Assembly (NCBI GenBank): GCA_001820055.1
Contig: MHOK01000005.1
Coordinates: forward strand, 7,371-71,370
From: Candidatus Spechtbacteria bacterium RIFCSPLOWO2_12_FULL_38_22
GTDB lineage: Bacteria > Patescibacteriota > Minisyncoccia > Spechtbacterales > 2-12-FULL-38-22
Direction of reading: 5' to 3'
DNA length: 64,000 bases
In this document: positions 1 through 64,000 of the stretch, one piece after another
Position numbering within the stretch: position 1 is the stretch's first letter
How the letters are laid out: the number at the start of each line of letters is the position of its first letter
Program-made: the position numbers and the translations under genes
Notes under the pieces: model-generated
What the model was told of the DNA's origin: nothing
What the model saw: only the letters and a program-made list of their open reading frames with translations
The model's database searches: none

Positions 1-110
1 ATTTATCTACGTTCAGATAAATGATACCAAACAAACACCAGCCTGTAAACACCGCCCACCGTGGCTCTGTGGTATAAGAAAAATGAGTAATAAAATGTTA
101 TTATGTTTGT

Positions 111-1664
111 ATGGAAAATAATACAAAAAAAGTGGCCCTCATAATTTTGGACGGATGGGGCGTCACGGAACCCTCAAACGGAAATGCTATATACAAAGCA
201 AAAACACCAACCGTAAATATGATAGAAAAAACCTATTTTTCTACTACCTTGCAGGCTTCTGGAATCGCAGTTGGTCTTCCTTGGGGCAGAGAAGGAAACA
301 GCGAAGTCGGGCACATAAACTTAGGGGCAGGCCGTATAGTTTATCAATATTTACCCAGAATAGTATCTAGCATAAGAGATGGTTCATTTTTCAAAAATGA
401 AGCCCTGTTGCGTGCTATAAAATTTGTAAAACGAAATGACTCAACTCTACATCTAATGGGCCTTGTTTCAAGTGGCTCTGTGCACAGCTATATAGACCAT
501 CTGTACGGCTTACTTGAGTTAGCTAAAAAAAATGATGTTAAAAAAGTTGTGCTTCATGTATTTACAGACGGCAAAGACGGTGAACCAAACGAAGGGGCAG
601 AATTTATACAAAAACTACAAGATAGGTTAAAAAAAGAAAATCTAGGAAAAATCGGAACAATCATAGGAAGAGCATACGCAATGGATAGAAATAACAAATG
701 GGATTTTACTCAAAAAACATATGAGCTCCTAACGAATGGCATAGGAGAAAAAATTACAAACATCTACGAATACCTTAAAAACTCCTACGCTACCGACAAA
801 ACAGATATGACTATAGACCCAGCTGTCGTATATGAAAACGGATCTCCTATCGGGTTAATAAAATCGCAAGACGCTCTAATATTTTTTAATTTCCGAGAAG
901 ATAGCGCAAGACAACTAACTAGAGCTTTTGTACTTTCGGACGATGAATTTGATAAGTTTCCAAGAAAAAAAATTCAAAGCTTATACTTTGTGGGTATGAC
1001 ACAATACGAGATCGGCCTTCCTTTTGAAACTGCCTTTCTTCCTCCTATCATTAAAATGCCACTAGCTGAAGTGCTGTCCAAAAATAAAAAAAAACAGTTG
1101 CACATAGCAGAAACTGAAAAATACGCACATGTCACATATTTTTTTAATGGAGAAAATGAAAAACGTTACGAAGGAGAAGAAAGAATGCTTTGCTCGTCCA
1201 CGGGGACTCCTCATTATGATAAATTCCCGGAAATGCAAGCAGACAGTATCGCCCAAAAATTTTACGAAAATATAGATAAATATGACTTCTTTCTATTAAA
1301 CTTTGCAAATGCAGATATGCTAGCCCACAGCGGAAATATTAAGGCAACAATACGGGGTATAGAAATAATAGACGCAAATCTTTCTGGAATACTTCAGGTT
1401 GCCCAAGATAAAAATATAACTATAATTATTACGTCAGACCACGGAAATGCAGAAGAGATGTTAAATCTGAAGACAGGAGAGATAATAACTAGCCATTCCA
1501 AAAACCCCGTTCCTATATATATCGTAGGCGAAAAATATACCACCGACAGCATACCCCTTTATAAAAAAGTAGCTAGTGGCGTTTTAGCTGATGTCGCGCC
1601 AACAATTTTAAAAATTATGGGACTAAACATCCCACCAGAGATGACAGGAAAACCTTTAATCTAA
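111..1664 (+). CDS. gpmI: 2,3-bisphosphoglycerate-independent phosphoglycerate mutase
   Basis: 517 aa. N-terminal LIILDGWG and metalloenzyme-superfamily motifs (SDHGN, alkaline-phosphatase-like core) typical of iPGM. Confidence 0.88.
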   Translation: MENNTKKVALIILDGWGVTEPSNGNAIYKAKTPTVNMIEKTYFSTTLQASGIAVGLPWGREGNSEVGHINLGAGRIVYQYLPRIVSSIRDGSFFKNEALLRAIKFVKRNDSTLHLMGLVSSGSVHSYIDHLYGLLELAKKNDVKKVVLHVFTDGKDGEPNEGAEFIQKLQDRLKKENLGKIGTIIGRAYAMDRNNKWDFTQKTYELLTNGIGEKITNIYEYLKNSYATDKTDMTIDPAVVYENGSPIGLIKSQDALIFFNFREDSARQLTRAFVLSDDEFDKFPRKKIQSLYFVGMTQYEIGLPFETAFLPPIIKMPLAEVLSKNKKKQLHIAETEKYAHVTYFFNGENEKRYEGEERMLCSSTGTPHYDKFPEMQADSIAQKFYENIDKYDFFLLNFANADMLAHSGNIKATIRGIEIIDANLSGILQVAQDKNITIIITSDHGNAEEMLNLKTGEIITSHSKNPVPIYIVGEKYTTDSIPLYKKVASGVLADVAPTILKIMGLNIPPEMTGKPLI

Positions 1665-1671
1665 GAGGTTA

Positions 1672-1786
1672 AAAAAATAGTACAACTTATTCTATCGTAA
1701 GCCTGCCTGTCTACCTGCACGTTGTACGTAGGCAGGCGGGAACGAAGTGGCAGCGTGGAATAAGCTGTACTATTTTTTATTTTTTA
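1672..1786. repeat. Inverted-repeat hairpin element, family A copy 1, placed as a bidirectional terminator between convergent gpmI and clpP
   Basis: Outer arms AAAATAGTACAACTTATTC / GAATAAGCTGTACTATTTT. Inner CCTGCCTG...CAGGCAGG palindrome. Conserved core GGGAACGAAGTGGCAGCGTGGAATAA. Related copies at 15634, 15729 and 36080. Confidence 0.6.
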
Positions 1787-2364
1787 GATTTGATTATATT
1801 ATCTATTAAACCGTACTTTTTTGCTTCATCTGACATTAGATAAAAATCCCGATCTGTATCTTTTGTAACCGTCTCTAAACTCTGGCCAGTATGCTTAGCC
1901 AAAATTTCATTCAAACGTTTTTTTGTATTTATTATTTGTTTTGCAGAAATTTCTATATCAGATGCCTGCCCACTCAAACCGCTAATAATCACTTGATGAA
2001 GCATCATCTCTGAATTTGGCAGTGCACTGCGTTTACCTTTGGCACCGGCAGCCAAAATCACCGCTCCCCCGGAAGCTGCCATGCCAACACAAATTGTCGC
2101 TACATCGTTTTTAACATGTTGCATTGTGTCATAAATTGCAAGAGCAGCACTCACACCACCTCCGGGACTGTTTACATATAATTGTATATCTTTTTTAGAA
2201 TCCACGCTCTCCAAAAAAAGAAGCTGGGCAATAATGGTATTTGCGGTATCATCTGATATTAGACCACCCAAAAAAACAATGTGGTCTTTAAGTAAACGAG
2301 AATATATATCGTAAGCTCTTTCACCATATTGACTTTTTTCTATAACAGTTGGAATTAAGTTCAT
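1777..2364 (-). CDS. clpP: ATP-dependent Clp protease proteolytic subunit
   Basis: 195 aa. Matches ClpP throughout (GGxVxAG, catalytic Ser in GMAASGG context). Lies downstream of tig as in conserved tig-clpP synteny. Confidence 0.9.
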
Positions 2365-2519
2365 ATTCCTTCGCTCATTAGTAAATTTAAAAAATTTACT
2401 AATTCGCTTCAGTTAAATTAAACATTTAAAATGAAAAGTGAAAATTTTAGTAATTACTTTCGTAATTTTTAATTTTAAATTGCCCGCTTCGCCAAAGCTT
2501 TAGCGAGGCGAGTCGTTTT

Positions 2520-3545
2520 TTATTTTACATTAACGGCCTCTAGCAATTCAAATACTTTCTCATTTCTTATTATACCACGAATATGAACTCGTAACGCATC
2601 TGGATCAATTTGTTTTTCAGCTTCTTTAGAACTACCAAACTGTATTAAATACCTGTTTGCCTCATCTTCCACCTCTTTCTCGTCAGGAACAAAACCTTCT
2701 TTATCTGCTATTAGGCGTAGCAACAAAGAATTAACAGTTCTCTGATTTGCTTTGTCTCTCCACCCGTCTCTAACCTCTTTTAAGTTCTGCTTCGCGTTTT
2801 CTAAATATTTATCCAGCGTCATGTCCATTGACGCAATCTGCTGGCTTAGTTCGTCCTGCATTTTATCTAGCTCTTGCTCTATTAAACTATCTGGCAATTT
2901 AACTTTTATTTTATTTCCTACAGCCTCCAATATTAATAATCTAAGTTTTTGTCTCTCTTGATATTTTTTTTCCTCCATCATGCCCTCCCTCAAGCTTTGT
3001 TTAAGTCCCTCAAGTGTTTTAAATTCTCCTATCTCTTGAGCAAACTTGTCATCTAGCTCTGGTTTTTTGTCCTTATCTTTAACTCTTGAGTTCCTCAACC
3101 ACTCAAGCGCGCTATCTACTTCCTTATCCTCTACCTCCATTTTCACCTTATGTTTGGTCAGTATGTTTTTGGCTATTGCCTTATAATCCGGTAAATCAAT
3201 TTTTGGTAGCAGAGGAACAACAATTCGAAACTCAAAATCGTTTCCGTAAGCTATTTTTAAAATTTTTATATCTGGCCTTCCGATTGGTTCTATGTTGTTT
3301 TTTTCTATTACATAAACATAGTTATCTTGTATGGCTTCCTCTGCGGCCTCCTGAAAAATTACTTCCCTTCCCAAATGATTTTCTACAACATTGCGGGGGA
3401 TATGTCCTTGGCGGAATCCTTTTATTTTTATATCTTTAGATAACCTGTCTACTACCCTGCTAACAAAGCGCTCCATATCGCTTGGAGTAAGCACAATATC
3501 TATTTGTTTTTGTGAATTTTCTAAATCCTTAATTTCAATTTTCAT
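2520..3545 (-). CDS. tig: Trigger factor (short form)
   Basis: 341 aa. N-terminal ribosome-binding signature region IKGFRQGHIPRNVVE (cf. GFRxGxxP). PPIase-like middle. Shorter than canonical ~430 aa. Synteny with clpP. Confidence 0.72.
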   Translation of the reverse strand: MKIEIKDLENSQKQIDIVLTPSDMERFVSRVVDRLSKDIKIKGFRQGHIPRNVVENHLGREVIFQEAAEEAIQDNYVYVIEKNNIEPIGRPDIKILKIAYGNDFEFRIVVPLLPKIDLPDYKAIAKNILTKHKVKMEVEDKEVDSALEWLRNSRVKDKDKKPELDDKFAQEIGEFKTLEGLKQSLREGMMEEKKYQERQKLRLLILEAVGNKIKVKLPDSLIEQELDKMQDELSQQIASMDMTLDKYLENAKQNLKEVRDGWRDKANQRTVNSLLLRLIADKEGFVPDEKEVEDEANRYLIQFGSSKEAEKQIDPDALRVHIRGIIRNEKVFELLEAVNVK

Positions 3546-5452
3546 ATAAGAAATATAACCAAGAATACAGAAAACACAGCTATAGATAGTATGCTAACCA
3601 TCAAAGTTCCCACGTAAGAATAACTATCTCCAATACCGACCATGTTGTCTGAGTCTAAAATTCTATTTATTATTTTTGCAAATTTATCTGGTGATTTATT
3701 TTTTAGAGCATTAACCACCTTGTCTTCGCTGTCAAAGATTATATGCATAGCTAAAAATGTTCCAAGAATAATACTACCCACGACAAGTCCGCCCAAAGCT
3801 TCGGCTCCAAACAACAAGCTGACAACTAGGGGAACCAAAATGATAATGGACAACAACAAAATACTTTCTCTAAATACAGAGGACGCAATCATGCCGACAA
3901 AAGCGTTGTGATCTGGGTTTATGGTTCTTCCGGCCTTGCCCCTTAATTCCTTTAGCTGTTTTGACAAATAACCCACCAGCCTTAAGCGTATCTTTTGAGG
4001 AAAATGATACGTAAAGTACAGAATCCAGTAAATAAGCGAGCCTCCTAAAAACAAGCTTGCTAGTACGGTTGGGTTGTCTAAGGCAAAATCAAGATGCGTT
4101 GCCTTGCTTGTTATTTCCTGTTTATACAGAAAAAACATAATTATGCTAGCTAATACTGACGCAAACCAAGTATATACGTTAACTCCAACTCTAAAAATTC
4201 TGCTTATAAAATGAAGTTTATCTATGGTATTTATACTCTCTTGCGGAAGTTCTGTTATTTTAGAAAAACTACGAGCGTTGTCTGTAACAGACGAAAATAC
4301 TAGTAGAGAAACGATAGAACTACCCACAGATACAAAGGCCACAACGAATAACGACACCGCATAAATACCCGCCAAAACGTAACTAAACCCTATAAATATT
4401 GGAATAGTGAGCGTAATTGTTGCTATAGACTTTATAACCCCCAAGTTTTTCCATCGCGCAATGTAATAAAAACACGATATAAATCCAGCAGCCCAAAAAC
4501 CAAAAATGGAAGAAAGCCATACAGACACATCAGAATACTGCGGGCTTGCGCTTAAAACCCATGCAAGAAGCGGAAATAAAATTACAGATGCAACTAGCAC
4601 TGTTGCAAATACAGATAAAAATATGTTTTTTAGGATATTAGTAGTAGTTCCAGCTCTTACCAACTTGACTCCGATGAAAGATGAAAATAGCCCCACCGCT
4701 GCTATTAAAGAAGGTAAAATCGTGTCCCCCAATACAGAAGACCCAATGATGATAGCTCCTGTTATGCTTATGGTGAATATCCCAAATATGATTGTCGGTA
4801 GTCCAATGCCGTCCTCTATATCATACCCAACCAAAGATGCCACAATTTGTGGATCTCTAGATTCTTTTTCTGTCTTCTTTCTTCCGGAATCTATAAAAAA
4901 CTTCTTATCTGTCAACACCGTCTGCGTATAGCTTGCAATACCTATTCTGGAAAAAGCCATAACAAGTGTAGCGCCCAATGTCATAGCTACTAAATCTTCT
5001 GCACTGGGGTCTAGTGTTATTCTGTATAGAGAAATTATAAAAAGCGAAAGTCCCAATATAAAAACGCTAAAGATATTTCCGCCTTCCAAAATAGACCTAA
5101 AGGACTCGATTAATCCTTTATACGAATTATCTGCAATTTTAGAGTTAAGTTTGTTCAAAAACAAAAGAGATATATATGCCACCAATCCCGCGCCAACAAC
5201 TCCTATGATAAACCCCAGCGCCGTACTAAAATCTAAAAACGGTACGCTTAAAATAACTATCAATATAATCAAAGCAAATACACCTATGATTCTGTATAGT
5301 CTGAATAAATACACAAAAGATATTTTTTGAACCTTACTCGCCAGAGCAGCTATTTCAATATTTCCCAACTTTCCAAAAAAATGCTTCTGACTGGTATAAA
5401 TAGAGTATATAAGCGCAAGAAAGGATATTGTAAGAGGCACAAGAAAAAACAT
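3542..5452 (-). CDS. Polytopic integral membrane protein, possibly a degenerate H+-pyrophosphatase-like protein
   Basis: 636 aa with more than 12 predicted TM helices. Segment RDPQIVASLVGYDIEDGIGLPTIIFG loosely resembles the H+-PPase [29 protein letters not shown] motif but lacks the Asp-rich catalytic residues. Confidence 0.3.
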   Translation of the reverse strand: MFFLVPLTISFLALIYSIYTSQKHFFGKLGNIEIAALASKVQKISFVYLFRLYRIIGVFALIILIVILSVPFLDFSTALGFIIGVVGAGLVAYISLLFLNKLNSKIADNSYKGLIESFRSILEGGNIFSVFILGLSLFIISLYRITLDPSAEDLVAMTLGATLVMAFSRIGIASYTQTVLTDKKFFIDSGRKKTEKESRDPQIVASLVGYDIEDGIGLPTIIFGIFTISITGAIIIGSSVLGDTILPSLIAAVGLFSSFIGVKLVRAGTTTNILKNIFLSVFATVLVASVILFPLLAWVLSASPQYSDVSVWLSSIFGFWAAGFISCFYYIARWKNLGVIKSIATITLTIPIFIGFSYVLAGIYAVSLFVVAFVSVGSSIVSLLVFSSVTDNARSFSKITELPQESINTIDKLHFISRIFRVGVNVYTWFASVLASIIMFFLYKQEITSKATHLDFALDNPTVLASLFLGGSLIYWILYFTYHFPQKIRLRLVGYLSKQLKELRGKAGRTINPDHNAFVGMIASSVFRESILLLSIIILVPLVVSLLFGAEALGGLVVGSIILGTFLAMHIIFDSEDKVVNALKNKSPDKFAKIINRILDSDNMVGIGDSYSYVGTLMVSILSIAVFSVFLVIFLI

Positions 5453-5457
5453 AAAAG

Positions 5458-6870
5458 TTAACTTTTGAGTTTTTTAACACTTCCTTTTTTCTTTTTGATT
5501 TTAGTTCCTGTTTTGCTTTTTTTATTTTCTCCCACTAAATCTTCGTCAGTCTTTTCTACTGAAGCTTCGGCTTCTGCCTCAGCACCTAAATTTTTTGGGC
5601 TTTCAGCGGTTTCTGTTTTTTTAAAATTTTCGCTTACGACAGTTTCCCCTTCTTCTTCCACTCTCTGTTCTGCTTCTTCTGATGTTTCTTCAACCTCTCC
5701 TGTTTCTTTACTTACAATATCTATCTTCCAACCCGTAAGTTTAGCGGCTAGCCGAACATTCTGGCCCTCTTTGCCTATGGCAAGTGAAAGCTGGTCTTCA
5801 GCAACCGTAACCTCTGCTCTGTTTCTCCCTATTTTAGCGCTTAAAACTTTGGCCGGACTTAAAGAATTTGCGATAAATTCCTCTGAATCCTGTTTCCACT
5901 CAATAATATCTATTTTTTCTCCTCCTAATTCATGTATAACTGCCGTAACACGCGTACCGCGCTGCCCAACACAAGAACCAATCGGATCCACCCCGTCTTC
6001 GTTGCTCATAACTGCAATTTTGCTCCTGCTTCCTGCTTCTCTTGCCACCGCTTTTATCTCTACTGTCCCTGTTCCAATTTCTGGAACCTCTAATTCAAAT
6101 AAACGAGATAAAATTTTAGGGTGAGATCTAGATACAAAAATCTGAGGACCCCTTTGACCCTGTTCAAGCTCTGCCAAGTAAAGACGCATTCTTTGTCCAA
6201 TTCTGTATCTCTCACGAGGCATTCTGTCTTTTGCAAGCATGATGCCGGTTGTTTTACCTAGATCAAAAAATATAGTATTGCCCTCAATACGTTGCACTAC
6301 ACCACTGACAATACTATCTATTTTCTCTTCATACTCCTCAAATACCGCCTCCCTTTCTGCTTCACGAATTCTCTGTATTATTACCTGCTTGGCAGTTTGC
6401 GCGGCGATGCGTCCAAAATCTTCCCGGACATCAAGGTCAAAACGCAAAACATCCTCTGGCTGTGCCTTGGAATTAATTTTTTTTGCCTCATCAACCATTA
6501 TGTGTTTTTCTTCATTGAAACGCACCTTCTTTTGCATATCCTCATCGTCTTCCTCATTAATCTCCGGCAATTCTCCAGCCTCTCTTAAACGAGCTTCTTC
6601 TTCCAATTCTTCTTCGCTTTTTATCATATCTTCGTTCACCACTATTTTTTCTTGCCAAATATCAAATTTACCGGTTGCTGAATCCAGTTTTGCCTTAATT
6701 ATTTGGCCTCTTTGGCCATAGTCTTTTTTATAAGCGGCGGCGATTGCAAGCTCAACCGTTTCTAAGATTTTTTCACGGCTTATGCCTTTTTCCTCTTCAA
6801 TTTGACTTACCGCAGATATAAAATTTTTTAAATCAATCATATATGTTTTTACTAAAAAAGCTCGTTCCAT
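5458..6870 (-). CDS. nusA: Transcription termination/antitermination factor NusA
   Basis: 470 aa. NusA N-terminal domain, S1 domain and two KH domains (IGKEGQNVRLAAKLTGWKIDI). Lys-rich acidic/basic C-terminal tail. Confidence 0.9.
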   Translation of the reverse strand: MERAFLVKTYMIDLKNFISAVSQIEEEKGISREKILETVELAIAAAYKKDYGQRGQIIKAKLDSATGKFDIWQEKIVVNEDMIKSEEELEEEARLREAGELPEINEEDDEDMQKKVRFNEEKHIMVDEAKKINSKAQPEDVLRFDLDVREDFGRIAAQTAKQVIIQRIREAEREAVFEEYEEKIDSIVSGVVQRIEGNTIFFDLGKTTGIMLAKDRMPRERYRIGQRMRLYLAELEQGQRGPQIFVSRSHPKILSRLFELEVPEIGTGTVEIKAVAREAGSRSKIAVMSNEDGVDPIGSCVGQRGTRVTAVIHELGGEKIDIIEWKQDSEEFIANSLSPAKVLSAKIGRNRAEVTVAEDQLSLAIGKEGQNVRLAAKLTGWKIDIVSKETGEVEETSEEAEQRVEEEGETVVSENFKKTETAESPKNLGAEAEAEASVEKTDEDLVGENKKSKTGTKIKKKKGSVKKLKS

Positions 6871-6939
6871 GAACGAACTTCAGTTTATGTGTACAGTATA
6901 GCATAAATGAAATAAAATTACAATAGCAACTAAACGACT

Positions 6940-7120
6940 ATATAACAATATAACCAGATACAATATAACTATACAACAACATAACTACATAACCGCACAA
7001 TCAAACTACCACACAAGGGGTTTGGTAATCTGGTAATTTAGTAATCTGATGATTTAGTTATTTGGTTATTATAGTAATTTAGTTATCCTGCGATATAGTA
7101 ATCCGGCAATTTAGTAATGT
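6940..7120 (-). repeat. Upstream repeat module (family U), reverse orientation, 5' of nusA
   Basis: Contains GGTAATCTGGTAATTTAGTAATCTG, the reverse complement of CAGATTACTAAATTACCAGATT. Also TATAAC/GGTTAT-rich direct repeats homologous to 37601-37815 and 43635-43695. Confidence 0.5.
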
Positions 7121-7122
7121 GG

Positions 7123-7503
7123 TTATCTGACAGCATTTCTATAATATCTTAATCTTGCAACTTTGTTGGCGTTATTTATCTCCAGCGCCGCAAGGTCTAT
7201 TCTATAATCTGTGTCCTCTGGATAGTTGTTTTTTATTAAATATACCTGTGCGGTTTTTATAACTCTTTGAGCCTTTTTGTAATCAAAATGCTCTTCGGGT
7301 TTAAAATATTCTATGTACTTTGCGTCTAGCGCTTTTACTTCAACAAATACTACTGTGCGTTTATCTTTTGCAATAATATCTATCTCTCCAGTTTTGTATG
7401 AAAAATTTCTGTCAATAATTTTAAACTCTAAATCTTTTTTAAGATATTTAACTACCAAATCCTCTCCCAAGTTTCCAGTTTTTATATTATTGTGTTTAAC
7501 CAT
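7123..7503 (-). CDS. yraN: YraN/UPF0102 family endonuclease
   Basis: GEDLVVKYLKK...GEIDIIAKDKRTVVFVEVKA matches the UPF0102 (YraN) signature. Likely true start is the internal Met (MVKHNN). The ORF track extends to 7563. Confidence 0.6.
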   Translation of the reverse strand: MVKHNNIKTGNLGEDLVVKYLKKDLEFKIIDRNFSYKTGEIDIIAKDKRTVVFVEVKALDAKYIEYFKPEEHFDYKKAQRVIKTAQVYLIKNNYPEDTDYRIDLAALEINNANKVARLRYYRNAVR

Positions 7504-7526
7504 TTCTTGTGTAGTATAATAACAAT

Positions 7527-8225
7527 ATGTTTCCTTTGTCCAGCGAAAATGAACAAACTGCAAAAAGTATCGTAGAAAAGTTAAAAATAGAACGCCGAGA
7601 AAGAAGCAATAAACTTCCAGTACTTAGCTTTAGGCGCCTATATAGTATACTAAACGGGGACGAAAAACTCTTTGTAAAAAATCTACTTAACCAAAATCCT
7701 AAGACATATGGTTTCAATGGACCATTTTTAGGCATAGAAAAGGTCCCACTTTTTCTCAAAAAAATACGGGGACAAAAATATACGCGTGAGAGAGAAGAAG
7801 AGGAAATCGCGCAACAATACTTACCGTTCCAGGTATGGCTGGCATACAAAAAACTAAGCAAAGCAATGAAAAATGAAATTGGCAAAGAGATACTAATCGA
7901 ATCTGGTTATCGATCTCCTGCGTATCAAGTGCTTACGTTTCTATATTCTTTAGTTGAAAAACATAAGTTGGACTACGAAAAAACATTGAATCTTGTTGCG
8001 CTTCCCGGTTACAGCCAACACGGACACCCTCCGCTTCAAGCAATAGACTTTACAACCAAGGACGGCGCGCTTAGAGGTGAAAAAATGGGATTTGAAAATA
8101 CAAGTGAGTACGACTGGCTATCAAAAAGTGCAAATAAATACCACTTCCACCTTTCTTACCCTAAAAATAATGCACTGGGTATTAGATTTGAACCCTGGCA
8201 CTGGCACTATCAAAAACAAAATTAA
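7527..8225 (+). CDS. D-alanyl-D-alanine carboxypeptidase, peptidase M15B/VanY-like
   Basis: SGYRS...SQHGHPPLQAIDF (SxHxxGxAxD) and EPWHWHY (EPWHW), characteristic of VanY/M15 zinc peptidases. Confidence 0.7.
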   Translation: MFPLSSENEQTAKSIVEKLKIERRERSNKLPVLSFRRLYSILNGDEKLFVKNLLNQNPKTYGFNGPFLGIEKVPLFLKKIRGQKYTREREEEEIAQQYLPFQVWLAYKKLSKAMKNEIGKEILIESGYRSPAYQVLTFLYSLVEKHKLDYEKTLNLVALPGYSQHGHPPLQAIDFTTKDGALRGEKMGFENTSEYDWLSKSANKYHFHLSYPKNNALGIRFEPWHWHYQKQN

Positions 8226-8240
8226 AAACTACAAAAAAAA

Positions 8241-8732
8241 ATGGCGGACCCAAGAATAAAATTTGACTTATTTAGCACATATATAGCAACTATAAAAAAC
8301 TCCGTCGGAACGAAAATGTTCCGAAATATTTATGTTATAGAAAACAAGAGACGCAGAGATGTCGCAAAAAACGGTAGAGTTTCGTGCGCCGCTTTTGTTT
8401 CCTCTGTTTTAGTAATATCCGACAACTTAATAAAATCATCTCACACAACCGTAAAAGGATTACTGGAAGATATGCGGGAAAGTGGCTGGCATAAAATAGA
8501 CAAACCCAAAAAGGGTGCCGTGCTTGTATGGACACCCTTAAAACAAATGGAAGACTTGTCTAAAGATATTATAAGTTTTCCCTGGGAAAATGAGGACAGG
8601 TGGCATCCTGGATTTTATGTTGGCAAAAATACGGCAATAAGCAATAATTCAGATAGCGGGACACCCACAAAACACCCGTGGACTTACAGAAAAGTGGACA
8701 GCATTTGGTGGAACGATAGACTAAATAACTAG
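8241..8732 (+). CDS. Hypothetical protein with a possible Cys/His hydrolase fold
   Basis: 163 aa. Conserved-looking Cys (RVSCAAFVSSVL) and His (WHPGFYVG) spaced as in NlpC/P60 or CHAP folds. Weak evidence. Confidence 0.3.
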   Translation: MADPRIKFDLFSTYIATIKNSVGTKMFRNIYVIENKRRRDVAKNGRVSCAAFVSSVLVISDNLIKSSHTTVKGLLEDMRESGWHKIDKPKKGAVLVWTPLKQMEDLSKDIISFPWENEDRWHPGFYVGKNTAISNNSDSGTPTKHPWTYRKVDSIWWNDRLNN

Positions 8733-8757
8733 AACTACTAGCCATTAACCACCCTTT

Positions 8758-8803
8758 AAATAAACGTTTCAATCCGCCAGCTGGCGGATTGAAACGTTTA
8801 TTT
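8758..8803. terminator. 46-bp perfect palindromic hairpin (family H copy 1)
   Basis: AAATAAACGTTTCAATCCGCCAG|CTGGCGGATTGAAACGTTTATTT. Same arms as the hairpin at 50407-50456. Confidence 0.6.
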
Positions 8804-8842
8804 GTTGATAAATCAAACAATTTGTGGCATTATAAGTTAACA

Positions 8843-10132
8843 ATGACCTCTCAATCAAAAAATAAAAAACTTATATATGACCCTCTCTGGGGCTTAGTAG
8901 ACGTCACTCAATTTATCCCCATGATAGATATCCCCCAATTCCAAGCGCTAGGCTTTAAGTACCAACTTGGCGTAACTCACTTGCTTTTTCCAGCGGCAAC
9001 TCACACAAGAAAGGAACATTCCTTCGGCGCTCTAAAAAGAACTCAAATTTTAACTGAAAAATGGGTTAAACGCGGATTTATAAAAGAAAAAGAAGCAAAA
9101 CTAATGCAGGCATACGCGCTTTGGCACGACCTAGGACATGGACCGTTTTCTCATGTTGTAGAATCTGTAACCAAGGAACTTTGGAATCACGATCACGACC
9201 AAAACGGCGCAAAAATTATAGATAATCTAAAAAAACCCGTTACTGAAGTAGGGCTTGATATAAAAGAACTAAAAAAGTTTTTTACTAAAGAAAATCCCCT
9301 GTACCTGGGAGTACATGATAAAAATTTGGGCACAGAAAAATTAGACTATCTAAGCCGCGATGCTTATTACACTATTGGAGAAATTCCGGGAGTAGAATAT
9401 GTCACGGAACATACATATTTTATAGATAAAAAAATAATGATAGATGAAAAAGCAATAGATAACGCGAAAGCGTTACAGGATTTCTATGTAAAAATGTTTA
9501 AAACTGTATATTTGCGTAAAAACTCTTCTATCGCGCAACGCATGATGCAAAAAATGATGTTTGATTTAATTAACCTAGAAAAAATAAAGGAAAGTGAAAT
9601 GTGGGCAATGAGAGATTTTGAAATTTTGAGCCGTCTAATAAATTCCAAAGATAAAAACCTGCGGGAAAGTGTAAATAAATTTTTAGATCGCGATTTACCT
9701 CGTACGGCAATAGCTCTAAAAATAAACAGGTTCACAAAAATTGATGAAGTTCAATATAAATCGCAAACTATTATTGGGGTATCTGAAAACCAAATGAAGT
9801 CACTTGGCGCATCCCCCATCCTTGAAAGTCCCTCACAGCTAAAGAAGTTGGAGCAGGAGATCGCAAAAATGGCAAAACTGCCCGACAACTCCATACTTGT
9901 TGTTCCGCCAACATCTCAAGATCGTTTTGTACCAAAAGATATTGATATATACGTATCTGGAAACTCTTGCGCAAAACTAAGCGACTATTTCAAAGACCAC
10001 TACCGCTCAATCGAAGAGGAAGGAAAAAGTTACGCTGTGGTCCGCGTGTGCACATTCAAAGAATACCGAGACAAGTTAAGTGATAAAATTATCGCAGAAG
10101 AAATAAAAGATTATCTGTTTTCTTTGCTTTAA
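8843..10132 (+). CDS. HD-domain deoxynucleoside triphosphate triphosphohydrolase-like protein
   Basis: HD motifs RKEHSFGA ... HDLGHGPFSH, typical of the dGTPase/SAMHD1 family. The ORF track starts at 8789 (alternative start). Confidence 0.72.
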   Translation: MTSQSKNKKLIYDPLWGLVDVTQFIPMIDIPQFQALGFKYQLGVTHLLFPAATHTRKEHSFGALKRTQILTEKWVKRGFIKEKEAKLMQAYALWHDLGHGPFSHVVESVTKELWNHDHDQNGAKIIDNLKKPVTEVGLDIKELKKFFTKENPLYLGVHDKNLGTEKLDYLSRDAYYTIGEIPGVEYVTEHTYFIDKKIMIDEKAIDNAKALQDFYVKMFKTVYLRKNSSIAQRMMQKMMFDLINLEKIKESEMWAMRDFEILSRLINSKDKNLRESVNKFLDRDLPRTAIALKINRFTKIDEVQYKSQTIIGVSENQMKSLGASPILESPSQLKKLEQEIAKMAKLPDNSILVVPPTSQDRFVPKDIDIYVSGNSCAKLSDYFKDHYRSIEEEGKSYAVVRVCTFKEYRDKLSDKIIAEEIKDYLFSLL

Positions 10133-10138
10133 CACAGA

Positions 10139-10201
10139 CTAAAAAGATTTCATCCACTATAGGGTTGCCTGGCAGCCCTATAGTGGATGAAATCTTTTTA
10201 G
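10139..10201. terminator. Long perfect hairpin between convergent genes
   Basis: CTAAAAAGATTTCATCCACTATAGGG-loop-CCCTATAGTGGATGAAATCTTTTTAG, stem ~26 bp. Confidence 0.6.
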
Positions 10202-10239
10202 TAGATAGCTATTCTATAGGAGGGGCAAACTAATAAACT

Positions 10240-10292
10240 CTGATACACAAAGAAAAAGCAGGACTTAATCCTGCTTTTTCTTTGTGTATCAG
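10240..10292. terminator. Second long perfect hairpin between convergent genes
   Basis: CTGATACACAAAGAAAAAGCAGGA-CTTAA-TCCTGCTTTTTCTTTGTGTATCAG. Confidence 0.6.
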
Positions 10293-10306
10293 TTATCATT
10301 ATTAAC

Positions 10307-12208
10307 CTACAAACTATCCGAAACTGTAAAAATTTTGGTTAACCTTATATTATCAAAAAAACTTACAAACTCCTTCCATATCTTGCCTAAAGAACTAACA
10401 GGCGCAATTTCTTTAAAGTCTGGTAGGGGTAATTTAACATCTATTGTATCTGTTTTTGAACACTGGCCGTTACCAGAGTTTGAATCTGTGGCAAGAGTGT
10501 TATCTGTAACCCTTAGGATAATTGTTTGGTTCCCGTCACTGCCAAATACTGCTTGGGGATTTTGTTGGGCAGAAGAACTTGGGGTTGTGTCAGCTGGAAA
10601 TGTCCAGTTCCAAGATTGACTTGCGCTTCCTGAATCAAAAATAGTTTGATCTCCAAATTGTACAGGCTCTCCTTGGGAGGGCTTTTGAGGCGCCCAAGAA
10701 AAATCTACAAACGGATATGGATGAAGAAGAGTTCTAAATGAAGTTCCGGCTGAAAATCCACTGCCTGCGTCCGAGGCATCATATACTTGCACTCTCCAAT
10801 AGTATGTCCTATTAAATGCCAGTTGTCCGTCTCCGTCTGCGATTCCGTCTGTAAATTCTGCCACCGGAGTAGAGGAAATAGCTATAAATCTTTCCTCGGC
10901 TCCACTTGCCACCTTTCCAGAATCAAATTGCAAATTTTGTTGAGTAAAGGATGGATTTCTTGAAACCTGCAATCTATATGCTGACTGGCTTGAACTTTCT
11001 AAATCAGAAAAATCCCACCTAAAACGTTCCCTAGCTATGCACGAGGGGCCAGAACCGATAACTAAACTGGCGGGCGAAGTGATTACTGTGGGGGGAGTAT
11101 TTATTAATGTACAAACCCTATCTCCATTTGGATCCTCGTAACCTGCGGGCATAGTTGCTTGTACTCCTCCGAGATTTGTACACAAATCTATAATACATGC
11201 TTGCGTATTGCATGCTTGCGAATCGCTTGTGCTTGTGCATGAAGTCGTATCCCTATTAATCGCAAGACGAGTGCGTGTTTGAGTGCCACCGCCACAAGGT
11301 TCAGAACAAGCACTCCAGACACTCCATTCAGAATATATACAACATCTGTCATCCAAAGAACATCTTTTTTCATTTGGATACGGAGCGCAAACTGTTCGTT
11401 CTTGCGGAACTTCTGTCGGATCACATTTCTCGCCTCCTCCACAACTGCCGACGGTCGTCCACGGTCCTTTGGCGCATGAATCACAAGACCGATGAGGTGT
11501 ACAACTTATAGACCCCGCGCAGTTAGTTTTTAAACCAGAATCGCATATACCGCAAGTAGGCGTAGACGCACTACATATTTGCGTACAAACCCTATCTCCA
11601 TTTGGATCTTCGTAACCCGCAGGCATAGTTGCCTGATTCCCTGCAATGTTTGTGCATACATCGCTAACGGGGCAAGTGGGAAGGTTTACCCCGTCCCATC
11701 TTATGGTAGTACTCCCAGATGGACAGGCGGCTTCTGAAGGAGCCTTGCCATCTACATTGGCCCTAACAGAATTAACCGGAGTACTGCCGTTACAACATAT
11801 TTTATACCGCCCGCCCACGGTACAATTACAATATCCTGCCCTCAAATACGGCGAAGGACCTGGTTCGTCATATTTATCTGCGGTTGAGCATGAGCTTGTG
11901 GTATAGATGAGTCTCCAACTACATGCATATCTACCCGTTCTCCTGCAAGAGGTAGTGTACTTACTCCATGTGTTAGTCTTGCTATTTGGGCCACAGGCCT
12001 CTCCACACCCTCCTGAATCGGTACGACTAGGACCATTATTACAGACTACGTTCGCGCCGGAGGGAGGACTACACCTTACTGGATCACATGATCCCAAACC
12101 ACCATCCGCCCGATATGGCTGATAAGCGCGAACTATGCTGAAAAAACCAAAAAACACAGCTACACTAACTGCCAAAAAAAGACTATGTTTAAGATATCGC
12201 TTATTCAT
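10307..12208 (-). CDS. Secreted/cell-surface Cys-rich adhesin-like protein with thrombospondin type-1 repeat, Fn3-like and PKD-like domains
   Basis: N-terminal signal/anchor. Residues ~291-338 read CIYSEWSVWSACSEPCGGGTQTRTR...QACNTQAC, a canonical TSP1 pattern (WSxWSxCSxxCGxGxQxRxR). Duplicated MPAGYEDPNGDRVCT modules. Fn3-like segment (TYYWRVQV). PKD-like segment (FGDQTIFDSG...WNWTF...ILRVTDN). Locally elevated GC. Confidence 0.7.
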   Translation of the reverse strand: MNKRYLKHSLFLAVSVAVFFGFFSIVRAYQPYRADGGLGSCDPVRCSPPSGANVVCNNGPSRTDSGGCGEACGPNSKTNTWSKYTTSCRRTGRYACSWRLIYTTSSCSTADKYDEPGPSPYLRAGYCNCTVGGRYKICCNGSTPVNSVRANVDGKAPSEAACPSGSTTIRWDGVNLPTCPVSDVCTNIAGNQATMPAGYEDPNGDRVCTQICSASTPTCGICDSGLKTNCAGSISCTPHRSCDSCAKGPWTTVGSCGGGEKCDPTEVPQERTVCAPYPNEKRCSLDDRCCIYSEWSVWSACSEPCGGGTQTRTRLAINRDTTSCTSTSDSQACNTQACIIDLCTNLGGVQATMPAGYEDPNGDRVCTLINTPPTVITSPASLVIGSGPSCIARERFRWDFSDLESSSQSAYRLQVSRNPSFTQQNLQFDSGKVASGAEERFIAISSTPVAEFTDGIADGDGQLAFNRTYYWRVQVYDASDAGSGFSAGTSFRTLLHPYPFVDFSWAPQKPSQGEPVQFGDQTIFDSGSASQSWNWTFPADTTPSSSAQQNPQAVFGSDGNQTIILRVTDNTLATDSNSGNGQCSKTDTIDVKLPLPDFKEIAPVSSLGKIWKEFVSFFDNIRLTKIFTVSDSL

Positions 12209-12839
12209 TAATAAAATATTTTTTGGACAACTCTTCGTCGTCTATTAAACTTTTAGCGACAGTGTCCATGCTCATAAATTGTATAAGCAAATTATAGTTA
12301 TCAAGAACAGCGGGGCCCTCAACCACTTCTGCAATCACGTGTCCCTCCTTATCTATAGAACCTCCCTTTGTTGAATCAATAATCCCTAAATTTTCTTGGG
12401 CTATTTTTTCCAAAGATATCGCTCCAGCCACAAAAACTCCTGTGGTAAAACTATCCACAACACCATTCGGATCATGCTCAAGAACAACCCAGCTCGTTTT
12501 ATCGTTCCAGTCCCAATCTAAATCAGTTCCGGCCATTAAATATCCTTCAAAGGGCGCTAGTACTCTTGTTCCAACAGGTAAGCTAAACGCAAAAAGACTA
12601 TATCCCTTAGAATCTTTGACAATGGTCCAATCGTCGCAATATTGTTGTTCAAGAATTAAACACTTGCCCGCTGACACTGATGGGAGTCCCTCTTTTTTAA
12701 AATCTTCTTCCAATAAAGAGTCTTCATTCTGGGACGCCCGAAATAAATATAAGAACAAACCCAGAAGAATCACCGAAACTAATGCAAATATTATTAATAG
12801 TATGGTCTTTTTGCTTTTCATGTATTTATAACTAAGCAA
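12201..12839 (-). CDS. Membrane-anchored protein with degenerate LytM/M23-like domain
   Basis: N-terminal TM. Domain VLAPFEGYL...WVVLEHDPNGVVDSFTTGVFV resembles the M23 beta-barrel core without HxH catalytic motifs. Paralogous to 12979-13668 (ILAPFDGYL). Confidence 0.4.
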   Translation of the reverse strand: MLSYKYMKSKKTILLIIFALVSVILLGLFLYLFRASQNEDSLLEEDFKKEGLPSVSAGKCLILEQQYCDDWTIVKDSKGYSLFAFSLPVGTRVLAPFEGYLMAGTDLDWDWNDKTSWVVLEHDPNGVVDSFTTGVFVAGAISLEKIAQENLGIIDSTKGGSIDKEGHVIAEVVEGPAVLDNYNLLIQFMSMDTVAKSLIDDEELSKKYFINE

Positions 12840-12978
12840 CGGTGTTCGTCTTTTTTTAGCTCCGAGGTTTAATTAAATTATATATCACACTCCCAATAAA
12901 CTAAAACCTAATCCTAACAAATTTTTAACAATATATGGAGTTGGGTGAGCGGGTTTGAGGCCCACTCACCCAACAGTC

Positions 12979-13668
12979 TCAAGGAAGATAGCTGAAAAAC
13001 TCGCGCATTAGGTCTTCGTCTTCTTCGTACCCTCCGGTGTCTGGATTGAATGTGGTTAAGCCAATCAATACATTGATTTGACTTTCTAGATCAACCATCA
13101 CCTTGGCAGGATCTGTAACTACAGCGATTACCTCCCCCCTCTTCTTCACTCCCGGCTCTGCAAAAGTGACACTGTGACCCGTGAGAATTAAAAGATAATC
13201 ACCTGACATATCTTCTCCCTGGAAAAATAATCCAGCAGGAACGTTGTGTCCGGCAATAAAAGAATTTGCCTGTGTATCAAGGTAACCATCAAATGGCGCC
13301 AGTATTTCACTCCCACTCGGCAAAATGTACCCAACACCTGCCAATTTTGATTCTGGCTGATACCCTATGTCTCCCAGTGAAATTGGAATGCCTTTTGGAT
13401 ATTCGGCCGGATCAACGATATAAATACCGTTTGCCGGAGGAATTACTTGTATCGTCGTAGTCGTAACTGGAATTGTCGTGGTCGTAGTTGTAGTGGTTGT
13501 CGAAGGAACTGCAGTTGTGGTCGTCGTAACTGGCGGCGCAGTTGTAGTCGTAATTGTCGGCTCTGCGGTAGTACTTGTGGTAGGAACAGCGCCTTTGCCA
13601 CTACATGCCGTAGCAACAAAGAAGATAAATGTCAGCATTAGTGCAAAAGAACGCGCGAACTTGGACAT
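12979..13668 (-). CDS. Lipoprotein with Thr/Pro-rich linker and degenerate LytM/M23-like domain
   Basis: Signal peptide with lipobox-like VATAC|SG. Poly-Thr linker. Domain shared with 12201-12839. Confidence 0.5.
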   Translation of the reverse strand: MSKFARSFALMLTFIFFVATACSGKGAVPTTSTTAEPTITTTTAPPVTTTTTAVPSTTTTTTTTTIPVTTTTIQVIPPANGIYIVDPAEYPKGIPISLGDIGYQPESKLAGVGYILPSGSEILAPFDGYLDTQANSFIAGHNVPAGLFFQGEDMSGDYLLILTGHSVTFAEPGVKKRGEVIAVVTDPAKVMVDLESQINVLIGLTTFNPDTGGYEEDEDLMREFFSYLP

Positions 13669-13832
13669 GTTGTTTACCTCTTTCTTGGTGATCTTGCGTT
13701 CTCAACGTGCGCGTGGCACGCAAGAACTCCTTACTGCCTCCAGTATATCGCTCATTTGACAAATAGTCAATAGTATTGTAAAAAACATTCTCTTCTGCAA
13801 AAATAACCTAAAACCAAAAAACGTCTACCAAT

Positions 13833-14186
13833 CTATAATTCAGTAGCAACACAATCATACGGGAGGAGTTCGTTTAATTCTTTCCTCGTTAATTCGTCTC
13901 TGGCATAAATTTCATCTAAGCGCTTAGTATAATCTTCCTGTTCTAGCAGGGGTAAGCTACTAAAGCCTTCACAAAGTATTTCTAAATTATTTGGCTTGAT
14001 TATATCTGTTTCATTCTTGGGCTTGGGTGAAACTCCTTTGTCAAAACCATTTCCAAAATAAAAGAAAGACCCCGCTCCAAGAATGACGACGCCGAGCACG
14101 ATACTCAAGATTAGCTGTTTATTTAAATGCGGCAAAACTTTAATCTTTTTCATAAATTTTATTGCGGTAAATAACCTCCAACTCAT
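13833..14186 (-). CDS. Small single-pass membrane protein
   Basis: 117 aa. One hydrophobic helix near the N-terminus. No recognizable domain. Confidence 0.35.
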   Translation of the reverse strand: MSWRLFTAIKFMKKIKVLPHLNKQLILSIVLGVVILGAGSFFYFGNGFDKGVSPKPKNETDIIKPNNLEILCEGFSSLPLLEQEDYTKRLDEIYARDELTRKELNELLPYDCVATEL

Positions 14187-14334
14187 TTACTTATACTTAA
14201 TTTTAATATTAAACTCCGCGTAAAGCAAAAAAGTTTTCCACCTATAAAAAATCCGCATCAACGTGCGGATTTTATTAAGGCTCAATCATTATGCATTCGC
14301 CGGGACACTCTTCGGCCGCTTCTAGCACAATAAA

Positions 14335-14360
14335 AAAATACCCGCAAATGCAGGTATTTA
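14335..14360 (-). terminator. Intrinsic terminator of the oxidoreductase gene
   Basis: Hairpin AAATACC-CGCAAATGC-AGGTATTT overlapping the stop codon, followed on the minus strand by a T-run (A7 on the plus strand). Confidence 0.5.
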
Positions 14361-15551
14361 CACTAAATCTTTTTCAAAATAATCAATTAAATCCGCTGGC
14401 AATTGCGGTACTTCTCTGCATCCCATATCCCCGCGTAAAGATTGTGTGGCTAAATCTCCTGTAGCAACCGCTTGGCGCGCGGCAATCGGAGAAACAGTTA
14501 TCTTTTTACCATCCCTAACATATCCAATAAATTCTTCTACAATCCTTGGGTCTGCTCCTCCGTGGCCACCAGCCGGGGGCAACACCCGCAGTATTTCTCC
14601 TTCGCTATATCCATCTACCCTATTTTTTAAAATCCTTATTTGGCTGCTACCAATATTTTCTATTCTTCCTTCCGTACCTATAAATGTGTAGTTGCGCCAT
14701 GCGTCAGGCGTGAAATGACACTGCTGATACGACGCAAATACTCCATTGTCAAATACCATATTTACTAAACTTACATCTTCAACATCCATATCGGGGTTAA
14801 GATTCTCTTGGCCCAACGGTGGCCAATTTTCAGGCACAGAAAATTGTCTAATCGTAACCCTACTTTCTGCTTTTAGGTAGTCCTCGCGCTTACTTGGATC
14901 CAACGCCCTGCCGTAAGTAGTTAAACCTCCCATAGCATGCACAAAGCGAGTATATCCACCACCCAACCAATGCATAACGTCTATGTCGTGTGCGGCCTTC
15001 TGTAATAATAGACCATTTACATATTTTCTTTGAGCATGCCAATCCTTAAAGTATGCATCTCCGCCGTAAGAAACAAAGTGTCTGCACCATATTGTAACAA
15101 TTCTTCCTATACTCCCTGAATCTATAATGCTTTTCATGGCCAATATAAGTTCCATGTGTCTCATGTTGTGTCCAACATAAACTTTTTTATCTACCCTACG
15201 CGCTGTCTCTAAAATTCTGTCGCATCCTTGCGTTGTAATAGCCATGGGCTTTTCTAAAAATACATGCTTACCAGCTTCAAGTGCGGCTACGGCTTGTTCT
15301 TCGTGTAAAAAATCCGGAGTCATTATAAATATCGCAGATATCTCTGGACAATCTAACAGATCTTGGTACTGGGTACTGGTAAACGTATCCCCGGCAAACG
15401 GTTTATTTTTAAACATGGCCAAAATTTCTGGTTTTATATCTGAGACGCCAACCAAAAATAATCCCTCATCGGGATTGTGCATATAGTCCACCATGCCGGT
15501 TCCCAGACCGCGCAGACCTAAACCCACCACCCCAACTCCGAATTGCTTCAC
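14358..15551 (-). CDS. Gfo/Idh/MocA family NAD(P)-dependent oxidoreductase
   Basis: N-terminal Rossmann motif GVGVVGLGLRG. EKPMA motif. C-terminal alpha/beta domain typical of the family. Confidence 0.8.
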   Translation of the reverse strand: MKQFGVGVVGLGLRGLGTGMVDYMHNPDEGLFLVGVSDIKPEILAMFKNKPFAGDTFTSTQYQDLLDCPEISAIFIMTPDFLHEEQAVAALEAGKHVFLEKPMAITTQGCDRILETARRVDKKVYVGHNMRHMELILAMKSIIDSGSIGRIVTIWCRHFVSYGGDAYFKDWHAQRKYVNGLLLQKAAHDIDVMHWLGGGYTRFVHAMGGLTTYGRALDPSKREDYLKAESRVTIRQFSVPENWPPLGQENLNPDMDVEDVSLVNMVFDNGVFASYQQCHFTPDAWRNYTFIGTEGRIENIGSSQIRILKNRVDGYSEGEILRVLPPAGGHGGADPRIVEEFIGYVRDGKKITVSPIAARQAVATGDLATQSLRGDMGCREVPQLPADLIDYFEKDLV

Positions 15552-15633
15552 TTGTGCTCCCGTCTACTCACAAGAACTAAACATAAAATACATAAAAAAA
15601 GAGCCCTAGTCAATGGGCCTTGGGACGTAAAAT

Positions 15634-15718
15634 AAAATAGTACAATTTATTCCGTCGTAAGCCTGCCTGCGGTAGGCAGGCGGGAACGAAGTGGCAGCGT
15701 GGAATAAATTGTGCTATT
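15634..15718. repeat. Inverted-repeat hairpin element, family A copy 2
   Basis: AAAATAGTACAATTTATTCCGTCGTAAGCCTGCCTGCGGTAGGCAGGCGGGAACGAAGTGGCAGCGTGGAATAAATTGT. Confidence 0.6.
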
Positions 15719-15728
15719 TGTTAAAAAA

Positions 15729-15856
15729 AGAGTTTGTATAATTTATTTCGTCGTAAGCCTGCCTACCGCAGGCAGGCGGGAATGAGCGTAGCGAATGGCA
15801 GCGTGAAATAAATTGTACAAACTCTTTTTTTAATAAACTGTACTATTTTTTATTTT
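15729..15856. repeat. Inverted-repeat hairpin element, family A copy 3, with conserved 25-nt tail
   Basis: Tandem to copy 2. Inner palindrome CCTGCCTACCGCAGGCAGGC. Tail AATAAACTGTACTATTTTTTATTTT is also present after copies 1 and 4. Confidence 0.6.
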
Positions 15857-15899
15857 ACGTATCTATGTTTTAAAACAATTCAATATACTGCTTAGAAAC

Positions 15900-17108
15900 T
15901 TAGCGCGGCAAAAAATCCTCAAATTTATCCCGTCTACGAATAAGTTTATCTTTTTTGCCTTGGATTAAGATTTCCGCCGGCAACAACCTCCCATTATACC
16001 GCGAGCTCATGGCAAAACTATGAGCTCCAGCGTCCCGAATCACCAACAAATCGCCCTCGGAAATAAATGAAATTTGTCTATCTTTTGCAAACACATCAGA
16101 ACTTTCACAAATATTCCCCACAATAGTAACCTTCTGCTTGCGTCCATTCGGATTACTGATGTTGTCAACTTTGTGATACGCGCCATACATGGCAGGCCTA
16201 ATTAAATGAGTCATTCCAGAGTTGGTTCCCGCCACCAATTCCCCGGCGGGAGTCTTTTTTATACTTGTTACCTCCATCAATAAGTTGCCCGCCTGACCGG
16301 TTAGGTAACGCCCGGGTTCCAGCAGTAAAAGAATATCTTTACCCAACACAAAAGACAACTCTTTCATTTTTTTAGAAATCCAAATACCGTATTTTTTAAC
16401 ATCCACGGACTTATCTTGAGGCTTATATGGTATTCCCAATCCCCCGCCTATGTTGATATATCTTAGATTTTCAAACTCTTGAGCAATTTTTATAGTAGTT
16501 TCAGTCGGCGCAAAAAAACTATCAACACCTAAAATGCCAGACCCTATATGCTGATGCACGCCTATTATTTTCAATCCGTATTTTTTAGCAATTTCTTTAA
16601 TTTTATTAACATCTTTATAGTAAATTCCAAAAGTATTATGCATGCCCGCGGTTACCACTTTTGCGTGGTGCCCTGCCCCAGAGGCTGGATTAATCCTTAC
16701 GCCAACTTCTGCACCCTTAGCTAATTTTCCAACTTGCTCTAACTGGCTCAACGAATCAGCGTGAAAATAAGTTTTATGTTTTATTATGTATTCTAGTTCT
16801 TGGCGAGAAAAATTACGTCCGGTTACGGAAATTTCATTAGCAAGCGCTCCTGCTTTTTTTGCCAAAAATAATTCTGTTGGAGAACCAGCGTCAAAACCCA
16901 CTCCTAAATCTCTTAATAATTTCAAAATGTATAAATTGCTATTTGCTTTTATAGCAAAAAGTATGCGTTTTGGTTCGTAGCTTATGGCGACTTTCAATGC
17001 TTTGAATTGACGCTCCATAACAGAAACATCATAAACGTAAAGCGGAGTTCCGTATTTTTTTGCTAAAGCTTTAAATTGTGCGTTGGAAATCATACTTTTA
17101 GAAATCAC
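15900..17108 (-). CDS. lysA: Diaminopimelate decarboxylase (PLP-dependent Orn/DAP/Arg decarboxylase family)
   Basis: 402 aa. PLP-binding AIKAN. GGGLGIPY and EPGRYL motifs. The lysA call over other fold-III decarboxylases is by length and motif pattern. Confidence 0.75.
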   Translation of the reverse strand: MISKSMISNAQFKALAKKYGTPLYVYDVSVMERQFKALKVAISYEPKRILFAIKANSNLYILKLLRDLGVGFDAGSPTELFLAKKAGALANEISVTGRNFSRQELEYIIKHKTYFHADSLSQLEQVGKLAKGAEVGVRINPASGAGHHAKVVTAGMHNTFGIYYKDVNKIKEIAKKYGLKIIGVHQHIGSGILGVDSFFAPTETTIKIAQEFENLRYINIGGGLGIPYKPQDKSVDVKKYGIWISKKMKELSFVLGKDILLLLEPGRYLTGQAGNLLMEVTSIKKTPAGELVAGTNSGMTHLIRPAMYGAYHKVDNISNPNGRKQKVTIVGNICESSDVFAKDRQISFISEGDLLVIRDAGAHSFAMSSRYNGRLLPAEILIQGKKDKLIRRRDKFEDFLPR

Positions 17109-17110
17109 AC

Positions 17111-17674
17111 TTATTTTAACCTTTCAACATACTCACCTTTCTCTGTATTTATCTTTATAATATCGCCTTCCTCTATAAAAAGCGGTGTCTGAATTTTGGC
17201 GCCTGTTTCTATTGTAACCATCTTTGTCCCTCCGCCTGCTGTATTACCTTTTACATTCGGGGGAGCATCTACAACCTTGTAATCAATCTTTATAGGCAAC
17301 TTAACGCCTATAAACTCATCGTCAAAATATTCAACCACAACCAATAACCCCCCTTTTAAAAACTCCTTCTCATAAACTAAATCTGACTCTTTTATACTAA
17401 CTCTGTTTGATTTGTCATTGGGGTCACTAAAAACGCACTCTCCCCTGTGGTTATATATAAATACAAGCTCCCTTTTTTCAATATCTGCAGGCTCAAAACG
17501 CTCATTAGAGCTTACGTTTTTTGAAATTATGGATCCCGTGACTAAATTTTTCAACTTCAACTGAACGGTTGCCCCCTGGCGTCCTTTCTTCATATGCGAG
17601 CTCTCCAAAACTTTATGTGGATGACCCCCCAAAATAAACACAGAATCTCTTTTTAAATCATTTGCCGAAATCAT
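17111..17674 (-). CDS. efp: Elongation factor P
   Basis: 187 aa. KLKNLVTG near the modified-Lys loop. Three OB domains. Typical EF-P length. Confidence 0.9.
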   Translation of the reverse strand: MISANDLKRDSVFILGGHPHKVLESSHMKKGRQGATVQLKLKNLVTGSIISKNVSSNERFEPADIEKRELVFIYNHRGECVFSDPNDKSNRVSIKESDLVYEKEFLKGGLLVVVEYFDDEFIGVKLPIKIDYKVVDAPPNVKGNTAGGGTKMVTIETGAKIQTPLFIEEGDIIKINTEKGEYVERLK

Positions 17675-18831
17675 GTTATTTTTTTGACTTCCAAATTATT
17701 TATTGCCTCTTGGACAGCGTCCTGAAGCTTAAGTTTTTCTTCCCACTGCGCAATTTCCTGTAGCTTTGCTTTCGTTTTTGGATTAGCGGAACTCAATACC
17801 GTACAGCAATCTTCAAACGGTAAAATTGAAATTTCGTAGGTATCTATACGTTTTGCAATCTCAATAGTCTCTAGCTTATCAAATCCAACGAGGGGTCGCA
17901 ATATGGGAAAGTTGATAGCATAGTCCACCGCGGCGATATTTTCTATGGTTTGACTTGCAACTTGTCCTAAACTTTCTCCGTTAATTAAAGCTTTGTAATT
18001 CTTTTTTTGGGCAATCTCTTTGGCAATTTGCACCATAAATCTTCTATGCAAGAGTGTCCATAATCGTTCTGGCGCTTTTTTTGATTCTACCTGAATTCTT
18101 GCTAAGTTTACAAGATACAACTGAATTTCCCCCCCATTAAAAACAGCCAACTTGCGACATAAATCTACCACCTTTTCTTTTGCTTTTTCCCCAGTGTAGG
18201 GCGGACTGTAAAAATGCACAGCATCAATTTTCATTCCACGCTTTTGACTCATCCATCCAGCAACAGGGCTATCTATGCCCCCTGAAAGCAACAATAATCC
18301 TGTGCCACTTATGCCCACGGGGAGTCCTTTAGGACCCGCAACTTCATCTTTGCTTGAATATAAATATATGCTAGATTTCTGCACTTCCACAAATATGCTA
18401 AAGTCAGGATTTTTAACATCCACTGTTAACATTTCGCCAAACTTATTAAGAACCGCCTCACCCAGTTCCTGGTTTAATTCCATTGAACTTTTTTCAAACT
18501 TTTTATCTGCTCTGCGAGCTTCTATTTTAAAAGTTTTGGCGCCATTTTCAACCTCTTTGCCTGCGATTTCATGTGTAATTTTTACAGCTTCTTTCAAGTT
18601 TGGTTCAACTTCATACGCTTCAACAAAACTGTGGATTCCAAAAATAGGTTTTAGGTTATAGTTGCTAGGTTTTAGGTTGTAAAGATAAATTCTTCCCTGC
18701 CCTATGATAATATCTTTATTGCTTAAACCTGTGCTTGCTTTAATATTTTTAATCAGTCGACCTATAAATTCATCTCTATTTTTACCCTTAAGCCAGATCT
18801 CTCCAAGTTTTATTAAAATAACTTTTTCCAT
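17671..18831 (-). CDS. thiI: tRNA 4-thiouridine synthase/sulfurtransferase ThiI
   Basis: THUMP domain followed by PP-loop SGGIDSPVAGW. Adjacent to cysteine desulfurase. Confidence 0.85.
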   Translation of the reverse strand: MEKVILIKLGEIWLKGKNRDEFIGRLIKNIKASTGLSNKDIIIGQGRIYLYNLKPSNYNLKPIFGIHSFVEAYEVEPNLKEAVKITHEIAGKEVENGAKTFKIEARRADKKFEKSSMELNQELGEAVLNKFGEMLTVDVKNPDFSIFVEVQKSSIYLYSSKDEVAGPKGLPVGISGTGLLLLSGGIDSPVAGWMSQKRGMKIDAVHFYSPPYTGEKAKEKVVDLCRKLAVFNGGEIQLYLVNLARIQVESKKAPERLWTLLHRRFMVQIAKEIAQKKNYKALINGESLGQVASQTIENIAAVDYAINFPILRPLVGFDKLETIEIAKRIDTYEISILPFEDCCTVLSSANPKTKAKLQEIAQWEEKLKLQDAVQEAINNLEVKKIT

Positions 18832-19974
18832 TTATACTCTTAGTTCTTTTAACTTATTTTTCAAAACTTTACATGTGAAATCTATATCTTTCTCGCTTGT
18901 GAAACGGCTCAATCCAAAACGCAGGCTTCCAGTTATATACTCGTCTGGCACCTTTATTTCTTCTAAAACATGACTAGCCCCGCGATTTGCAGATGAACAA
19001 GCAGATCCGCTAGATACGTATATGCCCTCTAGCTCAAGGGCATGAAGCAAAATTTCAGCAGGAACCCTCTCAAAACTTACATTCAATGTCATCAATATCC
19101 CATTCTGGGGGGAATTTATTCTTACTCCCTCCATGTCTCCCAAATATTCCAAAAACTTGCTTCGCAATTTTTCAAAGTGTTTTTTCTTAACCTCAAAATC
19201 TTCGTACATCAGCTCAACTGCTTTCCCAAAACCAACGATTCCTGCCACATTTTCTGTACCGCTACGCATTCTGTTTTCCTGATTTCCACCGTGTATCAGT
19301 TTTTCTATATTTACACCTTCTTTTATGATTAGCGCACCGACACCCTTTGGGCCATGTACTTTGTGAGAGCTTAAAGCATATAGGTCAATGCCTTCTAGAT
19401 TAATCTCTAGTTTGCCAAGCGCTTGCACGCCATCTGAAAAAAATATAATATCTTTTTTTTTGTTTTTGCATGCTCGCGCTAAATCATTTATCGGATAGAC
19501 GGTTCCTATTTCATTATTTACATGCATTATTGAAACTAAAATTGTTCTATCGGTTATAGAGTCTACTAACTCATCCTTGTTAATGCGCCCCTCACCGTCT
19601 ACATCTAAATAGGTAACCTCAAAACCCTTGCTTTCTAGATACTGGCAGGTGCGCAATACCGCCTTGTGTTCTGTTTTTTGAGTAATTATGTGGTTACCGC
19701 TTTTTTGATGCGCAAACGTAGCTCCCTTTACTGCCCAGTTATCACTTTCCGTTGCGCCAGAAGTAAAAATAACTTCAGAACTTTTCACACACAAGATACC
19801 TGCAATTTTACGACGCGCTTCTTCAATGCCACGCATGGCTTCAACTCCCTTTATGTGCAAACTTGAAGGATTGCCAAAAAATTCCTCCATATAGGGCAAC
19901 ATGGCCTCTTTTACTTTCGGGTCTAGGGGAGTAGTCGCATTGTTGTCAAGATAAATTTTATTCACTTCGTTCAT
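18832..19974 (-). CDS. iscS: Cysteine desulfurase (IscS/NifS family)
   Basis: PLP-dependent class V aminotransferase motifs. SSHKVHGPKGVGAL (PLP-Lys region). Active-site Cys loop near the C-terminus (SGSACSS). Confidence 0.85.
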   Translation of the reverse strand: MNEVNKIYLDNNATTPLDPKVKEAMLPYMEEFFGNPSSLHIKGVEAMRGIEEARRKIAGILCVKSSEVIFTSGATESDNWAVKGATFAHQKSGNHIITQKTEHKAVLRTCQYLESKGFEVTYLDVDGEGRINKDELVDSITDRTILVSIMHVNNEIGTVYPINDLARACKNKKKDIIFFSDGVQALGKLEINLEGIDLYALSSHKVHGPKGVGALIIKEGVNIEKLIHGGNQENRMRSGTENVAGIVGFGKAVELMYEDFEVKKKHFEKLRSKFLEYLGDMEGVRINSPQNGILMTLNVSFERVPAEILLHALELEGIYVSSGSACSSANRGASHVLEEIKVPDEYITGSLRFGLSRFTSEKDIDFTCKVLKNKLKELRV

Positions 19975-20015
19975 AAAATATTAGTAACCAGCAACAAGTA
20001 ACTTGTAACAAGTAA

Positions 20016-20390
20016 TTATTTTTGTTTTTCAATAGACCTTATTAAACCATTAATTAACTTCTCTACATCCTTGCTTGTTTCGCCTAACTGCTGACAGCTC
20101 TCTTTGTCTATTAATTTTAAATCTCTGGCCAAAAGTAGGAAATTCTGCACTTCTGCCACAGAACCCCTTGCTTGATAATAAAATCTTATTTTGTCGTTGT
20201 AGTGATATCGCGCAAATCCCTCTGCCATATTGGCTGTAACTGAACTTGAGGCTCTCCTCAACTGACTAGTTATCCCAAACACTTCTTCTTTGGGAAACCT
20301 TTCTGTAATTTGGTAAATTTTTATGATCAACTGGTGACCCTTTTTCCAAGCGCCCAAGTCATAAAAATTTTTAATGGAATTTTCGTTCAT
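20016..20390 (-). CDS. Four-helix-bundle protein (TIGR02436-type, '23S rRNA intervening-sequence protein' family)
   Basis: 124 aa. N-terminal region (FYDLGAWKKGHQLIIKIYQITERFPKEE...SQLRRASSSVTANMAEGF) matches this family. Confidence 0.7.
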   Translation of the reverse strand: MNENSIKNFYDLGAWKKGHQLIIKIYQITERFPKEEVFGITSQLRRASSSVTANMAEGFARYHYNDKIRFYYQARGSVAEVQNFLLLARDLKLIDKESCQQLGETSKDVEKLINGLIRSIEKQK

Positions 20391-20426
20391 TTTACTAGTT
20401 ACTAGTTGTTTGTTACTTGTTACTAA

Positions 20427-21875
20427 TTATTTCAAATAGTATTTCTCCTTTATATCCTGATTAACTTTTTCTTCCAGTTTTTCTTGTTTCTTTATGGCTT
20501 CTTTTTTTAACTTTTCAAGCTCTTTATCGCTCATTTTACCCAGTTCTCCTGTTCGTTTTTTTAAATAAGTCTTTTTATTTTTTAATGGATCGTCTAACAC
20601 CTCGTCTAAAAGAACGTTTAATACCTGTCCCACTTTTGGACTAGGCTTAATATCTAAAAATTTCATTACCTCGTTGCCGGAAACTTTCAACATGCCAACA
20701 GAGATAGCGTCCTTTTGTACTTTATCTATCATGTAGCGAAGATGACGAAGGCGATATGGTTCGGGCTTTGGAACGCCAGAACCCATTCTGTCGCAAATCC
20801 TTACTTTAATCAAGTCGTCCATATTTTGAGAACCAACCTTCGCGATAAGACGACGGACAGAGCTTTCCGTAACTTCGTCCACATTATAGTAAAACAGGTG
20901 ATAGCGCACTAAAGATACCACCCGTTCAATAAATTCACGTGAAAAATTAAGTCGCTCAAGGGCTTTACGCGTTATGCGCGCGCCCACAACTTCGTGGCCG
21001 TAAAAGGTTGCCTCTTCTCCTTCGCCTCTCTTTGTTTGGGGTTTACCAACATCGTGAAATAATGCGGCAAAACGCACGTGCGTAGGGTAGTCGTGTTCTG
21101 CGGCCCATTTAAGAGATAGGGCATTATGTTCAAAAACAGTATATATATGATGTTTTGATTGGTCTACCCCAACACCTTTTGCAATCTCCAGTAAAACAAG
21201 CTCTAGGAGCCCCGTATCTTTCATAAACAAAAGTCCATTATAGGCGCTTTTCGCGTTTATTAGTTTCACCAGTTCGTCTCTTACCCTTTCGCTGGCTATC
21301 AGTTTTATTAAGTGCGCATTTTTTATAATAGCCTTAAATGTCTCCTCATCAATTGTAAAATTTAACTGCGCGGCAAAACGCACACCTCTCATAAGGCGAA
21401 GTGCGTCTTCGTTAAATCTCTCATGCGGATCTCCCACCGCTTTTATAAATCCCTCTTTTAGATCTTTTTTGCCGTTAAACAAGTCAACAAGTTTGCCATC
21501 AGCGCTCATGGCAAGAGCGTTAATGGTAAAATCTCTGCGAGCTAAGTCCTTTTCAAGCGACTCTGTAAACTTAACCTCATCTGGATGGCGTTTATCAGAA
21601 TACTTTGCTTCAACTCTATAAGTTGTAACTTCTATAACCTTAAGTATTTCGTCTTTAGAATCTGTTTTCACCCCGACTGTTCCAAATGTGTTTTCGTAAA
21701 AACTATCTGGAAACAGTTTTTGAATAGCTTGAGTTTTAGCATTGGTCGTGATATCCCAGTCCTTGGGTTTTTGTTCTAATAAAATATCGCGCACGCATCC
21801 GCCTACAACATAAGCCTCAAAACCTGCTTTTTCTAATGTCTTTAATACTTTTTCTACCTCTTTTGGTATTTTCAT
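20427..21875 (-). CDS. cca: CCA-adding tRNA nucleotidyltransferase with HD domain
   Basis: PolyA-polymerase head GGCVRD. HD domain (HDVGK). 482 aa. Confidence 0.85.
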   Translation of the reverse strand: MKIPKEVEKVLKTLEKAGFEAYVVGGCVRDILLEQKPKDWDITTNAKTQAIQKLFPDSFYENTFGTVGVKTDSKDEILKVIEVTTYRVEAKYSDKRHPDEVKFTESLEKDLARRDFTINALAMSADGKLVDLFNGKKDLKEGFIKAVGDPHERFNEDALRLMRGVRFAAQLNFTIDEETFKAIIKNAHLIKLIASERVRDELVKLINAKSAYNGLLFMKDTGLLELVLLEIAKGVGVDQSKHHIYTVFEHNALSLKWAAEHDYPTHVRFAALFHDVGKPQTKRGEGEEATFYGHEVVGARITRKALERLNFSREFIERVVSLVRYHLFYYNVDEVTESSVRRLIAKVGSQNMDDLIKVRICDRMGSGVPKPEPYRLRHLRYMIDKVQKDAISVGMLKVSGNEVMKFLDIKPSPKVGQVLNVLLDEVLDDPLKNKKTYLKKRTGELGKMSDKELEKLKKEAIKKQEKLEEKVNQDIKEKYYLK

Positions 21876-21907
21876 TATCAGTTACATTTCCTAAGACTTT
21901 CTAGGGG

Positions 21908-21956
21908 AAACTTCCTGGGGGTTGAATCTCCTGGGGGTTGAACCCCCAGGAGATTG
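21908..21956. repeat. REP palindromes (1.5 copies) downstream of the RAYT-type transposase gene
   Basis: CTTCCTGGGGGTTGAA then perfect palindrome TCTCCTGGGGGTTGAACCCCCAGGAGA. Confidence 0.65.
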
Positions 21957-21990
21957 CCGCTTATTACTTCCGACTTCTAATTTCCTGTTG

Positions 21991-22019
21991 ATTTCCCGGG
22001 GGTTCAACCCCTGGGAAAT
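21991..22019. repeat. REP palindrome
   Basis: ATTTCCCGGGGGTTCAACCCCTGGGAAAT, immediately 3' of the transposase stop. Confidence 0.65.
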
Positions 22020-22024
22020 GTGCA

Positions 22025-22750
22025 TTAAAACGTATCCGCTCTAATAATATTATTCTCCGCTTTAAAATTTATCCAGTCTTCAACAATTCTGCGACAACTA
22101 CTTTCTCCTCCAAATAAGTTTAAATAAAAATCTCTTTCTGTAACTAGAGGGAAATTAGAATTTCCAATATAATCACAATAACTAGACCACCTATACCTTT
22201 CCAAAAAATTTAGTGCGTTGTTCTTGTTTTTAACTATTAATTCTTTCCAATCCGACTCCACTAGTTCTACAGGATTTGTATGAACATAGCTAAATATAAC
22301 CATTAATTGTTCGTTAGTCTTAATTTTAACACTTCTATATCTACCCTGAAATATGCCACCCATACCACTCCTATTGTACTTCTCATTAAAATATCCCGTA
22401 TATCCATTGCCTAATTTCTTCATAAATAGAGATATACCGCCATCGTTTATCTCTCTCAAAATTAAATGAAAATGATTGCGCATAAGAACAAGGGCTAAAA
22501 TAGCAACTATCGGCTTACGTTGTTTAACACTTCTAGCCTCTAACTTCTTAGGGGTTGAACCCCCAGGAAGTCGTCTTTCGTCATTCTTTAAGTCTCCTAT
22601 AACAATAAGCTCCTTGTTATTAAACCAATATAATGATTCAATAAAGCGCAAATAATCTTTATCGTCTAAAAATATATCGCGTTTATCATATCCGCGATTA
22701 TATACATGGTATATTCCATTTATTTCAAAATCTCTAGGTGGTGAAGCCAT
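22025..22750 (-). mobile_element. IS200/IS605-like Y1 HUH transposase, REP-associated (RAYT)
   Basis: 241 aa. YHVYNRGYDKRDIF N-terminal motif. HUH motif NHFHLIL. Catalytic Tyr region YVHTNPV. Flanked on both sides by REP palindromes. One REP-like copy at 22546-22575 lies in-frame inside the CDS (RLPGGSTPKKL). Confidence 0.65.
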
Positions 22751-22765
22751 AAAGTCAACCTATCA

Positions 22766-22798
22766 TACAATTCCTGGGGGTTCAACCCCCAGGAATTG
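22766..22798. repeat. REP palindrome upstream of the RAYT-type transposase gene
   Basis: Perfect palindrome ACAATTCCTGGGGGTTCAACCCCCAGGAATTGT. Confidence 0.65.
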
Positions 22799-22874
22799 TA
22801 AATTAGCCACCGAGTCCGCCGAAAGGGCGAATAAACTCCGCGAGGCGAACCAAAACTCTTTGACTTTTCCTACG

Positions 22875-22951
22875 TGGTGCTCCCGGGAGGACTCGAACCT
22901 CCAACCTTCTGGTCCGAAGCCAGACACTCTATCCGATTGAGCTACAGGAGC
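22875..22951 (-). tRNA. tRNA-Arg (anticodon TCG), CCA encoded
   Basis: Manual cloverleaf fold. Acceptor GCTCCTG/CGGGAGC. Anticodon stem TCTGG/CCAGA with loop CTTCGGA (UCG). T-arm GGAGG-TTCGAGT-CCTCC. 3' ACCA. Confidence 0.8.
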
Positions 22952-23211
22952 TATACTTTGCTCAGAAAATATTCTGAGCCACGGAAGAACTAAAAACAAA
23001 TTCAAGTTACTACTTGCTTGCCGTCCGAAGTCTTGACGAAGGATGGCCCTTCCGAAGCCCACAATGAAATAAGGGGCGTAGGAGGGAGCTACAGGAGCAT
23101 ATCGTTATTTATACCACACGCTATGCTAAAATTCAATTGAGAAGTTGACTTTAATTTAAAATTATGTTAGGATTGAGACAGCGTACGAAATCCGTACAAG
23201 GGAGGTGAAAA

Positions 23212-23706
23212 GTGACTGCTCAACAAACTAAACAGCCCGATATGTACCAGCCGGGGGATAATGGGAAGGCGACTGCGGTATTAGTTCTAATGCCAGACCC
23301 AACCAATACATACCTTGGCATTCCATTAGTGAAGGACGAAAAGCATCCTAATCCAAAATGGAAACTACCAGGAGGTAGAGGAGAGGGTGAAGAAAGCCCT
23401 TCAAAGACAGGGGTCAGGGAGTTGCTAGAAGAAACTGGTGTTAGTGTAATCCAGTCCCAGTTGTTCCCTCTTACTGAACCAGAGGATAGACACACCAATA
23501 CATTTTTCCTGTACTGGACTGTTCTTCCCCAGTACCAACCCCTTAAGGACAGGGGAACAGTAGATAAAGAACTTGTGGGATTTTTCTCGGTAGAGGAAGT
23601 TATGGAAATGGTGGAGCGGGAAGAATTTCTGCGTTCCCATGGAAAATTCCTATATCCACTTTTTAAGTATCTGCGAAGCCAACATCCCCAATTCGTTACC
23701 GCCTGA
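23212..23706 (+). CDS. NUDIX hydrolase
   Basis: Nudix box GGRGEGEESPSKTGVRELLEETGV (GGx5Ex7REuxEExGu). GTG start preceded by GGAGGTG Shine-Dalgarno. GC content clearly above the window average. Confidence 0.8.
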   Translation: MTAQQTKQPDMYQPGDNGKATAVLVLMPDPTNTYLGIPLVKDEKHPNPKWKLPGGRGEGEESPSKTGVRELLEETGVSVIQSQLFPLTEPEDRHTNTFFLYWTVLPQYQPLKDRGTVDKELVGFFSVEEVMEMVEREEFLRSHGKFLYPLFKYLRSQHPQFVTA

Positions 23707-23819
23707 AAGAACATAAATACGTCTACTCTGTGTAGGCGTATTATTATATCTGGGGATTAGAAAATAGTGACTAAATATTTTATATCTGATAGAATTATTA
23801 TGTTGCATTAATAAAAAGT

Positions 23820-24239
23820 ATGGAAAAAATTTTTAATAGAATACTATTTGGGGTATTGATCATATTTATCGCGACACTTCCGATATCTCCACAAATTACT
23901 GAAGCAGATACAAGAGGGGGCGGACTAATCCCTTGCGGAGGAACTGAAAACCCTTGCGGTGTACGGGATCTATTTGTTCTACTGCACAATGTGGTGGATT
24001 TTGGTATTACAAAACTGGCTCCCATATTCGTTGTAATGATGCTCGTAATTGGAGGGTTCCACATACTAACTTCGGCAGGTAATCCGGGGCGCGTTACCAA
24101 GGGTAAGGACCTAATAAAATGGGCCTTAATCGGTTATGCGATAGTATTATTGTCATGGATCATTATAAATACGATATTTAGTCTCATCGGCCTTGCCAAT
24201 TGGACGGGGTTAAACAAATGGTGGGAAATAAAACTATAA
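23820..24239 (+). CDS. Small exported VirB2/TrbC-like (pilin-like) two-helix protein, stand-alone paralog
   Basis: 139 aa. Signal peptide, Cys pair (PCGGTENPCG), TM1, motif SAGNPGRVTKGKDL, TM2 (ILLSWIIINTIF). Same module as the N-terminal parts of 46899-48122 and 48132-49715. Confidence 0.45.
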   Translation: MEKIFNRILFGVLIIFIATLPISPQITEADTRGGGLIPCGGTENPCGVRDLFVLLHNVVDFGITKLAPIFVVMMLVIGGFHILTSAGNPGRVTKGKDLIKWALIGYAIVLLSWIIINTIFSLIGLANWTGLNKWWEIKL

Positions 24240-24293
24240 CAATACAGTTAGTAGTGAGTAGTTGGTAGGGAGTAGTGGATAACAACAAAAAAC

Positions 24294-24367
24294 CCGCCCA
24301 TAGCTCAATCCGGCAGAGCAGCTCCCTCTTAAGGAGAAGGTTTCAGGTTCAATTCCTGATGGGCGGA
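24294..24367 (+). tRNA. tRNA-Lys (anticodon CTT)
   Basis: Manual fold. Acceptor CCGCCCA/TGGGCGG. D-stem GCTC/GAGC. Anticodon loop CTCTTAA (CUU). T-arm TCAGG-TTCAATT-CCTGA. Discriminator A. CCA not encoded. Confidence 0.78.
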
Positions 24368-24464
24368 CACTCTAGAAAACGGCTCGTACTACTTCAATAA
24401 TACTGGACATTTTTCATACAAAAATCCTTGATTTAACAAATATAGTATGGTAGCATAGATAAAT

Positions 24465-24734
24465 ATGGCATTAAAAACAGATTCTAAACAAAAAGTTATA
24501 GAAGACTACAAATTACATCCAGCCGATACGGGTTCCGCAGAAGTTCAAGTAGCTGTTCTAACAGAAGAAATTAACAAACTAGTTAAACATCTTAAGAAAC
24601 ATAAAAAAGACGACCACTCCAGACGCGGTCTTTTAATGATGGTTTCAAAAAGAAAAAGATTATTGGATTATCTCTCACGTGAAAACGAAAAGAGGTACAA
24701 AAATCTAATCAAAAAACTAGGATTAAAAAGATAA
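24465..24734 (+). CDS. rpsO: 30S ribosomal protein S15
   Basis: 89 aa. Full-length S15 match ([16 protein letters not shown]...[16 protein letters not shown]). Confidence 0.92.
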
Positions 24735-24736
24735 TC

Positions 24737-25252
24737 ATGGTAGAACCTATTACATATCCGGCTCAACGAGTTGCTGTTTTGATAGATGTTCAGAACTTTT
24801 ATCACTCCGCAAAAAACATATACAAACGCCGAGTAAACTTTAAAGAAATACTAAAACACGCTGTTCAAGATAGGCAACTAATACGCGCCTACGCATATGT
24901 CGTTAGCACAGAAAGCGGGGAAGAAAAAGATTTTTTTGAAGTTCTTAAGGGCATGGGGATTGAAATACGCGTAAAAGACCTGCAAATATACTACGGCGGA
25001 TTAAAAAAGGCCGATTGGGATGTTGGGGTTGTAATAGATGCAGTGCGCTTATGTAGCTATGCGGATGTGATAATTTTAATGAGTGGAGATGGTGATTTTA
25101 TACCTCTTGTTGAATACCTTAAAAACAAGGGGGTGCAGACAGAAGTTCTTGCGTTCGGACGCAGCGCATCAGCAAAGCTAAAGGAGTCAGCAGACTATTT
25201 TATAGACTTAGATGAAGCACCGGATAGGTTTTTACTAAAAAAGAAACTATAA
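24737..25252 (+). CDS. NYN-domain (LabA-like/DUF88) putative RNase
   Basis: VAVLIDVQNF ... DVGVVIDAV ... SGDGDFIPLV. Inserted between rpsO and pnp. Confidence 0.62.
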   Translation: MVEPITYPAQRVAVLIDVQNFYHSAKNIYKRRVNFKEILKHAVQDRQLIRAYAYVVSTESGEEKDFFEVLKGMGIEIRVKDLQIYYGGLKKADWDVGVVIDAVRLCSYADVIILMSGDGDFIPLVEYLKNKGVQTEVLAFGRSASAKLKESADYFIDLDEAPDRFLLKKKL

Positions 25253-25289
25253 AACTTAACAAGCAATTTATAGATTTAAACAGAGAAAG

Positions 25290-25339
25290 AAAGACAAAGA
25301 TTGAATTACTGTAGGTGCGGCAACTCAATCTTTGTCTTT
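25290..25339 (+). promoter_or_regulatory. pnp leader stem-loop (candidate RNase III/autoregulatory hairpin)
   Basis: AAAGACAAAGATTGAATT-(14 nt)-AACTCAATCTTTGTCTTT, about 30 nt 5' of the pnp ATG. Confidence 0.45.
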
Positions 25340-25368
25340 ACTCTAAATCTACAAATTGCATTTTAGAA

Positions 25369-27504
25369 ATGCAAAAAAAAGAATATTCTATTGAACTTGG
25401 GGGTGAAACGCTAACTCTCCGTTTTTTAAATTGGGCACAACAAGCAGATGCTTCTGTTTTGGCTCAACTAGGTGAAACAGTTGTCTTGTCTACTGTTGTT
25501 ATGGGAAAGAAAGAGAGTGCCTTGTCTTACTTTCCCCTAACTGTCGAGTACGCAGAAAAATATTATGCTGCCGGAAAAATAGGGGGTGGTAGATTTAATA
25601 AAAGAGAAGGAAGACCGTCAAATGACGCAACACTAAAAGGCAGGCTAATAGACAGAACAATAAGACCGCTATTTAATAACTCCATGAGACGCGATGTTCA
25701 GGTTGTAAGCACTATACTAAGTTATGATTATAAAAATACTCCAGAAATTTTGGCGCTCATTGCCTCTTCCACCGCGCTATGCATATCAAACATACCGTGG
25801 GACGGGCCAATTGGAGCTGTGAGAATGGCAAAAATAGACGAACACTGGAAAATAAATCCCAGCGCCGAAGATAAGGCAAGCTTTAGCGCTGATATAATCG
25901 CTTCCGGACCAAAAGGAAAGATAAATATGATAGAGATTGGGGCTAACGAGGTGCAGGAAAAAGACTTGGTGGACGCCTTGAGTATAGCGCAAAAAGAAAT
26001 AGATAAACTTGTTGATTTTCAATTAAAAATTCAAAAAGAAATTGGCGAAAAGAAAGAACAAATAGAGCTACGGGAGGCACCGCAGGAAATTCAAAAAGAA
26101 ATACGAGGAAATTTTGAGCAAAAAATAAGGTCTCTCATAATAGAAAACTCCACTAAAGAGGGTAAAGAGGAGTTGAATACTCTCACCGATGAATTAAAAA
26201 AATACCTAGAGGAAAAATATACTGAAAATAACCCTCAATACATAGACAGGGGTTTAGAATATTTTGATAAGCTGATAGATGAGTTAGTGCACGAAGCGGC
26301 TCTTAAACACAATAAAAGGGTAGATGGCCGAGCATTTGATGAAATTAGAAATCTTTCTGCAGAAATATCCATCTTGCCTCGAACGCATGGATCTGGAATA
26401 TTTATGAGGGGTCTTACGCACGTACTGTCTGCGGTAACCCTTGATTCACCCGGGGAAGAGGAGCTAAGCGATGCAATGGAGGGAGAGGCTAAAAAACGTT
26501 TCATGCATCACTACAACTTTCCTCCATACTCTGTGGGGGAAGTTGGATTCTTCCGCGGACCGGGCAGAAGAGAAATAGGGCACGGAGCGTTAGCAGAAAA
26601 AGCGTTACAACCGCTTATTCCTGTTCTTGAAGAATTCCCATATGTTGTACGAGTAGTAACCGAAGCCATATCCAGCAATGGTTCAACTTCCATGGCTTCT
26701 GTTTGTGGAAGCTCTCTTGCCCTTATGGACGCTGGTGTTCCTATTAAAAACCATATAGCTGGAATTGCCATGGGTCTAATAACAGACGGTAAAAATACAA
26801 AAATTCTAACAGATATTCAAGGCCCAGAAGATCATTACGGCGATATGGACTTTAAAGTTGCTGGAACAAGAAATGGGGTGACAGCCGTACAACTAGACGT
26901 AAAAATAGGTGGTTTGGATACAGACTTAGTCACTTCCGTACTTGAACAAGCAAAAAAAGCAAGATTACAAATAATCGAACTGCTAGAAAAGACCATACCA
27001 AGCCCGAGAGAAGAAATATCTAAATACGCACCGGTGATAGAATTTATTAAGATAGAACCCTCCACCATAGCAATATTAATAGGAAGCGGTGGAAGAACTA
27101 TCAAGGAGTTAATGGCACAAACAAACACCGAGATTGATGTCGAAGATGATGGTAGCGTATATGTCAGTGGAGCATTAAGAGAAGAGGTTCAAAAAGCAAT
27201 TAAGCGAGTTGAACAAATAACTCATCAGGTAGAGATCGGAGAAATATATGAAGCCAAAGTAGTGCGTATTGCGGACTTTGGAGCATTTGTAGAACTGACC
27301 CCCGGGCAAGACGCGCTTGTTCATGTTTCAGAAATTAGTTCAAACTATGTAAAAAATGTAAGCGATATAGTAAAGGTAGGGGATACTATACGGGTAAAAG
27401 TAATAAAAATTGACGAAAGTGGAAAAATTGCGGCCTCTGCTCGCTTCAACGACGCAAACGAAACAAACAAAACAAGTGGAAAACACGATAACGCTATGAG
27501 TTAA
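25369..27504 (+). CDS. pnp: Polynucleotide phosphorylase
   Basis: Two RNase PH domains, KH domain and S1 domain. Conserved rpsO-pnp neighbourhood. The ORF track starts at an upstream GTG (25315). ATG 25369 fits the PNPase N-terminus (MQKKEYSIELGG). Confidence 0.9.
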   Translation: MQKKEYSIELGGETLTLRFLNWAQQADASVLAQLGETVVLSTVVMGKKESALSYFPLTVEYAEKYYAAGKIGGGRFNKREGRPSNDATLKGRLIDRTIRPLFNNSMRRDVQVVSTILSYDYKNTPEILALIASSTALCISNIPWDGPIGAVRMAKIDEHWKINPSAEDKASFSADIIASGPKGKINMIEIGANEVQEKDLVDALSIAQKEIDKLVDFQLKIQKEIGEKKEQIELREAPQEIQKEIRGNFEQKIRSLIIENSTKEGKEELNTLTDELKKYLEEKYTENNPQYIDRGLEYFDKLIDELVHEAALKHNKRVDGRAFDEIRNLSAEISILPRTHGSGIFMRGLTHVLSAVTLDSPGEEELSDAMEGEAKKRFMHHYNFPPYSVGEVGFFRGPGRREIGHGALAEKALQPLIPVLEEFPYVVRVVTEAISSNGSTSMASVCGSSLALMDAGVPIKNHIAGIAMGLITDGKNTKILTDIQGPEDHYGDMDFKVAGTRNGVTAVQLDVKIGGLDTDLVTSVLEQAKKARLQIIELLEKTIPSPREEISKYAPVIEFIKIEPSTIAILIGSGGRTIKELMAQTNTEIDVEDDGSVYVSGALREEVQKAIKRVEQITHQVEIGEIYEAKVVRIADFGAFVELTPGQDALVHVSEISSNYVKNVSDIVKVGDTIRVKVIKIDESGKIAASARFNDANETNKTSGKHDNAMS

Positions 27505-27526
27505 AATTTTGTGATAATATGAAGCT

Positions 27527-29056
27527 ATGGTAAAGCAAACTTTTCTAGGAACAATTAGAACAATGCAAGATGATATAAAAGGAGCTCCACAAAAGTCTCT
27601 GGAATACTCTGATCAACCTGATTCTATGGCCGTTCCTGCGCCAAAAAAAACTCCAGAACCCCCACATTTTAAACCACGACCAACGCCTCTACCCGTACAT
27701 AGCCTGCCCACAGAAGAAACCCCGAAACCTCCAATTTTAAAATCATCACCGACACCGCTACCGCCACTACCTCAAATTAAATTAGAAGCTCAACCTACTA
27801 CAACTCATGCTACTCCACCTATAAATCTTCCTTTTCAAAAAAAATCATCAAGAGATATACTTGATGAGCTTTTGCCTATGGAGGATAATGAATTTGCGTC
27901 AACACAACCACAAAAAATAGTGCTACCAGGCACCGAAAAAGAAGAAGAGAGAATAGAACAAGAAATTTTTCCAAGTCCCAACTTTCCAAAAGAAGAAACG
28001 CCAGAACAGTTGTTGGGGCTGGGTGACATAGGTGAAATAAATGATATAGAAAGAACCATTGAAGCTCAGACCGTTCCTTCTACTGCGCCTCTGCGCCCAA
28101 TACACGCACCGATACCACCAAAAGCGCCGGCGCCAATGCTTCCAACACAAAATACTCCAACGCCACCACTTCTCACTACTACAAAAATGAAAAGAAAAAA
28201 AATATTTTTATCAAAAACAATCCTTCTCACAACGTCATTCGTAGTAATCGGAGCGGTGCTTGTTGGTGGTGGGCTATATTTTATATTCTCAAACAAAGAC
28301 GACTCACAGGTTTCCCAAGAACCTGAAAAAATAGATACTGAAAAGACGGAGGATTTGGATTTAACACCTCCAAAAGCACTGGTAAGCCCCGATTTTATAC
28401 TAGAAAATATAGTCGTACAAGATGCACTTAAAAACACCTTGCTTGGAATGTTTGACGACTTAAAACAGGCTAATTTTACAAAAAACACGATTACCTATGT
28501 ACCCATAAGGTTAAAGGGCGTGGTGGTTGACCGAAAGGCTCAATTTTTAAAACTACAAACCTTTTTTAGCGGATTAGACATAGCCTATCCCAAGGAACTG
28601 TTTGACGCTGTAGAATCTAATTTTATGCTCTACATATATTCCCCAGGAGATGAAGAAAGAATAGCTTGTCAAAACAACCTCGTAAGCGAAGAGGAGTGTT
28701 ATGGACCGCGTCTGGGTATAGTTATACAGGCACAAGAAGGTAAACAAGAACAACTAACAAAACTCATGACAGAGTGGACAGACGTGGCTAAAACATCAGG
28801 TCTGGAACAGTTTGTTTTAAATAGCCTAACCAAAATGCCATCGGAAACAGTATTTGAACAAGGAGTATACAAAAGCACAAACGTACCGTCTGCGCCGGAA
28901 GTTGCCGTACATTACATGAATTTACAAATGGCAAAATATAACAATTTAGGACTTTCGGGAACGGCGCTAGACTTTGCCGTCTTAGGCAATAAATTAATAC
29001 TAGCTACCTCAAAAAACTCTATGCGCAAAATTATAGATTACATATTAGCCGAATAA
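27527..29056 (+). CDS. Bitopic membrane protein with Pro-rich N-terminal region
   Basis: 509 aa. Proline-rich low-complexity N-terminal ~220 aa. Single TM (ILLTTSFVVIGAVLVGGGLYFIF). ~260-aa C-terminal domain of unknown function. Confidence 0.35.
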   Translation: MVKQTFLGTIRTMQDDIKGAPQKSLEYSDQPDSMAVPAPKKTPEPPHFKPRPTPLPVHSLPTEETPKPPILKSSPTPLPPLPQIKLEAQPTTTHATPPINLPFQKKSSRDILDELLPMEDNEFASTQPQKIVLPGTEKEEERIEQEIFPSPNFPKEETPEQLLGLGDIGEINDIERTIEAQTVPSTAPLRPIHAPIPPKAPAPMLPTQNTPTPPLLTTTKMKRKKIFLSKTILLTTSFVVIGAVLVGGGLYFIFSNKDDSQVSQEPEKIDTEKTEDLDLTPPKALVSPDFILENIVVQDALKNTLLGMFDDLKQANFTKNTITYVPIRLKGVVVDRKAQFLKLQTFFSGLDIAYPKELFDAVESNFMLYIYSPGDEERIACQNNLVSEEECYGPRLGIVIQAQEGKQEQLTKLMTEWTDVAKTSGLEQFVLNSLTKMPSETVFEQGVYKSTNVPSAPEVAVHYMNLQMAKYNNLGLSGTALDFAVLGNKLILATSKNSMRKIIDYILAE

Positions 29057-29061
29057 TAAAC

Positions 29062-29946
29062 ATGATAACCCAAGATGTTTTAAAAACTCTAGCGTATTTT
29101 CAGGCCTTAGCCGATATGCCCCTAACCTTACTGGAAATCAAAAAATATCTTATAAAGGAGGGGAGTAAAAATAATACTCCTCTTTTTGATATACAAAAAT
29201 CACTAAACCACTTAATTAAAACGAGGCTTGTGTGCGGTAAAAACGGATTTTTTTATTTTGAGAACGCGCGCAACAATAAGGTCTACATAAATAGAATAGA
29301 GAAAATAAAAAATACTCACGGAAAATGGCGTAAATTTAATAAAATAAACAAATTCTTAATGTACATACCCTATATACGATCTATATCCTTAACAGGATCT
29401 GTTGCCCTTAATAACGCCTCGCCAAAAAGCGACCTGGATATACTCATAGAGTCGCGAAAAAATAGAATATGGACCGTACGCCTTCTAACAACAGCCGTGT
29501 CAGCTATCTTTCTAAGAAGAAGATACGCTAAAAAGATAAACAACAAGCTATGTTTTAACCGCTACATGGTTGAAAACTCTGATTTGGGACCTACGAACAT
29601 AAATCATGTAGTTAAAAATCGCGTAATAGTATGGAAAAAAGGTTATGACACAAGTGGTGAGACTATATATTCCTTAAAGCCAAATATTTTTGGGTTTGCC
29701 ATAAAGACCCTAGCAGAATTTATATTAAATATTACCGCAGTAGGTTTTTTCTTAGAAAAAGTGTCTGGCGCGTTACAAATAAAAAAGATAAAACATAACT
29801 TAATAGAATACCCCCGACACATCACACCGCTTACGATTCCTGCTTCCAACATATTCTTTTATTATCCAAGCGTCCTTGAAACAGAAAAAAAATGTAAAGA
29901 TATTTTGAGTTCCTTATACAGATTCGGACATGTGTCCGAAGAATAA
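29062..29946 (+). CDS. Nucleotidyltransferase-fold protein (Pol-beta superfamily)
   Basis: LTGSVALNNASPKSDLDIL fits the GS...D.D minimal NTase motif. Confidence 0.4.
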   Translation: MITQDVLKTLAYFQALADMPLTLLEIKKYLIKEGSKNNTPLFDIQKSLNHLIKTRLVCGKNGFFYFENARNNKVYINRIEKIKNTHGKWRKFNKINKFLMYIPYIRSISLTGSVALNNASPKSDLDILIESRKNRIWTVRLLTTAVSAIFLRRRYAKKINNKLCFNRYMVENSDLGPTNINHVVKNRVIVWKKGYDTSGETIYSLKPNIFGFAIKTLAEFILNITAVGFFLEKVSGALQIKKIKHNLIEYPRHITPLTIPASNIFFYYPSVLETEKKCKDILSSLYRFGHVSEE

Positions 29947-29989
29947 CAAGGATGTGGAAAACTATTTGTTGACTCGGCTGTCCGAATAG

Positions 29990-30476
29990 AAATATAATAT
30001 AATTAGATCCTTTTTTGTGTTCTATCTGCGGACCTCAGGAAAAAATTGGCACGAAAAGACTGGGCCACGAAGCCGGCAGAGGGAGCACAATCCTTGGTAT
30101 TCAGGGAAATAGGCCCTCTAATTAACAACTGGAATATGCTTTAGAAGTATCATTATAGTTATTAATTAGGGGGTCCAAGTGAACCCACTACAAGTAGTAA
30201 AACTATCGGGGATAAATCACAACTCCCTGAATACCGACCAAGCCTCCCTATCGGCAGACAGGCCTATCAACCGACAGGCAAATCAAAAAGTTCTTTATTT
30301 ATTAATACGTAAGTTTTCCTCCAAAAACACTCGGATAAGAGAACGCCTTAAGCCGTAGGCTTCTCTTTTTCATTCTCTCTCGTTGTCCGCATGACTAGGA
30401 CAACATTGTCTGCTCCATCATCGAGAGCAAGACACCCCGCTACTGACTACCAGTAGCGGGTCTTTTTTTATTAATA
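29990..30476 (+). ncRNA. Candidate structured non-coding RNA of unknown family, ending in an intrinsic terminator
   Basis: ~650-bp ORF-free stretch with elevated GC. Multiple local hairpins (GAGAACGCCTTAAGCCGTAGGCTTCTC; CTCTCGTTGTCC...GGACAAC). Terminal hairpin CCCGCTACTG-ACTA-CCAGTAGCGGG plus T9 at 30444-30476. Confidence 0.3.
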
Positions 30477-30606
30477 CTCCAGCGATAAACAGCTTGACAA
30501 AAAATCCAATAACGATTAAGCCCGAAAACTCCTATTATAAATAGGTTCTTCTCCCTAGGGATTAACTTCAATTGTCTTTGTCTGTTTTTTTGTTTACAAT
30601 ATATCT

Positions 30607-30981
30607 ATGACTTTAAAAACCTTAGAAAAATTTAAACTTCTCTTGCTTGAGCAAAAGGACTTGCTAGAAAAGAAATTAGAAACGATTGCTCAACGCGATC
30701 CAAATCAAGAAGATAACTGGAATACTATTTTCCCCAACTTTGCGCCAGACGAGTTTGACGAAGAAGAATCCGCAGACGAAGTGCAAGAGTACATAAACAG
30801 ACTCCCGCTAGAACATGCTATGGAACTGAGAATAAAAGAAATAAACAAAGCGCTTGGAAGAATTAAGGTGGGCACTTATGGAAAATGTAAAAACTGTAAC
30901 GAAGATATACCCCAAAAAAGACTGGAAATTCTGCCCGAAACAGACATTTGTTTAAAGTGTAAAGCTAAAACCAACAAATAG
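30607..30981 (+). CDS. DksA/TraR-family C4 zinc-finger protein
   Basis: C-terminal CKNC-x17-CLKC zinc finger with coiled-coil N-terminus. Confidence 0.62.
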   Translation: MTLKTLEKFKLLLLEQKDLLEKKLETIAQRDPNQEDNWNTIFPNFAPDEFDEEESADEVQEYINRLPLEHAMELRIKEINKALGRIKVGTYGKCKNCNEDIPQKRLEILPETDICLKCKAKTNK

Positions 30982-30983
30982 AT

Positions 30984-31856
30984 ATGTACTGGATTTTGTT
31001 ATCGCTGGGAGCGGGACTGTTTAATTCAGCCACTGGTGTCTTTAAGAAGAGAGGGGGGTTAAAACAGCTTGACCCCTATACTATAGCGTGGTCAGTTGCT
31101 TTTTTTTCTTTATTTATATTAGTGCCAGCTACAATAATTAAAGGAATCCCTCAAATAAGCGCCTCCTTTTGGTGGGCGCTTTTAGTTAGCGGATCTTTAA
31201 ACGCGCTAGCCACCACCCTTCAGGTAAAGGCCCTTCTTAAAAGCGACATGTCCCTAATCGGACCGCTCCAAGCGACAACTCCATTTTTTATAATCTTTAG
31301 CGCGTTCATACTACTAAAAGAAGTCCCTACAATATTGGGACTGGTTGGAATTATCATTCTAATTGTGGGGTCGTATTTTTTACAATACAAACGAAAGGCG
31401 AGCTTATTTGCACCCTTTAAGGCCTTGCTAGAGGACAAAGGAGCGCGATTGGTATTTGGGGCAGCTTTAATTTGGGGCATAACCGGCACCGTAGATAAAA
31501 TCGGTGTACAAAGTTCATCTTCTGTTTTTTGGTCAATGTTTGTAAACGCCCTTATGGCGCTTATTTTATTTCCCATAGTTATCGGGTTTGGAAATAACCG
31601 CGGAATAAAAGATCTATTCTCTTATAAAAAACTTAAAAACTTGGTTCCCCTAGGACTTTTTACATCACTTATGTCTATATTCCAGATGACAGCGCTAACT
31701 ATGGCAAATGTCGCCTACGTAGTATCTCTAAAAAGAACCAGCGCTTTGACAGATGTATTATTTGGCAAGTTATTTTTTAAAGAACCAAATATCAAAAGCA
31801 GGGCACTGGGAGCCACTTTAATAGTTATTGGTGTAATACTTATCTCTATAAACTAA
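30984..31856 (+). CDS. EamA/DMT-superfamily transporter
   Basis: 290 aa. ~10 TM helices in two repeated halves. Confidence 0.5.
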   Translation: MYWILLSLGAGLFNSATGVFKKRGGLKQLDPYTIAWSVAFFSLFILVPATIIKGIPQISASFWWALLVSGSLNALATTLQVKALLKSDMSLIGPLQATTPFFIIFSAFILLKEVPTILGLVGIIILIVGSYFLQYKRKASLFAPFKALLEDKGARLVFGAALIWGITGTVDKIGVQSSSSVFWSMFVNALMALILFPIVIGFGNNRGIKDLFSYKKLKNLVPLGLFTSLMSIFQMTALTMANVAYVVSLKRTSALTDVLFGKLFFKEPNIKSRALGATLIVIGVILISIN

Positions 31857-31957
31857 CAAACCCCACACTAGCTAGGGAAAATTTTTCTATTCTTAATTTA
31901 TCCTGAGCCATTCGATATCTAGCTCACGGCCGAAGTACTTTTCGAAGGACTAGTTAA

Positions 31958-33232
31958 TCACATATCAATTACCAGCGTTGCCCACCCAAATTCGTCAGCA
32001 CCCACCGGCTCACCAGTCAGGGGATTATAAAACTCGTTGAAACCATATTGCTCTACGAGTTTTTTTGATTTACGAGCTATTTGATCTGCTAAATCTCCGT
32101 AGCCATGTTGCCTAAGCCCATCAACTAAAAACCAGTTGGTATTCATAGATAATGGACCTCGCCATATACCACTCCGATCTTTATCATTACTTTTTGGATT
32201 AAAAGTTTTTTCGTTCTTAGCTACAGACGGAATCATGTGGGGCGTTAAAAACTCGTCCCCATTTATTAAATGATCTATAACCATTTTATCTGCAATTTCC
32301 CTCGGCAATTCCTTTATTATAAGGGGCATTAGTGACAAAATGGTTTTTACCTTGGAAGGAGTCTGTTTTTTTCCATCTAAATTCCAAAATAACCCCGATT
32401 CTTTGTCATAACATTTACTTGTCAAAGACTTCAAAGCTACTTGCGCTTGTTCGCGAGCCCATTTTTCAATTTCTATGTTACTGCAAAGTCCCGCCAGGTG
32501 TACCAAAGAAAAAAGACCCTGTATAAAAACGCTATTAACAAGTACGTCCTTGGTTTGGAAGCGTCCAAAAGTAAAAATTAGCTTTAAGTTATAGTTAAAA
32601 AGTTTATTTAAAAAGGTAATTCTGCGAACTTTATCAGCCGGCTTATTTTTATCGCTATCGTATGCTATTGCACTATCGTAGGCCGGACTATAATCTATTC
32701 CTGATTCATACTGGCAAATTATTGATATTAAGCCATCTTTGTGCACACTTCTTGTTTCTAGCAAATTCTTATAGTACCTATATAGGGGAAATAGCATTTT
32801 GTGAACAAAAGTAATGTCTTTGTCTTGTTCCCAAATTTTTTCAACTGCCTGCGCTATAATTGGAGGCTGTATTTCCGCGGTTATTTTTGCTTTTGCCAGT
32901 GGGTTTAGCCATGTAAGATAACCTTTGCTTTGCAATTTATGCCAGCTCCTCCACGACCTAGATCCATGTTTTCTGTCCCAAAAAATAACATGGGGTATAA
33001 ATCCATCCCCTTTTTGCCACAAGACTAAAGCTTGCAATTCTTCTTTGGCGCGCTTATATTCCCCCAACTTAGCCCAAACTATCGCGTGGAAACAAGAATC
33101 CCAAAACCATTGAAACGGATACACGGTTCCGGACGGCACACTGAACCGATAGATATGTTTACCTCTTTTGATGACTCTCGTATTTTTTTCCAACAATTTT
33201 TTTGCTTGTTCTTCCAGTTTTGACATAAACAT
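31958..33232 (-). CDS. Glycoside hydrolase, (alpha/alpha)6-barrel type (GH63/GH37/mannosylglycerate-hydrolase-like)
   Basis: YPFQWFWDSCFHAI motif and overall length match six-hairpin glycosidases. Confidence 0.5.
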   Translation of the reverse strand: MFMSKLEEQAKKLLEKNTRVIKRGKHIYRFSVPSGTVYPFQWFWDSCFHAIVWAKLGEYKRAKEELQALVLWQKGDGFIPHVIFWDRKHGSRSWRSWHKLQSKGYLTWLNPLAKAKITAEIQPPIIAQAVEKIWEQDKDITFVHKMLFPLYRYYKNLLETRSVHKDGLISIICQYESGIDYSPAYDSAIAYDSDKNKPADKVRRITFLNKLFNYNLKLIFTFGRFQTKDVLVNSVFIQGLFSLVHLAGLCSNIEIEKWAREQAQVALKSLTSKCYDKESGLFWNLDGKKQTPSKVKTILSLMPLIIKELPREIADKMVIDHLINGDEFLTPHMIPSVAKNEKTFNPKSNDKDRSGIWRGPLSMNTNWFLVDGLRQHGYGDLADQIARKSKKLVEQYGFNEFYNPLTGEPVGADEFGWATLVIDM

Positions 33233-33274
33233 ATTTAAATGCTAAAAAGTGTATAGTTTACAAAAAAGGTTACG

Positions 33275-34033
33275 ATGAAAAATCCACCCCTAATCATATC
33301 ACATGCAGGATGCGAAGGGCTAGCTCCCAGAAACTCTTTGGAAAGCATAGGGGTAGCGTTAGAATTGGGCATAAACTACATAGAAGTAGATGTTCAGGTA
33401 ACCAGCGATGGTGTTCCAATTTTAGCTCACGACCCCATAGTTCGGTTGTTGAGTGGTCAAACTTTAGTTATCCCAGAAACCGATGCAAAACAGCTGGTTG
33501 GCAAACGCATATACGTATACTCAAATGGAGAACTGGGGTTAACAACCCATCTTGGTACCTTAGAGCAGGCTACTACACTAATACCCAAACACGTAACTCT
33601 GATTGTGGAAATCAAACACCCCCGCTTTGACCCAAAATATGCACGTAGAATGCGAGATGTAGATATTTTACAAGAAGATAAAGTAGAAAGCGCAATCTTT
33701 GATTGTACAAATGGGCATAATGTTCAATATATATCGTTCTATTCGGAAGTTTTACTAAATATCAAAAGATTCAGTTCCAAAGCGATTTGCGGTTTTGTAT
33801 CAGAACTCTCGGATGAGCGTATCTTAGTAGTAGCAAAAGCGCTTGGTGTATACCATGTTGTACCAAATTATAGAAATCTAGGAAAATGCTTCATAGATTT
33901 AGCGCATCAACAGCTTCTAAATGTATTTACCTGGACAGTAGATAAAGAATCAGAAATGCTGCGTCTAGCAGAAATGGGCGTAGACGGCATTATAACAAAC
34001 CGCCCCGACAGAGCGTTAAGACTGTTTTTGTAA
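33275..34033 (+). CDS. Glycerophosphodiester phosphodiesterase
   Basis: IISHAGCEG...ENSLESI...IEVDVQVTSDGVPILAHD matches the GDPD catalytic signature. Confidence 0.8.
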   Translation: MKNPPLIISHAGCEGLAPRNSLESIGVALELGINYIEVDVQVTSDGVPILAHDPIVRLLSGQTLVIPETDAKQLVGKRIYVYSNGELGLTTHLGTLEQATTLIPKHVTLIVEIKHPRFDPKYARRMRDVDILQEDKVESAIFDCTNGHNVQYISFYSEVLLNIKRFSSKAICGFVSELSDERILVVAKALGVYHVVPNYRNLGKCFIDLAHQQLLNVFTWTVDKESEMLRLAEMGVDGIITNRPDRALRLFL

Positions 34034-34070
34034 AAATCCTGTTTTTCAGGATTTTTTATTAATATACAGG

Positions 34071-35642
34071 TTGACTAAAAAACAAAATTTTGATACCTTG
34101 CAAACAATGCCAAATAAACTATACTCCATTGCCAAACTAGGCATGAGTACTCGAACTGTTGAACTAGAAACAGATGTCACAAGCGGTCTGCATGTATTTT
34201 CTATTGTCGGACTTCCCGATAAGGCCGTGGAGGAAAGCAAAGAAAGAATAAGCAGTGCGCTAAAAAATAATGGTTTTAAACCGCCACGCGCATTTAATAA
34301 ACGAGTTATTATAAACCTAGCTCCAGCGGATATTAAAAAAGAAGGCGGACTATACGATCTTGGTATGGCACTTGGTTTTTTAATAGACTCTCAGCAAATC
34401 GAGCCTGTTTTTGATTTAAGTAAAACACTCGTAGTGGGCGAGGTGGGGCTTAACGGAATTATACGTTCGGTACGCGGTGTTATTTTGTATGCAATACATG
34501 GCGCAGAAAATGGATTTGAAAATATAATTGTCCCCGCAGGAAATAAACAGGAAGCCGAACTAATAAAAGATATAAATGTTATTGCTCCTGATAATATCGG
34601 CGAATTGGTGGCGTTTTTAGAAAAAAGAGGAGAAATAAAAGATAAAAAACCAATCGGGAAAAAGGCTGCTTCTGTAAAAACCCAACATGATTTTTCTCTT
34701 ATCCAGGGACAGGAAAATGCAAAATGCGCCCTAGAGGTTGCTGTCGCCGGAGGGCACAATATTTTATTTCATGGACCGCCGGGTAGCGGGAAATCTATGC
34801 TGGCAAAAACTGCGACAACAATCATGCCGACCTTGAGCTACGAAGAAGCGCTTGAGGTAACAAAAATAGAAAGTGTATGCGGTAACGTTTCAACGCAAAA
34901 CCCCCTTGCTGAAAACAGACCCTTTAGATCTCCGCACCACGCTTCCAGCGAAAGCGCGATAATTGGTGGCGGATCCACTCTAAACCCCGGGGAAATAACG
35001 CGGGCGCACAGAGGAATATTATTTCTAGACGAATTTCCAGAGTTCCACCGAGACATTTTAGAATCGCTTCGCCAACCAATGGAAAATGGATCTATAACCG
35101 TAGCGCGCGCAAAAGGAACTGTGAATTATCCAAGCAAATTCATGCTTATCGCCGCAGCAAATCCTTGTCCTTGCGGCTACTTCGGAGATCCAAAACGTGA
35201 ATGTAATTGTACAACCGCAAGCGTTATTAAATACCAAAGAAAATTATCAGGCCCTATCGCCGATAGAATAGACATGCATATAAGTGTGCCGCGCCAACAC
35301 TTCAAAAAAATATCCTCTGAAGATTTGGCGGAATCTTCACAATCAATAAGAAAAAGAGTTGAAAAAGCTCGTTTCATTCAACAAAATAGATTCAAAAATG
35401 ACCCTATCCATACAAACTCTGAAATGGGAATAAAAGAAATAAAAAAATACTGCGCAATTGACGCTAATCTAAAAAACTTTATAGGTCTTGCTATTGAAAA
35501 ATATAAACTTTCAGCCCGCGCCTATCATTCCATACTAAAAGTTGCGCGCACCGTGGCAGATTTAGCTAACTCTGAAAGCATCCAACGACCACATATTGCC
35601 CAAACCTTACAATACATTAAAAGGGATATGGAAATTATTTAG
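34071..35642 (+). CDS. comM: YifB/ComM family Mg-chelatase-like AAA+ ATPase
   Basis: N-terminal Lon-like ChlI domain. Walker A GPPGSGKS. C-terminal Mg-chelatase domain. Confidence 0.8.
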   Translation: MTKKQNFDTLQTMPNKLYSIAKLGMSTRTVELETDVTSGLHVFSIVGLPDKAVEESKERISSALKNNGFKPPRAFNKRVIINLAPADIKKEGGLYDLGMALGFLIDSQQIEPVFDLSKTLVVGEVGLNGIIRSVRGVILYAIHGAENGFENIIVPAGNKQEAELIKDINVIAPDNIGELVAFLEKRGEIKDKKPIGKKAASVKTQHDFSLIQGQENAKCALEVAVAGGHNILFHGPPGSGKSMLAKTATTIMPTLSYEEALEVTKIESVCGNVSTQNPLAENRPFRSPHHASSESAIIGGGSTLNPGEITRAHRGILFLDEFPEFHRDILESLRQPMENGSITVARAKGTVNYPSKFMLIAAANPCPCGYFGDPKRECNCTTASVIKYQRKLSGPIADRIDMHISVPRQHFKKISSEDLAESSQSIRKRVEKARFIQQNRFKNDPIHTNSEMGIKEIKKYCAIDANLKNFIGLAIEKYKLSARAYHSILKVARTVADLANSESIQRPHIAQTLQYIKRDMEII

Positions 35643-35720
35643 TTGAACAACAAAAACAAAGCTTGGTTTAAGATACAAACTATGTTATACTACGTTTAGC
35701 ATTCAAGGAAGGAGTAGGTA

Positions 35721-35966
35721 ATGTTGACATTCTTGGTACTAACGCTTTGGTTATCTTGTGGGTACGTAGGTTCTGCTATTATGTCCGCTCATTTTATAGA
35801 AAATACTCCCAATGCTGGATTTAATAAGATAGACAAACTCTTTGCTTGGCTGGTGGTATTGCTGGGATTGGTTACTATGGTAATGGCGCTCTTAATTGCG
35901 GGTAATTTCTTTCGCTCCCATAAAAAACCCCTATGGAATTGGCCTTTCTATAATAACAACAAGTAA
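35721..35966 (+). CDS. Small two-TM membrane protein
   Basis: 81 aa. Two hydrophobic helices. Confidence 0.35.
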   Translation: MLTFLVLTLWLSCGYVGSAIMSAHFIENTPNAGFNKIDKLFAWLVVLLGLVTMVMALLIAGNFFRSHKKPLWNWPFYNNNK

Positions 35967-35978
35967 TATACGTCTTTA

Positions 35979-36006
35979 TGTCGTCCTGTCAGGACGACAT
36001 TTTTGT
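35979..36006 (+). terminator. Intrinsic terminator
   Basis: Perfect hairpin ATGTCGTCC-TGTCA-GGACGACAT followed by TTTTT. Confidence 0.6.
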
Positions 36007-36079
36007 AAAACAGTCTTTATTCAATGTCGTTTACTTGACGCACAACATAAGTACATACAAGAAAATAAAACAAAAACAA

Positions 36080-36190
36080 AAGAGTCTGTATAATTTTATT
36101 TCGTCGTAAGTGGGAATGAGCGTAGCGAATGGCAGCGTGAAATAAAATTATACAGACTCTTTTGTTAATAAACTGTACTGTTTTTTATTT
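36080..36190. repeat. Inverted-repeat hairpin element, family A copy 4 (lacks the inner palindrome module)
   Basis: AGAGTCTGTATAATTTTATTTCGTCGTAAG-TGGGAATGAGCGTAGCGAATGGCAGCGTGAAATAAAATTATACAGACTCT plus the AATAAACTGTACTGTTTTTTATTTTTAC tail. Confidence 0.6.
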
Positions 36191-36205
36191 TTACTATTTT
36201 TAAGT

Positions 36206-37363
36206 TCAACTCAACGGATTTCTTGCTCCATGCACCTCCCAATGCAAATGGCATCCCGTAGAGCGCCCAGTGGAACCCGTGTAGCCTATCAGTTGCCCCT
36301 GGCCTACATCTTGTCCTTGAAACACAGAGGTCTGGATCAAGTGGGCGTAAAGTGCTGAAGTTCCATTTGGATGTGAAACTTTTACATAGTTGCCAAACCC
36401 GCCATTCCACCTTCCGTTACCCACTGATAAAACAGCGCTTCCAGATGCCGCCGCATAAACTGGCTGCCAACAACCACCTGCGATATCAACAGCATTGTAC
36501 CCATGCAACCGCTGACTAATATAACCCGTGGTAGGTTTTATAAAGTAACCGCTCAAATTCTCAAGCGCAGGAGAAGAGGTGCGTGTTGTCGCGTACTTGG
36601 GCACAGGTGGCTTAACTCCCCCAGGAATGATAAGAGTCTGACCAGCAACAATATGAGCCGCGTCTGCGATATCGTTTACCCTCAAAATCTCCTCGCCGTC
36701 TGCTTTATAGCGGGAGGCAATTGTAGAAATAGTATCGCCATATTGCACCTCATATGCCAGACCGTCCATCGGTAATATCATAAGTTCGTCTCCCGGTTGT
36801 ATGTAATCTGAAGAACTTAGGTCGTTAGACCAAAGCAAAGTATCTAAACTTAATCCGAAGGAGTTTGCGATTGCGGCTGGAGTATCTCCAGAACGAACAA
36901 CATATTTTCTCAAACCGACTCTATCGCTTGTAGGTACCGTCTCTTCAATTTCACTTGTATTATTCCAAAGAAAAGCACTACCTTGATCCACTGAATTAAT
37001 ATACTCCACGCTACCACCAATACCCGTTGAATCAGACATAAGGGCATCTATGTTCAATCCAGCTACTAAGCGACCGCTCGCAAACACTTCCGAGTACTTG
37101 GTGCTACTATTTTCTATTACTTTTTCTACCTTAATTTCCTGGTCAACAATAGCATGTATTGGCGTCACGGGGCCTAAATTGTCGCGTAAGAATATAGAAA
37201 AAAAGCCAACTAAAAAAAGAACGGCGATAGAACCTTTGAAAAAAATAAAAAAGGCATAATGATCGCCTTTCTGTTGTATATCTAAAAATTTGAATTTTAA
37301 TTTACTAAAAACACCCTCGACGTAGAGTACAATTCTTTTTATGTCGCGCATCTTTTTTATCAA
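36206..37363 (-). CDS. LysM-domain peptidoglycan endopeptidase (M23 family)
   Basis: N-terminal TM. Two LysM repeats (GDTPAAIANSFGLSLDTLLWSN; GDTISTIASRY). C-terminal M23 core with HxH (CHLHWEVH). Confidence 0.82.
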   Translation of the reverse strand: MIKKMRDIKRIVLYVEGVFSKLKFKFLDIQQKGDHYAFFIFFKGSIAVLFLVGFFSIFLRDNLGPVTPIHAIVDQEIKVEKVIENSSTKYSEVFASGRLVAGLNIDALMSDSTGIGGSVEYINSVDQGSAFLWNNTSEIEETVPTSDRVGLRKYVVRSGDTPAAIANSFGLSLDTLLWSNDLSSSDYIQPGDELMILPMDGLAYEVQYGDTISTIASRYKADGEEILRVNDIADAAHIVAGQTLIIPGGVKPPVPKYATTRTSSPALENLSGYFIKPTTGYISQRLHGYNAVDIAGGCWQPVYAAASGSAVLSVGNGRWNGGFGNYVKVSHPNGTSALYAHLIQTSVFQGQDVGQGQLIGYTGSTGRSTGCHLHWEVHGARNPLS

Positions 37364-37600
37364 TTTATTGACAGACGAAGATGTGGTTTTTAATTTCTCG
37401 ATAATATATTTCTATAGCTTAAGGGTTGAATAAATACACCATTCAGCTACAATCTAAGAGTATTTAATATATAATCTGCGTAATCAAAAATGCTGCTTTC
37501 GCAGCACTCCTATAGTATTCAGCATAGCAGTTACACCCTATTTGTCAATAGGTCTAGGTGGAAAAAGTGTTAATATCGCATAGTGACTGTATTACTATAT

Positions 37601-37815
37601 TACTAGATTACAAAATTACTAAATTACCAGATTACAGAAACGCCGGATTACTAGATTACAAAATTACTAAATTACCAGATTATTTACATGACCCTGCGGT
37701 TGTACGGTTATATAGTCATCTTATTATGTAGTTATATAGCCGTCTTGTTACATGGTTATATGGTTATGTAGTTATTGTTATATAGTTATATAGTCATCTT
37801 GTTATTAGTTATCTT
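37601..37815 (+). repeat. Upstream repeat module (family U), 5' of pcrA
   Basis: Two tandem copies of ATTACTAGATTACAAAATTACTAAATTACCAGATTA, followed by TTATATAGTCATCTTRTTAT direct repeats. Confidence 0.5.
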
Positions 37816-37820
37816 ATTGT

Positions 37821-39734
37821 ATGGATATTTTAAAAAATTTAAACGAAAAACAAAAGCAGGCAGTTAGTATAACTGATGGCCCACTTTTGATTTTGGCGGG
37901 GCCGGGAAGCGGAAAAACACGAACCCTTACACACAAAATTGTTTATTTAATTCTCAAACAAGTAAGCCCTCATAATATACTTGCCGTAACTTTTACAAAC
38001 AAGGCCGCTTCCGAAATGAAAAACCGCGTATCGGGCCTGCTTTCTGGGCCAAATGTTAAAAATCAAATGTCCAGTGTGTCGTCGGCCATGCCGACGATCG
38101 GGACCTTTCACTCCATATGCGTAAAAATTTTACGAACAGAAGCTAAAAACTTGGGTTATAACTCAAGTTTCACTATATATGACAACCAAGATCAGTTAAG
38201 TTTAATAAAAAATATAATGAAAAGCTTTGAAATGGACACTGAACAACTTCCCCCGTCTCGCGTGGCTTCTTTTATAAATGACGCAAAAGATAATTTAGTG
38301 TCGCAGTCAGAATTTCAACTAACGGCGTATAATACAGCCACGGAAAAGACATCAAAAGTGTACAGCGAATATCAAAAAAGGCTGAAAAACATAAATGCTT
38401 TTGATTTTGGCGATCTTATTACGCAGGTTGTGTTCTTGTTTCGAGAAAATAAAAACATTCTAGAAAAATACCAAAATCGTTTTCACTATATTTTGGTGGA
38501 TGAATACCAAGACACAAATACCGCCCAGTACACCTGGTTGAAACTGCTTGCGCAAAAAAACAACAACATCTGTGTAGTAGGGGATGATGCTCAAGCAATA
38601 TATGGTTGGCGCAACGCTAATTTTAGAAATATCTTAAACTTTCAAAAAGATTGGCCTGACGCTGAAATTATAAAATTAGAACAAAATTACAGATCAACCC
38701 AAAACATAGTGCTCGGTGCCTCAAATCTTATTAAAACCAACACTCTTGGCTATCCAAAAAAACTATGGACCGAAAATACTATCGGAGATCCTATATTCAT
38801 ATGCGAACTGGGAAACGAATATGAAGAGAGTGAGTTTATAATAAGCCAAATAGAACGGCTCACTGAACAAAAGCAGTACCAACTTAAAGATTTTGTTGTT
38901 TTATATAGAACAAATGCCCAATCTCGCCCGATAGAACAAATGTTCTTGAAATATGATATACCCTACAAAATAGTTGGCGGGTTAAAATTTTATCAAAGAC
39001 AAGAAGTAAAAGATGTTATTGCTTGGCTGCGCTTGTTACAAAATCCTTACGATGAAGCATCTGTTCAGAGACTCGAGCGATTAAAATTAAAGGATCTGCT
39101 AAAAAATACTCAAAACGAAGCACGGACAAAAAAGCAGGCGATTGGTGTACTGCTTAAAAAAATTAAAGACTGTGCTGGAGAAAACCCCAGTTTAGGTAAA
39201 TTGTTAAAATATGTAATTGAAATATCAAATTTTGAAATTATGTTGCGCGACAGCACAGAGAAGGGGGAGGAAAAATGGCAAAACGTACAAGAACTCTTAT
39301 CCGTCGCCCAAGACTACGGACAAATAAACGTACGGGAAGCCATAGATACCTTCCTAGAAAACGTAACTTTGGCGCAAGAAGCAGATAATATAGAATACAG
39401 CTCACAACTGGTGCACCTAATGACTCTTCATATGGCAAAGGGGTTAGAATTTCCAGTGGTTTTTATTGCAGGATGCGAAGATGGTCTTTTACCTCACTCA
39501 AGTAGCATGACCAGCGTAGAAGAATTAGAAGAAGAGCGTCGTCTTGCATATGTCGGGGTAACGCGAGCAAAAGACAGGGTTTATATGTTATTTGCGCGCC
39601 AACGGATGTTATGGGGAAATATTCAATCTAACCCTCCTAGCAGTTTTCTACATGAACTACCGCAAGAAAATATACAATTTAAACCCCTTTATGAAGAATT
39701 GGAAACAGAAGAAGATATCATAGAAATAGATTAG
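37821..39734 (+). CDS. pcrA: ATP-dependent DNA helicase, UvrD/PcrA family
   Basis: Walker A AGPGSGKTRTL. Helicase motifs II (DEYQDTN) to VI. 637 aa, shorter than typical. Confidence 0.85.
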   Translation: MDILKNLNEKQKQAVSITDGPLLILAGPGSGKTRTLTHKIVYLILKQVSPHNILAVTFTNKAASEMKNRVSGLLSGPNVKNQMSSVSSAMPTIGTFHSICVKILRTEAKNLGYNSSFTIYDNQDQLSLIKNIMKSFEMDTEQLPPSRVASFINDAKDNLVSQSEFQLTAYNTATEKTSKVYSEYQKRLKNINAFDFGDLITQVVFLFRENKNILEKYQNRFHYILVDEYQDTNTAQYTWLKLLAQKNNNICVVGDDAQAIYGWRNANFRNILNFQKDWPDAEIIKLEQNYRSTQNIVLGASNLIKTNTLGYPKKLWTENTIGDPIFICELGNEYEESEFIISQIERLTEQKQYQLKDFVVLYRTNAQSRPIEQMFLKYDIPYKIVGGLKFYQRQEVKDVIAWLRLLQNPYDEASVQRLERLKLKDLLKNTQNEARTKKQAIGVLLKKIKDCAGENPSLGKLLKYVIEISNFEIMLRDSTEKGEEKWQNVQELLSVAQDYGQINVREAIDTFLENVTLAQEADNIEYSSQLVHLMTLHMAKGLEFPVVFIAGCEDGLLPHSSSMTSVEELEEERRLAYVGVTRAKDRVYMLFARQRMLWGNIQSNPPSSFLHELPQENIQFKPLYEELETEEDIIEID

Positions 39735-39769
39735 ATGCTAACTAAATAACATATTACTAAATAACGAAG

Positions 39770-40582
39770 ATGGTGCAAAATATAAAAAACTTATTAGAAA
39801 AATACAATGTAACACCGAACAAAGTGCTGGGGCAAAATTTTTTAATAAACGAAGGTGTCGCAGATGAGCTTATCAAAGCGACGTGCTTAACAAAAGATGA
39901 TACTGTGGTTGAGGTCGGGCCGGGAACGGGTGTCATCACGAAAAAATTAGCGCAGATTGCAAAAAAAGTAATAGCTGTGGAAAAAGACCCTAAACTTATC
40001 CCAATTCTCCAAAAAGAACTAAAAACTTTTCTTAATATTGAAATTATAAACGAGGACATTCTTAAATTCAATCCCGCAAACTACTCACTACAAACTACCT
40101 GCCTACCGGACAGGCAGGCTCACTACTCACTACTTGGCGCCCCTCCCTATTATCTGACCGGACGCCTGTTTCGTCACTTTTTAGAACTCTCTCTTATTCG
40201 ACCGACACAAATCTCCCTTATTATACAGAAAAATGTCGCTCAAAGAATTATTGCAAAACCACCAAAATCTAATATCCTAGCAACATCTATTCAATTTTAT
40301 GGAGAACCAAGTATTATCAATATAATTTCTAAAAACTCTTTTTGGCCCCGACCCAAAGTTGATTCTGCTATTTTGGTGATTAAAGATATAAAAAATCCTA
40401 CCACAAATGAGCAAAACTTTTTTAAAATTGTGCGCGCTGGCTTTTCTTCACCAAGAAAACAGCTCAAATCAAACCTAAAACAACAATTTAAACTAGATAC
40501 GGCGTTGGAAATAGACTTTTCGCGCAGAGCAGAAACACTCACCATAAAAGAATGGGCATACTTAACAGAAAAACTGCGCTAG
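39770..40582 (+). CDS. rsmA: 16S rRNA (adenine1518/1519-N6)-dimethyltransferase
   Basis: VLGQNFLINEGV ... VVEVGPGTGVITKKL SAM-binding motif. Degenerate NLPYNIS region (APPYYLTG). Contains a 42-bp palindrome-bearing insertion at 40080-40133. Confidence 0.85.
   Translation: MVQNIKNLLEKYNVTPNKVLGQNFLINEGVADELIKATCLTKDDTVVEVGPGTGVITKKLAQIAKKVIAVEKDPKLIPILQKELKTFLNIEIINEDILKFNPANYSLQTTCLPDRQAHYSLLGAPPYYLTGRLFRHFLELSLIRPTQISLIIQKNVAQRIIAKPPKSNILATSIQFYGEPSIINIISKNSFWPRPKVDSAILVIKDIKNPTTNEQNFFKIVRAGFSSPRKQLKSNLKQQFKLDTALEIDFSRRAETLTIKEWAYLTEKLR
40080..40133 (+). repeat. Palindromic mini-element with 12-bp flanking direct repeats inside the rsmA reading frame
   Basis: ACTACTCACTAC-AAACTA-CCTGCCTACCGGACAGGCAGG-CTC-ACTACTCACTAC. 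The palindrome matches the inner module of family A repeats (CCTGCCTACCGCAGGCAGGC). Confidence 0.5.
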
Positions 40583-40591
40583 CGCAGTTTT

Positions 40592-43021
40592 TTGTTAGGG
40601 GAAAACTTCTTGAGCAAACGTGCTCTTCTATTGTATAATAAATCTATAACTAGTATGGATTTTTATAGAAAACTCCGCAAATTTTTTATTACAAAAAATC
40701 TGCATATGTCGCAGAGTATTCTTAGTATTTCGCTGTCCATAAGATACTCAAAATACTTCCTCACAGCTATCGTTTTTGTAGTATTTGGGGGATTTTTCTT
40801 TTCAGCGCAACCAACAGACGCGTTCGGATTTTTAGCGTGGTTCGGTGTTGGTTTATTAGCGGATATACTTACTGGTGGACACGTCTTAAGTGCCGTAGCA
40901 GCACCCTTCTTCGAAGCCTTAATGAAGATATTGACCGAATTTATATTTCCAATTGTTGAAGCTGTCATAACCTCAATATTATCCTTCATAAACTTCTTAC
41001 TCACTGGAATTGTATATGTGGCAAAAACCATAATGGAGTTTGCTTTAAACTTTTCCCTTACCGCTCCTTACACAGACACAAGCCAAGGAGTTATAAAAGC
41101 CGCATGGCCGATATTTAGAGATTTGGCAAATATGGGACTTATTCTAGTACTAGTAGCTATCGGCATCGGGACAATACTTAACCTAAAGACAAACCGCAAC
41201 CAATTGATGCCCTTTATTATAATCGCGTTTCTAATTAACTTTACTCCGATGCTTACGGGCATCGTTATAGATTTAAGTAACTTAACCGCACGTATCTTTT
41301 TTGACGCGGCGCAAAATGCCTCAAACGCGTTTCTAGCTGGGAATCCATTTTCAGGTTCAATGGACAGACTTGGGGGAAGCATACCACTAATAGGTAGAGG
41401 AATATCAGGAGATGCGTTCGGAGCAACAGATTTTTCTGGCATCTCAATTTTTGCCATAATGACTACCATATTTTTACTTGTCCTAATTTTTGCGTACTTA
41501 CTGCTAGGCGCGCTATTTTTGGGTAGAACTTTGGCGCTTTGGTTGCTTGTTATATTTTCTCCTATAGCGTTTGTGGCTTATATACTTCCCTCGACCAGAA
41601 AAGTTTTTGATAACTGGTGGAACAACTTTTTAAAATGGTCCCTCATCGCAATACCCCTTATATTCTCTTTGTGGCTAGCGGGTATATTTTTACATAACAC
41701 AAGTGTTGGTTGTCAGGCGATATCTCAAAGTGCGATAGAACAAAATATTGGCGAAAACTTAGAGGAAAACGACGGAACAATAACAGGAGAGTCGTCGTTA
41801 GCAGGAGATGACTACGCAACCATACTTTATCCTGTAACCGCCGCGCAAACCAATACCGGCACAAATATGATTTGCGGAATTACATCTATGATATTTGCTC
41901 TTGGGACGCTATTTGTTGGCATATCTATGAGCTTAAAAAGTTCTGCCACAGGGGCGAACATTATAATATCGCGCGCTAAAAAACTGAAAGATGCGATGAT
42001 GAAAAAAGCTTCAAAGTGGGCAGGCACTGAAGCTGAAAAAAGGGGAAGACAACTTACGGCAAGACCGCTTTCAAAAGCGGGGCAGGGCTTGGCAGATTCT
42101 CGCCTTGGGCGCAGCGCTCTAGGGTCACCACTTCGCAACCTCGGGCTTGCGATGCAACGCCCTGCTGTAAAATGGGCTCAACAATATAAAGAGCACGAAA
42201 AGAAATTCCAAGGCATGAGCTGGGAACAAATGAAAGGAATGTTGTTTGAACGCACAGACAAAGGGTCTGCTGCGTGGGCATACGCCGCTAAAAACCACGC
42301 CGGAGATTTAAGAAAAACCTTAGATGATCCAAAAACTGGAGGTGGCCTAAGAAAAGTTATGAAAGCAAAGATGAAAAAAGCTAATTTACGAGGCGATGAC
42401 TCTATGAAAGAGGTAGAAAAAATTGATCCAAAAACCGCAGCAGAAACAAAACATGCCGGTATCAGTGATGAAGGAAAACGACTAGATGCTATAAAAAATG
42501 AAATACATAAGATAGTAGAAAAGCTAGATGACAAAGCGGTCGCAAACCTATCTAATTCGTCTCTGGGAGATACTAGAGTTGTAAAAGCGCTAGAGGAACA
42601 AGGCAAGTTAACTAAGGGTGCCATTGAAAATCTGGCAAAAGAAGAAACACGACTTGCAACGCTGGACACCATTCTGCAAGAAAACTACAAAAAAGAATTG
42701 GTCAAAGAATTAAAGAAAATGACATCAGAAGAAAGAATAAAAACATTTGGATCAGTTGGATCACTTATAGCGAGAGGGGGGGATTTATCACCCGAAGCAT
42801 ACAAAAAATTCCTATCAAGTCCTGAAAACTATAAAAAAATGTTGCGATACAAAAAGGATAAAAGTGGGGGGCGTGTTAGCCCGTACTTGGAAACCATAGA
42901 GGCTCACCCTTATGCGGCGGCGTTTCACTTCACAACCAAAGAATCTGTCCGGGAAGGACTAACAAAAAAAGATTTCGAGACTTTTAGAAAAGAAATGACC
43001 TCAAAGGAAGATAAAAAATAA
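40592..43021 (+). CDS. VirB6/TrbL-like polytopic membrane protein with long hydrophilic C-terminal domain
   Basis: ~8-10 TM helices in the first ~400 aa. Charged Lys/Ala-rich ~400-aa C-terminal extension. Position at the head of the VirB3/VirB4 cluster. True start may be 40655 or 40706. Confidence 0.45.
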   Translation: MLGENFLSKRALLLYNKSITSMDFYRKLRKFFITKNLHMSQSILSISLSIRYSKYFLTAIVFVVFGGFFFSAQPTDAFGFLAWFGVGLLADILTGGHVLSAVAAPFFEALMKILTEFIFPIVEAVITSILSFINFLLTGIVYVAKTIMEFALNFSLTAPYTDTSQGVIKAAWPIFRDLANMGLILVLVAIGIGTILNLKTNRNQLMPFIIIAFLINFTPMLTGIVIDLSNLTARIFFDAAQNASNAFLAGNPFSGSMDRLGGSIPLIGRGISGDAFGATDFSGISIFAIMTTIFLLVLIFAYLLLGALFLGRTLALWLLVIFSPIAFVAYILPSTRKVFDNWWNNFLKWSLIAIPLIFSLWLAGIFLHNTSVGCQAISQSAIEQNIGENLEENDGTITGESSLAGDDYATILYPVTAAQTNTGTNMICGITSMIFALGTLFVGISMSLKSSATGANIIISRAKKLKDAMMKKASKWAGTEAEKRGRQLTARPLSKAGQGLADSRLGRSALGSPLRNLGLAMQRPAVKWAQQYKEHEKKFQGMSWEQMKGMLFERTDKGSAAWAYAAKNHAGDLRKTLDDPKTGGGLRKVMKAKMKKANLRGDDSMKEVEKIDPKTAAETKHAGISDEGKRLDAIKNEIHKIVEKLDDKAVANLSNSSLGDTRVVKALEEQGKLTKGAIENLAKEETRLATLDTILQENYKKELVKELKKMTSEERIKTFGSVGSLIARGGDLSPEAYKKFLSSPENYKKMLRYKKDKSGGRVSPYLETIEAHPYAAAFHFTTKESVREGLTKKDFETFRKEMTSKEDKK

Positions 43022-43035
43022 CAAACACAAACATT

Positions 43036-43611
43036 ATGTTGGATATTGCCCTTAATAACTACGTACAAGCATTTGATACAACTCCGCAGAAGATAAAGGA
43101 TGTGCTTTTTGCCGACTTTACATCATCGGCAATAAAAAACATTACTCACCGACATAACGCGCAAAATAACATGCTGGATATATCTGCAACCATTGGTTAT
43201 GTACTAGTTGGCCTTATTCCCGTAAAAAACATTATTGAAGTTTTAAAATTAGAAGCGCAACTTGATCAAAACACAGCTCGCAATATAGCCTATGACATAC
43301 GCGAACAGATATTCGCGCCCATAGCTCAAGAACTTGCTTCAATACAAGCGCAAGCGCAAAACAGTTGGGGACAAATCAACGTACTTCAACCGCAAACAAT
43401 GCTTACTGTAGCTCCTGTTTTAGACGAATCAATCACAAGAGAAAAACTACAAATGATTCCTCCTGCGTTACAAGACCATCCTGCCCTAGAACTCCCCACA
43501 AAAGTAGCGCCCGCCCCGCCTCAAAACTTGCCAACAGAACCAAAAGCAATAGACAATATTCCGCCCGACAATCGAATAGATTTAAGAGACAAAAGAGATA
43601 CAAGGTTTTAA
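43036..43611 (+). CDS. Hypothetical soluble protein in the T4SS-like cluster
   Basis: 191 aa. No TM. Gln/Pro-rich C-terminus. Confidence 0.3.
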   Translation: MLDIALNNYVQAFDTTPQKIKDVLFADFTSSAIKNITHRHNAQNNMLDISATIGYVLVGLIPVKNIIEVLKLEAQLDQNTARNIAYDIREQIFAPIAQELASIQAQAQNSWGQINVLQPQTMLTVAPVLDESITREKLQMIPPALQDHPALELPTKVAPAPPQNLPTEPKAIDNIPPDNRIDLRDKRDTRF

Positions 43612-43634
43612 CGCCTACTGATAAACCCGTACAC

Positions 43635-43695
43635 TATTACTAGATTGCAGAAGTACCAAATTACTAGATTACAAAATTACTAAATTACCAGATTT
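43635..43695 (+). repeat. Upstream repeat module (family U), 5' of the VirB3-like gene
   Basis: ATTACTAGATTGCAGAAGTACCAAATTACTAGATTACAAAATTACTAAATTACCAGATTTG. Confidence 0.5.
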
Positions 43696-43717
43696 GTTAT
43701 CTTGTTATTTAATTATA

Positions 43718-44119
43718 ATGCAATATTCAACTCCACAATTTATAGACAGGGAACAAAAGCTGCTGGGGCCACTAACTGTACACCAAACAGTTATTCTTGG
43801 TTTAACTACTGTGTTTTTGGTAATATCCTATTTTATATTTAATTTCTTTTTGTTTAGCGTGTTACTCGTAATTCTTGGAGGCACGAGTATCTCAATATCT
43901 TTTATTAAAATAAACGACAGACCAGTATACCAGTTTGTAACTTCTTTTTTTGGATATTTTTTAAAACCCCGCATATACATATGGCAAGGAGAATCTCAAA
44001 ATCCTGTTGCGCAACCTCAAACCACGCAAAAGACACAACAAGAAACTGAGCCTCAAAAGAGATCTCCCCAAATTACAAAAAAAGAACTAGAAGAACTGAC
44101 AGAATTTCTTAACAAATAA
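43718..44119 (+). CDS. VirB3-like small membrane protein
   Basis: Two adjacent TM helices near the N-terminus. Immediately upstream of VirB4. The ORF track starts at TTG 43694. Confidence 0.3.
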   Translation: MQYSTPQFIDREQKLLGPLTVHQTVILGLTTVFLVISYFIFNFFLFSVLLVILGGTSISISFIKINDRPVYQFVTSFFGYFLKPRIYIWQGESQNPVAQPQTTQKTQQETEPQKRSPQITKKELEELTEFLNK

Positions 44120-44120
44120 T

Positions 44121-44771
44121 ATGGCACAACCCTCAACTCAACAATTTATACCGATAGATAATATAAGAGATGATGTGGTTATTTTAAAAGGCGGGCAAAT
44201 GCGCGCTGTTTTACAAGTATCCAGCATAAACTTGGCCCTAAAATCGCAAGACGAACAGGACGCAATAATTCAAAGTTACGGAGCGTTTCTTAATTCTCTA
44301 GAATTCCCGATACAGATACTCGCAAATTCCCGCTATATGAACCTAGACGAATATCTTAAAAACCTCAACGACATGATAGAGAAACAGCCATCCGAACTGA
44401 TGCAGATACAAACCCAAGAATATATAAATTTTATACAAGAATTCTTGTCACAAGACTATGTAGTATCTACAAACTTTTACGTTACGGTGCCCTTCAGTCT
44501 GGTTGATATAGATATTCAAAAGGGCGGTGCGCAAGAAAGATTTAAAGCCTTACTTGGAAAACAAAGCGAACTATCCTATATAGACCCCAAAGAATTTGTA
44601 TCTTACAGGAACCAACTAGTGCAGAGGGTTGAATTTATAGCAAGCGGTTTGCACAGAATGGGACTTGTTATAGATATGCTAAACACCGAACAGTTAATAT
44701 CCTTGTTTTGGAGCTTGTACAATCCCGAGGACTTAAAAAAAAGGTCTTTAGTAAAATCATTATTTGAATAA
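44121..44771 (+). CDS. VirB4/TrbE-family protein, N-terminal domain encoded as a separate ORF
   Basis: IPIDNIRDDVVILKGGQMRAVLQVSSINLALKSQDEQDAI... resembles the VirB4 N-terminal domain. Stop TAA overlaps the next ORF's start (TAATATG). Confidence 0.55.
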   Translation: MAQPSTQQFIPIDNIRDDVVILKGGQMRAVLQVSSINLALKSQDEQDAIIQSYGAFLNSLEFPIQILANSRYMNLDEYLKNLNDMIEKQPSELMQIQTQEYINFIQEFLSQDYVVSTNFYVTVPFSLVDIDIQKGGAQERFKALLGKQSELSYIDPKEFVSYRNQLVQRVEFIASGLHRMGLVIDMLNTEQLISLFWSLYNPEDLKKRSLVKSLFE

Positions 44772-46542
44772 TATGAAGCAGCTTGACGCACAACAAATCA
44801 ACCAGAAAGAACTTGAGCAAGAAAAAAAAAGGCGTTTAATAAATGTCCTGGCACCTCCGGTGGTAGAAATTGAAGCAGATTTTATAAAATTAGGTGGAGT
44901 ATTTGTTCGTACATTATTTATATCAAGTTACCCTAGATTTCTTTCACAAAACTGGATCAGTCCAATTATAAATTTGGACGAAACTGTTGATGTGTCCATA
45001 TTTATACAACCGATACCAACAGAATCTGTGCTTAAAAAACTGGAAAGCCAACTGACCGGCGTGGAAGCAGATATGATGGAGCGAGAAAAAAAGGGGCTGA
45101 TTCGCGACCCATTGCTTGAAGCGGCGTATACAAATATAGAAGATTTGAGAGATAAAATGCAAACCTCAGAAGAGAGGGTATTTAAGTTTGGGTTATATTT
45201 AATGCTTTACGGAAAAACAAAAGAAGCGCTTGAAGATGTTGAAAATAAAATTAAATCCCTACTGGAAAGTAGATTGATATACGCAAAACCCGTTGTATAC
45301 AAACAAGAACAGGGAATCGTGGGTGGACTACCTCTGGGTATAGACAACCTTAAATTAAACACGAGCCTAAACACATCATCGCTTTCTGCGTCTTTCCCTT
45401 TTGTTTCTTTTGACTTATCGGACAACAAGGGCATTCTTTATGGAATTAACCGACACAATTCAAGCCTAATACTATTTGACCGTTTCTCCTTAGAAAACGC
45501 AAATACTGTGGTTTTAGGAAAAAGTGGGGGGGGTAAAAGTTATGCTGTAAAATTAGAGATTCTGCGCTCTTTAATGCTTGGCATAGACAATATTGTAATA
45601 GATCCAGAAAATGAGTATAAATATCTTGCGGAAGCGACAGGAGGCAGTTTTTTTCATATATCGCTTACAAGCGGGGACCATATAAACCCTTTTGATATAC
45701 CCCAACCCCAACCAGACGATAAACCTCAAGAGGTTTATCGGGCTAATGTAATAACCTTAATGGGACTACTCAAACTTATGCTGGGCTCTATGACCCCAGA
45801 AGAAGAAAGCGTTTTAAATGAAGCAATAGACCAAACTTATGCCTCATACGATATTACAGCGGACACAGAGAGTTTCTGGAAAAAATCTCCACCCCTAATG
45901 AGAGACCTCCAGGCCGTGCTAGAAAGCATGCAAGGGGGAGAAGCGCTTGGACAACGGTTAGAAAAATATACGAAAGGCATCTATTCAGGATTTTTAAACG
46001 AAAGAACAAACGTAGAGCTAAACGACCAGCTGGTTGTTTTAAGCATAAGGGATATGGAAGAGGAACTGCGCCCAATAGCCATGTATATAATAATTGACTA
46101 TATCTGGGGAGCTATACGGCGGGAGCTTAAAAAAAGAATTTTAACAATAGACGAGGCTTGGTGGATGCTACAACAAAAAGAAAGTGCCTCGTTTTTGTTT
46201 GGAATTGCAAAACGAGCTCGTAAATACTTTTTGGGGTTAACAACTATCTCCCAAGATATAGCAGATTTTTTAAGCAGTGACTACGGCCGCGCTATTATTG
46301 CAAATTCTTCACTTCAAATTTTAATGAAGCAGTCTCCAACCACAATAGACCAAGTGCAAGAAGTATTTAATTTGACAGATGAAGAAAAACTACTGTTACT
46401 GGAGGACAATGTGGGCGAGGGTTTGTTTTTTGCGGGAACCAAGCATGTCGCCATAAAAATAATGTCCTCCTACATAGAAGACCAAATAATAACATCCGAC
46501 CCAGAGCAACTGCTTGAAATAAAAAGAATGAAAGAAAATTAA
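44764..46542 (+). CDS. VirB4/TrbE-family T4SS ATPase, C-terminal ATPase domain
   Basis: Walker A VVLGKSGGGKSY. DPENEY motif. Walker B ILTIDEAWWML. Probable ATG start at 44773. Confidence 0.85.
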   Translation: MNNMKQLDAQQINQKELEQEKKRRLINVLAPPVVEIEADFIKLGGVFVRTLFISSYPRFLSQNWISPIINLDETVDVSIFIQPIPTESVLKKLESQLTGVEADMMEREKKGLIRDPLLEAAYTNIEDLRDKMQTSEERVFKFGLYLMLYGKTKEALEDVENKIKSLLESRLIYAKPVVYKQEQGIVGGLPLGIDNLKLNTSLNTSSLSASFPFVSFDLSDNKGILYGINRHNSSLILFDRFSLENANTVVLGKSGGGKSYAVKLEILRSLMLGIDNIVIDPENEYKYLAEATGGSFFHISLTSGDHINPFDIPQPQPDDKPQEVYRANVITLMGLLKLMLGSMTPEEESVLNEAIDQTYASYDITADTESFWKKSPPLMRDLQAVLESMQGGEALGQRLEKYTKGIYSGFLNERTNVELNDQLVVLSIRDMEEELRPIAMYIIIDYIWGAIRRELKKRILTIDEAWWMLQQKESASFLFGIAKRARKYFLGLTTISQDIADFLSSDYGRAIIANSSLQILMKQSPTTIDQVQEVFNLTDEEKLLLLEDNVGEGLFFAGTKHVAIKIMSSYIEDQIITSDPEQLLEIKRMKEN

Positions 46543-46543
46543 T

Positions 46544-46897
46544 ATGGCTTTGCTCCACAAGAAATTAAAAAAGCGTATAGAAAAAGAATCTGTGTGGGGA
46601 GATAACTTCTTAATATTATTCTGGGCTATATTTATAGACATTATAGGATTTATTTCCGGATTATTGGGATTTCTTATTGTTCCTATAATATTTTCTAACA
46701 TTCTAAGTTCCATAGCCGGTATTCCTATTTTTGTTTGGGGTTATAAAAAATATAAAAAACGCGGAGGCTTTGGTGTTTGGAAATACATAAAACAAGTCTG
46801 GAGGACATCTCTAGCAGAAACGCTTGTAAGCCCGGGACCATGGTTAACTTTATTCGTAAGAAAAACAATACGAGGTAAAAAAATATTTAAATTCTAA
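46544..46897 (+). CDS. Small membrane protein in the T4SS-like cluster
   Basis: 117 aa. Basic N-terminus and 2-3 TM helices. Confidence 0.35.
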   Translation: MALLHKKLKKRIEKESVWGDNFLILFWAIFIDIIGFISGLLGFLIVPIIFSNILSSIAGIPIFVWGYKKYKKRGGFGVWKYIKQVWRTSLAETLVSPGPWLTLFVRKTIRGKKIFKF

Positions 46898-46898
46898 A

Positions 46899-48122
46899 AT
46901 GCTAAACTTCACAAAAAAGTCCACAAGCATTCTTGCGCTCTTCATACTAGTTTTTGGCGGTTGGGGTATAAACGCAAACACGCATGACACACGAGAAGCT
47001 GATATAATATATACTCCGCCATCCGAAGCAACTACCACAGCGGGAGAACCCATAGAACTGGGACCTATAAAATGCAACGTTAACTGGCCACGAATTCCTA
47101 TTCCGGGCGGAACTTTTGACCTAAACGAGTACTGCCAACCGGGCGCTTCAATAAGTATCGGCACCGTGATTGCCGCAATATATGCAACAGCACTCTGGCT
47201 TGGCGGTTTAATCGCATTTGGCGCTTTGTTTTATTCAGGGTTTTTATATATATTTTCTGGAAATGTTCCGGCAAATCGGTCTAAAGCGCGGGGTATGCTA
47301 GTTAATGTAGCATGGGGCATGGGAATACTACTACTTTCCTGGGTAACGCTCAGGTTGATAAATCCAGATATAACTAACCTAAAATTCCAAGAACCTCAAA
47401 AAACTAGAGTATGTCTGGACGCCAATCAGATAAACTGCATACCGGTGCCGGGTTTTATAGGAAGAGTCTCCTATAGCCCATACAATGCCGGAGATCCCTT
47501 GGAATCGGCTAGATGTATCGGGACAGGAGATGTGCGAGTGGGAGACTCCACTCTAAACAGTCTGGCAAATATTATGTGTGAAAGCGAAGAACTACTTAGA
47601 AAAGACGCCCATTCTTACCTAATACAGGCTGTCGGAAATTCAAATTGTTCTCAAGAGGATGTGGATGCGCTGTTGTTAAAAACAGAAACACTATGTCCTG
47701 CGAACCAGCCCGGAGATGAAGCGCTGGGAATAACCGGGGACACTGTGTCAACTGGTTTATGCTACTGGCAAGGACAATACGGTGGGGGAGCAGGAATATC
47801 TTTTGGAGCAAGCGGAGCTGTATATTTTCCGAATGACTATCTAGGCGATGCAGCTGATGATTTTTTGGAAATTGCTAACCTAGACATAATTGATGCTACG
47901 TCTCCCAGTGCCGAATTCGTTAATGCTATTCAAAAAAACCTTGACGCTGTTTTTGACTATTGTTCAAACGAAGATTCTAACCCCAACATCTGCATACTAC
48001 TGGACGAAGACGAATCCAACATCGCTGACCTAAACCCAGCACGAAGGGAGGCGCTACGTTGTTTCTGCACCAGGGACATATTACCATCCAAGTGGAACCC
48101 ATCTTTCCCTGAATGCAACTAA
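46899..48122 (+). CDS. Exported protein: VirB2/TrbC-like two-helix module fused to a Cys-rich ectodomain
   Basis: Signal peptide. Residues ~67-165 read IPGGTFDLNEYC...GGLIAFGALFYSGFLYIFSGNVPANRSKARGMLVNVAWGMGILLLSWVTLRLINPD, paralogous to the 23820 and 48132 proteins. C-terminal ~240 aa has 14 Cys. Confidence 0.45.
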   Translation: MLNFTKKSTSILALFILVFGGWGINANTHDTREADIIYTPPSEATTTAGEPIELGPIKCNVNWPRIPIPGGTFDLNEYCQPGASISIGTVIAAIYATALWLGGLIAFGALFYSGFLYIFSGNVPANRSKARGMLVNVAWGMGILLLSWVTLRLINPDITNLKFQEPQKTRVCLDANQINCIPVPGFIGRVSYSPYNAGDPLESARCIGTGDVRVGDSTLNSLANIMCESEELLRKDAHSYLIQAVGNSNCSQEDVDALLLKTETLCPANQPGDEALGITGDTVSTGLCYWQGQYGGGAGISFGASGAVYFPNDYLGDAADDFLEIANLDIIDATSPSAEFVNAIQKNLDAVFDYCSNEDSNPNICILLDEDESNIADLNPARREALRCFCTRDILPSKWNPSFPECN

Positions 48123-48131
48123 ACACCCTTT

Positions 48132-49715
48132 ATGATTATTAAAAATAAAAAATACATAATACTGGGCTTATCTATTTTGGTACTATTGCCTACTACCTTT
48201 GTATACGCCGCAGAGTCCCCAAACATAATCTTTAATACGAACTTCCCAGCAATTCCCGCTCCAGTACCAGGAGGGTTTTTTGATTTAAATTGCATAGAAG
48301 GATTAAACTCTAATCTGTGTAGTAGCAACTTTGAATATGCTCCAACTATTGGAAACATAATTTTATTTATATTTACCGCCGCGATATGGATCGGCGGACT
48401 TGTCGCATTTGGGGTTTTATTCTACGGCGGGTTTTTATATATATTTTCTGGAAACGCTCCGGCTAATCGATCTAAAGCGCGAGGCATGTTGGTTAATGTA
48501 GCATGGGGAATTGGGATTTTACTCCTTTCTGTTGTATTTTTAAACTTAATAAACCCTGATGTTGCTAACTTGCGTTTTGAGAACCCCGAAGCCATCCAAA
48601 CTTGTCCCGACGGCACAACTGATTGTATAACCTACCCAGAATTGCCAAAACAATACAACACATTTGGATGTAGTTGGAACGAACAGGAAGACAAGTGCGA
48701 AATAGCCCAAGATACCGTAGCGTGTACACTTGGGTTTAAAACCTCTGGTGTGTGTGAAAAAGTTAATGGACTTCATAACCAAAATAGCTTACTTGATAAC
48801 GAAAAGGTTTGTAAAAGCTTAAAATCAAATGCTTGCGCGCTAAGTTCTGAGGGCGAAGACGCAGTTGGCAATGTTGGTTCCTATGTAGCATGTCTTGGAA
48901 CTTGCCTGTCACAAGGAAAATTAGAGGCAACATGCCAAAACGAGTGTTCTGTTTATACAGGAGGGGGCAGCGGATACTCTTGCCGGGAAAGATGCCAGGA
49001 AACCCTTCCTCCACAACTAGCGCATGAGTGTTCAGAGCTTCCGTCATGCTTAGAAACTCCCCCCGGAGTTACACCTGCAGCTGACGGATATTTTAAACTA
49101 CCCGCTTCAAATTTTTATACCAAAAGATACGAAGACGCATCGTGTGGCAAATTAGAACTAATACAAGCAATATATGTTGTGGCAAAAAGATGGTCAGAAA
49201 TAGGGGGGTCTAAAATGAATGTAACGGATTTAAACGGGGGAGGAGATTACAACTCCGGAGTTTGCCACTCAACCCATAATAGAGGCATCGACGTTGATAT
49301 TCATATTGAAGGTGTAACGCTGCACAAAACAGCAAATTCTGGAGAGTGGCTAATTAAACTGGGTAAACTACTAGTGGACACCGGGGTCGTGTCAGGATTC
49401 ATACACAGAACTGATGCTCCCCAGGATGCCGCAGCTTTAGAAGTTGTTAATAGATACTTTGAGAATAAATTCCCAAATCGAAACCCCTGGCACCCACCAT
49501 GGGCTCTAAATGAGGGGTTCTGGAGGACGGATACTGCAGGTAATCACGAAGATCATATGCACATACATATTGGCGACTCAGACGGAGCAACGGGGACAGG
49601 AATTCAACCTGGACCATACAATAGGTCTTGTAGTAGGGATACAACCTTAAGATATTATTCGAGCTCCGATTATTGTTGCTATAGAACAGATGGAGGGCAA
49701 CAAAAGTGTGGTTAG
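48132..49715 (+). CDS. Exported protein: VirB2/TrbC-like module, Cys-rich region, C-terminal LAS/M15-like zinc peptidase domain
   Basis: Residues ~40-145 are paralogous to the 46899 protein (FSGNAPANRSKARGMLVNVAWGIGILLLS). Residues ~375-482 read CHSTHNRGIDVDIH ... NHEDHMHIH, fitting SxHxxGxxxD plus HxH of Hedgehog/DD-peptidase-fold (M15) enzymes. Confidence 0.5.
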   Translation: MIIKNKKYIILGLSILVLLPTTFVYAAESPNIIFNTNFPAIPAPVPGGFFDLNCIEGLNSNLCSSNFEYAPTIGNIILFIFTAAIWIGGLVAFGVLFYGGFLYIFSGNAPANRSKARGMLVNVAWGIGILLLSVVFLNLINPDVANLRFENPEAIQTCPDGTTDCITYPELPKQYNTFGCSWNEQEDKCEIAQDTVACTLGFKTSGVCEKVNGLHNQNSLLDNEKVCKSLKSNACALSSEGEDAVGNVGSYVACLGTCLSQGKLEATCQNECSVYTGGGSGYSCRERCQETLPPQLAHECSELPSCLETPPGVTPAADGYFKLPASNFYTKRYEDASCGKLELIQAIYVVAKRWSEIGGSKMNVTDLNGGGDYNSGVCHSTHNRGIDVDIHIEGVTLHKTANSGEWLIKLGKLLVDTGVVSGFIHRTDAPQDAAALEVVNRYFENKFPNRNPWHPPWALNEGFWRTDTAGNHEDHMHIHIGDSDGATGTGIQPGPYNRSCSRDTTLRYYSSSDYCCYRTDGGQQKCG

Positions 49716-49740
49716 TTGTTTATTATTAACATAAAAGTAA

Positions 49741-50394
49741 ATGAAGCATAATCTGAAAACTTTATTAGCCTTTGGCGGCTTACTGCTGGGTTTAACTTTG
49801 ATATTTGTATTTATAAATAGGTTATGGGATGTACAAGATCCAGAAACTTTTGTAATAAAGAGAACAGACCAAACAACAACGCAATGGGATAGAATTTTAC
49901 AACAAAAAGACACAGAGAACGCAAAGATTATAACTAATGTATACGACGGCTACGAAATAACAATTCCAAAAAATTGGCTAGCTCCCCAAAAAAGTCCCTC
50001 TGCCCTACGTCTATATTCATACGAACAGCTACAATACCGTACAGAAAAAAATCTATTAGAAAATATAGAAAAATGGCCCCCACTAGAACACGAGATGCCG
50101 ATATTCAGTATAGATATCTTAGAAAAAATAGAAAAAACCCCTCTAGATGTTTGGCTAAACACCTCGCCCTTTGTAACAAACGTCCTCCCTGGTGAATTAA
50201 TTTTTAAAAAAATAAAAATAAACACTTTGGAAGCCTTGAAAGCTATACAACAAACATATGAAGAAGACGGTAGCCTAGGACTTATGCAAAGTGTCTTTGT
50301 TGTGTCTGGTAAGAATAGAGTTTACATCTTAACCTGCGCCGACGACTTACAAAAATGTGAAAACGCGATAAAAACCTTTAAAATCCTCGAATAA
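49741..50394 (+). CDS. Bitopic membrane protein, possibly VirB8-like
   Basis: 217 aa. N-terminal TM plus ~190-aa extracytoplasmic domain, the VirB8/PrgL topology and size. No motif-level support. Confidence 0.25.
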   Translation: MKHNLKTLLAFGGLLLGLTLIFVFINRLWDVQDPETFVIKRTDQTTTQWDRILQQKDTENAKIITNVYDGYEITIPKNWLAPQKSPSALRLYSYEQLQYRTEKNLLENIEKWPPLEHEMPIFSIDILEKIEKTPLDVWLNTSPFVTNVLPGELIFKKIKINTLEALKAIQQTYEEDGSLGLMQSVFVVSGKNRVYILTCADDLQKCENAIKTFKILE

Positions 50395-50406
50395 GTGGGC
50401 CCACAA

Positions 50407-50456
50407 ATCAACAAATAAACGTTTCAAACCTGGTTTGAAACGTTTATTTGTTGATT
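50407..50456. terminator. Palindromic hairpin (family H copy 2) between convergent genes
   Basis: AATCAACAAATAAACGTTTCAAACC-T-GGTTTGAAACGTTTATTTGTTGATT. Shares AAATAAACGTTTCAA arms with 8758-8803. Confidence 0.6.
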
Positions 50457-50457
50457 T

Positions 50458-51903
50458 TTAATCCAGTTGCTGATCGGTTTTGGAGAGTAAGTTTGAAGGT
50501 AATATCTTATGAAGTCTAAGTAAATAAGAAGATGCTATAAATATCCCAACACCAAACACGAATACCCGCATGAACCGGTTAGCACCAAGAGGTGTTTGTA
50601 TGTCCGCTATAGCGTAAAACACAAACCCCCCAACAACAGTAGCAACTAACACCGCCCGAAACAACACAGAAAACGAGATACTAAATTTAGTCTTCGTTCT
50701 TACAATATAAACTATGTAAATAAACACTAGTAATTCGGTGGCAACCGTGGTCCACGAAGCTCCCAAATAAGAATACTTAGGTATAAAAATTAAATTAGCG
50801 ACAAAATTAAAAATAAATCCGGCTACGTAAGCCCACATTGCTTTTTTTTGTAAATCCAAAGCTACCACGCTGTTGCCAAAAAGGGTAGCTAAAAATATTA
50901 TACCTGTTGCAATAAATAATATCTGAAGTGGCAAACCAGAGGGTAAAAACTCTGTTCCCCCTATAAAATTTACTATTGAATAAGAGAGTAAAACCCCACA
51001 AACCACCGCCGTCAATGTTACTGTAAATATCAACTCCACTAAACGGGAAAGTAAATGAGAAAACTTTTCTTTATTTTCTTTCGCATAACGTGAAAGAATA
51101 GGGAGCAAAAGACCAACAAAAGCTGCTGGAAAAAATATCAAAACCTCCAAAATCTTATAGGCTACGTTGTATGTTCCTACTTCTTCCTGCGTTTTTATGA
51201 TAGATAAAAGAAGTGTGTCTGATTTAAAATATAGAAGTGTAAAAATAATAGAAATAGCAATCGGATAGGTGGTTTTTATAATTCTTCGCCACTCTAAATT
51301 TCTAAAAGTTACCTTAAACGGAACTAAACGACGAACAAACACCAAGTCAACTACAAATATAACAAACACCCCCGCAAGTACAGCGCTTAGATAGTGAAAC
51401 AGTCCGCCCCCCCTGACAAAAAAGAACCATACAAAACCCAACTGAACAACCCGGCCCAAAACTTCAGCGAACGCCGCTTTATAAACTTGTAAATATTTCT
51501 GAAAAACTCCCAAAAAAAGCTGTGTTAAAGAAAGCATAACAAATGCGGAAGATGCAAAAACTATTCCTAGTTTAAGCTCGCGTGAATACGGAAACAAAAA
51601 TACCAACACGCTCGCCAAGGCCATAAAAAATACGGCCACAATAAGCCGTAGCGTAAAGAACTGTCCCACCAACTGTTTTTCCTGTTCAGGTTTTTGAGAT
51701 ATCTCTTTGGTCAATAAAGAATACAACCCCAAGTCCGCTAAAATTTGAAAAGTAGACAAATAAGCAACGCCTGTTGCGTATTGCCCAAATCCAAAAACAC
51801 CAAGGGAGCGGGTAATGAAACCCAAAATCACGAGCGAAATGCCCCCGCCAAGAACCTTGCCTAACGAAGAAGCAATGGTATTAAGTGTTATTTTCCTCAA
51901 CAT
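50458..51903 (-). CDS. MOP-superfamily flippase (MurJ/Wzx-like)
   Basis: 481 aa. 12-14 TM helices. N-terminal region resembles polysaccharide-biosynthesis/MurJ proteins. Confidence 0.55.
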   Translation of the reverse strand: MLRKITLNTIASSLGKVLGGGISLVILGFITRSLGVFGFGQYATGVAYLSTFQILADLGLYSLLTKEISQKPEQEKQLVGQFFTLRLIVAVFFMALASVLVFLFPYSRELKLGIVFASSAFVMLSLTQLFLGVFQKYLQVYKAAFAEVLGRVVQLGFVWFFFVRGGGLFHYLSAVLAGVFVIFVVDLVFVRRLVPFKVTFRNLEWRRIIKTTYPIAISIIFTLLYFKSDTLLLSIIKTQEEVGTYNVAYKILEVLIFFPAAFVGLLLPILSRYAKENKEKFSHLLSRLVELIFTVTLTAVVCGVLLSYSIVNFIGGTEFLPSGLPLQILFIATGIIFLATLFGNSVVALDLQKKAMWAYVAGFIFNFVANLIFIPKYSYLGASWTTVATELLVFIYIVYIVRTKTKFSISFSVLFRAVLVATVVGGFVFYAIADIQTPLGANRFMRVFVFGVGIFIASSYLLRLHKILPSNLLSKTDQQLD

Positions 51904-52364
51904 TATTTTTTAAGCTTAACGACGATTCTGCGCTCGCGCCCCTCGCCCGTACTTTCAGTTTCCACGTCGCTAAATTCTGAAAGCGCGCTGTGTACTATGC
52001 GTCTATCAAAAGCGGTCATGGCCTCCATTTCTATATCTTTATCTTCTCTCAACGCTCGAGTGCGAGTAAAGTGCGCCATATCTTTTAAAAGCTCCGCGCG
52101 CTTTCTCTTGTACCCGTTAATATCCAGATCCATCACAACTTCATCCCCATGCTTTTTTCTGACCATCAAACGAACTAAGTGTTGTAGCGCGTTTAGATTC
52201 TTGCCTTTTTCTCCTATCAGCTGGCGAGGCTCATCAACAAAAACGTCCACAAAAAATCTGCCATCTTCTTCAATAACCTCCGGCGCTTGCAAAGAAATAT
52301 ATCCAGTTTTCTCCAACAACTCTTGAACGTCTCTTTTTAAATCCAACGCTATTTTAGATTTCAT
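51903..52364 (-). CDS. jag: Jag/KhpB-like RNA-binding protein (KH + R3H)
   Basis: KH-like (IGEKGKNLNALQHLVRLMV) and R3H (DRRIVHSAL) motifs. Downstream of yidC as in the conserved yidC-jag pair. Confidence 0.8.
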   Translation of the reverse strand: MKSKIALDLKRDVQELLEKTGYISLQAPEVIEEDGRFFVDVFVDEPRQLIGEKGKNLNALQHLVRLMVRKKHGDEVVMDLDINGYKRKRAELLKDMAHFTRTRALREDKDIEMEAMTAFDRRIVHSALSEFSDVETESTGEGRERRIVVKLKK

Positions 52365-53080
52365 GTTGTTATTTTATTTAAAGATTTGTTAATAAAAAGC
52401 TGTTGAGCAAAAGAAAACACGGTAGTTACAAACCAGTAAAGAACGAGCCCCGCAGGAAAACTCTGCGCAATAAAAAAAGTAACCAGAGGCAAAACATATA
52501 TCATCTGTTTACCCATCATTCCTTGTAGCCCAGAATTTCCGCTTGTCCCTATTTTTTTCCTTTGGCTGAAAGTGATGCGCGATACCATAAATTGAGAAAA
52601 CGCGGCAAGAAACGCCAACACCATGGAAACTTCTGTCAAAGGAACTAAACCAAGAAAATTAGTGTTTATACCGGAAGGAGCACCGACGAAAGAGTATAAC
52701 CCGTTTAAAGTTTCGGGCGTAAGTTGTATCGAAAATACCTTATACAAACCTATAATAATTGGCAGTTGTATTAAAAATGGCAGACATCCAGCAAAAGGAT
52801 TAATATTATTTTTCTTATAAAACTCCATGACAGCTTGCGACTGTTTTTGGCGGTCGTCTTTAAATTCCTTCTGAATTTCTTTCAACTGTGGTTGTAGCTG
52901 CGACATCTTTTTTTGAGAAGAAAGCGCCTTATGAGACAAAGGGAAAAGTATAAGGCGCGTTATAACAGTAACAGCTACAATCGCCCAACCCAAACTATGC
53001 CCGGGTAAATAATCCACGATAAAAATCAAAAGATTAAGTATGGGCCTAAATATTATTTCATTAAAAATTGTTAGTAACAT
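52361..53080 (-). CDS. yidC: Membrane protein insertase YidC (short form)
   Basis: 239 aa. Conserved YidC/Oxa1 core (LFPLS...QLQPQLKEIQKEFKDD...FAGCLPFLIQLPI). Confidence 0.85.
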   Translation of the reverse strand: MLLTIFNEIIFRPILNLLIFIVDYLPGHSLGWAIVAVTVITRLILFPLSHKALSSQKKMSQLQPQLKEIQKEFKDDRQKQSQAVMEFYKKNNINPFAGCLPFLIQLPIIIGLYKVFSIQLTPETLNGLYSFVGAPSGINTNFLGLVPLTEVSMVLAFLAAFSQFMVSRITFSQRKKIGTSGNSGLQGMMGKQMIYVLPLVTFFIAQSFPAGLVLYWFVTTVFSFAQQLFINKSLNKITT

Positions 53081-53087
53081 AATTAAA

Positions 53088-53357
53088 TTAATGGCATTTT
53101 TTTAACTGCGCAAACCCCGCTTTTAAGCCATGAAGCGCTCCGCGCTCCTTAATCGCTATTTTTGTGTACTGTGAACATGTCGGGCGGAACTTGCACTGCC
53201 CTACTGTAAAAAAACTTACAACACCGTGGTCTGGCGACAGCGTCCATTGATAAACTGTTATTAAACCTAAAAATAAAAAACTGGGAGTTCTTTTGGCCCA
53301 GCTATTGGTCAGTCTATTTTTAAAACATATTGGTTTTTTTAAATAGTTGTATTGCAT
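53088..53357 (-). CDS. yidD: Membrane protein insertion efficiency factor YidD
   Basis: YQWTLSP...CKFRPTCSQY motif. 5' end overlaps rnpA, so the true start is probably internal. Confidence 0.78.
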   Translation of the reverse strand: MQYNYLKKPICFKNRLTNSWAKRTPSFLFLGLITVYQWTLSPDHGVVSFFTVGQCKFRPTCSQYTKIAIKERGALHGLKAGFAQLKKCH

Positions 53358-53655
53358 CTTCTCTTAAATCTTCAAATTTCCTATTTTTAATGTCTTCATT
53401 ACCTATAATTATAATGTCAAACCCTAAATTTAAATTCCCAATAGCCTCACGAGCCACATGGCGCAAAACTCTTTTGTAATAGTTCTTTTTAACAGAGGTT
53501 TTTGCAATCTTCTTGCTAACAGCGACACCGACTTTTATAATTCCAAAATTATTTTTGATAATTCTTACATAAAAAAATCTCCCTCTGTATACACGACCCT
53601 TGGCAAGTGTGTATTCAAATTCTTTCGTGTTTAATCTGTGTTTTTTAGAGAACAT
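53320..53655 (-). CDS. rnpA: RNase P protein component
   Basis: 111 aa. Basic. RNR-like motif region (KKNYYKRVLRHVARE). Position between rpmH and yidD. Confidence 0.85.
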   Translation of the reverse strand: MFSKKHRLNTKEFEYTLAKGRVYRGRFFYVRIIKNNFGIIKVGVAVSKKIAKTSVKKNYYKRVLRHVAREAIGNLNLGFDIIIIGNEDIKNRKFEDLREDAIQLFKKTNMF

Positions 53656-53658
53656 ATA

Positions 53659-53802
53659 TTAAACCGCCAAACGTTTTCGTCCTTTGCTCCTGCGACGCGA
53701 CAAAACTCTACGCCCATTCTTTGTGGCGGCCCTCTTTAGAAATCCATGGGTTCTTTTTCTTCTACTTTTGCTTGGATTATATGTTTGTGCTTTTGTCGTC
53801 AT
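53659..53802 (-). CDS. rpmH: 50S ribosomal protein L34
   Basis: Manual translation of the minus strand: [47 protein letters not shown] (47 aa). Below the ORF-track length cutoff. Confidence 0.85.
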
Positions 53803-54040
53803 ATTTATAACTTTACCACTTTAATGAACTGTTTTCAAGTTAGGAAAGTGATTCCACACACACTCCACAACTTATACCCAAAATTCGTAAAAAATCAAGA
53901 TTTACAACATGGTATGTGCTCGTGGTAGAATGGAATAGAATTAATCGCCCACACTTAGTTATCGTATCCGCCAACTACAGACTGCGACAAAAAACTAAAC
54001 GTAGTCCATAGACACCTTGTGGGTGGTGGCAAATAAAATT
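53803..54040. promoter_or_regulatory. Candidate oriC / dnaA promoter region with DnaA-box-like 9-mers
   Basis: GATTCCACA, ACTCCACAA, TGTGGGTGG. Classical rpmH-dnaA position. Confidence 0.35.
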
Positions 54041-55396
54041 ATGAATGAGTATGATTTGTGGCAAGTCGTTTTAACTGAAATAGAACCTCAAATATCAAAA
54101 GCTAATTTTGTTACTTGGTTTAAAAACACTTATATATCTTCCAAAAAAGATGGGGTTGTTTCTGTTGCAGTACCTAATGCGTTCAGCAGAGAATGGTTAG
54201 AAAATAAATATACCAAACCAATAATGAGATCGTTGAGAAACACATCAAGAGACATTAGAGAGATTCGCTATATAATAGAAAACAAAAAACCTACGATTAT
54301 TACGGCCCAAAATCAAACAGTAGAAAAAAGGGACATTGAGGAAACACAGTTACAGTTTGAAGAGTTACAAATAGATAGTGTAACCAATCTTAACCCAAAA
54401 TACTCCTTTGACAACTTCGTTGTAGGCTCCTCCAACGAGTTGGCGCATGCCGCAGCCATCTCAATAACAAAAAAACCCGGAGCATTGTATAACCCACTAT
54501 TCATATACGGGGGGGTGGGACTAGGAAAAACACACCTGCTTCAAGCGATAGGAAATACTTTTGCCCAAACCAGAAAAAAAGTTCTTTACATAACGTCCGA
54601 ACGCTTTACAAGCGAGTTTATAACCTCTATATCCAACCAAACAATAGATAGTTTTAAAAATAAATATAGAAACAAGGATGTTTTAATAATAGACGATATA
54701 CAGTTTATAGCTGGCAAAGAGCAGACCCAAGAAGAGTTCTTCCACACATTCAACACCCTACATGAAACAAACAAACAAATAATTCTTAGCTCCGACAGAA
54801 CCCCACGGTCCATACCAACCCTAGAAGAAAGGTTGCGATCCAGGTTCGAGGGTGGGATGTTGGTAGACATAGGATACCCAAACTATGAGATGCGGGTAGC
54901 TATTTTAAAAACGAAGGTTAAAAGTAAAAATATCTTTTTATCCGAGGAGGTTATTAACTACATAGCAAACAATATACAAAAAAACGTACGAGAATTGGAG
55001 GGTGCCCTTAATTTGGTCATCGCCTCCTCAAAACTCAACAACAACGAGACGAACCTAGAACAGGCTAAAAAAATACTATCTCACATAACCAGCAAACCAA
55101 ACAAGCCGATTAGTTACAAAAAAATATTTAAGACAGTTTCTGATTTCTATGAGATAGAGGAAAAGTCTCTTTTGGGCAAAAATAGAAAAAGAGAAATTGT
55201 TTTACCCAGACAAATTGCTATGTTTTTAATGCGGTCTGAACTAAAAGCCTCTTACCCGTTTATAGGAGAAAGGTTTGGTGGCAAAGACCACACAACAGTC
55301 ATGTATGCTTGTGCAAAAATAGAAAAAGAAGTAAACACTAATCACAATTTAGAACAAGAAATAGGACTGATAAAACAACAAATATATAGTGACTAA
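54017..55396 (+). CDS. dnaA: Chromosomal replication initiator DnaA
   Basis: AAA+ Walker A GGVGLGKTHLL. Sensor motifs. C-terminal DNA-binding domain. Likely true start at 54041 (MNEYDLWQ). Confidence 0.9.
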   Translation: MWVVANKIMNEYDLWQVVLTEIEPQISKANFVTWFKNTYISSKKDGVVSVAVPNAFSREWLENKYTKPIMRSLRNTSRDIREIRYIIENKKPTIITAQNQTVEKRDIEETQLQFEELQIDSVTNLNPKYSFDNFVVGSSNELAHAAAISITKKPGALYNPLFIYGGVGLGKTHLLQAIGNTFAQTRKKVLYITSERFTSEFITSISNQTIDSFKNKYRNKDVLIIDDIQFIAGKEQTQEEFFHTFNTLHETNKQIILSSDRTPRSIPTLEERLRSRFEGGMLVDIGYPNYEMRVAILKTKVKSKNIFLSEEVINYIANNIQKNVRELEGALNLVIASSKLNNNETNLEQAKKILSHITSKPNKPISYKKIFKTVSDFYEIEEKSLLGKNRKREIVLPRQIAMFLMRSELKASYPFIGERFGGKDHTTVMYACAKIEKEVNTNHNLEQEIGLIKQQIYSD

Positions 55397-55623
55397 TATA
55401 TCAATTTTGTGGAAAAGTTGTTGAAAAGTGTGTATATATCCCTTAGGATATCTATGTTGAAAAAACTCTAATCGTTTTCTAAAAAATAATTAACCCGCTT
55501 CTTTCCAACAAAAATCCACAACGTTATACAAACTAGTTTGCACAGGTTTTTCCATCTAACAAATACTGATCACAAAGCCAAAAAATAGTTTTTGAACAAA
55601 TTTATAACTATACTATAACAACT
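55397..55623. promoter_or_regulatory. Candidate oriC segment (dnaA-dnaN intergenic) with DnaA-box-like 9-mers and AT-rich stretch
   Basis: TTGTGGAAA (TTTCCACAA) and AAATCCACA. AT-rich tracts. Confidence 0.35.
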
Positions 55624-56736
55624 ATGAAACTGTATATAAAAAAAGAGTTATTTCTGAAAGCAATAAGCGCAACCGAAAAAAATACCGGAAAAAATTTTAC
55701 ATTACCTATATTAAACAATGTTTTAATAAAAACTGTTGAAAACATATTGCAATTAACCTCTACAGATTTGGAATTAGCAACAATTGCTGAGGTGCCTGCA
55801 AAAATAGAAGAAGAAGGAAGTATCGCGATGAACCCAAAAACCTTAAGCGGTTTTTTAGTCAATTCCCCAGAGGGAGAAGTTTTATTAAAAACAAAAAAAG
55901 ACATCTTACTTGTAGAGCATAGAAATTATAAAACAAACATTAAAGGTTTTTTAGATAAAGATTTTCCATTATTACCAAAAACAGATAAAAAGAAGTTTTT
56001 TACAATTCCGTCTACCATTATCACCAGTGCTTTGTCCCAAGTAATAAATTCTGTCTCTATCAGTGATTTGAAGCTGGAACTCACAGGAGTGTTTTTTAAG
56101 ATTACAAAAAATAATATTAAACTGGTGTCCACGGATTCTTTTAGATTATCTGAAAAAACACTTTCTAGAGATAAATCAGAAAATGTTAACGAGGAAAGTT
56201 TTATATTGCCGACGAAAGCGGCGAACGAGATTATAAGAAATTATCAAGACCTCAACGATATTTTGTTTTTTTATATAGACAAAAACCAAGTTACTATACA
56301 AAATGAGGAAAACAAAAAGGTAAATTTAAAAATTATATCCAAAATTATTGAGGGCGAGTATCCAGAATATTCCCAAATAATACCCAAAGAATTTACAACA
56401 AAAGTAATTATTTCTAAAAAGGAGTTTGCGCAACAAATAAAAAGCGCGGGCTTATTTGCAAGCAGAATAAACGACATTACTCTCAGGGTTGAAAAAGATA
56501 AATTGACAATACATTCGCAAAATAATGATGTAGGAGAGTTCAGTTCTTATATTGAGGCCCATGTGGAGGGGGAAGAACAGGAAATGAGATTTAATTATAA
56601 CTACCTTTTATCTGGGTTGAATAATATAGAAGGAGATGAAGTTGTGTTTAAGATAAATAGGTCTGACGGCCCAACTCTTGTGGAATCTGTTAAAAACAAA
56701 GATTACTTCTATATTCTGATGCCAATTAGAAAATAA
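55624..56736 (+). CDS. dnaN: DNA polymerase III beta sliding clamp
   Basis: 370 aa. Three-domain clamp. Immediately downstream of dnaA. Confidence 0.9.
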   Translation: MKLYIKKELFLKAISATEKNTGKNFTLPILNNVLIKTVENILQLTSTDLELATIAEVPAKIEEEGSIAMNPKTLSGFLVNSPEGEVLLKTKKDILLVEHRNYKTNIKGFLDKDFPLLPKTDKKKFFTIPSTIITSALSQVINSVSISDLKLELTGVFFKITKNNIKLVSTDSFRLSEKTLSRDKSENVNEESFILPTKAANEIIRNYQDLNDILFFYIDKNQVTIQNEENKKVNLKIISKIIEGEYPEYSQIIPKEFTTKVIISKKEFAQQIKSAGLFASRINDITLRVEKDKLTIHSQNNDVGEFSSYIEAHVEGEEQEMRFNYNYLLSGLNNIEGDEVVFKINRSDGPTLVESVKNKDYFYILMPIRK

Positions 56737-56740
56737 ATTT

Positions 56741-56772
56741 AATAAACCCCCGATGCGTCGGGGGTTTATTAA
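56741..56772. terminator. Bidirectional hairpin terminator between dnaN and the PBP gene
   Basis: AATAAACCCCCGA-TGCG-TCGGGGGTTTATT. Confidence 0.6.
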
Positions 56773-59060
56773 ATGTCGGATTGAGCAGGAACATTTCCAA
56801 CCCAATTTTGTATGGCTGCTTCCCAGTTTTTATACTGGGGATCATCTTGCGAGGTGTCAGAAGACAGAGGATTTTTCTTTGATATGTAGTGAAGTATGGT
56901 GTGGGGTATTGTAATAATTCCGTCTAACATATTTTTTCCCATTGTTTCAATTTTAGGGTCTATAAATTTTTTTTCATTTTCTATAGAAGTTAGTTTGAAG
57001 TAAAACTCTTTTTCTTTTAAGTCTGCTTCCTCTGCGATTTTTTTTGCGTATGCTTCTTTAAAAAACCGATTCCAAATAGGAACAGCGGCGGATACACCGG
57101 GTGCATTGATCATTGCTTCGTTATTATTGTTTCCTACCCAAATGCCCGCGGCTAAACTTGGTGTATATCCGACCACCCAAGCGTCTCTAAATTCTTGTGT
57201 AGTCCCTGTTTTTGCAGCTATATCTAGCCCGTCTATTGTTAGGTTACTTACCCGCCCAAAGACCCTAGAGCGGAACTCGTCTGTGCTTAGAATATAATTT
57301 ATCTGATCTGCCACGTTTTCTTCTAAAACTTTTTCTGACTCTTGGCGCAGTTCCTCTAAAATATTTCCTTCCTTGTCTTCAATTTTTAGTATAAATTTGG
57401 TTTTATTTCTTGTTCCTCTGTTTGCGAAAGTGCTGAACGCCGAAGTCTGTTCTAGAAGCGTTACATCAGCGCCACCTAATACTAATGAGAGGCCGTACCC
57501 AGAGCGGTCTTTTAAAGATTCAACTCCTAATTTTTTTGCTAAATCTATTGTGTTTTCAATTCCCGCAAGATATAGAGTTTTAACCGAACTTATGTTGCGA
57601 GATTCTGCCAAAGACTCTTTCATAGATATAGCTCCAAACTGGAGCGAGTCATAGTTATTCGGATGGTAACAATCAAGTCCGTACTGGTCTTTGTCTTGCG
57701 TTGCGGACCAATGGCAATCTGGGTTGAATTCGGTTTTTATATCGTATAGTATTGTATCTGGTGTGAAGCCCTTCTGGAATGCGGCAGCGTACGCGAAGGG
57801 TTTGAAAGCAGATCCCGGTTGTTGTAGAGAGGTTGCTATGTTCACTTGAGGGTCAAATAGACAAGTTTTTCCAGGAACACATCCTTGAGGATAAGAATCG
57901 CCTAAGTAGTTTTTAGACCCGACCATAGCAAGAATTTGTCCGGTATTTGGGTCTATAGCAACTAGGGACGCATTGTGCGCATTAAAATTTGTTTGATTAA
58001 ACTCCGCTCGTTCTTCTACTGCTGTTTCTGCTATATTCTGAAGTGTTTTATCTAGTGTTGTTAAAACCCTAAGTCCTGCTTGTTGAACAAAACTAACCCC
58101 ATATTTTTCTTCTAGATACTGTTTTACCATTATTACAAAATGAGGAGATCGAATAGAACCAGGCCTTTGTTTGAGTGTTGTGTCTTGCGACCGGGCTTCG
58201 CTATGTTGTTTTTCGGTTATGTAACCAAAATGAAGCATTCTATCCAACACGTATTTCTGGCGAGCTTCTAGGGCGTCTGGATTGTTGGTGTAATATGTCG
58301 GGGCTTGGGGGAGTGCGGCAAGCAGTGCAGATTCTGCCAGAGTCAGATTTTTTGCGCGTTTGCTAAAATAAATTTGCGCCGCCGCTTCTGTTCCGTATGC
58401 GTTAGATCCGTATGGCACATAGTTTAGATATCCGGTTAGGATTTCTTCTTTCGTGTATAGTACCTCCATTTCTATAGCAAGTATGGCTTCTTTAATTTTT
58501 CTAACGAAAGTTCTTTCGGGGGTTAGGAGGAGGTTTTTAATGTATTGTTGTGTAATGGTTGAACCACCCTGTCGTATACTGCCTCCTTTTATATTTACCC
58601 AAACAGCCCGCAGTATCGCCTTGATATCTATGCCCCAATGATGATAAAAGTCATCATCCTCGGCAACTATAGTCGCCCAGCGCATGTAGTCCGGCATATC
58701 TTGCGCGCTGATGACAGTTCTATTATATTCGTCGTAAATATCATAGAGAATAGAAGTACCGGTTCGGTCCAATATTTTTGTGCTTTCTGGAACAAACAAG
58801 TCATTAATTGCATCGCGTCTAGGCAAATCTTTGGCAAAGTAAATAAAAAGAAACGCGACAAAAACAAAGCCGGAAAACGAGGCGTAGCCGACCACTTTTA
58901 AAGTCTGTTTTTTGTTTTGGGATATATAGGAAAAGAGTTTTTTTGCAGAGCGTTTAAGTTTTGTCAGTAAAAATAGGGCTACGTAACCCAATATCTTAAA
59001 CATTTTCCATATGTATATGAGGACTTTTTTTAGGTAGTATTTTGCAGTATGATTTATCAT
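56769..59060 (-). CDS. Class A penicillin-binding protein (transglycosylase + transpeptidase)
   Basis: GT51 motifs (RQGGSTITQQ). Transpeptidase SxxK (SAFKPF), SxN and KTG motifs. N-terminal TM. Confidence 0.85.
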   Translation of the reverse strand: MINHTAKYYLKKVLIYIWKMFKILGYVALFLLTKLKRSAKKLFSYISQNKKQTLKVVGYASFSGFVFVAFLFIYFAKDLPRRDAINDLFVPESTKILDRTGTSILYDIYDEYNRTVISAQDMPDYMRWATIVAEDDDFYHHWGIDIKAILRAVWVNIKGGSIRQGGSTITQQYIKNLLLTPERTFVRKIKEAILAIEMEVLYTKEEILTGYLNYVPYGSNAYGTEAAAQIYFSKRAKNLTLAESALLAALPQAPTYYTNNPDALEARQKYVLDRMLHFGYITEKQHSEARSQDTTLKQRPGSIRSPHFVIMVKQYLEEKYGVSFVQQAGLRVLTTLDKTLQNIAETAVEERAEFNQTNFNAHNASLVAIDPNTGQILAMVGSKNYLGDSYPQGCVPGKTCLFDPQVNIATSLQQPGSAFKPFAYAAAFQKGFTPDTILYDIKTEFNPDCHWSATQDKDQYGLDCYHPNNYDSLQFGAISMKESLAESRNISSVKTLYLAGIENTIDLAKKLGVESLKDRSGYGLSLVLGGADVTLLEQTSAFSTFANRGTRNKTKFILKIEDKEGNILEELRQESEKVLEENVADQINYILSTDEFRSRVFGRVSNLTIDGLDIAAKTGTTQEFRDAWVVGYTPSLAAGIWVGNNNNEAMINAPGVSAAVPIWNRFFKEAYAKKIAEEADLKEKEFYFKLTSIENEKKFIDPKIETMGKNMLDGIITIPHTILHYISKKNPLSSDTSQDDPQYKNWEAAIQNWVGNVPAQSDI

Positions 59061-59098
59061 AAACTATAGTATACTACTATTATATCAATGAATTTTCA

Positions 59099-60292
59099 AT
59101 GCGTATGGATATTAATTTTACACAAAGAGACATTTTAGAAAGGGGGGTGGAAGAAATTATAGAGATTACAAGCTTAAGAAAAAAGTTAAAATCTGGCAGG
59201 AAATTGCGGGTTAAATTAGGCATAGATCCAAATGCGCCGGACATACACTTGGGTCACACGGCGCCTCTTTGGAAGCTTCGACAGTTCCAAGAATTAGGAC
59301 ACAAAGCAGTGCTTATAATAGGAGATTATACAGCTTCTATAGGAGATCCTTCGGGGAAAGACGAAACACGTCCTAGTTTAACAGAGGCGCAGATTAAAGG
59401 AAACTACAAAACTTATGAAAAACAAGCGTTAAAAATTTTAGACAACAAAACTCTGGAGGTTAGGTATCAAACAGAATGGTATAAAAATTTTAATCTGAAA
59501 GATGTATTAAATTTGTTAAGGAAAGCTTCAGTTGGACGGCTTTTGCAACACGAAACATTTCGCGAACGACTTAAAAAAAAACAACAGTTCGCTGTGCATG
59601 AGATTATATACCCGTTTTTACAGGGATATGATTCTGTTGCCGTAAAAGCAGATGTTGAACTAGGTGCCACGGAACAAAAGTTTAATTTGTTGATGGGAAG
59701 GGAACTGCAAAAAGCATATGGACAGGAACAGCAGGATATTATTACGAATCCGTATTTGTTGGGTACGGACGGGAAAGAAAAAATGAGCAAATCGTTGGGT
59801 AATTATATAGCTATACAAGACAAGCCCACGGAAATGTTCGGCAAGGTTATGAGTATACGAGATAGTGAAATTGTGCAGTATTTTGAACTTGTCACACCCG
59901 TACCGTTTAAAAAAGTGCAAGAAATAAAAAAATTAAAAATAACCGGAAAAACCGCACGGGACTTAAAAGTACAACTTGCCGGAGTTATAACGGAGTTATA
60001 TTGGGGCAAGGAAGAGGCAGAGAAAGCGCAGGAAAGATTTGAAACACAATTCCAAAAAAGGGGAGTGTCAAAAGGACTAAGCGTGGTGCGTGTTTCTGGG
60101 TCTGATAGCACAATCATCACAATACTAGTTGATGCTGGATTTGTGTCTTCTAAAAACGAGGCTAGAAGGTTAGTAGAACAAGGGGCTGTATATTTTGATA
60201 ATGAGAGAATGGCAGAGTATAACGATCCTATTCCTAAACGCTCTTTTATACTTAAGGCAGGAAGAAAGATGGCAAAAATAGTGCCAAAATAA
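59099..60292 (+). CDS. tyrS: Tyrosine--tRNA ligase
   Basis: Class I HIGH variant (HLGHTAP) and KMSKS (KMSKSLGN). C-terminal S4-like domain. Confidence 0.9.
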   Translation: MRMDINFTQRDILERGVEEIIEITSLRKKLKSGRKLRVKLGIDPNAPDIHLGHTAPLWKLRQFQELGHKAVLIIGDYTASIGDPSGKDETRPSLTEAQIKGNYKTYEKQALKILDNKTLEVRYQTEWYKNFNLKDVLNLLRKASVGRLLQHETFRERLKKKQQFAVHEIIYPFLQGYDSVAVKADVELGATEQKFNLLMGRELQKAYGQEQQDIITNPYLLGTDGKEKMSKSLGNYIAIQDKPTEMFGKVMSIRDSEIVQYFELVTPVPFKKVQEIKKLKITGKTARDLKVQLAGVITELYWGKEEAEKAQERFETQFQKRGVSKGLSVVRVSGSDSTIITILVDAGFVSSKNEARRLVEQGAVYFDNERMAEYNDPIPKRSFILKAGRKMAKIVPK

Positions 60293-60314
60293 AAAAGAGG
60301 TGTACACCTCTTTT

Positions 60315-61751
60315 TTATTTTGGCTTAGTGTTAGAATAAGTTTTGGTAATTTCGGCACTTTTTTTTGTTAATCCCGCACTTCTAGTTTTTTTACTTTTTT
60401 GAATTTTGTATTCGTATACCAAGCCGTCTATATTGTTAATAAAGTAACCTTTTTTCTTACCCTTTTTAGTAAACCCAGCTTTTTTGAAGGACAGCTGTCT
60501 TTTTTTATTGTTAGCTGGAACGATAACATTGATTTTTTTGTTTTTCGCAGTTTTGGATATCTCTATTAATTGTCGTATCATCCTTCTTCCCATTCTTTGT
60601 CCGCGGAAGTCCTTGAGTATACCCATGCGTGTTATTCTGCGCATTTTGCCACTTAAATAGTGGGTCATAAAAGCTATGGGCTCTTGATTTTTGTAAATTA
60701 CAATAAGATCTCGTTGCAAAACTGTGTCTAGAAAATCTTTTTTTGTAAACGGCTTTTCAGTTTGTTCTGGATTGTCTTTTTCTATCTTGTATAAAGTATC
60801 AAATATTTTCTTTTTAGTTTTTGTGTCAAATTCTGTTTCTATGCTCCACAAATATTTTTCTTCTATGTAGGATATTAACTTTTCTGCCACGTTAATTTTG
60901 GTTGCGGATTCAAAGCCCTCAAATCCGGGGAAGATATTTACCTCTAAAATATAGTGTTTATTTTTATATTTAATGATATCTACTCCCGCAAACTCTGCGT
61001 TAAATATTTTTGCCGCTTTTAGCGCTAGGCGTTGCATTTCAGGCGTTACTTCGGCTTCTTCCGCCGCACCTCCTAAAGACACGTTGGCCCTGAATTCCCC
61101 TTCTTTGGCTGTTCTTTTCATAGCGCCTATTACTTTACCCCCTATCACTATGACCCTGTAGTCATGTTTGGTCGGTATGTATTTTTGTATCAACACCTTG
61201 CCCGGACCAGAGACCCCCACTAGGTTCTCTATTTGTTCCGTCTTTTCTATAAGAAACACTTGAGCACCCCTTGAACCTTCAACATTTTTTGCTATGTATG
61301 GTTTTTTAAATTTTTTATAAACAGTATCCGGTGTGTGCTTTCCTGTATATAGAAGGGACGTTACAATAGGAAGCCCATTTTTAGCTAGCAAGTAATGTTG
61401 TAGTAGTTTATCGTAGAAGGGTATTTTTATTATGGTTTTTTCGTTCAGTACGTGTTTATAGTGTTCGTTTATATATCGAACCAGAAGTAAATAGTGTCGA
61501 TATAAATGACTTACATATGTTGTTTCTTCTTTTCCTTTAAATAGTGGATTTCTTGGGATTATGTAATCGTAGTATTTTAGATCGGTTCCGTTTGGTCTTT
61601 TTATAACCACGCCTTTTTTAGAAAATTGGAAAACAAGTCCACCCCAAAACATGTAGTTTACCGTGTGACCTCTTTTTTTAAGTTCTTGTACCAACCTTCT
61701 TGATACGTACGGTAGTTTTTTAGCGCTAAATCCCAGTAGTAATATTCTCAT
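60315..61751 (-). CDS. RimK-type ATP-grasp ligase fused to C-terminal GNAT acetyltransferase
   Basis: ATP-grasp core closely matching RimK (IQKYIPTKHDYRVIVIGGKVIGAMKRTAKEGEFRANVSLGGAAE...GVDII...LEVNIFPGFEGFE). C-terminal ~130 aa with GNAT acetyl-CoA motif (RGQRMGRRMIRQLIE). Confidence 0.68.
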   Translation of the reverse strand: MRILLLGFSAKKLPYVSRRLVQELKKRGHTVNYMFWGGLVFQFSKKGVVIKRPNGTDLKYYDYIIPRNPLFKGKEETTYVSHLYRHYLLLVRYINEHYKHVLNEKTIIKIPFYDKLLQHYLLAKNGLPIVTSLLYTGKHTPDTVYKKFKKPYIAKNVEGSRGAQVFLIEKTEQIENLVGVSGPGKVLIQKYIPTKHDYRVIVIGGKVIGAMKRTAKEGEFRANVSLGGAAEEAEVTPEMQRLALKAAKIFNAEFAGVDIIKYKNKHYILEVNIFPGFEGFESATKINVAEKLISYIEEKYLWSIETEFDTKTKKKIFDTLYKIEKDNPEQTEKPFTKKDFLDTVLQRDLIVIYKNQEPIAFMTHYLSGKMRRITRMGILKDFRGQRMGRRMIRQLIEISKTAKNKKINVIVPANNKKRQLSFKKAGFTKKGKKKGYFINNIDGLVYEYKIQKSKKTRSAGLTKKSAEITKTYSNTKPK

Positions 61752-62349
61752 ATTTTTTAATTACCCTACTTAATGCTAAAATGAGGTTCGCAAAATGTTT
61801 TTCGTTTTGTCTAACTTCCTCATTAAGTTCTAGTTGGACTGCGGGTATGTCTAGATTTCTTCTAACGTGATAGGTCAGTGTTTTACTACCAGGTCCTTTG
61901 ACTGACCTGAAAAATCCTTTACTCACGTCCTCTTTTAAGAAAAAAGACTCAAAGCTTTTTAATAGTAGTTCTTCGAGGGCCTGGTCATGTTTATGTGTTT
62001 GAGGGAATATAAAATCATAGTCAATTAAAAAAGGTCTTGAATGTTTTGATCCATGAACATCGAGCACTAAAGATATATTATTCTCTTTTACTATTTCTCT
62101 AACAAATTTTTTGTATACCCTATAAACTTTTTTGTCCCAGTTTTCTAAAATACTTTCGCCGGTTTCTAATTGGGTGAATATGCCCCATACTCCGATTTCG
62201 TCGCATAATACCTCTACAATCTCTGACACCCTTTTTTCGAATTTTGTGTAAGGACCCTCCTTATCTTCTTTTAATAACGGAACAGCGTGAGGCGCGGAGA
62301 TTAGTACAGGAAACTTGCCTTCTATGATTTTTATATTTGGGTGTTCCAT
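61726..62349 (-). CDS. N-formylglutamate amidohydrolase-family (M14-like fold) hydrolase
   Basis: ISAPHAVP ... LDVHGS pattern typical of the FGase / succinylglutamate-desuccinylase-like superfamily. Overlaps the RimK-GNAT start by 26 nt (operon). Confidence 0.45.
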   Translation of the reverse strand: MEHPNIKIIEGKFPVLISAPHAVPLLKEDKEGPYTKFEKRVSEIVEVLCDEIGVWGIFTQLETGESILENWDKKVYRVYKKFVREIVKENNISLVLDVHGSKHSRPFLIDYDFIFPQTHKHDQALEELLLKSFESFFLKEDVSKGFFRSVKGPGSKTLTYHVRRNLDIPAVQLELNEEVRQNEKHFANLILALSRVIKKYENITTGI

Positions 62350-62350
62350 A

Positions 62351-62851
62351 TTATGTTCTTTCTAGGTAATTCAACGAACTGGCACAACACATAGCAACCG
62401 CCAACGCGTCAGCCGCATCATCTGGGTGTGGCACTTCGTTTAGTTTTAATAAATTTTTAACCATACTCTGTACTTGTTTTTTGTCTGCTTGGCCATATCC
62501 GGTTACAGCTTGTTTTACTTGTAGTGGGGTAAATGAATAACATTGTTTATGGTTATCTGCGGCAAGAAGCAACACGATACCCCTGGCTTGGCTGACAGTT
62601 ATGAGCGTTTTTTGATTTTTAAAATAAAAAATATCCTCGACAGCAATAACGTGAGGATTGTATTGTTTTACCATACTTTGCAGTGTTTTGTAAATATCCC
62701 CTAGTCGTAGATGTTCGGGAGTATTCATATCTGTTTCTATTATACCATGTGCTATATGGTTTATGTTAGAATCCTCGAGGCTTATAAGCCCGTATCCCAT
62801 ACGCGCGATTCCAGGGTCAATACCAAGTATAATTTTTTTCGCTTCGCTCAT
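62351..62851 (-). CDS. ruvC: Holliday junction resolvase RuvC
   Basis: ILGIDPGIARMGYGL. Catalytic acidic residues (D, E, D, D). 166 aa. Confidence 0.85.
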   Translation of the reverse strand: MSEAKKIILGIDPGIARMGYGLISLEDSNINHIAHGIIETDMNTPEHLRLGDIYKTLQSMVKQYNPHVIAVEDIFYFKNQKTLITVSQARGIVLLLAADNHKQCYSFTPLQVKQAVTGYGQADKKQVQSMVKNLLKLNEVPHPDDAADALAVAMCCASSLNYLERT

Positions 62852-62936
62852 AAGATTATAGGTATTAGGTGATAGGTATTAGGTCGCTACGCTCTTGGGT
62901 TTAAAACTTACCAGCCCAAAACCTATAACCGATAAC

Positions 62937-63659
62937 CTACTTTGTGTTTGAATAAATTGCTTGTACATCGTCGTTTTCATCAAGTGCCTCAAATAATGCC
63001 TCTAGTTTTTTTTGGTCTCCTTGTGAGATTTCTATTTCATCTTTTGCAACCCACTCTAGACCACTATCTACATTTTGAAAACCTTCCTTTTCAAGTATAG
63101 ATTGCATTGCTTGCAAGTTGTTTATATTTGTATAAATAATCACGCATCCCTCTTCTTCTTTCATGTCTTGCGCTCCTGCGTCTATCGCACGCAGTTCAAA
63201 TTCTTCTATATTTTTTACATTATCCTTGGGTATTTTTAGTACACCTACATATTGGAACATCCAGCGAACACCACCCTCTCCAACTGGTTTTCCGTTATTT
63301 TTGTTTAATATTTGTTTGACTTCAGACGCAGTTCGATTTCGGTTGTCAGTAATTGTTTGTATAAGTAATGCCGAATTCCCAGGCCCGTATGCTTCCATAA
63401 GCAGTTCTTCTAGTTGTGTGCCGCTTTTATCTTCTCCCGTACCCTTTTTTATGGCGGCTTCAATTTTATCTTTGGGCATGTTTAGCTCTTTTGCTTTTTC
63501 AACTTCCGTACGGAGCGTATAATTTGCTCCTAGGTCTCCGCCCCCATGCGTGGCGGCCACTGTTATTATCTTTGCAAGTTTACCAAAAACATCAGCACGT
63601 TTTTGGTCCATCGCAGTTTTTTTGTTTTTTATATTAGCCCATTTACTGTGACCAGACAT
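62937..63659 (-). CDS. yebC: YebC/PmpR-family transcriptional regulator
   Basis: MSGHSKWANIKNKK N-terminus is diagnostic. Confidence 0.9.
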   Translation of the reverse strand: MSGHSKWANIKNKKTAMDQKRADVFGKLAKIITVAATHGGGDLGANYTLRTEVEKAKELNMPKDKIEAAIKKGTGEDKSGTQLEELLMEAYGPGNSALLIQTITDNRNRTASEVKQILNKNNGKPVGEGGVRWMFQYVGVLKIPKDNVKNIEEFELRAIDAGAQDMKEEEGCVIIYTNINNLQAMQSILEKEGFQNVDSGLEWVAKDEIEISQGDQKKLEALFEALDENDDVQAIYSNTK

Positions 63660-63780
63660 AATTTTGTTCAGCTTCGCCTCACAAAATCGTAAAACTTGAA
63701 ACTTGAAACCTATAACCTTAAGTCCTAAATGTTTGATGAATGTTTCATGTTCTATGTTTCAAGTTTTAAGAAGTGGATCG

Positions 63781-64000
63781 TTAGCCAAGTAAAGTATTTT
63801 CTTGTTGTGGCAAGTGCAGACCCAAGTGTTTATATGCTGCAGGTGTTGCCACTCTTCCGCGCGGGGTTCTTTCTAAAAATCCGATTTGCATTAGGTATGG
63901 TTCGTAGACTTCTTCTATGGTCTCTATTTCTTCAAAAGTTCCCGCGGCAAGCGCCTGAACTCCAACTGGCCCCCCCGAAAATTTACTGATTATTATTTCC
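63781..64000 (-). CDS. ruvB: Holliday junction helicase RuvB, C-terminal fragment (runs off window)
   Basis: Manual minus-strand translation ...[40 protein letters not shown] matches the RuvB winged-helix C-terminus. Confidence 0.7.

What the first reader, a model, noticed from the sequence alone, without database searches (positions are those of the whole stretch)
40080..40133. Palindromic mini-element with 12-bp flanking direct repeats inserted in-frame into rsmA
Within the rRNA dimethyltransferase gene, the 21-bp palindrome CCTGCCTACCGGACAGGCAGG is flanked by perfect 12-bp direct repeats ACTACTCACTAC. The insertion totals 42 bp (14 aa, YSL...YSL duplication at protein level). The same palindrome is the separable inner module of the family A hairpin repeats: present in copies 1-3 and cleanly absent from copy 4. 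This suggests an independently mobile mini-palindrome that generates target-site duplications and is tolerated in a loop of an essential enzyme.
Basis: seen in the sequence. Interest (0 to 1): 0.62.

Follow-up and report, generated by a model that had tools for sequence, protein, structure and literature searches.

The report
Mini-palindrome inserted in-frame in rsmA
A 21-base hairpin-forming DNA snippet, one copy of a tiny repeat family found in many uncultivated bacteria and viral contigs, sits in-frame in a floppy loop of an rRNA methyltransferase gene; the "target duplications" beside it are an older 7-base tandem repeat, not insertion scars.

Summary
CCTGCCT-ACCGGAC-AGGCAGG lies at 40098-40118 between two perfect ACTACTCACTAC copies, inside rsmA of a Spechtbacteria-like (Patescibacteria) genome. 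The same palindrome is an optional module of the intergenic "family A" hairpins.

The insertion is 21 bp (7 aa), not 42 bp. Deleting exactly the palindrome leaves five in-register TACNNNN heptads. It also leaves a 51-nt loop, the same length as in orthologues that lack a palindrome and carry heptads there. So the 12-bp repeats are a pre-existing heptanucleotide array, not a target-site duplication. Other copies show no systematic duplication either.

The palindrome belongs to a very widespread 19-21-bp family (consensus CCTGCCTGCCGGCAGGCAGG). It occurs in more than 120 metagenome stretches and 135 viral-contig stretches. It is usually intergenic and often sits at the apex of a larger hairpin or nested in itself. 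Inside long ORFs the 21-bp variant is enriched. In Chitinophagaceae glmM it is present or absent among 86-89% identical orthologues, without duplication.

The closest known kind is REP/RAYT-type hairpin elements. A RAYT-like gene lies at 22025-22750, but its flanking palindrome is a different one. The mobilisation mechanism is inferred, not shown.

The parts
40098..40118 (.). 21-bp mini-palindrome CCTGCCT-ACCGGAC-AGGCAGG, the actual insertion. It encodes about residues 110-117 (T-CLPDRQA). The boundary is ambiguous by 1 nt because C precedes and follows it.
40082..40097 (+). Left part of the pre-existing heptad array: TACTCAC, TACAAAC, TA|.
   Evidence: After removal of the palindrome, lag-7 identity is 0.61 and 0 of 2000 shuffles reach it.
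40119..40137 (+). Right part of the heptad array: |CTCAC, TACTCAC, TACTTGG. It contains the right 12-bp 'direct repeat' and runs into the conserved strand YSLLG before motif IV (GAPPYY).
39770..40582 (+). rsmA/ksgA (16S rRNA A1518/A1519 dimethyltransferase), 270 aa. It is the host gene of the insertion.
   Evidence: PF00398 and named RsmA hits from Cand. Spechtbacteria. B. subtilis KsgA 6IFS, E = 2e-38. AF2 pLDDT 91.7.
15758..15776 (.). 19-bp copy CCTGCCTACCGCAGGCAGG in the terminal loop of family A hairpin copy 3.
15662..15680 (.). 19-bp copy CCTGCCTGCGGTAGGCAGG in family A copy 2. It is the exact reverse complement of the copy-3 module, so it lies in the opposite orientation within the same frame.
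1702..1736 (.). Copy in family A copy 1, with the apex enlarged to 21 nt, about 16 nt more than the 5-nt apex of copies 2 and 3 (CCTGCCT-GTCTACCTGCACGTTGTACGT-AGGCAGG).
36075..36166 (.). Family A copy 4, the empty site: CGTAAG|TGGGAATG. It has no mini-palindrome and no duplication.
22025..22750 (-). RAYT-like Y1 (HUH) transposase gene. It is a candidate class of trans-acting enzyme. Its cognate flanking palindrome is a different one, TTCCTGGGGGTTSAACCCCCAGGAA (21925-21955, 21990-22019, 22766-22800, and in-frame inside the gene at 22545-22572).

Best explanation
The feature is one in-frame copy of a non-coding, hairpin-forming mini-repeat of 19-21 bp. The family consensus is CCTGCCTGCCGGCAGGCAGG; the copy here is the 21-bp variant CCTGCCTACCGGACAGGCAGG. 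It was copied into the heptanucleotide tandem array (TACNNNN x5) that encodes the variable surface loop between strand beta4 and the motif-IV strand of RsmA.

It added 7 residues (CLPDRQA) and made no target-site duplication. The flanking 12-bp repeats are two phases of the older heptad array. The copy survives in an essential gene for three reasons: its length is a multiple of three, it contains no stop codon, and the loop is structurally free.

Shown here:
- The insertion size and the pre-existing array.
- The dispersed family, and its presence or absence at orthologous sites.
- The absence of duplications.
- The preference for hairpin apices.
- The excess of 21-bp variants in ORFs.

Inferred:
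- How copies are made. The most likely route is single-strand, hairpin-guided cut-and-paste or copy by a trans-acting HUH/Y1 transposase of the RAYT type, as for REP/REPIN elements. Single-stranded loops (hairpin apices, slipped tandem repeats) would be the preferred targets.
- That the copy has no function for the cell (neutral or selfish passenger).
For: Insertion size and array:
- Removing 40098-40118 leaves TACTCAC TACAAAC TACTCAC TACTCAC TACTTGG.
- The palindrome-free loop is 51 nt in the window, L088, L002 and L001.
- L002 has TACAGCT x4 and no palindrome.
- Lag-7 identity is 0.45-0.66 in all 8 loci, with 0-5 of 2000 shuffles reaching it.

Independent palindromes at the same rsmA site:
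- L001 has a 30-bp GC palindrome.
- L087 has a 14-bp one.
- L085 has a 38-bp GC-rich insert.
- P0002 (89% identical) has a peptide, LPAYRTGRQ, that fits the same palindrome read in another frame.

Same module in family A:
- Three copies are filled and one is empty.
- The module occurs in both orientations.
- It lies in the terminal loop of the larger hairpin.

Wide family:
- The spacers are strongly non-random: GG 66, G 24, GGA 17.
- 42 and 93 viral-contig stretches were found.

No duplication:
-.

Apex preference:
- 25% of copies have inverted flanks of 6 bp or more, against 3% of controls.
- 8 of 121 are nested in their own family.
- glmM shows nested insertions exactly at the apex.

Frame selection:
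- 21-bp variants are 9 coding and 8 non-coding. The 19-, 20- and 22-bp variants (none of them a multiple of three) are 10 and 72. Fisher p = 5e-4.
- Real genes carry the peptide LPTGQAG.

Presence or absence among 86-89% identical Chitinophagaceae GlmM:
-.

Loop tolerance:
-.

RAYT link:
- Y1_Tnp genes lie in the window, L004, L101 and L121, each next to a palindrome.
- In L101 a perfect 30-bp member of this family lies 110 bp upstream of the gene.
Against: - No empty allele was found in a close relative of this rsmA. The 96% identical relative L003 has the identical loop. The nearest palindrome-free orthologues are only 58-62% identical.
- The RAYT-like gene of the window is flanked by a different palindrome.
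- Only one of about 165 palindrome-bearing loci (L101) shows this family next to a RAYT-like gene. Chance would give that roughly 1 time in 10.
- No RAYT-like gene was found in the viral loci.
- The collection scans required 18 fixed bases, so sequence identity among the hits is partly imposed by the query.
- For so short a sequence, built from CCTG/CAGG tetramers, recurrent independent origin cannot be fully excluded.
- The coding versus non-coding classification rests on stop-free stretches, not on gene calls.
Confidence: 0.72

Rival explanations
1. A 30-bp miniature transposon (MITE-like) inserted by a DDE-type transposase and duplicated a 12-bp target (ACTACTCACTAC), so that 42 bp were added.
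For: Perfect 12-bp direct repeats flank the palindrome 42 bp apart. L001 likewise has perfect 15-bp repeats around its palindrome.
Against: - The repeats are units of a heptad array that exists without any palindrome in L002 and L088.
- Removing 42 bp would make the loop shorter than in any of the 34 aligned orthologues. Removing 21 bp restores the common 51-nt loop.
- In L001 the repeats are 44 bp apart, out of frame with each other. They are again heptads.
- The 12-mer also occurs in a heptad run upstream of tRNA-Lys.
- Family A, glmM and about 96% of 169 copies show no duplication.
Confidence: 0.04
2. Origin in place, with no mobility. The palindrome arose locally by template switching (quasi-palindrome correction) or by slippage in a repeat-prone loop. 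Its similarity to other copies would be convergence of simple CCTG/CAGG sequence.
For: - The loop is a slippage-prone heptad array.
- Other palindromes in these genomes look locally made. In window pcrA 38079-38097, one arm is the conserved PT(I/V)G codons.
- L088 rsmA has a 12-bp-stem palindrome with no length change relative to orthologues.
Against: - The rsmA copy shares 19 bases with the family A module, plus 2 extra loop bases, in a 38% GC window where 0.02 such palindromes are expected.
- The same 18 or more bases recur at well over a hundred unrelated loci, with a biased spacer.
- There are clean 21-bp presence/absence alleles in glmM.
- Neither arm matches the neighbouring rsmA sequence.
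Confidence: 0.1
3. A selected functional element. The hairpin or its peptide is kept because it does something: an mRNA pause, stability or regulatory hairpin, a protein-binding or DNA-uptake-type site spread by molecular drive, or a useful loop peptide.
For: - The loop is fully conserved between two assemblies that are 96% identical.
- Many intergenic copies sit in terminator-like hairpins.
- In ORFs one reading frame (LPTGQAG) dominates.
Against: - The rsmA relatives use three different frames (CLPDRQA, LPAYRTGRQ, and none at all), so no peptide is conserved.
- Orthologues do without it.
- No T-run follows the hairpin in rsmA.
- No Rfam family matches.
- Uptake sequences spread by point mutation and conversion, not by 21-bp insertions.
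Confidence: 0.1
4. An artefact of assembly or library preparation (palindromic linker or adapter, or a chimeric join).
For: Short perfect palindromes recurring across many metagenome assemblies could suggest a technical sequence.
Against: - The copy is in frame in an intact gene.
- It is identical in an independent ENA assembly (L003).
- Natural variants exist (LPTGQAG, LPAGQAG, LPPGQAG, MPTGQAG, and a decayed LTTVLAG) across NCBI, ENA, JGI and Logan assemblies.
- The 21-bp variant is enriched in ORFs.
- The sequence does not resemble any adapter or linker sequence I can recall (my own knowledge, not checked here).
Confidence: 0.02

Closest known systems
REP / REPIN elements mobilised by RAYT (REP-associated tyrosine transposases, HUH Y1 family)
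   Same: - A short (about 20-40 bp) GC-rich imperfect palindrome, present in many copies per genome and mostly extragenic.
- No target duplication, as expected for single-strand HUH transposition.
- Y1_Tnp/RAYT-like genes flanked by palindromes are present in these genomes (window 22025-22750, L004, L121). In L101 one is preceded by a member of this very family.
   Different: - Copies occur inside genes, in frame.
- They are singlets rather than inverted doublets.
- They nest at hairpin apices.
- The same about 20-mer is seen in two phyla and in viral contigs, whereas REPs are normally species-specific.
- The window's RAYT-like gene is flanked by another palindrome.
- A 5' GTAG signature is not a constant feature.
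Rickettsia palindromic elements (RPE)
   Same: A palindromic selfish repeat inserted in frame into protein-coding genes, including essential ones. It adds a surface peptide without destroying function. (My own knowledge of Ogata et al. 2000; the term appears in PMC10969869.)
   Different: RPEs are 100-150 bp and confined to Rickettsia. They have no sequence similarity to this family. The element here is 19-21 bp, and most of its copies are intergenic.
Small dispersed repeats (SDR) of Nostoc and other cyanobacteria (Elhai et al. 2008, Genome Res 18:1484; cited in PMC3116915)
   Same: Very small (21-27 nt) hairpin-forming dispersed repeats with evidence of mobility and no known transposase. They occur in genomes that are also rich in heptanucleotide tandem repeats (STRR). 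This is from my own knowledge; the paper could not be read here.
   Different: Different sequences and a different phylum. The in-frame genic copies and the cross-phylum spread seen here are not something I can attribute to SDRs.
Mobile GC clusters of yeast mitochondrial genomes (including in-frame copies in var1 and the 'byp' inserts of Magnusiomyces)
   Same: Short GC-rich palindromes scattered through an AT-rich genome. They are sometimes inside coding sequence and are optional between strains (my own knowledge).
   Different: They are organellar. Some classes leave short duplications, and byps are skipped by the ribosome. Here the excess of multiple-of-three lengths indicates that the insert is read through.

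Membership tests
MITE (miniature inverted-repeat transposable element) | Target-site duplication flanking each copy | tested here: not met
   The rsmA 'duplication' is a pre-existing heptad array. Family A and glmM filled/empty pairs show none. Only 4% of 169 copies have an adjacent repeat of 6 bp or more.
MITE (miniature inverted-repeat transposable element) | Length of about 50-500 bp, with terminal inverted repeats derived from a parent IS | tested here: not met
   The element is 19-21 bp and consists only of the two 7-10-bp arms and a short spacer. No parent IS was identified.
REP/REPIN-RAYT | Short (about 20-40 bp) imperfect palindrome, many copies, mostly extragenic | tested here: met
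   There are 5 copies in 64 kb. Across collections, 72 of 82 classifiable 19- and 20-bp copies lie outside long ORFs.
REP/REPIN-RAYT | A RAYT gene flanked by the same palindromes | tested here: inconclusive
   The window's RAYT-like gene (Pfam Y1_Tnp 27.9 bits against a cutoff of 23; NCBIfam REP_Tyr_transpos 42.6 against a cutoff of 80) is flanked by a different palindrome. L101's RAYT-like gene has a perfect member of this family 110 bp upstream, but the contig ends inside the gene. That is a single case.
REP/REPIN-RAYT | Conserved 5' GTAG next to the hairpin; replicative unit is an inverted doublet (REPIN) | tested here: not met
   GTAG occurs only inside the TACC variant (GGTAGGCAGG) and is absent from the commoner symmetric form. 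Most copies are singlets.
REP/REPIN-RAYT | Cleavage and strand transfer of the hairpin by the RAYT | not testable with these tools
   This needs biochemistry.
Rickettsia palindromic elements | In-frame insertion of a palindromic repeat into ORFs | tested here: met
   rsmA. Also glmM, an aminotransferase, a ComF-like gene, a PIF1-like helicase and an Eco57I/MmeI-type methylase.
Rickettsia palindromic elements | Length of 100-150 bp, RPE consensus sequences, Rickettsia host | tested here: not met
   The element is 19-21 bp. The hosts are a Spechtbacteria-like bacterium and Chitinophagaceae.
RsmA/KsgA (host gene) | RrnaAD fold with SAM-binding motif I and motif IV N(L/I)PY | tested here: inconclusive
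   PF00398 matches, solved KsgA structures match and the AF2 model is confident. But motif IV reads GAPPYY, with Ala in place of the usual Asn, as in most Spechtbacteria relatives. Activity was not tested.

The most novel reading that the evidence does not exclude
The 19-21-bp palindrome CCTGCCTGCCGGCAGGCAGG is a 'nano-transposon'. On this reading it is the smallest class of mobile DNA. It would be moved in trans by RAYT-like Y1 transposases and shared across phyla (Patescibacteria, Bacteroidota) and viral contigs. It would home to single-stranded loops (hairpin apices, slipped tandem repeats), nest in itself, and repeatedly remodel surface loops of essential proteins in frame. It has not been described by sequence in the open literature searched.
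Probability: 0.3. Interest if true: 0.85.

Novelty: new variant of a known kind. Interest (0 to 1): 0.64.

Why it matters
- The family would extend the idea of 'repetitive extragenic palindromes' to elements that also enter genes. Copies persist there when their length keeps the reading frame.
- It gives a concrete source of lineage-specific loop insertions in conserved proteins of reduced-genome bacteria.
- The same about 20-mer occurs in a candidate-phyla-radiation bacterium, in Chitinophagaceae and in viral contigs. This raises the question of what common machinery or vector spreads it.
- The apex-nesting pattern gives a testable prediction: the targets are single-stranded loops.
- In practice, such inserts can mislead alignment, gene calling and phylogeny of marker genes from metagenome-assembled genomes.
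- Perfect flanking repeats should not be read as target-site duplications when the site is a tandem repeat.

Tried and rejected
It returned only distant RsmA genes (48% identity or less), so no Spechtbacteria reference genomes were obtained.
- No DNA is on record for P0002, the 89% identical relative with the palindrome apparently in another frame. Its nucleotide sequence is only back-inferred.
- Rfam found only two tRNAs in the window. Nothing matched the palindrome or family A.
- Literature searches for the exact sequences found nothing, and searches for in-frame palindromes in the candidate phyla radiation found nothing relevant. Elhai et al. 2008 could not be opened.
- A BLAST of the 30-bp perfect palindrome against cultured plasmids and phages gave only chance-level matches.
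It found RAYT-like genes only in the window, L004, L101 and L121, and none in viral loci. There is no statistical enrichment near the palindromes.
- Translational bypassing (take-off and landing repeats around a hairpin, as in T4 gene 60) was considered. It was set aside because multiple-of-three lengths are enriched in ORFs and all rsmA inserts are open in frame.
- A strict sliding scan for 7-bp periodicity found no other heptad array in the window. It found only 8-bp arrays.
Full report

Yes.
- The + strand reads ACTACTCACTAC at 40080-40091.
- AAACTA follows, then CCTGCCTACCGGACAGGCAGG at 40098-40118.
- CTC follows, then ACTACTCACTAC again at 40122-40133.
- All of this lies inside a 270-aa ORF, 39770-40582.

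The ORF is rsmA/ksgA.
- It carries PF00398.
- Its best named relatives are RsmA of Candidatus Spechtbacteria at 51-55% identity.
- It matches B. subtilis KsgA 6IFS at E = 2e-38.

The repeats exceed chance.
- The 21-mer has no second match at up to 3 mismatches, with 0 expected.
- The 12-mer has 5 matches at up to 1 mismatch, against 0.14 expected.
- CCTGCC-N3-15-GGCAGG has 3 matches against 0.02 expected.
- The hairpin has 7-bp arms and a 7-nt loop. As single-stranded DNA it folds at -7.1 kcal/mol, z = -4.6.

The statement about the intergenic 'family A' hairpins is also correct.
- Copies at 1669-1779, 15629-15723 and 15725-15827 carry a CCTGCC...GGCAGG module directly after CGTAAG.
- Copy 4 (36075-36166) reads CGTAAG|TGGGAATG with nothing between.

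- The family A module is 19 bp. It is identical to the rsmA copy apart from two extra loop bases in rsmA.
- The module of copy 2 is the exact reverse complement of that of copy 3, so it sits in both orientations.
- The module of copy 1 has an apex about 16 nt longer than that of copies 2 and 3.

In the folded family A hairpins the module lies in the large terminal loop.

**2. The flanking 12-mers are not a target-site duplication.**

I fetched the DNA of eight orthologous rsmA loci. In every one, the stretch between DILKF and GAPPYY has a 7-bp periodicity. Lag-7 identity is 0.45-0.66, and 0-5 of 2000 shuffles reach it.

| Locus | Protein | Identity to window | Loop DNA |
|---|---|---|---|
| L002 | P0005 | 62% | (TACAGCT)x4, no palindrome |
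| L088 | P0003 | 61% | TACGGCT TAGAGTT TACAGAT TACAGCT, no palindrome |
| window | - | - | TACTCAC TACAAAC TACTCAC TACTCAC TACTTGG once 40098-40118 is deleted |
| L001 | P0004 | 58% | a 30-bp GC-rich palindrome between perfect 15-bp repeats; removing it leaves TACGAGT TACAAGT TACGAGT TACAAGG |

- With the palindromes removed, the loop is 51 nt in all four loci. It encodes the same pattern, xYxLQxTxYxLxG.
- The insertion is therefore 21 bp (7 aa), not 42 bp. The 42-bp spacing of the 12-mers equals the 21-bp palindrome plus three heptads.
- Removing 42 bp would give a loop shorter than in any of the 34 aligned relatives.
- The same 12-mer also occurs in a heptad run in the spacer upstream of tRNA-Lys (24251-24278). 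So it is a repeat motif of this genome and not a unique target.

**3. The same rsmA site holds other palindromes in other lineages.**

- L001 has CCCGCCTGCGCCGAAACTTCGGCGGGCAGG.
- L087 has CCGCCAACTGGCGG.
- L085 has a 38-bp GC-rich insert that ends in GGCGGGCAGG.
- L084 and L086 have only heptads.
- P0002 is 89% identical to the window protein outside the loop. In the loop it reads KLPAYRTGRQV, which back-translates to the same palindrome in a different reading frame, with different flanking heptads. Its DNA is not on record.
- The closest relative, L003 (96% identical), has the identical loop.

**4. The palindrome belongs to a very widespread family.**

The hits are not chance.
- The free spacer is GG in 66, G in 24 and GGA in 17 of 124 matches. 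Four-base spacers are almost absent.
- The base after the element is C in 92 of 124 matches.
- The flanks are otherwise unrelated, and most contigs have 30-50% G+C.

Viral contigs hold 42 stretches with this variant and 93 with the symmetric form CCTGCCTGCC...CAGGCAGG. Some have several copies per contig. The family consensus is therefore the perfect 20-mer CCTGCCTGCCGGCAGGCAGG.

Properties of the copies:
- **No duplication.** Only 4% have an adjacent direct repeat of 6 bp or more.
- **Hairpin apices.** 25% are bracketed by inverted repeats of 6 bp or more, against 3% of control positions, so they sit at the apex of a larger hairpin, including terminator-like ones.
- **Self-nesting.** 8 of 121 are nested in another copy of the same family.
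- **Frame selection.** The 21-bp variants are strongly enriched inside long stop-free stretches: 9 coding and 8 non-coding, against 10 and 72 for the variants whose length is not a multiple of three (19-, 20- and 22-bp). Fisher p = 5e-4. That is what selection for frame would produce.

Genes with an in-frame copy, nearly always read as LPTGQAG:
- an aminotransferase;
- a ComF-like protein;
- a PIF1-like helicase;
- an Eco57I/MmeI-type methylase;
- glmM.

**5. A clean presence/absence case in another phylum.**

The glmM hit (L167) belongs to Chitinophagaceae. Among orthologues that are 86-89% identical, four states occur:

| State | Example | Sequence at the site |
|---|---|---|
| empty (459 aa) | P0132 | SEKSNN\|KKIIIG |
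| +7 aa | several | LPTGQAG, LPAGQAG, LPPGQAG, MPTGQAG; one decayed copy LTTVLAG |
| +16 aa | P0131 | LPPG[RPDDLVGRG]QAG |
| +24 aa | P0141 | a further insert inside the +16 one |

At the DNA level:
- The empty site is AATAAC|AAAAAA.
- The filled site is GGCAAC|CTGCCTCCCGGACAGGCAGGT|AAAAAA. That is 21 bp with no duplication.
- The larger alleles carry extra palindromic DNA exactly at the apex (CCCG^GACAGG).

This shows gain or loss of the element, nesting at the apex, and occurrence in Bacteroidota as well as Patescibacteria.

**6. Effect on the protein.**

- An AlphaFold2 model built on 34 relatives is confident overall (mean pLDDT 91.7).
- The only weak stretch is residues 101-120 (block means 79 and 64). 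This is the loop between strand 90-94 and strand 119-123 that holds the insert.
- B. subtilis KsgA has a loop of similar length at that position.
- The insert is thus in a length-variable surface loop just before motif IV.

**7. How it may move.**

The features point to single-strand, hairpin-guided transposition of the HUH/Y1 type, as proposed for REP/REPIN elements and their RAYT transposases. Those features are the absence of duplications, the hairpin, both orientations, and the preference for loops.

RAYT-like genes are present.
- Window ORF 22025-22750 (-) matches Pfam Y1_Tnp at 27.9 bits (cutoff 23). It matches NCBIfam REP_Tyr_transpos at 42.6 bits, below the cutoff of 80.
- It is flanked by its own palindrome, TTCCTGGGGGTTSAACCCCCAGGAA, on both sides, and carries one copy in frame inside itself.
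- L004 and L121 show the same layout with other palindromes.
- In L101 a RAYT-like gene is preceded, 110 bp upstream, by the perfect 30-bp palindrome AATGCCCTGCCTGCCGGCAGGCAGGGCATT. An in-frame 21-bp copy lies 1.9 kb away.

That is one case, and the contig ends inside the gene. The window's RAYT-like gene has a different cognate palindrome, and no enrichment of RAYT genes near the palindromes could be shown. The mechanism is therefore an inference. I put it at about one in three.

**8. Comparison with known systems.**

- The element works most like a REP. It differs from REPs in five ways: it occurs in genes, it is a singlet, it nests at apices, it lacks a constant GTAG, and it is shared across phyla.
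- It resembles Rickettsia palindromic elements in entering ORFs in frame. It is five to seven times shorter than they are and unrelated in sequence.
- It fails the MITE test for both duplication and size.
- Cyanobacterial small dispersed repeats and mitochondrial GC clusters are further analogues. That comparison rests on my own knowledge, because the key paper could not be opened.
- The exact sequences do not occur in the searchable literature.

**9. Verdict.**

- The 'mobile mini-palindrome in a tolerated loop' reading is supported.
- The '42-bp insertion with 12-bp target-site duplication' reading is refuted.
- The copy in rsmA is one member of a widespread mini-palindrome family that is apparently undescribed by sequence. 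It is best classed as a new variant of REP-type hairpin repeats.
- How it is mobilised remains open.

Noticed in passing
window 40082-40137; L001, L002, L084-L088 rsmA loops: The loop before motif IV of Spechtbacteria rsmA is encoded by a heptanucleotide tandem array. The units are mostly TACNNNN. The unit sequence differs between lineages (TACTCAC, TACAGCT, TACGAGT, ATTACCA, TTCRAAA) while the 7-aa-periodic peptide pattern is kept. This suggests concerted turnover by slippage inside an essential gene.
   Followed up: partly
window 24251-24278: A run of four to five heptads (GTAGTGA GTAGTTG GTAGGGA GTAGTGG on the + strand) lies just upstream of tRNA-Lys (24294-24368). It includes an exact copy of the 12-mer that flanks the rsmA palindrome.
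   Followed up: partly
window 7025-7128, 37567-37700, 43628-43699 (also 37699-37805): Intergenic arrays of 8-bp-period repeats (ATTACTAG ATTACAAA ATTACTAA ATTACCAG). They recur at three spacers in both orientations, one of them between divergent genes upstream of pcrA. Their function is unknown.
   Followed up: no
window 22025-22750 (-), with 21925-21955, 21990-22019, 22545-22572, 22766-22800: A RAYT-like Y1 transposase gene is flanked on both sides by its own palindrome, TTCCTGGGGGTTSAACCCCCAGGAA. One copy lies in frame inside the gene (peptide RRLPGGSTPK). L004 has the same layout with GCCCGAGCCCCGAGCTCGGGC (peptide ARARGSGS) at the same variable region of the protein.
   Followed up: partly
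window 38079-38097 (pcrA/uvrD 37821-39734): The palindrome TCGTCGGC-CAT-GCCGACGA lies in a variable pcrA loop. Its right arm is the conserved PT(I/V)G codons and its left arm is lineage-specific. It looks like a locally templated (template-switch) palindrome rather than an inserted element.
   Followed up: partly
L087:1446-1550 (pcrA of a Spechtbacteria MAG): Two GC-rich palindromes lie in frame in pcrA (GGCAGGCAGGCCCGCCTGC, and GCGCCTGCCCGCCGAAGCCTCGGCGCAGGCGGGCC, which adds ARRSLGAGGP). The latter is absent from the window and L085 orthologues, and it is sequence-related to the L001 rsmA palindrome.
   Followed up: partly
L088:447-473 (rsmA of P0003): A perfect palindrome with a 12-bp stem, ATACCCAGCGGTCAGACCGCTGGGTAT, lies inside rsmA coding sequence. 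There is no length difference from orthologues (LQYPAVRPLGI against LELSLIRPTQI).
   Followed up: no
window 40139-40156 (GAPPYY) and alignment A1: Motif IV of this RsmA and of most Spechtbacteria relatives reads G-A-P-P-Y-Y (some read GNPPYY or GAIPYY). Ala replaces the Asn of the canonical N(L/I)PY motif of KsgA/Dim1/Erm. Whether the enzyme is still an active dimethyltransferase is untested.
   Followed up: no
window 1669-1779, 15629-15723, 15725-15827, 36075-36166: 'Family A' is a set of roughly 90-110-nt AT-rich long hairpins with a conserved GC-rich loop (GTCGTAAG...GGGAAYGA..GGCAGCGTG). DNA folding gives z = -6 to -10. They lie in spacers, two of them between convergent genes. They have no Rfam match and may be REPIN- or terminator-like elements in their own right.
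   Followed up: partly
window 40592-49715 and L084-L087: rsmA is followed by a conserved cluster of type IV secretion or conjugation-like genes (TrbL-like, PrgI-like, TraC-like, VirB4/TraG-type ATPase) in the fetched Spechtbacteria loci. The window shows a similar run of ORFs, which was not annotated here.
   Followed up: no
IMGVR_UViG_3300038551_000082 (L221, L224, L230, L250): One 28.8-kb viral contig (about 58% G+C) carries at least seven 21-bp copies. Most are read as PLPTGQAG inside long ORFs, and some are tandem or nested. They could be multiple insertions or a repeat-containing structural protein.
   Followed up: no

What the first reader, a model, noticed from the sequence alone, without database searches (positions are those of the whole stretch)
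40592..49715. Monoderm-type T4SS-like gene cluster without coupling protein or relaxase
Eight co-directional genes encode a VirB6-like polytopic protein with a 400-aa charged tail, a VirB3-like protein, a split VirB4 ATPase, small membrane proteins and two large exported Cys-rich proteins. No VirD4, relaxase or oriT-like nick site is visible in the window. That favours a non-conjugative role (DNA uptake, protein delivery or cell-cell attachment) over a mobile element, consistent with the episymbiotic lifestyle inferred for CPR bacteria. The paralogous exported proteins with pilin-like anchors do not match described T4SS components.
Basis: partly seen in the sequence, partly recalled or inferred. 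Interest (0 to 1): 0.85.

Follow-up and report, generated by a model that had tools for sequence, protein, structure and literature searches.

The report
Patescibacterial type IV secretion gene cluster
This is a real chromosomal type IV secretion operon of an ultrasmall "candidate phyla radiation" bacterium with no DNA-transfer genes nearby, a kind already described in 2023-2025; the one under-described detail is that two of its pilus-subunit-like proteins carry large outer domains, one a cell-wall-cutting enzyme.

Summary
The eight co-directional genes exist as described. They form a Patescibacteria-type T4SS operon in a Candidatus Spechtbacteria genome, about 4 kb from rnpA-yidC-dnaA.

Identified parts:
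- a VirB6-like polytopic protein with a 339-aa charged tail
- a conserved 191-aa accessory protein
- VirB3/PrgI
- a detached VirB4 N-terminal segment (TrsD/"TraC-like")
- a CD1110-family VirB4 ATPase
- a small 2-TM protein
- two proteins that each start with a VirB2-like T4SS_pilin module (PF18895, above Pfam threshold)

No coupling protein, relaxase or integrase is encoded anywhere in the 64-kb window.

Its claim that the exported proteins match no described T4SS component is wrong. Both carry the T4SS pilin domain, and the second ends in a MepA-like (M74/LAS) murein endopeptidase domain.

This system class is already published (Wang 2023 Cell; Quiñonero-Coronel 2025 Microb Genom; FEMS Rev 2025). 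Those papers cover the TrsD split, the pilins, the missing relaxase and the dnaA/ksgA proximity. The locus is therefore a new member of a known kind.

The less-described feature is the pilin module fused to interchangeable cell-wall-hydrolase or Cys-rich ectodomains, seen across related loci.

The parts
40592..43021 (+). VirB6-like polytopic membrane protein: about 9 TM segments (aa 52-448) plus a 339-aa, 36% charged, presumably cytoplasmic tail. The true start is probably the ATG at about 40655.
   Evidence: Pfam TrbL E 4.4e-3, below GA. 11 of 33 orthologues hit TrbL (best 1e-8) and 2 hit TrbL_4. TM segments and tail composition. Orthologues of 591-1218 aa sit in the same position. Alignment to L081 starts at residue 27.
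43036..43611 (+). Conserved accessory protein of unknown function (191 aa). It has an N-terminal helical domain of about 110 aa, a Pro-rich linker and a C-terminal N-x-[IV]-D-L-R motif. No signal peptide.
   Evidence: phmmer hits between VirB6 and VirB3 in many loci. Alignment A7. Strong orthologues in Spechtbacterales (E 1.6e-51 and 6.5e-35). No Pfam, NCBIfam or PDB match.
43694..44119 (+). VirB3/PrgI-like two-TM protein. The true start is probably the ATG at 43718.
   Evidence: Pfam PrgI E 6.4e-5 and TcpE 2.2e-3. Matches positions 14-102 of the fused mycoplasma ICE VirB3-VirB4 model NF045975. Orthologues are annotated PF12666. TM segments.
44121..44771 (+). TrsD / 'TraC-like' protein: a detached N-terminal segment of VirB4 (216 aa, soluble).
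   Evidence: NCBIfam: NF045975 positions 103-222 of 894, E 2e-11; TrsD NF041427, E 4.9e-8; NF045971 positions 1-121 of 752. 733 standalone homologues carry PF26593 'TraC-like'. AF2 model pLDDT 78. The top 14 Foldseek PDB hits are all TrwK/VirB4.
44764..46542 (+). VirB4 ATPase, CD1110 / MPF_FATA-like family. Walker A (GKSGGGKS) and Walker B (ILTIDE) are intact by eye.
   Evidence: NF045971, 377.6 bits (cutoff 325), profile positions 173-734 of 752. Pfam P-loop_TraG 1.2e-28 and AAA_10. PDB 4ag5, E 6.7e-42.
46544..46897 (+). Small two-TM membrane protein. A small TM protein is positionally conserved immediately after virB4.
   Evidence: TM prediction, and analogous 110-240-aa 2-3-TM ORFs after VirB4 in many loci. 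Orthologue in L081, E 3.8e-28. No family hit.
46899..48122 (+). Pilin-module fusion 1: N-terminal leader, Cys pair and VirB2-like two-helix hairpin (aa about 59-165), followed by a roughly 245-aa Cys-rich ectodomain of unknown fold.
   Evidence: Pfam T4SS_pilin, 30.5 bits against GA 26.6. Identical to P0007, named Candidatus Spechtbacteria. The ectodomain is shared only with P0004. No PDB hit.
48132..49715 (+). Pilin-module fusion 2: signal peptide, VirB2-like hairpin (aa about 34-151), a Cys-rich linker and a C-terminal MepA-like (M74, LAS-fold) murein endopeptidase domain (aa about 320-500). Motifs: H382-x6-D389 and H475-x-H477.
   Evidence: T4SS_pilin, 31.1 bits against GA 26.6, and M74 E 1.5e-3. 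53 of 68 homologues of the C-terminal domain hit Peptidase_M74. H379, H382, G385, D389 and H472 are invariant. The profile hits E. coli MepA 1tzp at E 1.7e-5 across both Zn motifs.
49741..50394 (+). N-terminally membrane-anchored 217-aa protein of unknown function. It is the last gene of the transcription unit, and its membership in the T4SS is uncertain.
   Evidence: TM segment 4-29. No family or PDB hit. A similarly sized TM-anchored ORF occupies an equivalent position in L083 without detectable similarity.
50408..50454 (.). Bidirectional intrinsic-terminator-like hairpin (20-bp stem) ending the operon.
23820..24239 (+). Stand-alone small VirB2-like T4SS pilin (139 aa), a candidate major pilin. 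It is encoded 17 kb away, between two tRNA genes.
   Evidence: Pfam T4SS_pilin E 4.5e-10, 39.9 bits. Weak NF045849 'Mbov_0395 pilin-like' hit. tRNAs.

Best explanation
The region is the chromosomal, vertically inherited, origin-proximal type IV secretion system typical of Patescibacteria, here in a Candidatus Spechtbacteria genome (Parcubacteria/Paceibacteria, my placement).

Shown here:
- The genes encode an inner-membrane platform: VirB6-like, VirB3/PrgI, and a two-piece VirB4 ATPase made of a TrsD-like N-segment and a CD1110-type motor.
- There are VirB2-like pilin modules: one small stand-alone pilin elsewhere in the window, and two in the operon fused to large Cys-rich ectodomains.
- One of those ectodomains is a MepA-like murein DD-endopeptidase domain.

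Inferred:
- VirB4 energises extraction and assembly of the pilin modules on the VirB6 platform. This builds a short pilus or conduit across the monoderm envelope.
- The pilin-anchored endopeptidase supplies the peptidoglycan-cutting activity that VirB1, PrgK or TraG provide in other T4SSs. It may act on the cell's own wall, the host's wall, or both.
- The apparatus serves host-cell interaction (attachment, protein export or molecule exchange) rather than conjugation. This is the role inferred for the essential T4SS of the saccharibacterium Southlakia epibionticum.
For: - VirB4: NF045971 above cutoff; PDB 4ag5, E 6.7e-42.
- VirB3, TrsD and VirB4 are colinear with a single-chain ICE VirB3-VirB4 model. 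The TrsD model matches TrwK/VirB4.
- VirB6 family: TrbL hits in 11 of 33 orthologues.
- Three T4SS_pilin hits above GA.
- M74/LAS domain: invariant Zn-ligand motifs; 53 of 68 homologues hit M74; MepA 1tzp, E 1.7e-5.
- No T4CP, relaxase or integrase in any window ORF. GC content (0.38-0.41) is like the surroundings.
- The order ksgA-VirB6-...-VirB4-pilin(s)-...-dnaA is conserved in dozens of Patescibacteria loci.
- Literature: the S. epibionticum T4SS genes are essential for epibiotic growth, ComEC is dispensable, and no coupling protein or relaxase is recognisable in the cluster. Two large essential genes follow its virB4, one with a Hedgehog/DD-peptidase (LAS) C-terminal fold.
- Phylum-wide survey: TrsD, PrgI, VirB6 and PF18895 pilins lie near virB4, relaxases are absent, and dnaA/ksgA/rnpA are nearby.
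Against: - No function was tested; everything beyond gene identity is inference.
- The VirB6 and PrgI matches of the window proteins themselves are below Pfam gathering scores.
- The AF2 model of the 527-aa fusion was unusable (pLDDT 42), so the LAS fold rests on sequence profiles and motifs.
- Whether bulky pilin fusions can enter a pilus is unknown. They may only be membrane-anchored.
- A T4CP could be encoded elsewhere in the genome; Patescibacterial T4CP homologues usually lie far from virB4.
- No VirB8-like component was identified.
Confidence: 0.7

Rival explanations
1. The two large pilin-module proteins are not pilus or T4SS structural subunits. They are ordinary cell-wall remodelling or surface enzymes that use a VirB2-like two-helix hairpin only as a membrane anchor. 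Any pilus would be built solely from small pilins such as 23820-24239.
For: - Ectodomains of 245-380 aa on every subunit seem incompatible with tight helical pilin packing (inference).
- The S. epibionticum pilins are small (104-185 aa), and its hydrolases are not reported to carry PF18895.
- A separate small pilin exists in the window.
Against: - The fusions lie inside the T4SS operon directly after virB4, and do so across many lineages.
- The pilin module is much better conserved than the ectodomains (56-61% identity against none). This suggests the module itself has a specific, conserved interaction.
- Even as anchors they would still be T4SS-associated hydrolases.
Confidence: 0.3
2. The cluster is a DNA-uptake (ComB-like) or DNA-release T4SS that serves competence or nucleotide acquisition. 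Such systems also work without a relaxase or T4CP.
For: - No T4CP or relaxase is present.
- A ComM-like Mg-chelatase helicase and UvrD lie just upstream, in conserved synteny.
- In class ABY1, T4SS loci co-localise with comF, recG and radA.
Against: - In S. epibionticum, transformation depends on ComEC, which is dispensable for growth, while the T4SS is essential.
- No ComB-specific components or DNA-binding modules were found here.
- The UvrD/KsgA/ComM neighbourhood is ordinary origin-proximal housekeeping.
Confidence: 0.1
3. The cluster is the mating-pair-formation module of an integrated conjugative element, or a decayed one, whose relaxase, T4CP and oriT lie outside the 64-kb window.
For: - The VirB4 belongs to a family defined on conjugative elements (CD1110/CTn2).
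- T4CP homologues exist in many Patescibacteria genomes, far from virB4.
Against: - No integrase, att-like repeat or adjacent tRNA target is present.
- GC content is like the surroundings.
- The cluster is embedded between ksgA and murJ-jag-yidC-rnpA-dnaA at the same chromosomal position across many divergent lineages. This indicates vertical inheritance.
- Only 109 relaxases were found in the phylum-wide survey, and only 15 of them near virB4.
Confidence: 0.05

Closest known systems
Patescibacteria-clade T4SS (Southlakia epibionticum SEML1_0006-0019, Wang et al. 2023; phylum survey by Quiñonero-Coronel et al. 2025)
   Same: - MPF_FATA-like VirB4 with a separate TrsD-like gene upstream.
- PrgI/VirB3.
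- VirB6 with a long C-terminal extension.
- PF18895 VirB2-like pilins.
- Large exported peptidoglycan hydrolases directly downstream of virB4, including a LAS/DD-peptidase fold.
- No relaxase or T4CP in the cluster.
- Location next to dnaA/ksgA/rnpA.

   Different: - Here the hydrolase and a second Cys-rich ectodomain are fused to the pilin module itself.
- There is no tandem array of small pilins in the operon; the single small pilin is 17 kb away.
- No NTF2/VirB8-like gene was recognised.
- The lineage is Spechtbacteria, not Saccharimonadia.
Gram-positive conjugative T4SSs of the MPF_FATA class (pGO1 Trs, pCF10 Prg, pIP501 Tra, C. difficile CTn2 CD1110)
   Same: - VirB4 meets the CD1110-family model.
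- TrsD/TrsE-style two-gene VirB4, as in pGO1.
- PrgI-like VirB3 and a VirB6-like channel protein.
- A membrane-anchored peptidoglycan hydrolase as an accessory.
- No outer-membrane core.
(for pGO1 TrsD)
   Different: - No relaxase, T4CP, oriT or adhesin (PrgB-like).
- VirB2-like pilins are present, which these systems lack.
- Chromosomal housekeeping context instead of a plasmid or ICE.
Mycoplasma ICE T4SS (Mbov_0397 VirB4, Mbov_0395 pilin-like protein)
   Same: - The VirB3, TrsD and VirB4 genes are colinear with the single 894-position Mbov_0397 model.
- The small pilin weakly matches the Mbov_0395 pilin-like family.

   Different: - All scores are far below the family cutoffs.
- There the three segments are one polypeptide and the element is conjugative.
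E. coli MepA (Peptidase M74, LAS metallopeptidases) and T4SS lytic enzymes VirB1/PrgK/TraG
   Same: - The C-terminal domain of the 527-aa protein shares both Zn-binding motifs with MepA.
- It belongs to a homologue set of which 53 of 68 members hit M74.
- Functionally it fills the wall-breaching role of VirB1-type enzymes (inference).
   Different: - VirB1/PrgK are lytic transglycosylases or CHAP enzymes, not LAS peptidases.
- MepA is a soluble periplasmic housekeeping enzyme.
- The window domain itself scores below the Pfam GA (18.6 against 25).

Membership tests
Patescibacteria-clade T4SS (sensu Quiñonero-Coronel 2025 / Wang 2023) | VirB4 ATPase of MPF_FATA affinity | tested here: met
   NF045971 conju_CD1110, 377.6 bits against a cutoff of 325. 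4ag5, E 6.7e-42. The 80 best genomic relatives are nearly all labelled Patescibacteria/CPR lineages, apart from a few evidently mislabelled MAGs, at 49-58% identity. No phylogenetic tree was built.
Patescibacteria-clade T4SS (sensu Quiñonero-Coronel 2025 / Wang 2023) | Separate TrsD-like gene (VirB4 N-terminal homologue) next to virB4 | tested here: met
   NF041427 TrsD, E 4.9e-8 (below cutoff); colinearity with VirB4 models. PF26593 'TraC-like' in 733 homologues. Fold hits to TrwK. Profile-profile comparison with the VirB4 N-terminal domain was not significant.
Patescibacteria-clade T4SS (sensu Quiñonero-Coronel 2025 / Wang 2023) | VirB3/PrgI and VirB6 homologues adjacent to virB4 | tested here: met
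   PrgI, E 6.4e-5, and TrbL, E 4.4e-3, both below GA for the window proteins. Orthologues: PF12666 annotated; TrbL in 11 of 33, best 1e-8.
Patescibacteria-clade T4SS (sensu Quiñonero-Coronel 2025 / Wang 2023) | VirB2-like pilin genes (PF18895) near virB4 | tested here: met
   Two in the operon at 30.5 and 31.1 bits (GA 26.6). One at 23820-24239 at 39.9 bits.
Patescibacteria-clade T4SS (sensu Quiñonero-Coronel 2025 / Wang 2023) | No relaxase or T4CP in the cluster; chromosomal location near dnaA/ksgA/rnpA | tested here: met
   Pfam scans of the listed window ORFs of at least 100 aa that are not shadows of longer ORFs. ksgA lies immediately upstream; rnpA is 2.9 kb and dnaA 3.6 kb downstream of the last ORF of the unit (49741-50394).
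Patescibacteria-clade T4SS (sensu Quiñonero-Coronel 2025 / Wang 2023) | Required for epibiotic growth | not testable with these tools
   Shown only for S. epibionticum by Tn-seq.
Conjugative element (ICE or plasmid T4SS) | Relaxase (MOB) gene and oriT | tested here: not met
   No relaxase family hit in any window ORF. Intergenic space inside the cluster is at most 82 nt.
Conjugative element (ICE or plasmid T4SS) | Type IV coupling protein (VirD4/TcpA) | tested here: not met
   No T4SS-DNA_transf, TraG-D_C or TrwB hit in the window. The genome outside the window was not tested.
Conjugative element (ICE or plasmid T4SS) | Integrase, att sites, or atypical composition marking an island | tested here: not met
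   No integrase was found; there is only an IS200-like Y1_Tnp at 22025-22750. GC of 0.38-0.41 matches the window. The chromosomal position is the same in many lineages.
VirB2/TrbC-type T4SS pilin | Signal or leader peptide followed by a two-helix hydrophobic hairpin with a basic loop | tested here: met
   TM predictions, the alignment of pilin modules and the PF18895 hits.
VirB2/TrbC-type T4SS pilin | Small mature protein (about 70-130 aa) that polymerises into a pilus | tested here: not met
   Size is not met for the 407-aa and 527-aa proteins, which carry 245-380-aa extensions. It is met for the 139-aa protein. Polymerisation is not testable here.
Peptidase M74 / LAS metallopeptidases (C-terminal domain of 48132-49715) | Zn-ligand motifs H-x6-D and H-x-H in order, with family-level profile similarity | tested here: met
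   H382-x6-D389 and H475-x-H477. H379, H382, G385, D389 and H472 are invariant in 68 homologues. 53 of 68 hit PF03411. The profile against MepA 1tzp gives E 1.7e-5 over both motifs. The window protein alone scores 18.6 bits, below the GA of 25.
Peptidase M74 / LAS metallopeptidases (C-terminal domain of 48132-49715) | LAS fold and peptidoglycan DD-endopeptidase activity | tested here: inconclusive
   The AF2 model has pLDDT 42 and is unusable. Activity is not testable here.

The most novel reading that the evidence does not exclude
In Paceibacteria-type loci the VirB2-like pilin module may act as a delivery scaffold for interchangeable C-terminal 'warheads'. The domains seen are M74, M15/VanY and M23 peptidases, SLT lytic transglycosylases, GDSL esterases, an apparent zincin-like domain (an HExxH motif seen by eye), and many Cys-rich domains of unknown fold.

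These would be 'evolved pilins', analogous to evolved VgrG/PAAR proteins or to tip-located minor pilins. They would be built into the tip or shaft of a monoderm T4SS pilus to breach the host cell wall during epibiosis. This would substitute for the missing VirB5 tip protein and for soluble effectors.
Probability: 0.22. Interest if true: 0.7.

Novelty: new member of a known kind. Interest (0 to 1): 0.35.

Why it matters
The T4SS is one of the few machines shown genetically to be essential for the epibiotic life of a patescibacterium, yet its substrate and mode of action are unknown. This locus adds nothing categorically new to the published picture.

It does give a clean example, from an uncultivated Parcubacteria lineage, of three points that bear on mechanism:
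1. The VirB4 motor is consistently built from two polypeptides.
2. The cell-wall hydrolase that accompanies the system can be covalently tied to a pilin module.
3. The ectodomains on that module are swapped between close relatives while the module stays conserved.

If the fused pilins are real pilus components, they point to the wall of the host or of the cell itself as the immediate target of the machine. They would also provide concrete proteins to test.

Tried and rejected
- hhalign of the TrsD-like family against the VirB4 N-terminal domain family: probability 1.3%, E 0.041. Not informative. The question was resolved by NCBIfam colinearity and fold search instead.
- Profile searches of the TrsD family against PDB sequences: nothing.
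- AF2 of the 527-aa fusion with an 8-sequence alignment: pLDDT 42, unusable, so no fold search was run on it.
- Word-indexed homologue search with the C-terminal domain alone: no hits, a wasted search. The exhaustive HMMER search replaced it.
- phmmer of that domain against PDB: only E 1 for MepA. Significance came only with the family profile.
- Look-up of the exact 527-aa protein in the contig index: not on record. The source contig beyond the window could not be read, so the rest of the genome could not be searched for T4CP or relaxase.
- PDB sequence searches for the 217-aa, 191-aa-family and 407-aa ectodomain proteins: nothing.
- DnaA-box consensus search: no enrichment.
- Rfam scan: only two tRNAs.
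- Promoter-like sites were not enriched over shuffles.
- A frameshift or pseudogene explanation for the VirB4 split was considered and rejected. The 190-260-aa ORF stands alone in every related locus with upstream sequence and in 733 homologues.
- A mobile-island origin was considered and rejected on synteny and composition.

Full report
**Observation.**
- They are packed tightly, with gaps of -8 to +82 nt, and follow uvrD (37821-39734) and ksgA (39770-40582) directly.
- A ninth co-directional ORF (49741-50394) is followed by a 20-bp-stem hairpin plus T-run at 50408-50454. A convergent murJ-like gene follows that. The transcription unit therefore ends there.
- Composition (GC 0.38-0.41) does not differ from the rest of the window.

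**What the genes are.**
- 44764-46542 is a VirB4 ATPase.
  - It passes NCBIfam's curated cutoff for the CD1110 family of Gram-positive conjugative VirB4s (377.6 bits against 325).
  - It hits Pfam P-loop_TraG and AAA_10.
  - It matches the crystallised VirB4 C-terminal domain of Thermoanaerobacter (4ag5) at E 6.7e-42.
  - The Walker A (GKSGGGKS) and Walker B (ILTIDE) motifs are intact in the sequence.
- 43694-44119 is a two-TM PrgI/VirB3-like protein (E 6.4e-5, below GA). Its orthologues carry PF12666.
- 40592-43021 has about nine TM segments (aa 52-448) and a 339-aa tail that is 36% charged.
  - Its own TrbL/VirB6 hit is weak (E 4.4e-3).
  - 11 of 33 positional orthologues hit TrbL, down to 1e-8.
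  - Long C-terminal extensions are the rule in this family, at 591-1218 aa. The S. epibionticum VirB6 also has one.
- 43036-43611 and 46544-46897 have no family match. Both are conserved in Spechtbacterales (E 1.6e-51 and 3.8e-28).
  - The first belongs to a family found between virB6 and virB3 in many loci. That family has a conserved helical N-domain and a C-terminal N-x-[IV]-D-L-R motif.
  - A small 2-3-TM ORF follows virB4 in most loci.

**The 'split VirB4'.** The 216-aa ORF (44121-44771) overlaps the virB4 start by 8 nt.
- It is not a frameshift product.
  - A stand-alone ORF of 190-260 aa occupies this position in every related locus that includes upstream sequence.
  - 733 stand-alone homologues were found. 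All those listed carry Pfam PF26593, 'TraC-like'.
- NCBIfam shows that VirB3, this protein and VirB4 are colinear with the single-chain mycoplasma ICE VirB3-VirB4 model. They cover positions 14-102, 103-222 and 276-893 of 894.
- It also covers positions 1-121 of the CD1110 VirB4 model, while the 592-aa protein covers 173-734. It matches the TrsD family at E 4.9e-8.
- An AF2 model built on 82 sequences (pLDDT 78) finds only R388 TrwK/VirB4 chains as its top 14 PDB matches (E 5e-4 to 9e-3).
It is the conserved TrsD/TrsE-type arrangement already noted for this phylum.

**The two 'exported Cys-rich proteins'.** Both match Pfam T4SS_pilin (VirB2-like) above the gathering score (30.5 and 31.1 bits against 26.6).
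- They share a strongly conserved N-terminal module: a leader, a PxPGGxFDLNC Cys-pair motif, a two-helix hairpin and a basic loop. Their C-terminal regions are unrelated. They are paralogous only in the pilin module.
- The 527-aa protein ends in a MepA-like murein endopeptidase domain.
  - An exhaustive HMMER search of 1.84 billion representatives found 67 relatives. The domain lies at or near the C-terminus in most of them.
  - H379, H382, G385, D389 and H472 are invariant, and H475 and H477 are nearly so.
  - 53 of the 68 aligned sequences (the window protein plus its 67 relatives) hit Peptidase_M74, and 12 also carry T4SS_pilin.
  - The family profile aligns to E. coli MepA (1tzp) at E 1.7e-5, across both zinc-ligand motifs.
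- The ectodomain of the 407-aa protein (12 Cys) has one detectable relative and no known fold.
- A third, canonical small pilin (139 aa) lies at 23820-24239, between two tRNA genes.

**Pilin fusions are a lineage-wide pattern.**
- Among 84 pilin-domain ORFs in the 80 related loci, 33 carry more than 100 aa after the hairpin, up to 946 aa. They are usually Cys-rich.
- I scanned 38 long pilin-domain proteins. Of these, 37 hit T4SS_pilin. The extra domains were SLT (7), GDSL esterase (3), Peptidase_M15 (2), VanY (1), M23 (1) and M74 (1).
- Many of the extensions have no Pfam match.
- Close homologues of the window protein keep the pilin module at 56-61% identity but swap the ectodomain. Seen alternatives are M23, an HExxH protein and the unknown Cys-rich domain.
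- In Spechtbacterales contig L083, three such fusions occupy the same slot between the small TM gene and murJ.

**No conjugation genes, and no island.**
- Pfam scans of the ORFs of at least 100 aa that are not shadows of longer ORFs, plus two shorter ones, found only housekeeping functions. There is no VirD4/TcpA-type coupling protein, relaxase or integrase. The single transposase-like hit is an IS200-type Y1_Tnp at 22025-22750.
- The operon sits between ksgA and murJ-jag-yidC-yidD-rnpA-dnaA-dnaN, near the cumulative GC-skew minimum.
- The same placement recurs in many Patescibacteria lineages. This argues for vertical inheritance rather than a mobile element.
- The rest of the genome could not be inspected. 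Patescibacterial T4CP homologues are usually encoded far from virB4. 'No T4CP' therefore holds only for this window.

**Organism.** The 407-aa protein is identical to a protein of Candidatus Spechtbacteria bacterium RIFCSPLOWO2_12_FULL. The nearest TrsD homologues are from Spechtbacterales.

**Comparison with the literature.** The class is known.
- Wang et al. 2023 (PMC10633639) showed by Tn-seq that the T4SS cluster of S. epibionticum is essential for epibiotic growth.
  - The cluster resembles Gram-positive conjugative systems, carries essential pilins, and lacks recognisable coupling and relaxase proteins.
  - ComEC is dispensable.
  - Their tables show two large essential genes directly after virB4. 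One has a C-terminal Hedgehog/DD-peptidase (LAS) fold; the other has lysozyme-like and cysteine-proteinase domains.
- Quiñonero-Coronel et al. 2025 (PMC12102498) surveyed the phylum.
  - They report the MPF_FATA-related VirB4 clade, TrsD next to virB4, PrgI, VirB6, and PF18895 pilins and pilin arrays.
  - They also report the near absence of relaxases, and proximity to dnaA, dnaN, rnpA, ksgA and rpmH.
- A 2025 review repeats this.
- None of the main texts I could search mentions pilin modules fused to hydrolase domains. I could not check all supplementary tables, so that absence is weak evidence.

**Mechanism (best reading).**
- Shown: the gene identities above.
- Inferred:
  - TrsD plus VirB4, docked by VirB3 on a VirB6 platform, form the motor and assembly site.
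  - VirB2-like modules are extracted from the membrane and assembled into a short pilus or conduit through the monoderm wall.
  - The pilin-tethered M74 endopeptidase provides local peptidoglycan cleavage, the VirB1/PrgK role. It may act on the cell's own wall and/or the host's.
  - The second fusion contributes an unknown surface function.
  - The machine supports host interaction rather than conjugation.
- Rivals:
  - The fusions are merely anchored enzymes (about 0.3; this concerns only the sub-claim that they are pilus components and does not compete with the overall reading).
  - The cluster is a DNA-uptake system (about 0.1).
  - The cluster is the MPF module of an ICE whose other genes lie elsewhere (about 0.05).

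**Verdict.**
- Novelty is overstated. The locus is a new member of a known, recently published kind.
- The modular pilin-ectodomain fusions, including a pilin-MepA-like endopeptidase, are the only aspect that may go beyond the published descriptions. They justify a moderate rather than low interest score.

Noticed in passing
window 23820-24239 (+): A stand-alone canonical T4SS_pilin gene (139 aa, E 4.5e-10) lies 17 kb from the operon. It is flanked by tRNA-Arg (22875-22951, -) and tRNA-Lys (24294-24368, +). It is a candidate major pilin for the system.
   Followed up: partly
window 43036-43611; alignment A7 of loci L002-L066: The 191-aa accessory protein belongs to a family placed between virB6 and virB3. 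It has a conserved helical N-domain, a low-complexity linker and a short C-terminal motif, GN[IV][IV]DL[RK]. No Pfam, NCBIfam or PDB match was found.
   Followed up: partly
loci L005, L011, L012, L015, L017, L020 and others (Moranbacteria-type): In these loci the pilin genes lie upstream of virB3, and ksgA/uvrD lie downstream. One of the pilin genes encodes a protein of about 250-350 aa with four or more TM segments and a C-terminal pilin domain, possibly a tandem or extended pilin.
   Followed up: no
window 10307-12208 (-): A 633-aa Cys-rich secreted protein with thrombospondin type-1/spondin-like and PKD domains. This combination is unusual for a bacterium and suggests a surface adhesin.
   Followed up: no
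window 38000-50400 relative to dnaA at 54017 and the GC-skew minimum at about 55 kb: The T4SS operon is transcribed towards the presumed origin, so it is apparently head-on to replication. The same orientation is seen in Spechtbacterales locus L083. No cluster of E. coli-consensus DnaA boxes was found.
   Followed up: partly
window 34071-37363; L081 317-3180; L083 31-960: A LysM protein (with an M23 peptidase domain in the window and in L081) lies on the opposite strand upstream of uvrD-ksgA-T4SS in the window and in the Spechtbacterales contigs L081 and L083. A ComM-like Mg-chelatase helicase lies further upstream in the window and in L081; the L083 locus ends before that position.
   Followed up: no
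L081 12948-14209: In the closest relative, the slot after the small TM gene holds different genes: a 146-aa anchored protein, and a Cys-rich TM-anchored protein with a weak SLT hit and no pilin hairpin. This slot is therefore a variable cassette region.
   Followed up: partly
window 22025-22750 (-): An IS200-like Y1 transposase domain protein (E 2.8e-6) next to tRNA-Arg. It is the only mobile-element-like gene in the window.
   Followed up: no

What the first reader, a model, noticed from the sequence alone, without database searches (positions are those of the whole stretch)
44121..46542. VirB4 encoded as two translationally coupled ORFs (N-terminal domain + ATPase)
The 216-aa ORF resembles the VirB4 N-terminal domain, and the following 592-aa ORF carries Walker A, Walker B and DPENEY motifs. 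They overlap in a TAATATG stop/start junction. This is either a genuine split (as in some Gram-positive systems), a frameshift pseudogene, or a sequencing error.
Basis: seen in the sequence. Interest (0 to 1): 0.55.

Follow-up and report, generated by a model that had tools for sequence, protein, structure and literature searches.

The report
Naturally split VirB4 secretion ATPase
The motor ATPase (VirB4) of this ultra-small bacterium's type IV secretion system really is encoded as two adjacent genes, but this is the normal, conserved and already published arrangement in its phylum, not a mutation or a sequencing error.

Summary
ORF1 (44121-44771, 216 aa) and ORF2 (44773-46542, 589 aa from the ATG) together are colinear with single-chain VirB4 proteins. 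Two details need correction. The genes abut (TAA, one T, ATG) and do not overlap. The break lies inside the classical VirB4 N-terminal domain, so ORF2 keeps about 214 residues ahead of its ATPase domain.

The split is genuine and old:
- Five independent assemblies have identical DNA across both genes.
- 77 of 78 scorable loci from the genome-collection scan carry the same split, in all three relative frames, with spacers from -29 to +509 nt. Six have an extra gene inserted between the two halves.
- 149 of the 150 best representative clusters of ORF1 relatives are stand-alone proteins.
- Fused 778-804-aa versions exist in sister lineages, one at the same locus next to dnaA. There the break point maps to a variable linker that is modelled as disordered.

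The same break occurs in a Pontibacillus plasmid and, more remotely, in staphylococcal TraD/TraE (TrsD/TrsE).

A 2025 survey already reported TrsD homologues, remote relatives of the VirB4 N-terminus, next to virB4 across Patescibacteria. The frameshift and sequencing-error readings are rejected. Translational coupling is plausible here but is not a conserved feature. Interest is low.

The parts
43718..44119 (+). PrgI/VirB3-like small membrane protein (133 aa from ATG 43718; the ORF listing starts it at TTG 43694). It ends in TAA-T-ATG directly before ORF1.
   Evidence: Pfam PrgI E 6.4e-5, below the gathering score. It matches positions 14-102 of the mycoplasma VirB3-VirB4 fusion model NF045975. 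A hydrophobic stretch at aa 18-66 is long enough for two transmembrane helices. The same gene precedes the N-module gene in L001, L002 and L091.
44121..44771 (+). ORF1: stand-alone VirB4 N-terminal module (TrsD-like, Pfam PF26593 'TraC-like'), 216 aa, with no hydrophobic segment.
   Evidence: The identical genes in L085-L089 carry a precomputed PF26593 hit.
44769..44775 (+). Junction TAA-T-ATG: ORF1 stop, a 1-nt spacer, then the ORF2 start. ORF2 is in the +1 frame relative to ORF1.
   Evidence: The sequence is identical in five independent assemblies. The same stop-N-ATG geometry recurs in 11 of 77 related loci.
44773..46542 (+). ORF2: VirB4 core, 589 aa. It comprises the second half of the N-terminal domain (about aa 1-214) plus the RecA-like ATPase C-terminal domain (aa 215-574).
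   Evidence: NCBIfam CD1110 VirB4-like ATPase, 377.5 bits against a cut-off of 325, model positions 174-734. Pfam P-loop_TraG, AAA_10 and DUF87. PDB 4AG5, E 6.7e-42, for aa 215-574.
45517..45540 (+). Walker A motif, GKSGGGKS (ORF2 aa 249-256).
45601..45618 (+). DPENEY motif (ORF2 aa 277-282).
46138..46155 (+). Walker B motif, ILTIDE, followed by AWW (ORF2 aa 456-461).
40592..43021 (+). Large polytopic protein at the head of the cluster, a candidate VirB6/TrbL-like channel subunit.
   Evidence: Weak Pfam TrbL hit, E 0.0044, below the cut-off. A 780-aa gene occupies the same position in L091.
43036..43611 (+). 191-aa protein of unknown family between the VirB6-like gene and the PrgI-like gene.
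   Evidence: No Pfam hit. A gene is conserved at this position in L091 (220 aa) and L001 (155 aa).
46544..46897 (+). 117-aa small hydrophobic protein, following ORF2 after a 1-nt spacer.
   Evidence: The same gene follows ORF2 in L085-L087 and a 110-aa gene follows in L001.
46899..48122 (+). T4SS pilin-like (VirB2-like) protein, 407 aa, after another 1-nt spacer.
   Evidence: Pfam T4SS_pilin PF18895, E 3.8e-7, above the cut-off.
48132..49715 (+). Second T4SS pilin-like protein, 527 aa, with a weak C-terminal murein-endopeptidase-like hit.
   Evidence: Pfam T4SS_pilin, E 2.5e-7; Peptidase_M74, E 0.0015, below the cut-off.

Best explanation
This is the chromosomal type IV secretion system locus of a Patescibacteria (CPR) bacterium, Candidatus Spechtbacteria. 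Its VirB4 motor is made from two polypeptides as the result of an ancient gene fission.

ORF1 is a soluble 216-aa alpha/beta module equivalent to roughly the first 215 residues of single-chain VirB4. It is the module known as TrsD/TraD in pGO1/pSK41-type plasmids and as Pfam PF26593. ORF2 carries the rest: the second half of the N-terminal domain plus the ATPase domain. The cut falls in a variable linker that is modelled as disordered in fused homologues, so each half can fold on its own.

The two genes lie in a tightly packed operon in which the gene order mirrors the domain order of VirB3-VirB4 fusion proteins: prgI/virB3-like, N module, core, a 117-aa gene, then pilin genes. Four consecutive junctions in this operon have a 1-nt spacer.

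Inferred steps:
- Both genes are translated from one mRNA, without Shine-Dalgarno sites, possibly by termination-reinitiation.
- The N module then binds the core non-covalently. This rebuilds the N-terminal domain that, in single-chain VirB4, joins dimer protomers, sits at the membrane and contacts VirB3 and VirB8.
- The machine as a whole is probably the non-conjugative T4SS that is essential for epibiotic growth in a cultivated relative.
For: Shown:
- ORF1 plus ORF2 align over 99% of their joint length with fused 778-804-aa homologues at 47-53% identity. The break falls between two conserved blocks, in a variable linker.
- In the AlphaFold model of the fused homologue P0141, residues 219-238 at the break have pLDDT below 50. 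The whole model matches full-length R388 TrwK/VirB4 (Foldseek E 3e-24, TM about 0.6).
- The 13 best PDB matches of the ORF1 model are all TrwK/VirB4 chains (E 0.013, probability 0.97).
- NCBIfam places the three genes on consecutive parts of the mycoplasma VirB3-VirB4 fusion model: PrgI-like on 14-102, ORF1 on 103-222, ORF2 on 279-893.
- ORF1 has 733 homologues. The best 120 are all 191-262 aa, down to 40% identity, with 21 invariant columns in a 25-sequence alignment.
- The ORF1 profile finds 3888 representative clusters. Of the best 150, 149 are stand-alone and 1 is fused.
- 77 of 78 scorable loci from the genome-collection scan are split. Relative frames are 31/25/21 and spacers run from -29 to +509 nt.
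- In six loci a gene with inverted-repeat flanks is inserted between the halves, so the two are independent cistrons.
- The DNA is identical over 2422 nt in five assemblies from different samples.
- A Colwellbacteria genome has the same neighbourhood (KsgA, VirB6-like, PrgI, then Jag, YidC, dnaA, dnaN) but a fused 778-aa VirB4 (compared).
- The same break exists in a Pontibacillus plasmid (274 aa + 621 aa; hhalign probability 99.8%, E 1e-27) and in a staphylococcal plasmid (TraD 225 aa + TraE 672 aa; full-length hhalign but weak, probability 36%, E 3.8e-4).

From the literature:
- TrsD homologues, remote relatives of the VirB4 N-terminus, were found in 2,221 Patescibacteria assemblies, 1,664 of them next to virB4, and the homologue is listed as essential in Ca. 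Southlakia epibionticum (PMC12102498).
- VirB4 N-terminal domains connect the protomers of each dimer, embed in the membrane and contact VirB3 and VirB8 (PMC12857230).
Against: - No tool here tested physical association of the two polypeptides, their stoichiometry or their expression.
- The ORF1 fold match to VirB4 is statistically weak on its own (E 0.013, TM 0.39; model pLDDT 70.6).
- Similarity to staphylococcal TrsD/TraD is remote (33 bits against a family cut-off of 200), so a shared origin of that split is not established.
- Translational coupling is not conserved among relatives, and only 3 of 56 genes in the window have a Shine-Dalgarno-like motif. The lack of such a site before ORF2 is therefore uninformative.
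- The direction of the event (fission or fusion) rests on a crude neighbour-joining tree of a biased sample, rooted with outgroups that are themselves split.
Confidence: 0.85

Rival explanations
1. Frameshift pseudogene or sequencing/assembly error. A single-base indel near the A8 and A9 runs that flank the junction broke a once-continuous virB4.
For: ORF2 is in the +1 frame relative to ORF1, with only 1 nt between stop and start. Homopolymer runs lie at 44737-44744 and about 44822-44830.
Against: - Five independent assemblies from different samples and assemblers are identical over all 2422 nt.
- 77 of 78 related loci are split, in all three relative frames and with spacers up to 509 nt.
- Both halves are conserved at stable lengths down to about 40% identity.
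- No single-base indel near the junction would give a clean fusion, because the other two frames contain stops there.
Confidence: 0.01
2. Programmed +1 ribosomal frameshifting or stop-codon bypass at the junction yields a full-length fused VirB4 in addition to, or instead of, the two separate products.
For: The +1 frame relation and the 1-nt spacer in this genome. The same TAA/TAG-N-ATG geometry recurs in 11 of 77 relatives.
Against: - Relative frames among relatives are near-uniform (31/25/21).
- Spacers vary widely, and six loci have a whole gene inserted between the halves.
- No slippery or stimulatory element is evident. In the window, the ORF2 frame has two stop codons in the 45 nt upstream of the junction.
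- The same 1-nt spacing occurs at three other junctions between unrelated genes of this operon.
Confidence: 0.02
3. ORF1 descends from a VirB4 N-terminus but now acts as an independent accessory factor (the 'TrsD' role, currently unknown). It could be an assembly chaperone, an adaptor or a regulator, and not a constitutive piece of the VirB4 motor.
For: [quoted passage not shown]
- 39 of the 150 best representative clusters carry long low-complexity P/Q/A/T-rich tails on the module, which suggests added lineage-specific interactions.
- Spacers and inserted genes show that co-translation is not required.
Against: - Adjacency and gene order are kept in 77 of 78 loci sampled.
- Fused and split versions occupy the same orthologous locus.
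- The module stays well conserved and aligns colinearly with the N-terminus of the fused proteins at about 37-45% identity, which is expected if it keeps the same structural role.
Confidence: 0.12

Closest known systems
TrsD-homologue + VirB4 pair of the Patescibacteria T4SS (Quinonero-Coronel et al. 2025, PMC12102498; T4SS genes essential in Ca. Southlakia epibionticum, Wang et al. 2023, as cited there)
   Same: - Same phylum and the same gene set: VirB6-like, PrgI/VirB3-like, TrsD-like, VirB4 and VirB2-like pilins.
- Chromosomal location close to dnaA.
- No relaxase or coupling protein was found among the window ORFs scanned.
- ORF1 relatives are the abundant stand-alone proteins that survey describes.
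   Different: Nothing substantive; this locus is an instance of it. The paper calls the protein a TrsD homologue with remote similarity to the VirB4 N-terminus. Its text, searched here only for 'TrsD', 'split', 'fused' and related terms, does not use the word 'split' and mentions fusions only for VirB3-VirB4.
TrsD/TraD + TrsE/TraE of staphylococcal pGO1/pSK41-type conjugative plasmids (MPF-FATA, pGO1 subclass)
   Same: - Same order: small VirB3-like gene (135 aa), a module of about 225 aa, then a VirB4-like ATPase lacking that module (672 aa).
- hhalign aligns the ORF1 family to TraD end to end, including the C-terminal aromatic motif.
- The NCBIfam TrsD model hits ORF1 at E 5e-8.
   Different: - The relationship is very remote (33 bits against a family cut-off of 200; hhalign probability 36%).
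- Those plasmids are conjugative, with a relaxase. The system here is chromosomal, with pilin genes and no relaxase seen.
Split CD1110-family VirB4 on a Pontibacillus sp. ALD_SL1 plasmid (NZ_CP062975)
   Same: - Gene order 116 aa, 274 aa, 621 aa.
- The 274-aa protein is a clear homologue of ORF1 (hhalign probability 99.8%, E 1e-27).
- The ATPase is the best plasmid match to ORF2 (33.7% identity over 97% of ORF2).
- The break point is the same.
- Its own 42 homologues are all stand-alone, 158-293 aa.
   Different: Bacillota megaplasmid context, a longer N module, and no T4SS pilin genes seen in the stretch examined.
Single-chain VirB4 (R388 TrwK; F TraC; CD1110 family) and VirB3-VirB4 fusions (mycoplasma ICE Mbov_0397 family)
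   Same: The domain content and order are the same: VirB3-like, N module, second N-terminal half, ATPase. The fused CPR homologue model superposes on full-length TrwK. The NCBIfam fusion model is covered consecutively by the three window genes.
   Different: Here the same content is spread over three separate genes, not one or two.

Membership tests
VirB4-family T4SS ATPase (NCBIfam NF045971, CD1110 family) | Whole-protein score above the curated cut-off. | tested here: met
   ORF2 scores 377.5 bits against a cut-off of 325, model positions 174-734 of 752.
VirB4-family T4SS ATPase | RecA-like C-terminal domain with Walker A and Walker B motifs. | tested here: met
   GKSGGGKS at aa 249-256 and ILTIDE at aa 456-461. 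ORF2 aa 215-574 align to the VirB4 C-terminal domain structure 4AG5, E 6.7e-42.
VirB4-family T4SS ATPase | Complete N-terminal domain on the same polypeptide as the ATPase. | tested here: not met
   Model positions 1-121 (CD1110) or 103-222 (VirB4_plasma) are on ORF1, not ORF2. Fused homologues show that ORF1 corresponds to their first 215 or so residues.
VirB4-family T4SS ATPase | Encoded within a T4SS gene cluster next to a VirB3-like gene. | tested here: met
   A PrgI-like gene lies immediately upstream. A VirB6-like gene and two T4SS_pilin genes are in the same operon.
Pfam PF26593 'TraC-like' (VirB4/TraC N-terminal module) | Significant match to the family model. | tested here: met
   The 216-aa genes in L085-L089 are identical in DNA to ORF1 and carry an unmarked precomputed PF26593 hit, meaning E at most 1e-5. 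All 120 listed homologues carry it. The local Pfam copy returned no hit for ORF1; why is not known, and the model may be absent from that copy.
TrsD/TraD conjugative transfer protein (NCBIfam NF041427) | Whole-protein score above the curated cut-off of 200 bits. | tested here: not met
   33 bits, E 4.9e-8, model positions 15-98 of 201 only. hhalign against S. aureus TraD gives probability 36%, E 3.8e-4. ORF1 is a remote homologue, not a member by NCBI's criterion.
TrsD/TraD conjugative transfer protein | Stand-alone protein of about 200-225 aa, encoded between a VirB3-like gene and a VirB4-like ATPase that lacks the corresponding N-terminal module. | tested here: met
   Window order is 133 aa, 216 aa, 589 aa. 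S. aureus LC784006 order is 135 aa, 225 aa, 672 aa.
Patescibacteria-type T4SS (as defined in PMC12102498) | VirB4 of the Patescibacteria clade with TrsD, PrgI/VirB3, VirB6-like and VirB2-like pilin genes nearby, usually no relaxase, often near dnaA. | tested here: met
   Gene content. ORF2 is 100% identical to a Candidatus Spechtbacteria protein. dnaA is at 54017, about 7.5 kb downstream. No relaxase or coupling-protein domain was found among the 38 window ORFs scanned against Pfam; not every ORF was scanned.
Translationally coupled gene pair | Downstream initiation depends on translation of the upstream gene. | not testable with these tools
   Only the geometry is available: a 1-nt spacer and no SD-like motif. 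SD-like motifs are rare genome-wide (3 of 56 genes), and 49 of 77 relatives have spacers of 4 nt or more.

The most novel reading that the evidence does not exclude
The break point shared by Patescibacteria, a Pontibacillus-type Bacillota plasmid and pGO1/pSK41 plasmids might reflect a single ancient two-piece VirB4 architecture that Patescibacteria inherited with their T4SS. The fused CPR forms would then be secondary re-fusions. One fused protein, P0141, nests among split forms and carries extra residues at the junction. The freed N module, which in many lineages has grown long disordered tails, might have become an exchangeable adaptor that links the motor to lineage-specific partners or substrates.
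Probability: 0.2. Interest if true: 0.4.

Novelty: already known. Interest (0 to 1): 0.2.

Why it matters
The main value is for annotation. The 216-aa 'hypothetical protein' upstream of virB4 in Patescibacteria is the missing first part of VirB4 and should be treated as a T4SS subunit. The 589-aa gene should not be flagged as truncated or as a pseudogene.

The natural split, together with fused orthologues at the same locus, marks a permissive linker inside the VirB4 N-terminal domain. Structural and genetic work on T4SS assembly could use that site, for example to express the VirB3-binding part separately.

It does not open a new question. The TrsD-VirB4 association in this phylum and the TrsD/VirB4 homology are already published.

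Tried and rejected
- Internal duplication. The two halves of the N-terminal domain show a similar strand/helix order in the P0141 model, so I tested whether ORF1 and the N-terminal part of ORF2 are paralogous modules. hhalign of the two sub-alignments gave probability 0.3%. There is no support, and the idea was dropped.
- Direct sequence search of ORF1 against PDB chains gave only chance-level hits. The link to solved VirB4 structures needed the predicted fold.
- The local Pfam library gave no hit for ORF1. The family assignment to PF26593 comes from precomputed annotations.
- Mid-length ORF1 relatives. I tested whether those of 271-450 aa are fused proteins cut off at contig ends. None of the 39 contains ORF2-like sequence; those inspected carry low-complexity tails.
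- Shine-Dalgarno analysis as a test of coupling was uninformative, because the genome hardly uses such sites (3 of 56 genes).
- The neighbour-joining tree cannot decide between one fission and several events. The outgroups are themselves split, and the sample is the top 120 hits only.
- Guglielmini et al. 2014 was checked for the TrsD statement. The word does not occur in its main text, so the homology claim is cited through PMC12102498.
Full report
**What is in the sequence**

On the + strand, ORF1 runs 44121-44771 (216 aa). ORF2 runs to 46542, starting at TTG 44764 (592 aa) or at ATG 44773 (589 aa). The junction reads ...GAA TAA T ATG AAG.... With the ATG start, which all public gene calls use, the two genes do not overlap. 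They are separated by one T, and ORF2 is in the +1 frame. ORF2 carries Walker A (GKSGGGKS, aa 249-256), DPENEY (aa 277-282) and Walker B (ILTIDE, aa 456-461).

**What the two ORFs are**

ORF2 passes the curated cut-off of NCBIfam's CD1110-family VirB4-like ATPase (377.5 bits against 325), but covers only model positions 174-734 of 752. Only residues 215-574 align with the crystallised VirB4 C-terminal domain 4AG5 (E 6.7e-42). ORF2 therefore has about 214 residues in front of the ATPase domain.

ORF1 hits the N-terminal parts of two full-length VirB4 models (positions 103-222 of 894, E 2e-11; positions 1-121 of 752, E 3e-5) and the TrsD/TraD model (E 5e-8, far below its cut-off). The upstream PrgI/VirB3-like gene hits positions 14-102 of the mycoplasma VirB3-VirB4 fusion model. 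The three consecutive genes thus cover that fusion protein in order.

A search with ORF1 and ORF2 joined found fused proteins of 778-804 aa that cover 99% of the joint sequence at 47-53% identity. In the alignment the break falls in a variable stretch between two conserved blocks.

An AlphaFold model of the fused homologue P0141 (pLDDT 75.9) has a low-confidence segment at residues 219-238, which is the break position. As a whole it matches full-length R388 TrwK/VirB4 (E 3e-24, TM about 0.6). The model of ORF1 alone (pLDDT 70.6) has TrwK/VirB4 chains as its 13 best PDB matches, with weak statistics (E 0.013).

So ORF1 plus ORF2 make up a complete VirB4. The cut is in a linker inside the classical N-terminal domain, not at the boundary between that domain and the ATPase.

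**Artefact or real?**

Five contigs from different samples and assemblers are identical to the window over all 2422 nt, including both poly-A runs near the junction.

ORF1 has 733 homologues. The best 120 are all 191-262 aa, down to 40% identity, from Spechtbacteria, Adlerbacteria and other Patescibacteria. A profile search of 1.84 billion representative proteins finds 3888 clusters. Of the best 150, 110 are at most 270 aa. Another 39 are 271-450 aa; none of them contains ORF2-like sequence, and the seven I inspected are longer because of low-complexity P/Q/A/T-rich tails. One is fused.

The scan of one genome per species found 582 relatives, and the best 80 loci were kept. Of the 78 loci that could be scored (which include the window itself and L001), 77 have a stop after the N module followed by the ATPase gene. 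Relative frames are 31/25/21. Spacers range from -29 to +509 nt: 28 have an overlap or at most 3 nt, and a 1-nt spacer is the commonest class with 11.

In six loci a 0.45-0.5 kb insertion sits between the two genes. It carries a gene of about 125 aa (five of the 23S_rRNA_IVP family, one PDDEXK_3). The four insertions checked for repeats are flanked by inverted repeats.

These data exclude a sequencing error and a recent frameshift. They also leave no room for a conserved programmed frameshift.

**Evolutionary setting**

The window is chromosomal. UvrD, KsgA and the T4SS cluster are followed by Jag, YidC, dnaA (54017) and dnaN. ORF2 is 100% identical to a protein of Candidatus Spechtbacteria bacterium RIFCSPLOWO2_12_FULL_38.

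A Colwellbacteria genome has the same neighbourhood (LysM/M23, KsgA, a 780-aa VirB6-like gene, a 220-aa gene, PrgI, then Jag, YidC, RnpA, dnaA, dnaN) but with a fused 778-aa VirB4. Split and fused states therefore occur at an orthologous locus.

In a neighbour-joining tree of the ATPase region, the 108 split proteins form one clade that also contains the fused P0141. The other 12 fused proteins lie outside it. This suggests few events, but the tree is crude.

The same break exists outside the phylum. A Pontibacillus plasmid encodes a 274-aa clear ORF1 homologue (hhalign probability 99.8%) followed by a 621-aa VirB4, and that module's 42 homologues are all stand-alone. A staphylococcal pSK41-type plasmid encodes TraD (225 aa) and TraE (672 aa), with only remote similarity to ORF1.

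**Translational coupling**

In the window, four consecutive junctions of this operon have a 1-nt spacer: 44119/44121 (also TAATATG), 44771/44773, 46542/46544 and 46897/46899. Only 3 of 56 genes in the window have a Shine-Dalgarno-like motif.

The geometry fits termination-reinitiation. It is a general feature of this operon and not of the split, it is not conserved among relatives, and it cannot be tested with these tools.

**Likely mechanism**

Shown: two conserved cistrons that together equal one VirB4, in an operon with VirB3-like, VirB6-like and pilin genes.

Inferred: the N module binds the core non-covalently. This restores the N-terminal domain that, in single-chain VirB4, links dimer protomers, associates with the membrane and contacts VirB3 and VirB8 (PMC12857230). 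ORF1 itself has no hydrophobic segment, while the PrgI-like protein has a hydrophobic stretch long enough for two transmembrane helices.

The system is probably the non-conjugative Patescibacteria T4SS. Its genes, including the TrsD homologue, are listed as essential for epibiotic growth in Ca. Southlakia epibionticum (PMC12102498).

**Comparison with what is known, and novelty**

Quinonero-Coronel et al. 2025 (PMC12102498) report TrsD as the most abundant T4SS component of Patescibacteria. They found 2,272 homologues in 2,221 assemblies, 1,664 of them next to virB4. They note its remote homology to the N-terminal part of VirB4, the frequent position near dnaA, and the usual lack of a relaxase. 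Pfam already has a family for the module (PF26593, 'TraC-like').

The finding is therefore a correct reading of an already described arrangement. Three details were seen here: the exact position of the break in a linker, fused orthologues at the same locus, and inserted small genes between the halves. In the parts of the paper I searched (terms 'TrsD', 'split', 'fused', 'N-terminal', 'VirB3'), the word 'split' does not occur and fusions are mentioned only for VirB3-VirB4. These details are refinements, not a new kind of system.

**Verdict**

The 'genuine split' interpretation is supported. The pseudogene and sequencing-error readings are rejected. Novelty: already known. Interest: low (0.2).

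Noticed in passing
L004:4642-5147, L022:4666-5114, L036:4642-5104, L050:4648-5157, L062:4660-5133, L041:3104-3549: In six related Patescibacteria loci a 0.45-0.5 kb insertion lies exactly between the TrsD-like gene and virB4. It carries one gene of about 125 aa: 23S_rRNA_IVP family (PF05635; confirmed by Pfam scan in L004, L022 and L050, judged by sequence similarity in L036 and L062) or PDDEXK_3 (PF13366, in L041). Inverted repeats of 16-61 nt flank the four insertions checked (L004, L022, L050, L041). They look like small mobile insertions. L090 has a PDDEXK_3 gene directly after its fused virB4.
   Followed up: partly
window 44119/44121, 44771/44773, 46542/46544, 46897/46899: Four consecutive gene junctions in the T4SS operon have exactly one nucleotide between stop and ATG, and the first two are both TAATATG. 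Only one other same-strand gene pair in the window has this spacing (61726-62349 / 62351-62851).
   Followed up: partly
window, whole (56 ORFs of at least 100 aa): Only 3 of 56 genes have a GGAG/GAGG/AGGA motif in the 20 nt before the start codon. This genome seems to initiate translation largely without Shine-Dalgarno sites.
   Followed up: no
P0298, P0319, P0334, P0337, P0363, P0385, P0395 (inspected examples of 39 representative clusters): Many stand-alone N modules in other lineages are 271-450 aa. None of the 39 contains ORF2-like sequence, and the seven inspected carry long low-complexity P/Q/A/T-rich tails, mostly C-terminal and N-terminal in P0395. Their function is unknown.
   Followed up: partly
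L091 (Colwellbacteria, GCA_016176525.1) compared with window 36206-56736: The T4SS cluster sits in a conserved chromosomal neighbourhood a few kb from dnaA in both genomes: LysM/M23 peptidase, KsgA, T4SS genes, Jag, YidC, dnaA and dnaN (plus RnpA in L091). The window has in addition a UvrD helicase gene and two large pilin-like genes.
   Followed up: partly
window 48132-49715 (+): This 527-aa protein has a T4SS pilin-like N-terminus and a weak C-terminal hit to murein endopeptidase Peptidase_M74 (E 0.0015, below the cut-off). It may be a pilin-like protein fused to a cell-wall hydrolase.
   Followed up: no
window 10307-12208 (-): This 633-aa protein has hits to thrombospondin type 1 (TSP1) domains, an Ig-like domain and a PKD domain, an unusual surface-protein-like architecture for a CPR bacterium. 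Only TSP_1 and PKD_4 exceed their Pfam cut-offs.
   Followed up: no
L046:4645-4740: The spacer between the N-module gene and virB4 contains a tandem array of the heptamer CGCATAA, about 13 copies.
   Followed up: no
P0141 / L090:437-2851: This fused 804-aa VirB4 nests among split forms in the neighbour-joining tree and has extra residues at the junction. It may be a secondary re-fusion by loss of the stop codon, or an assembly error in a single 4.7-kb contig.
   Followed up: partly
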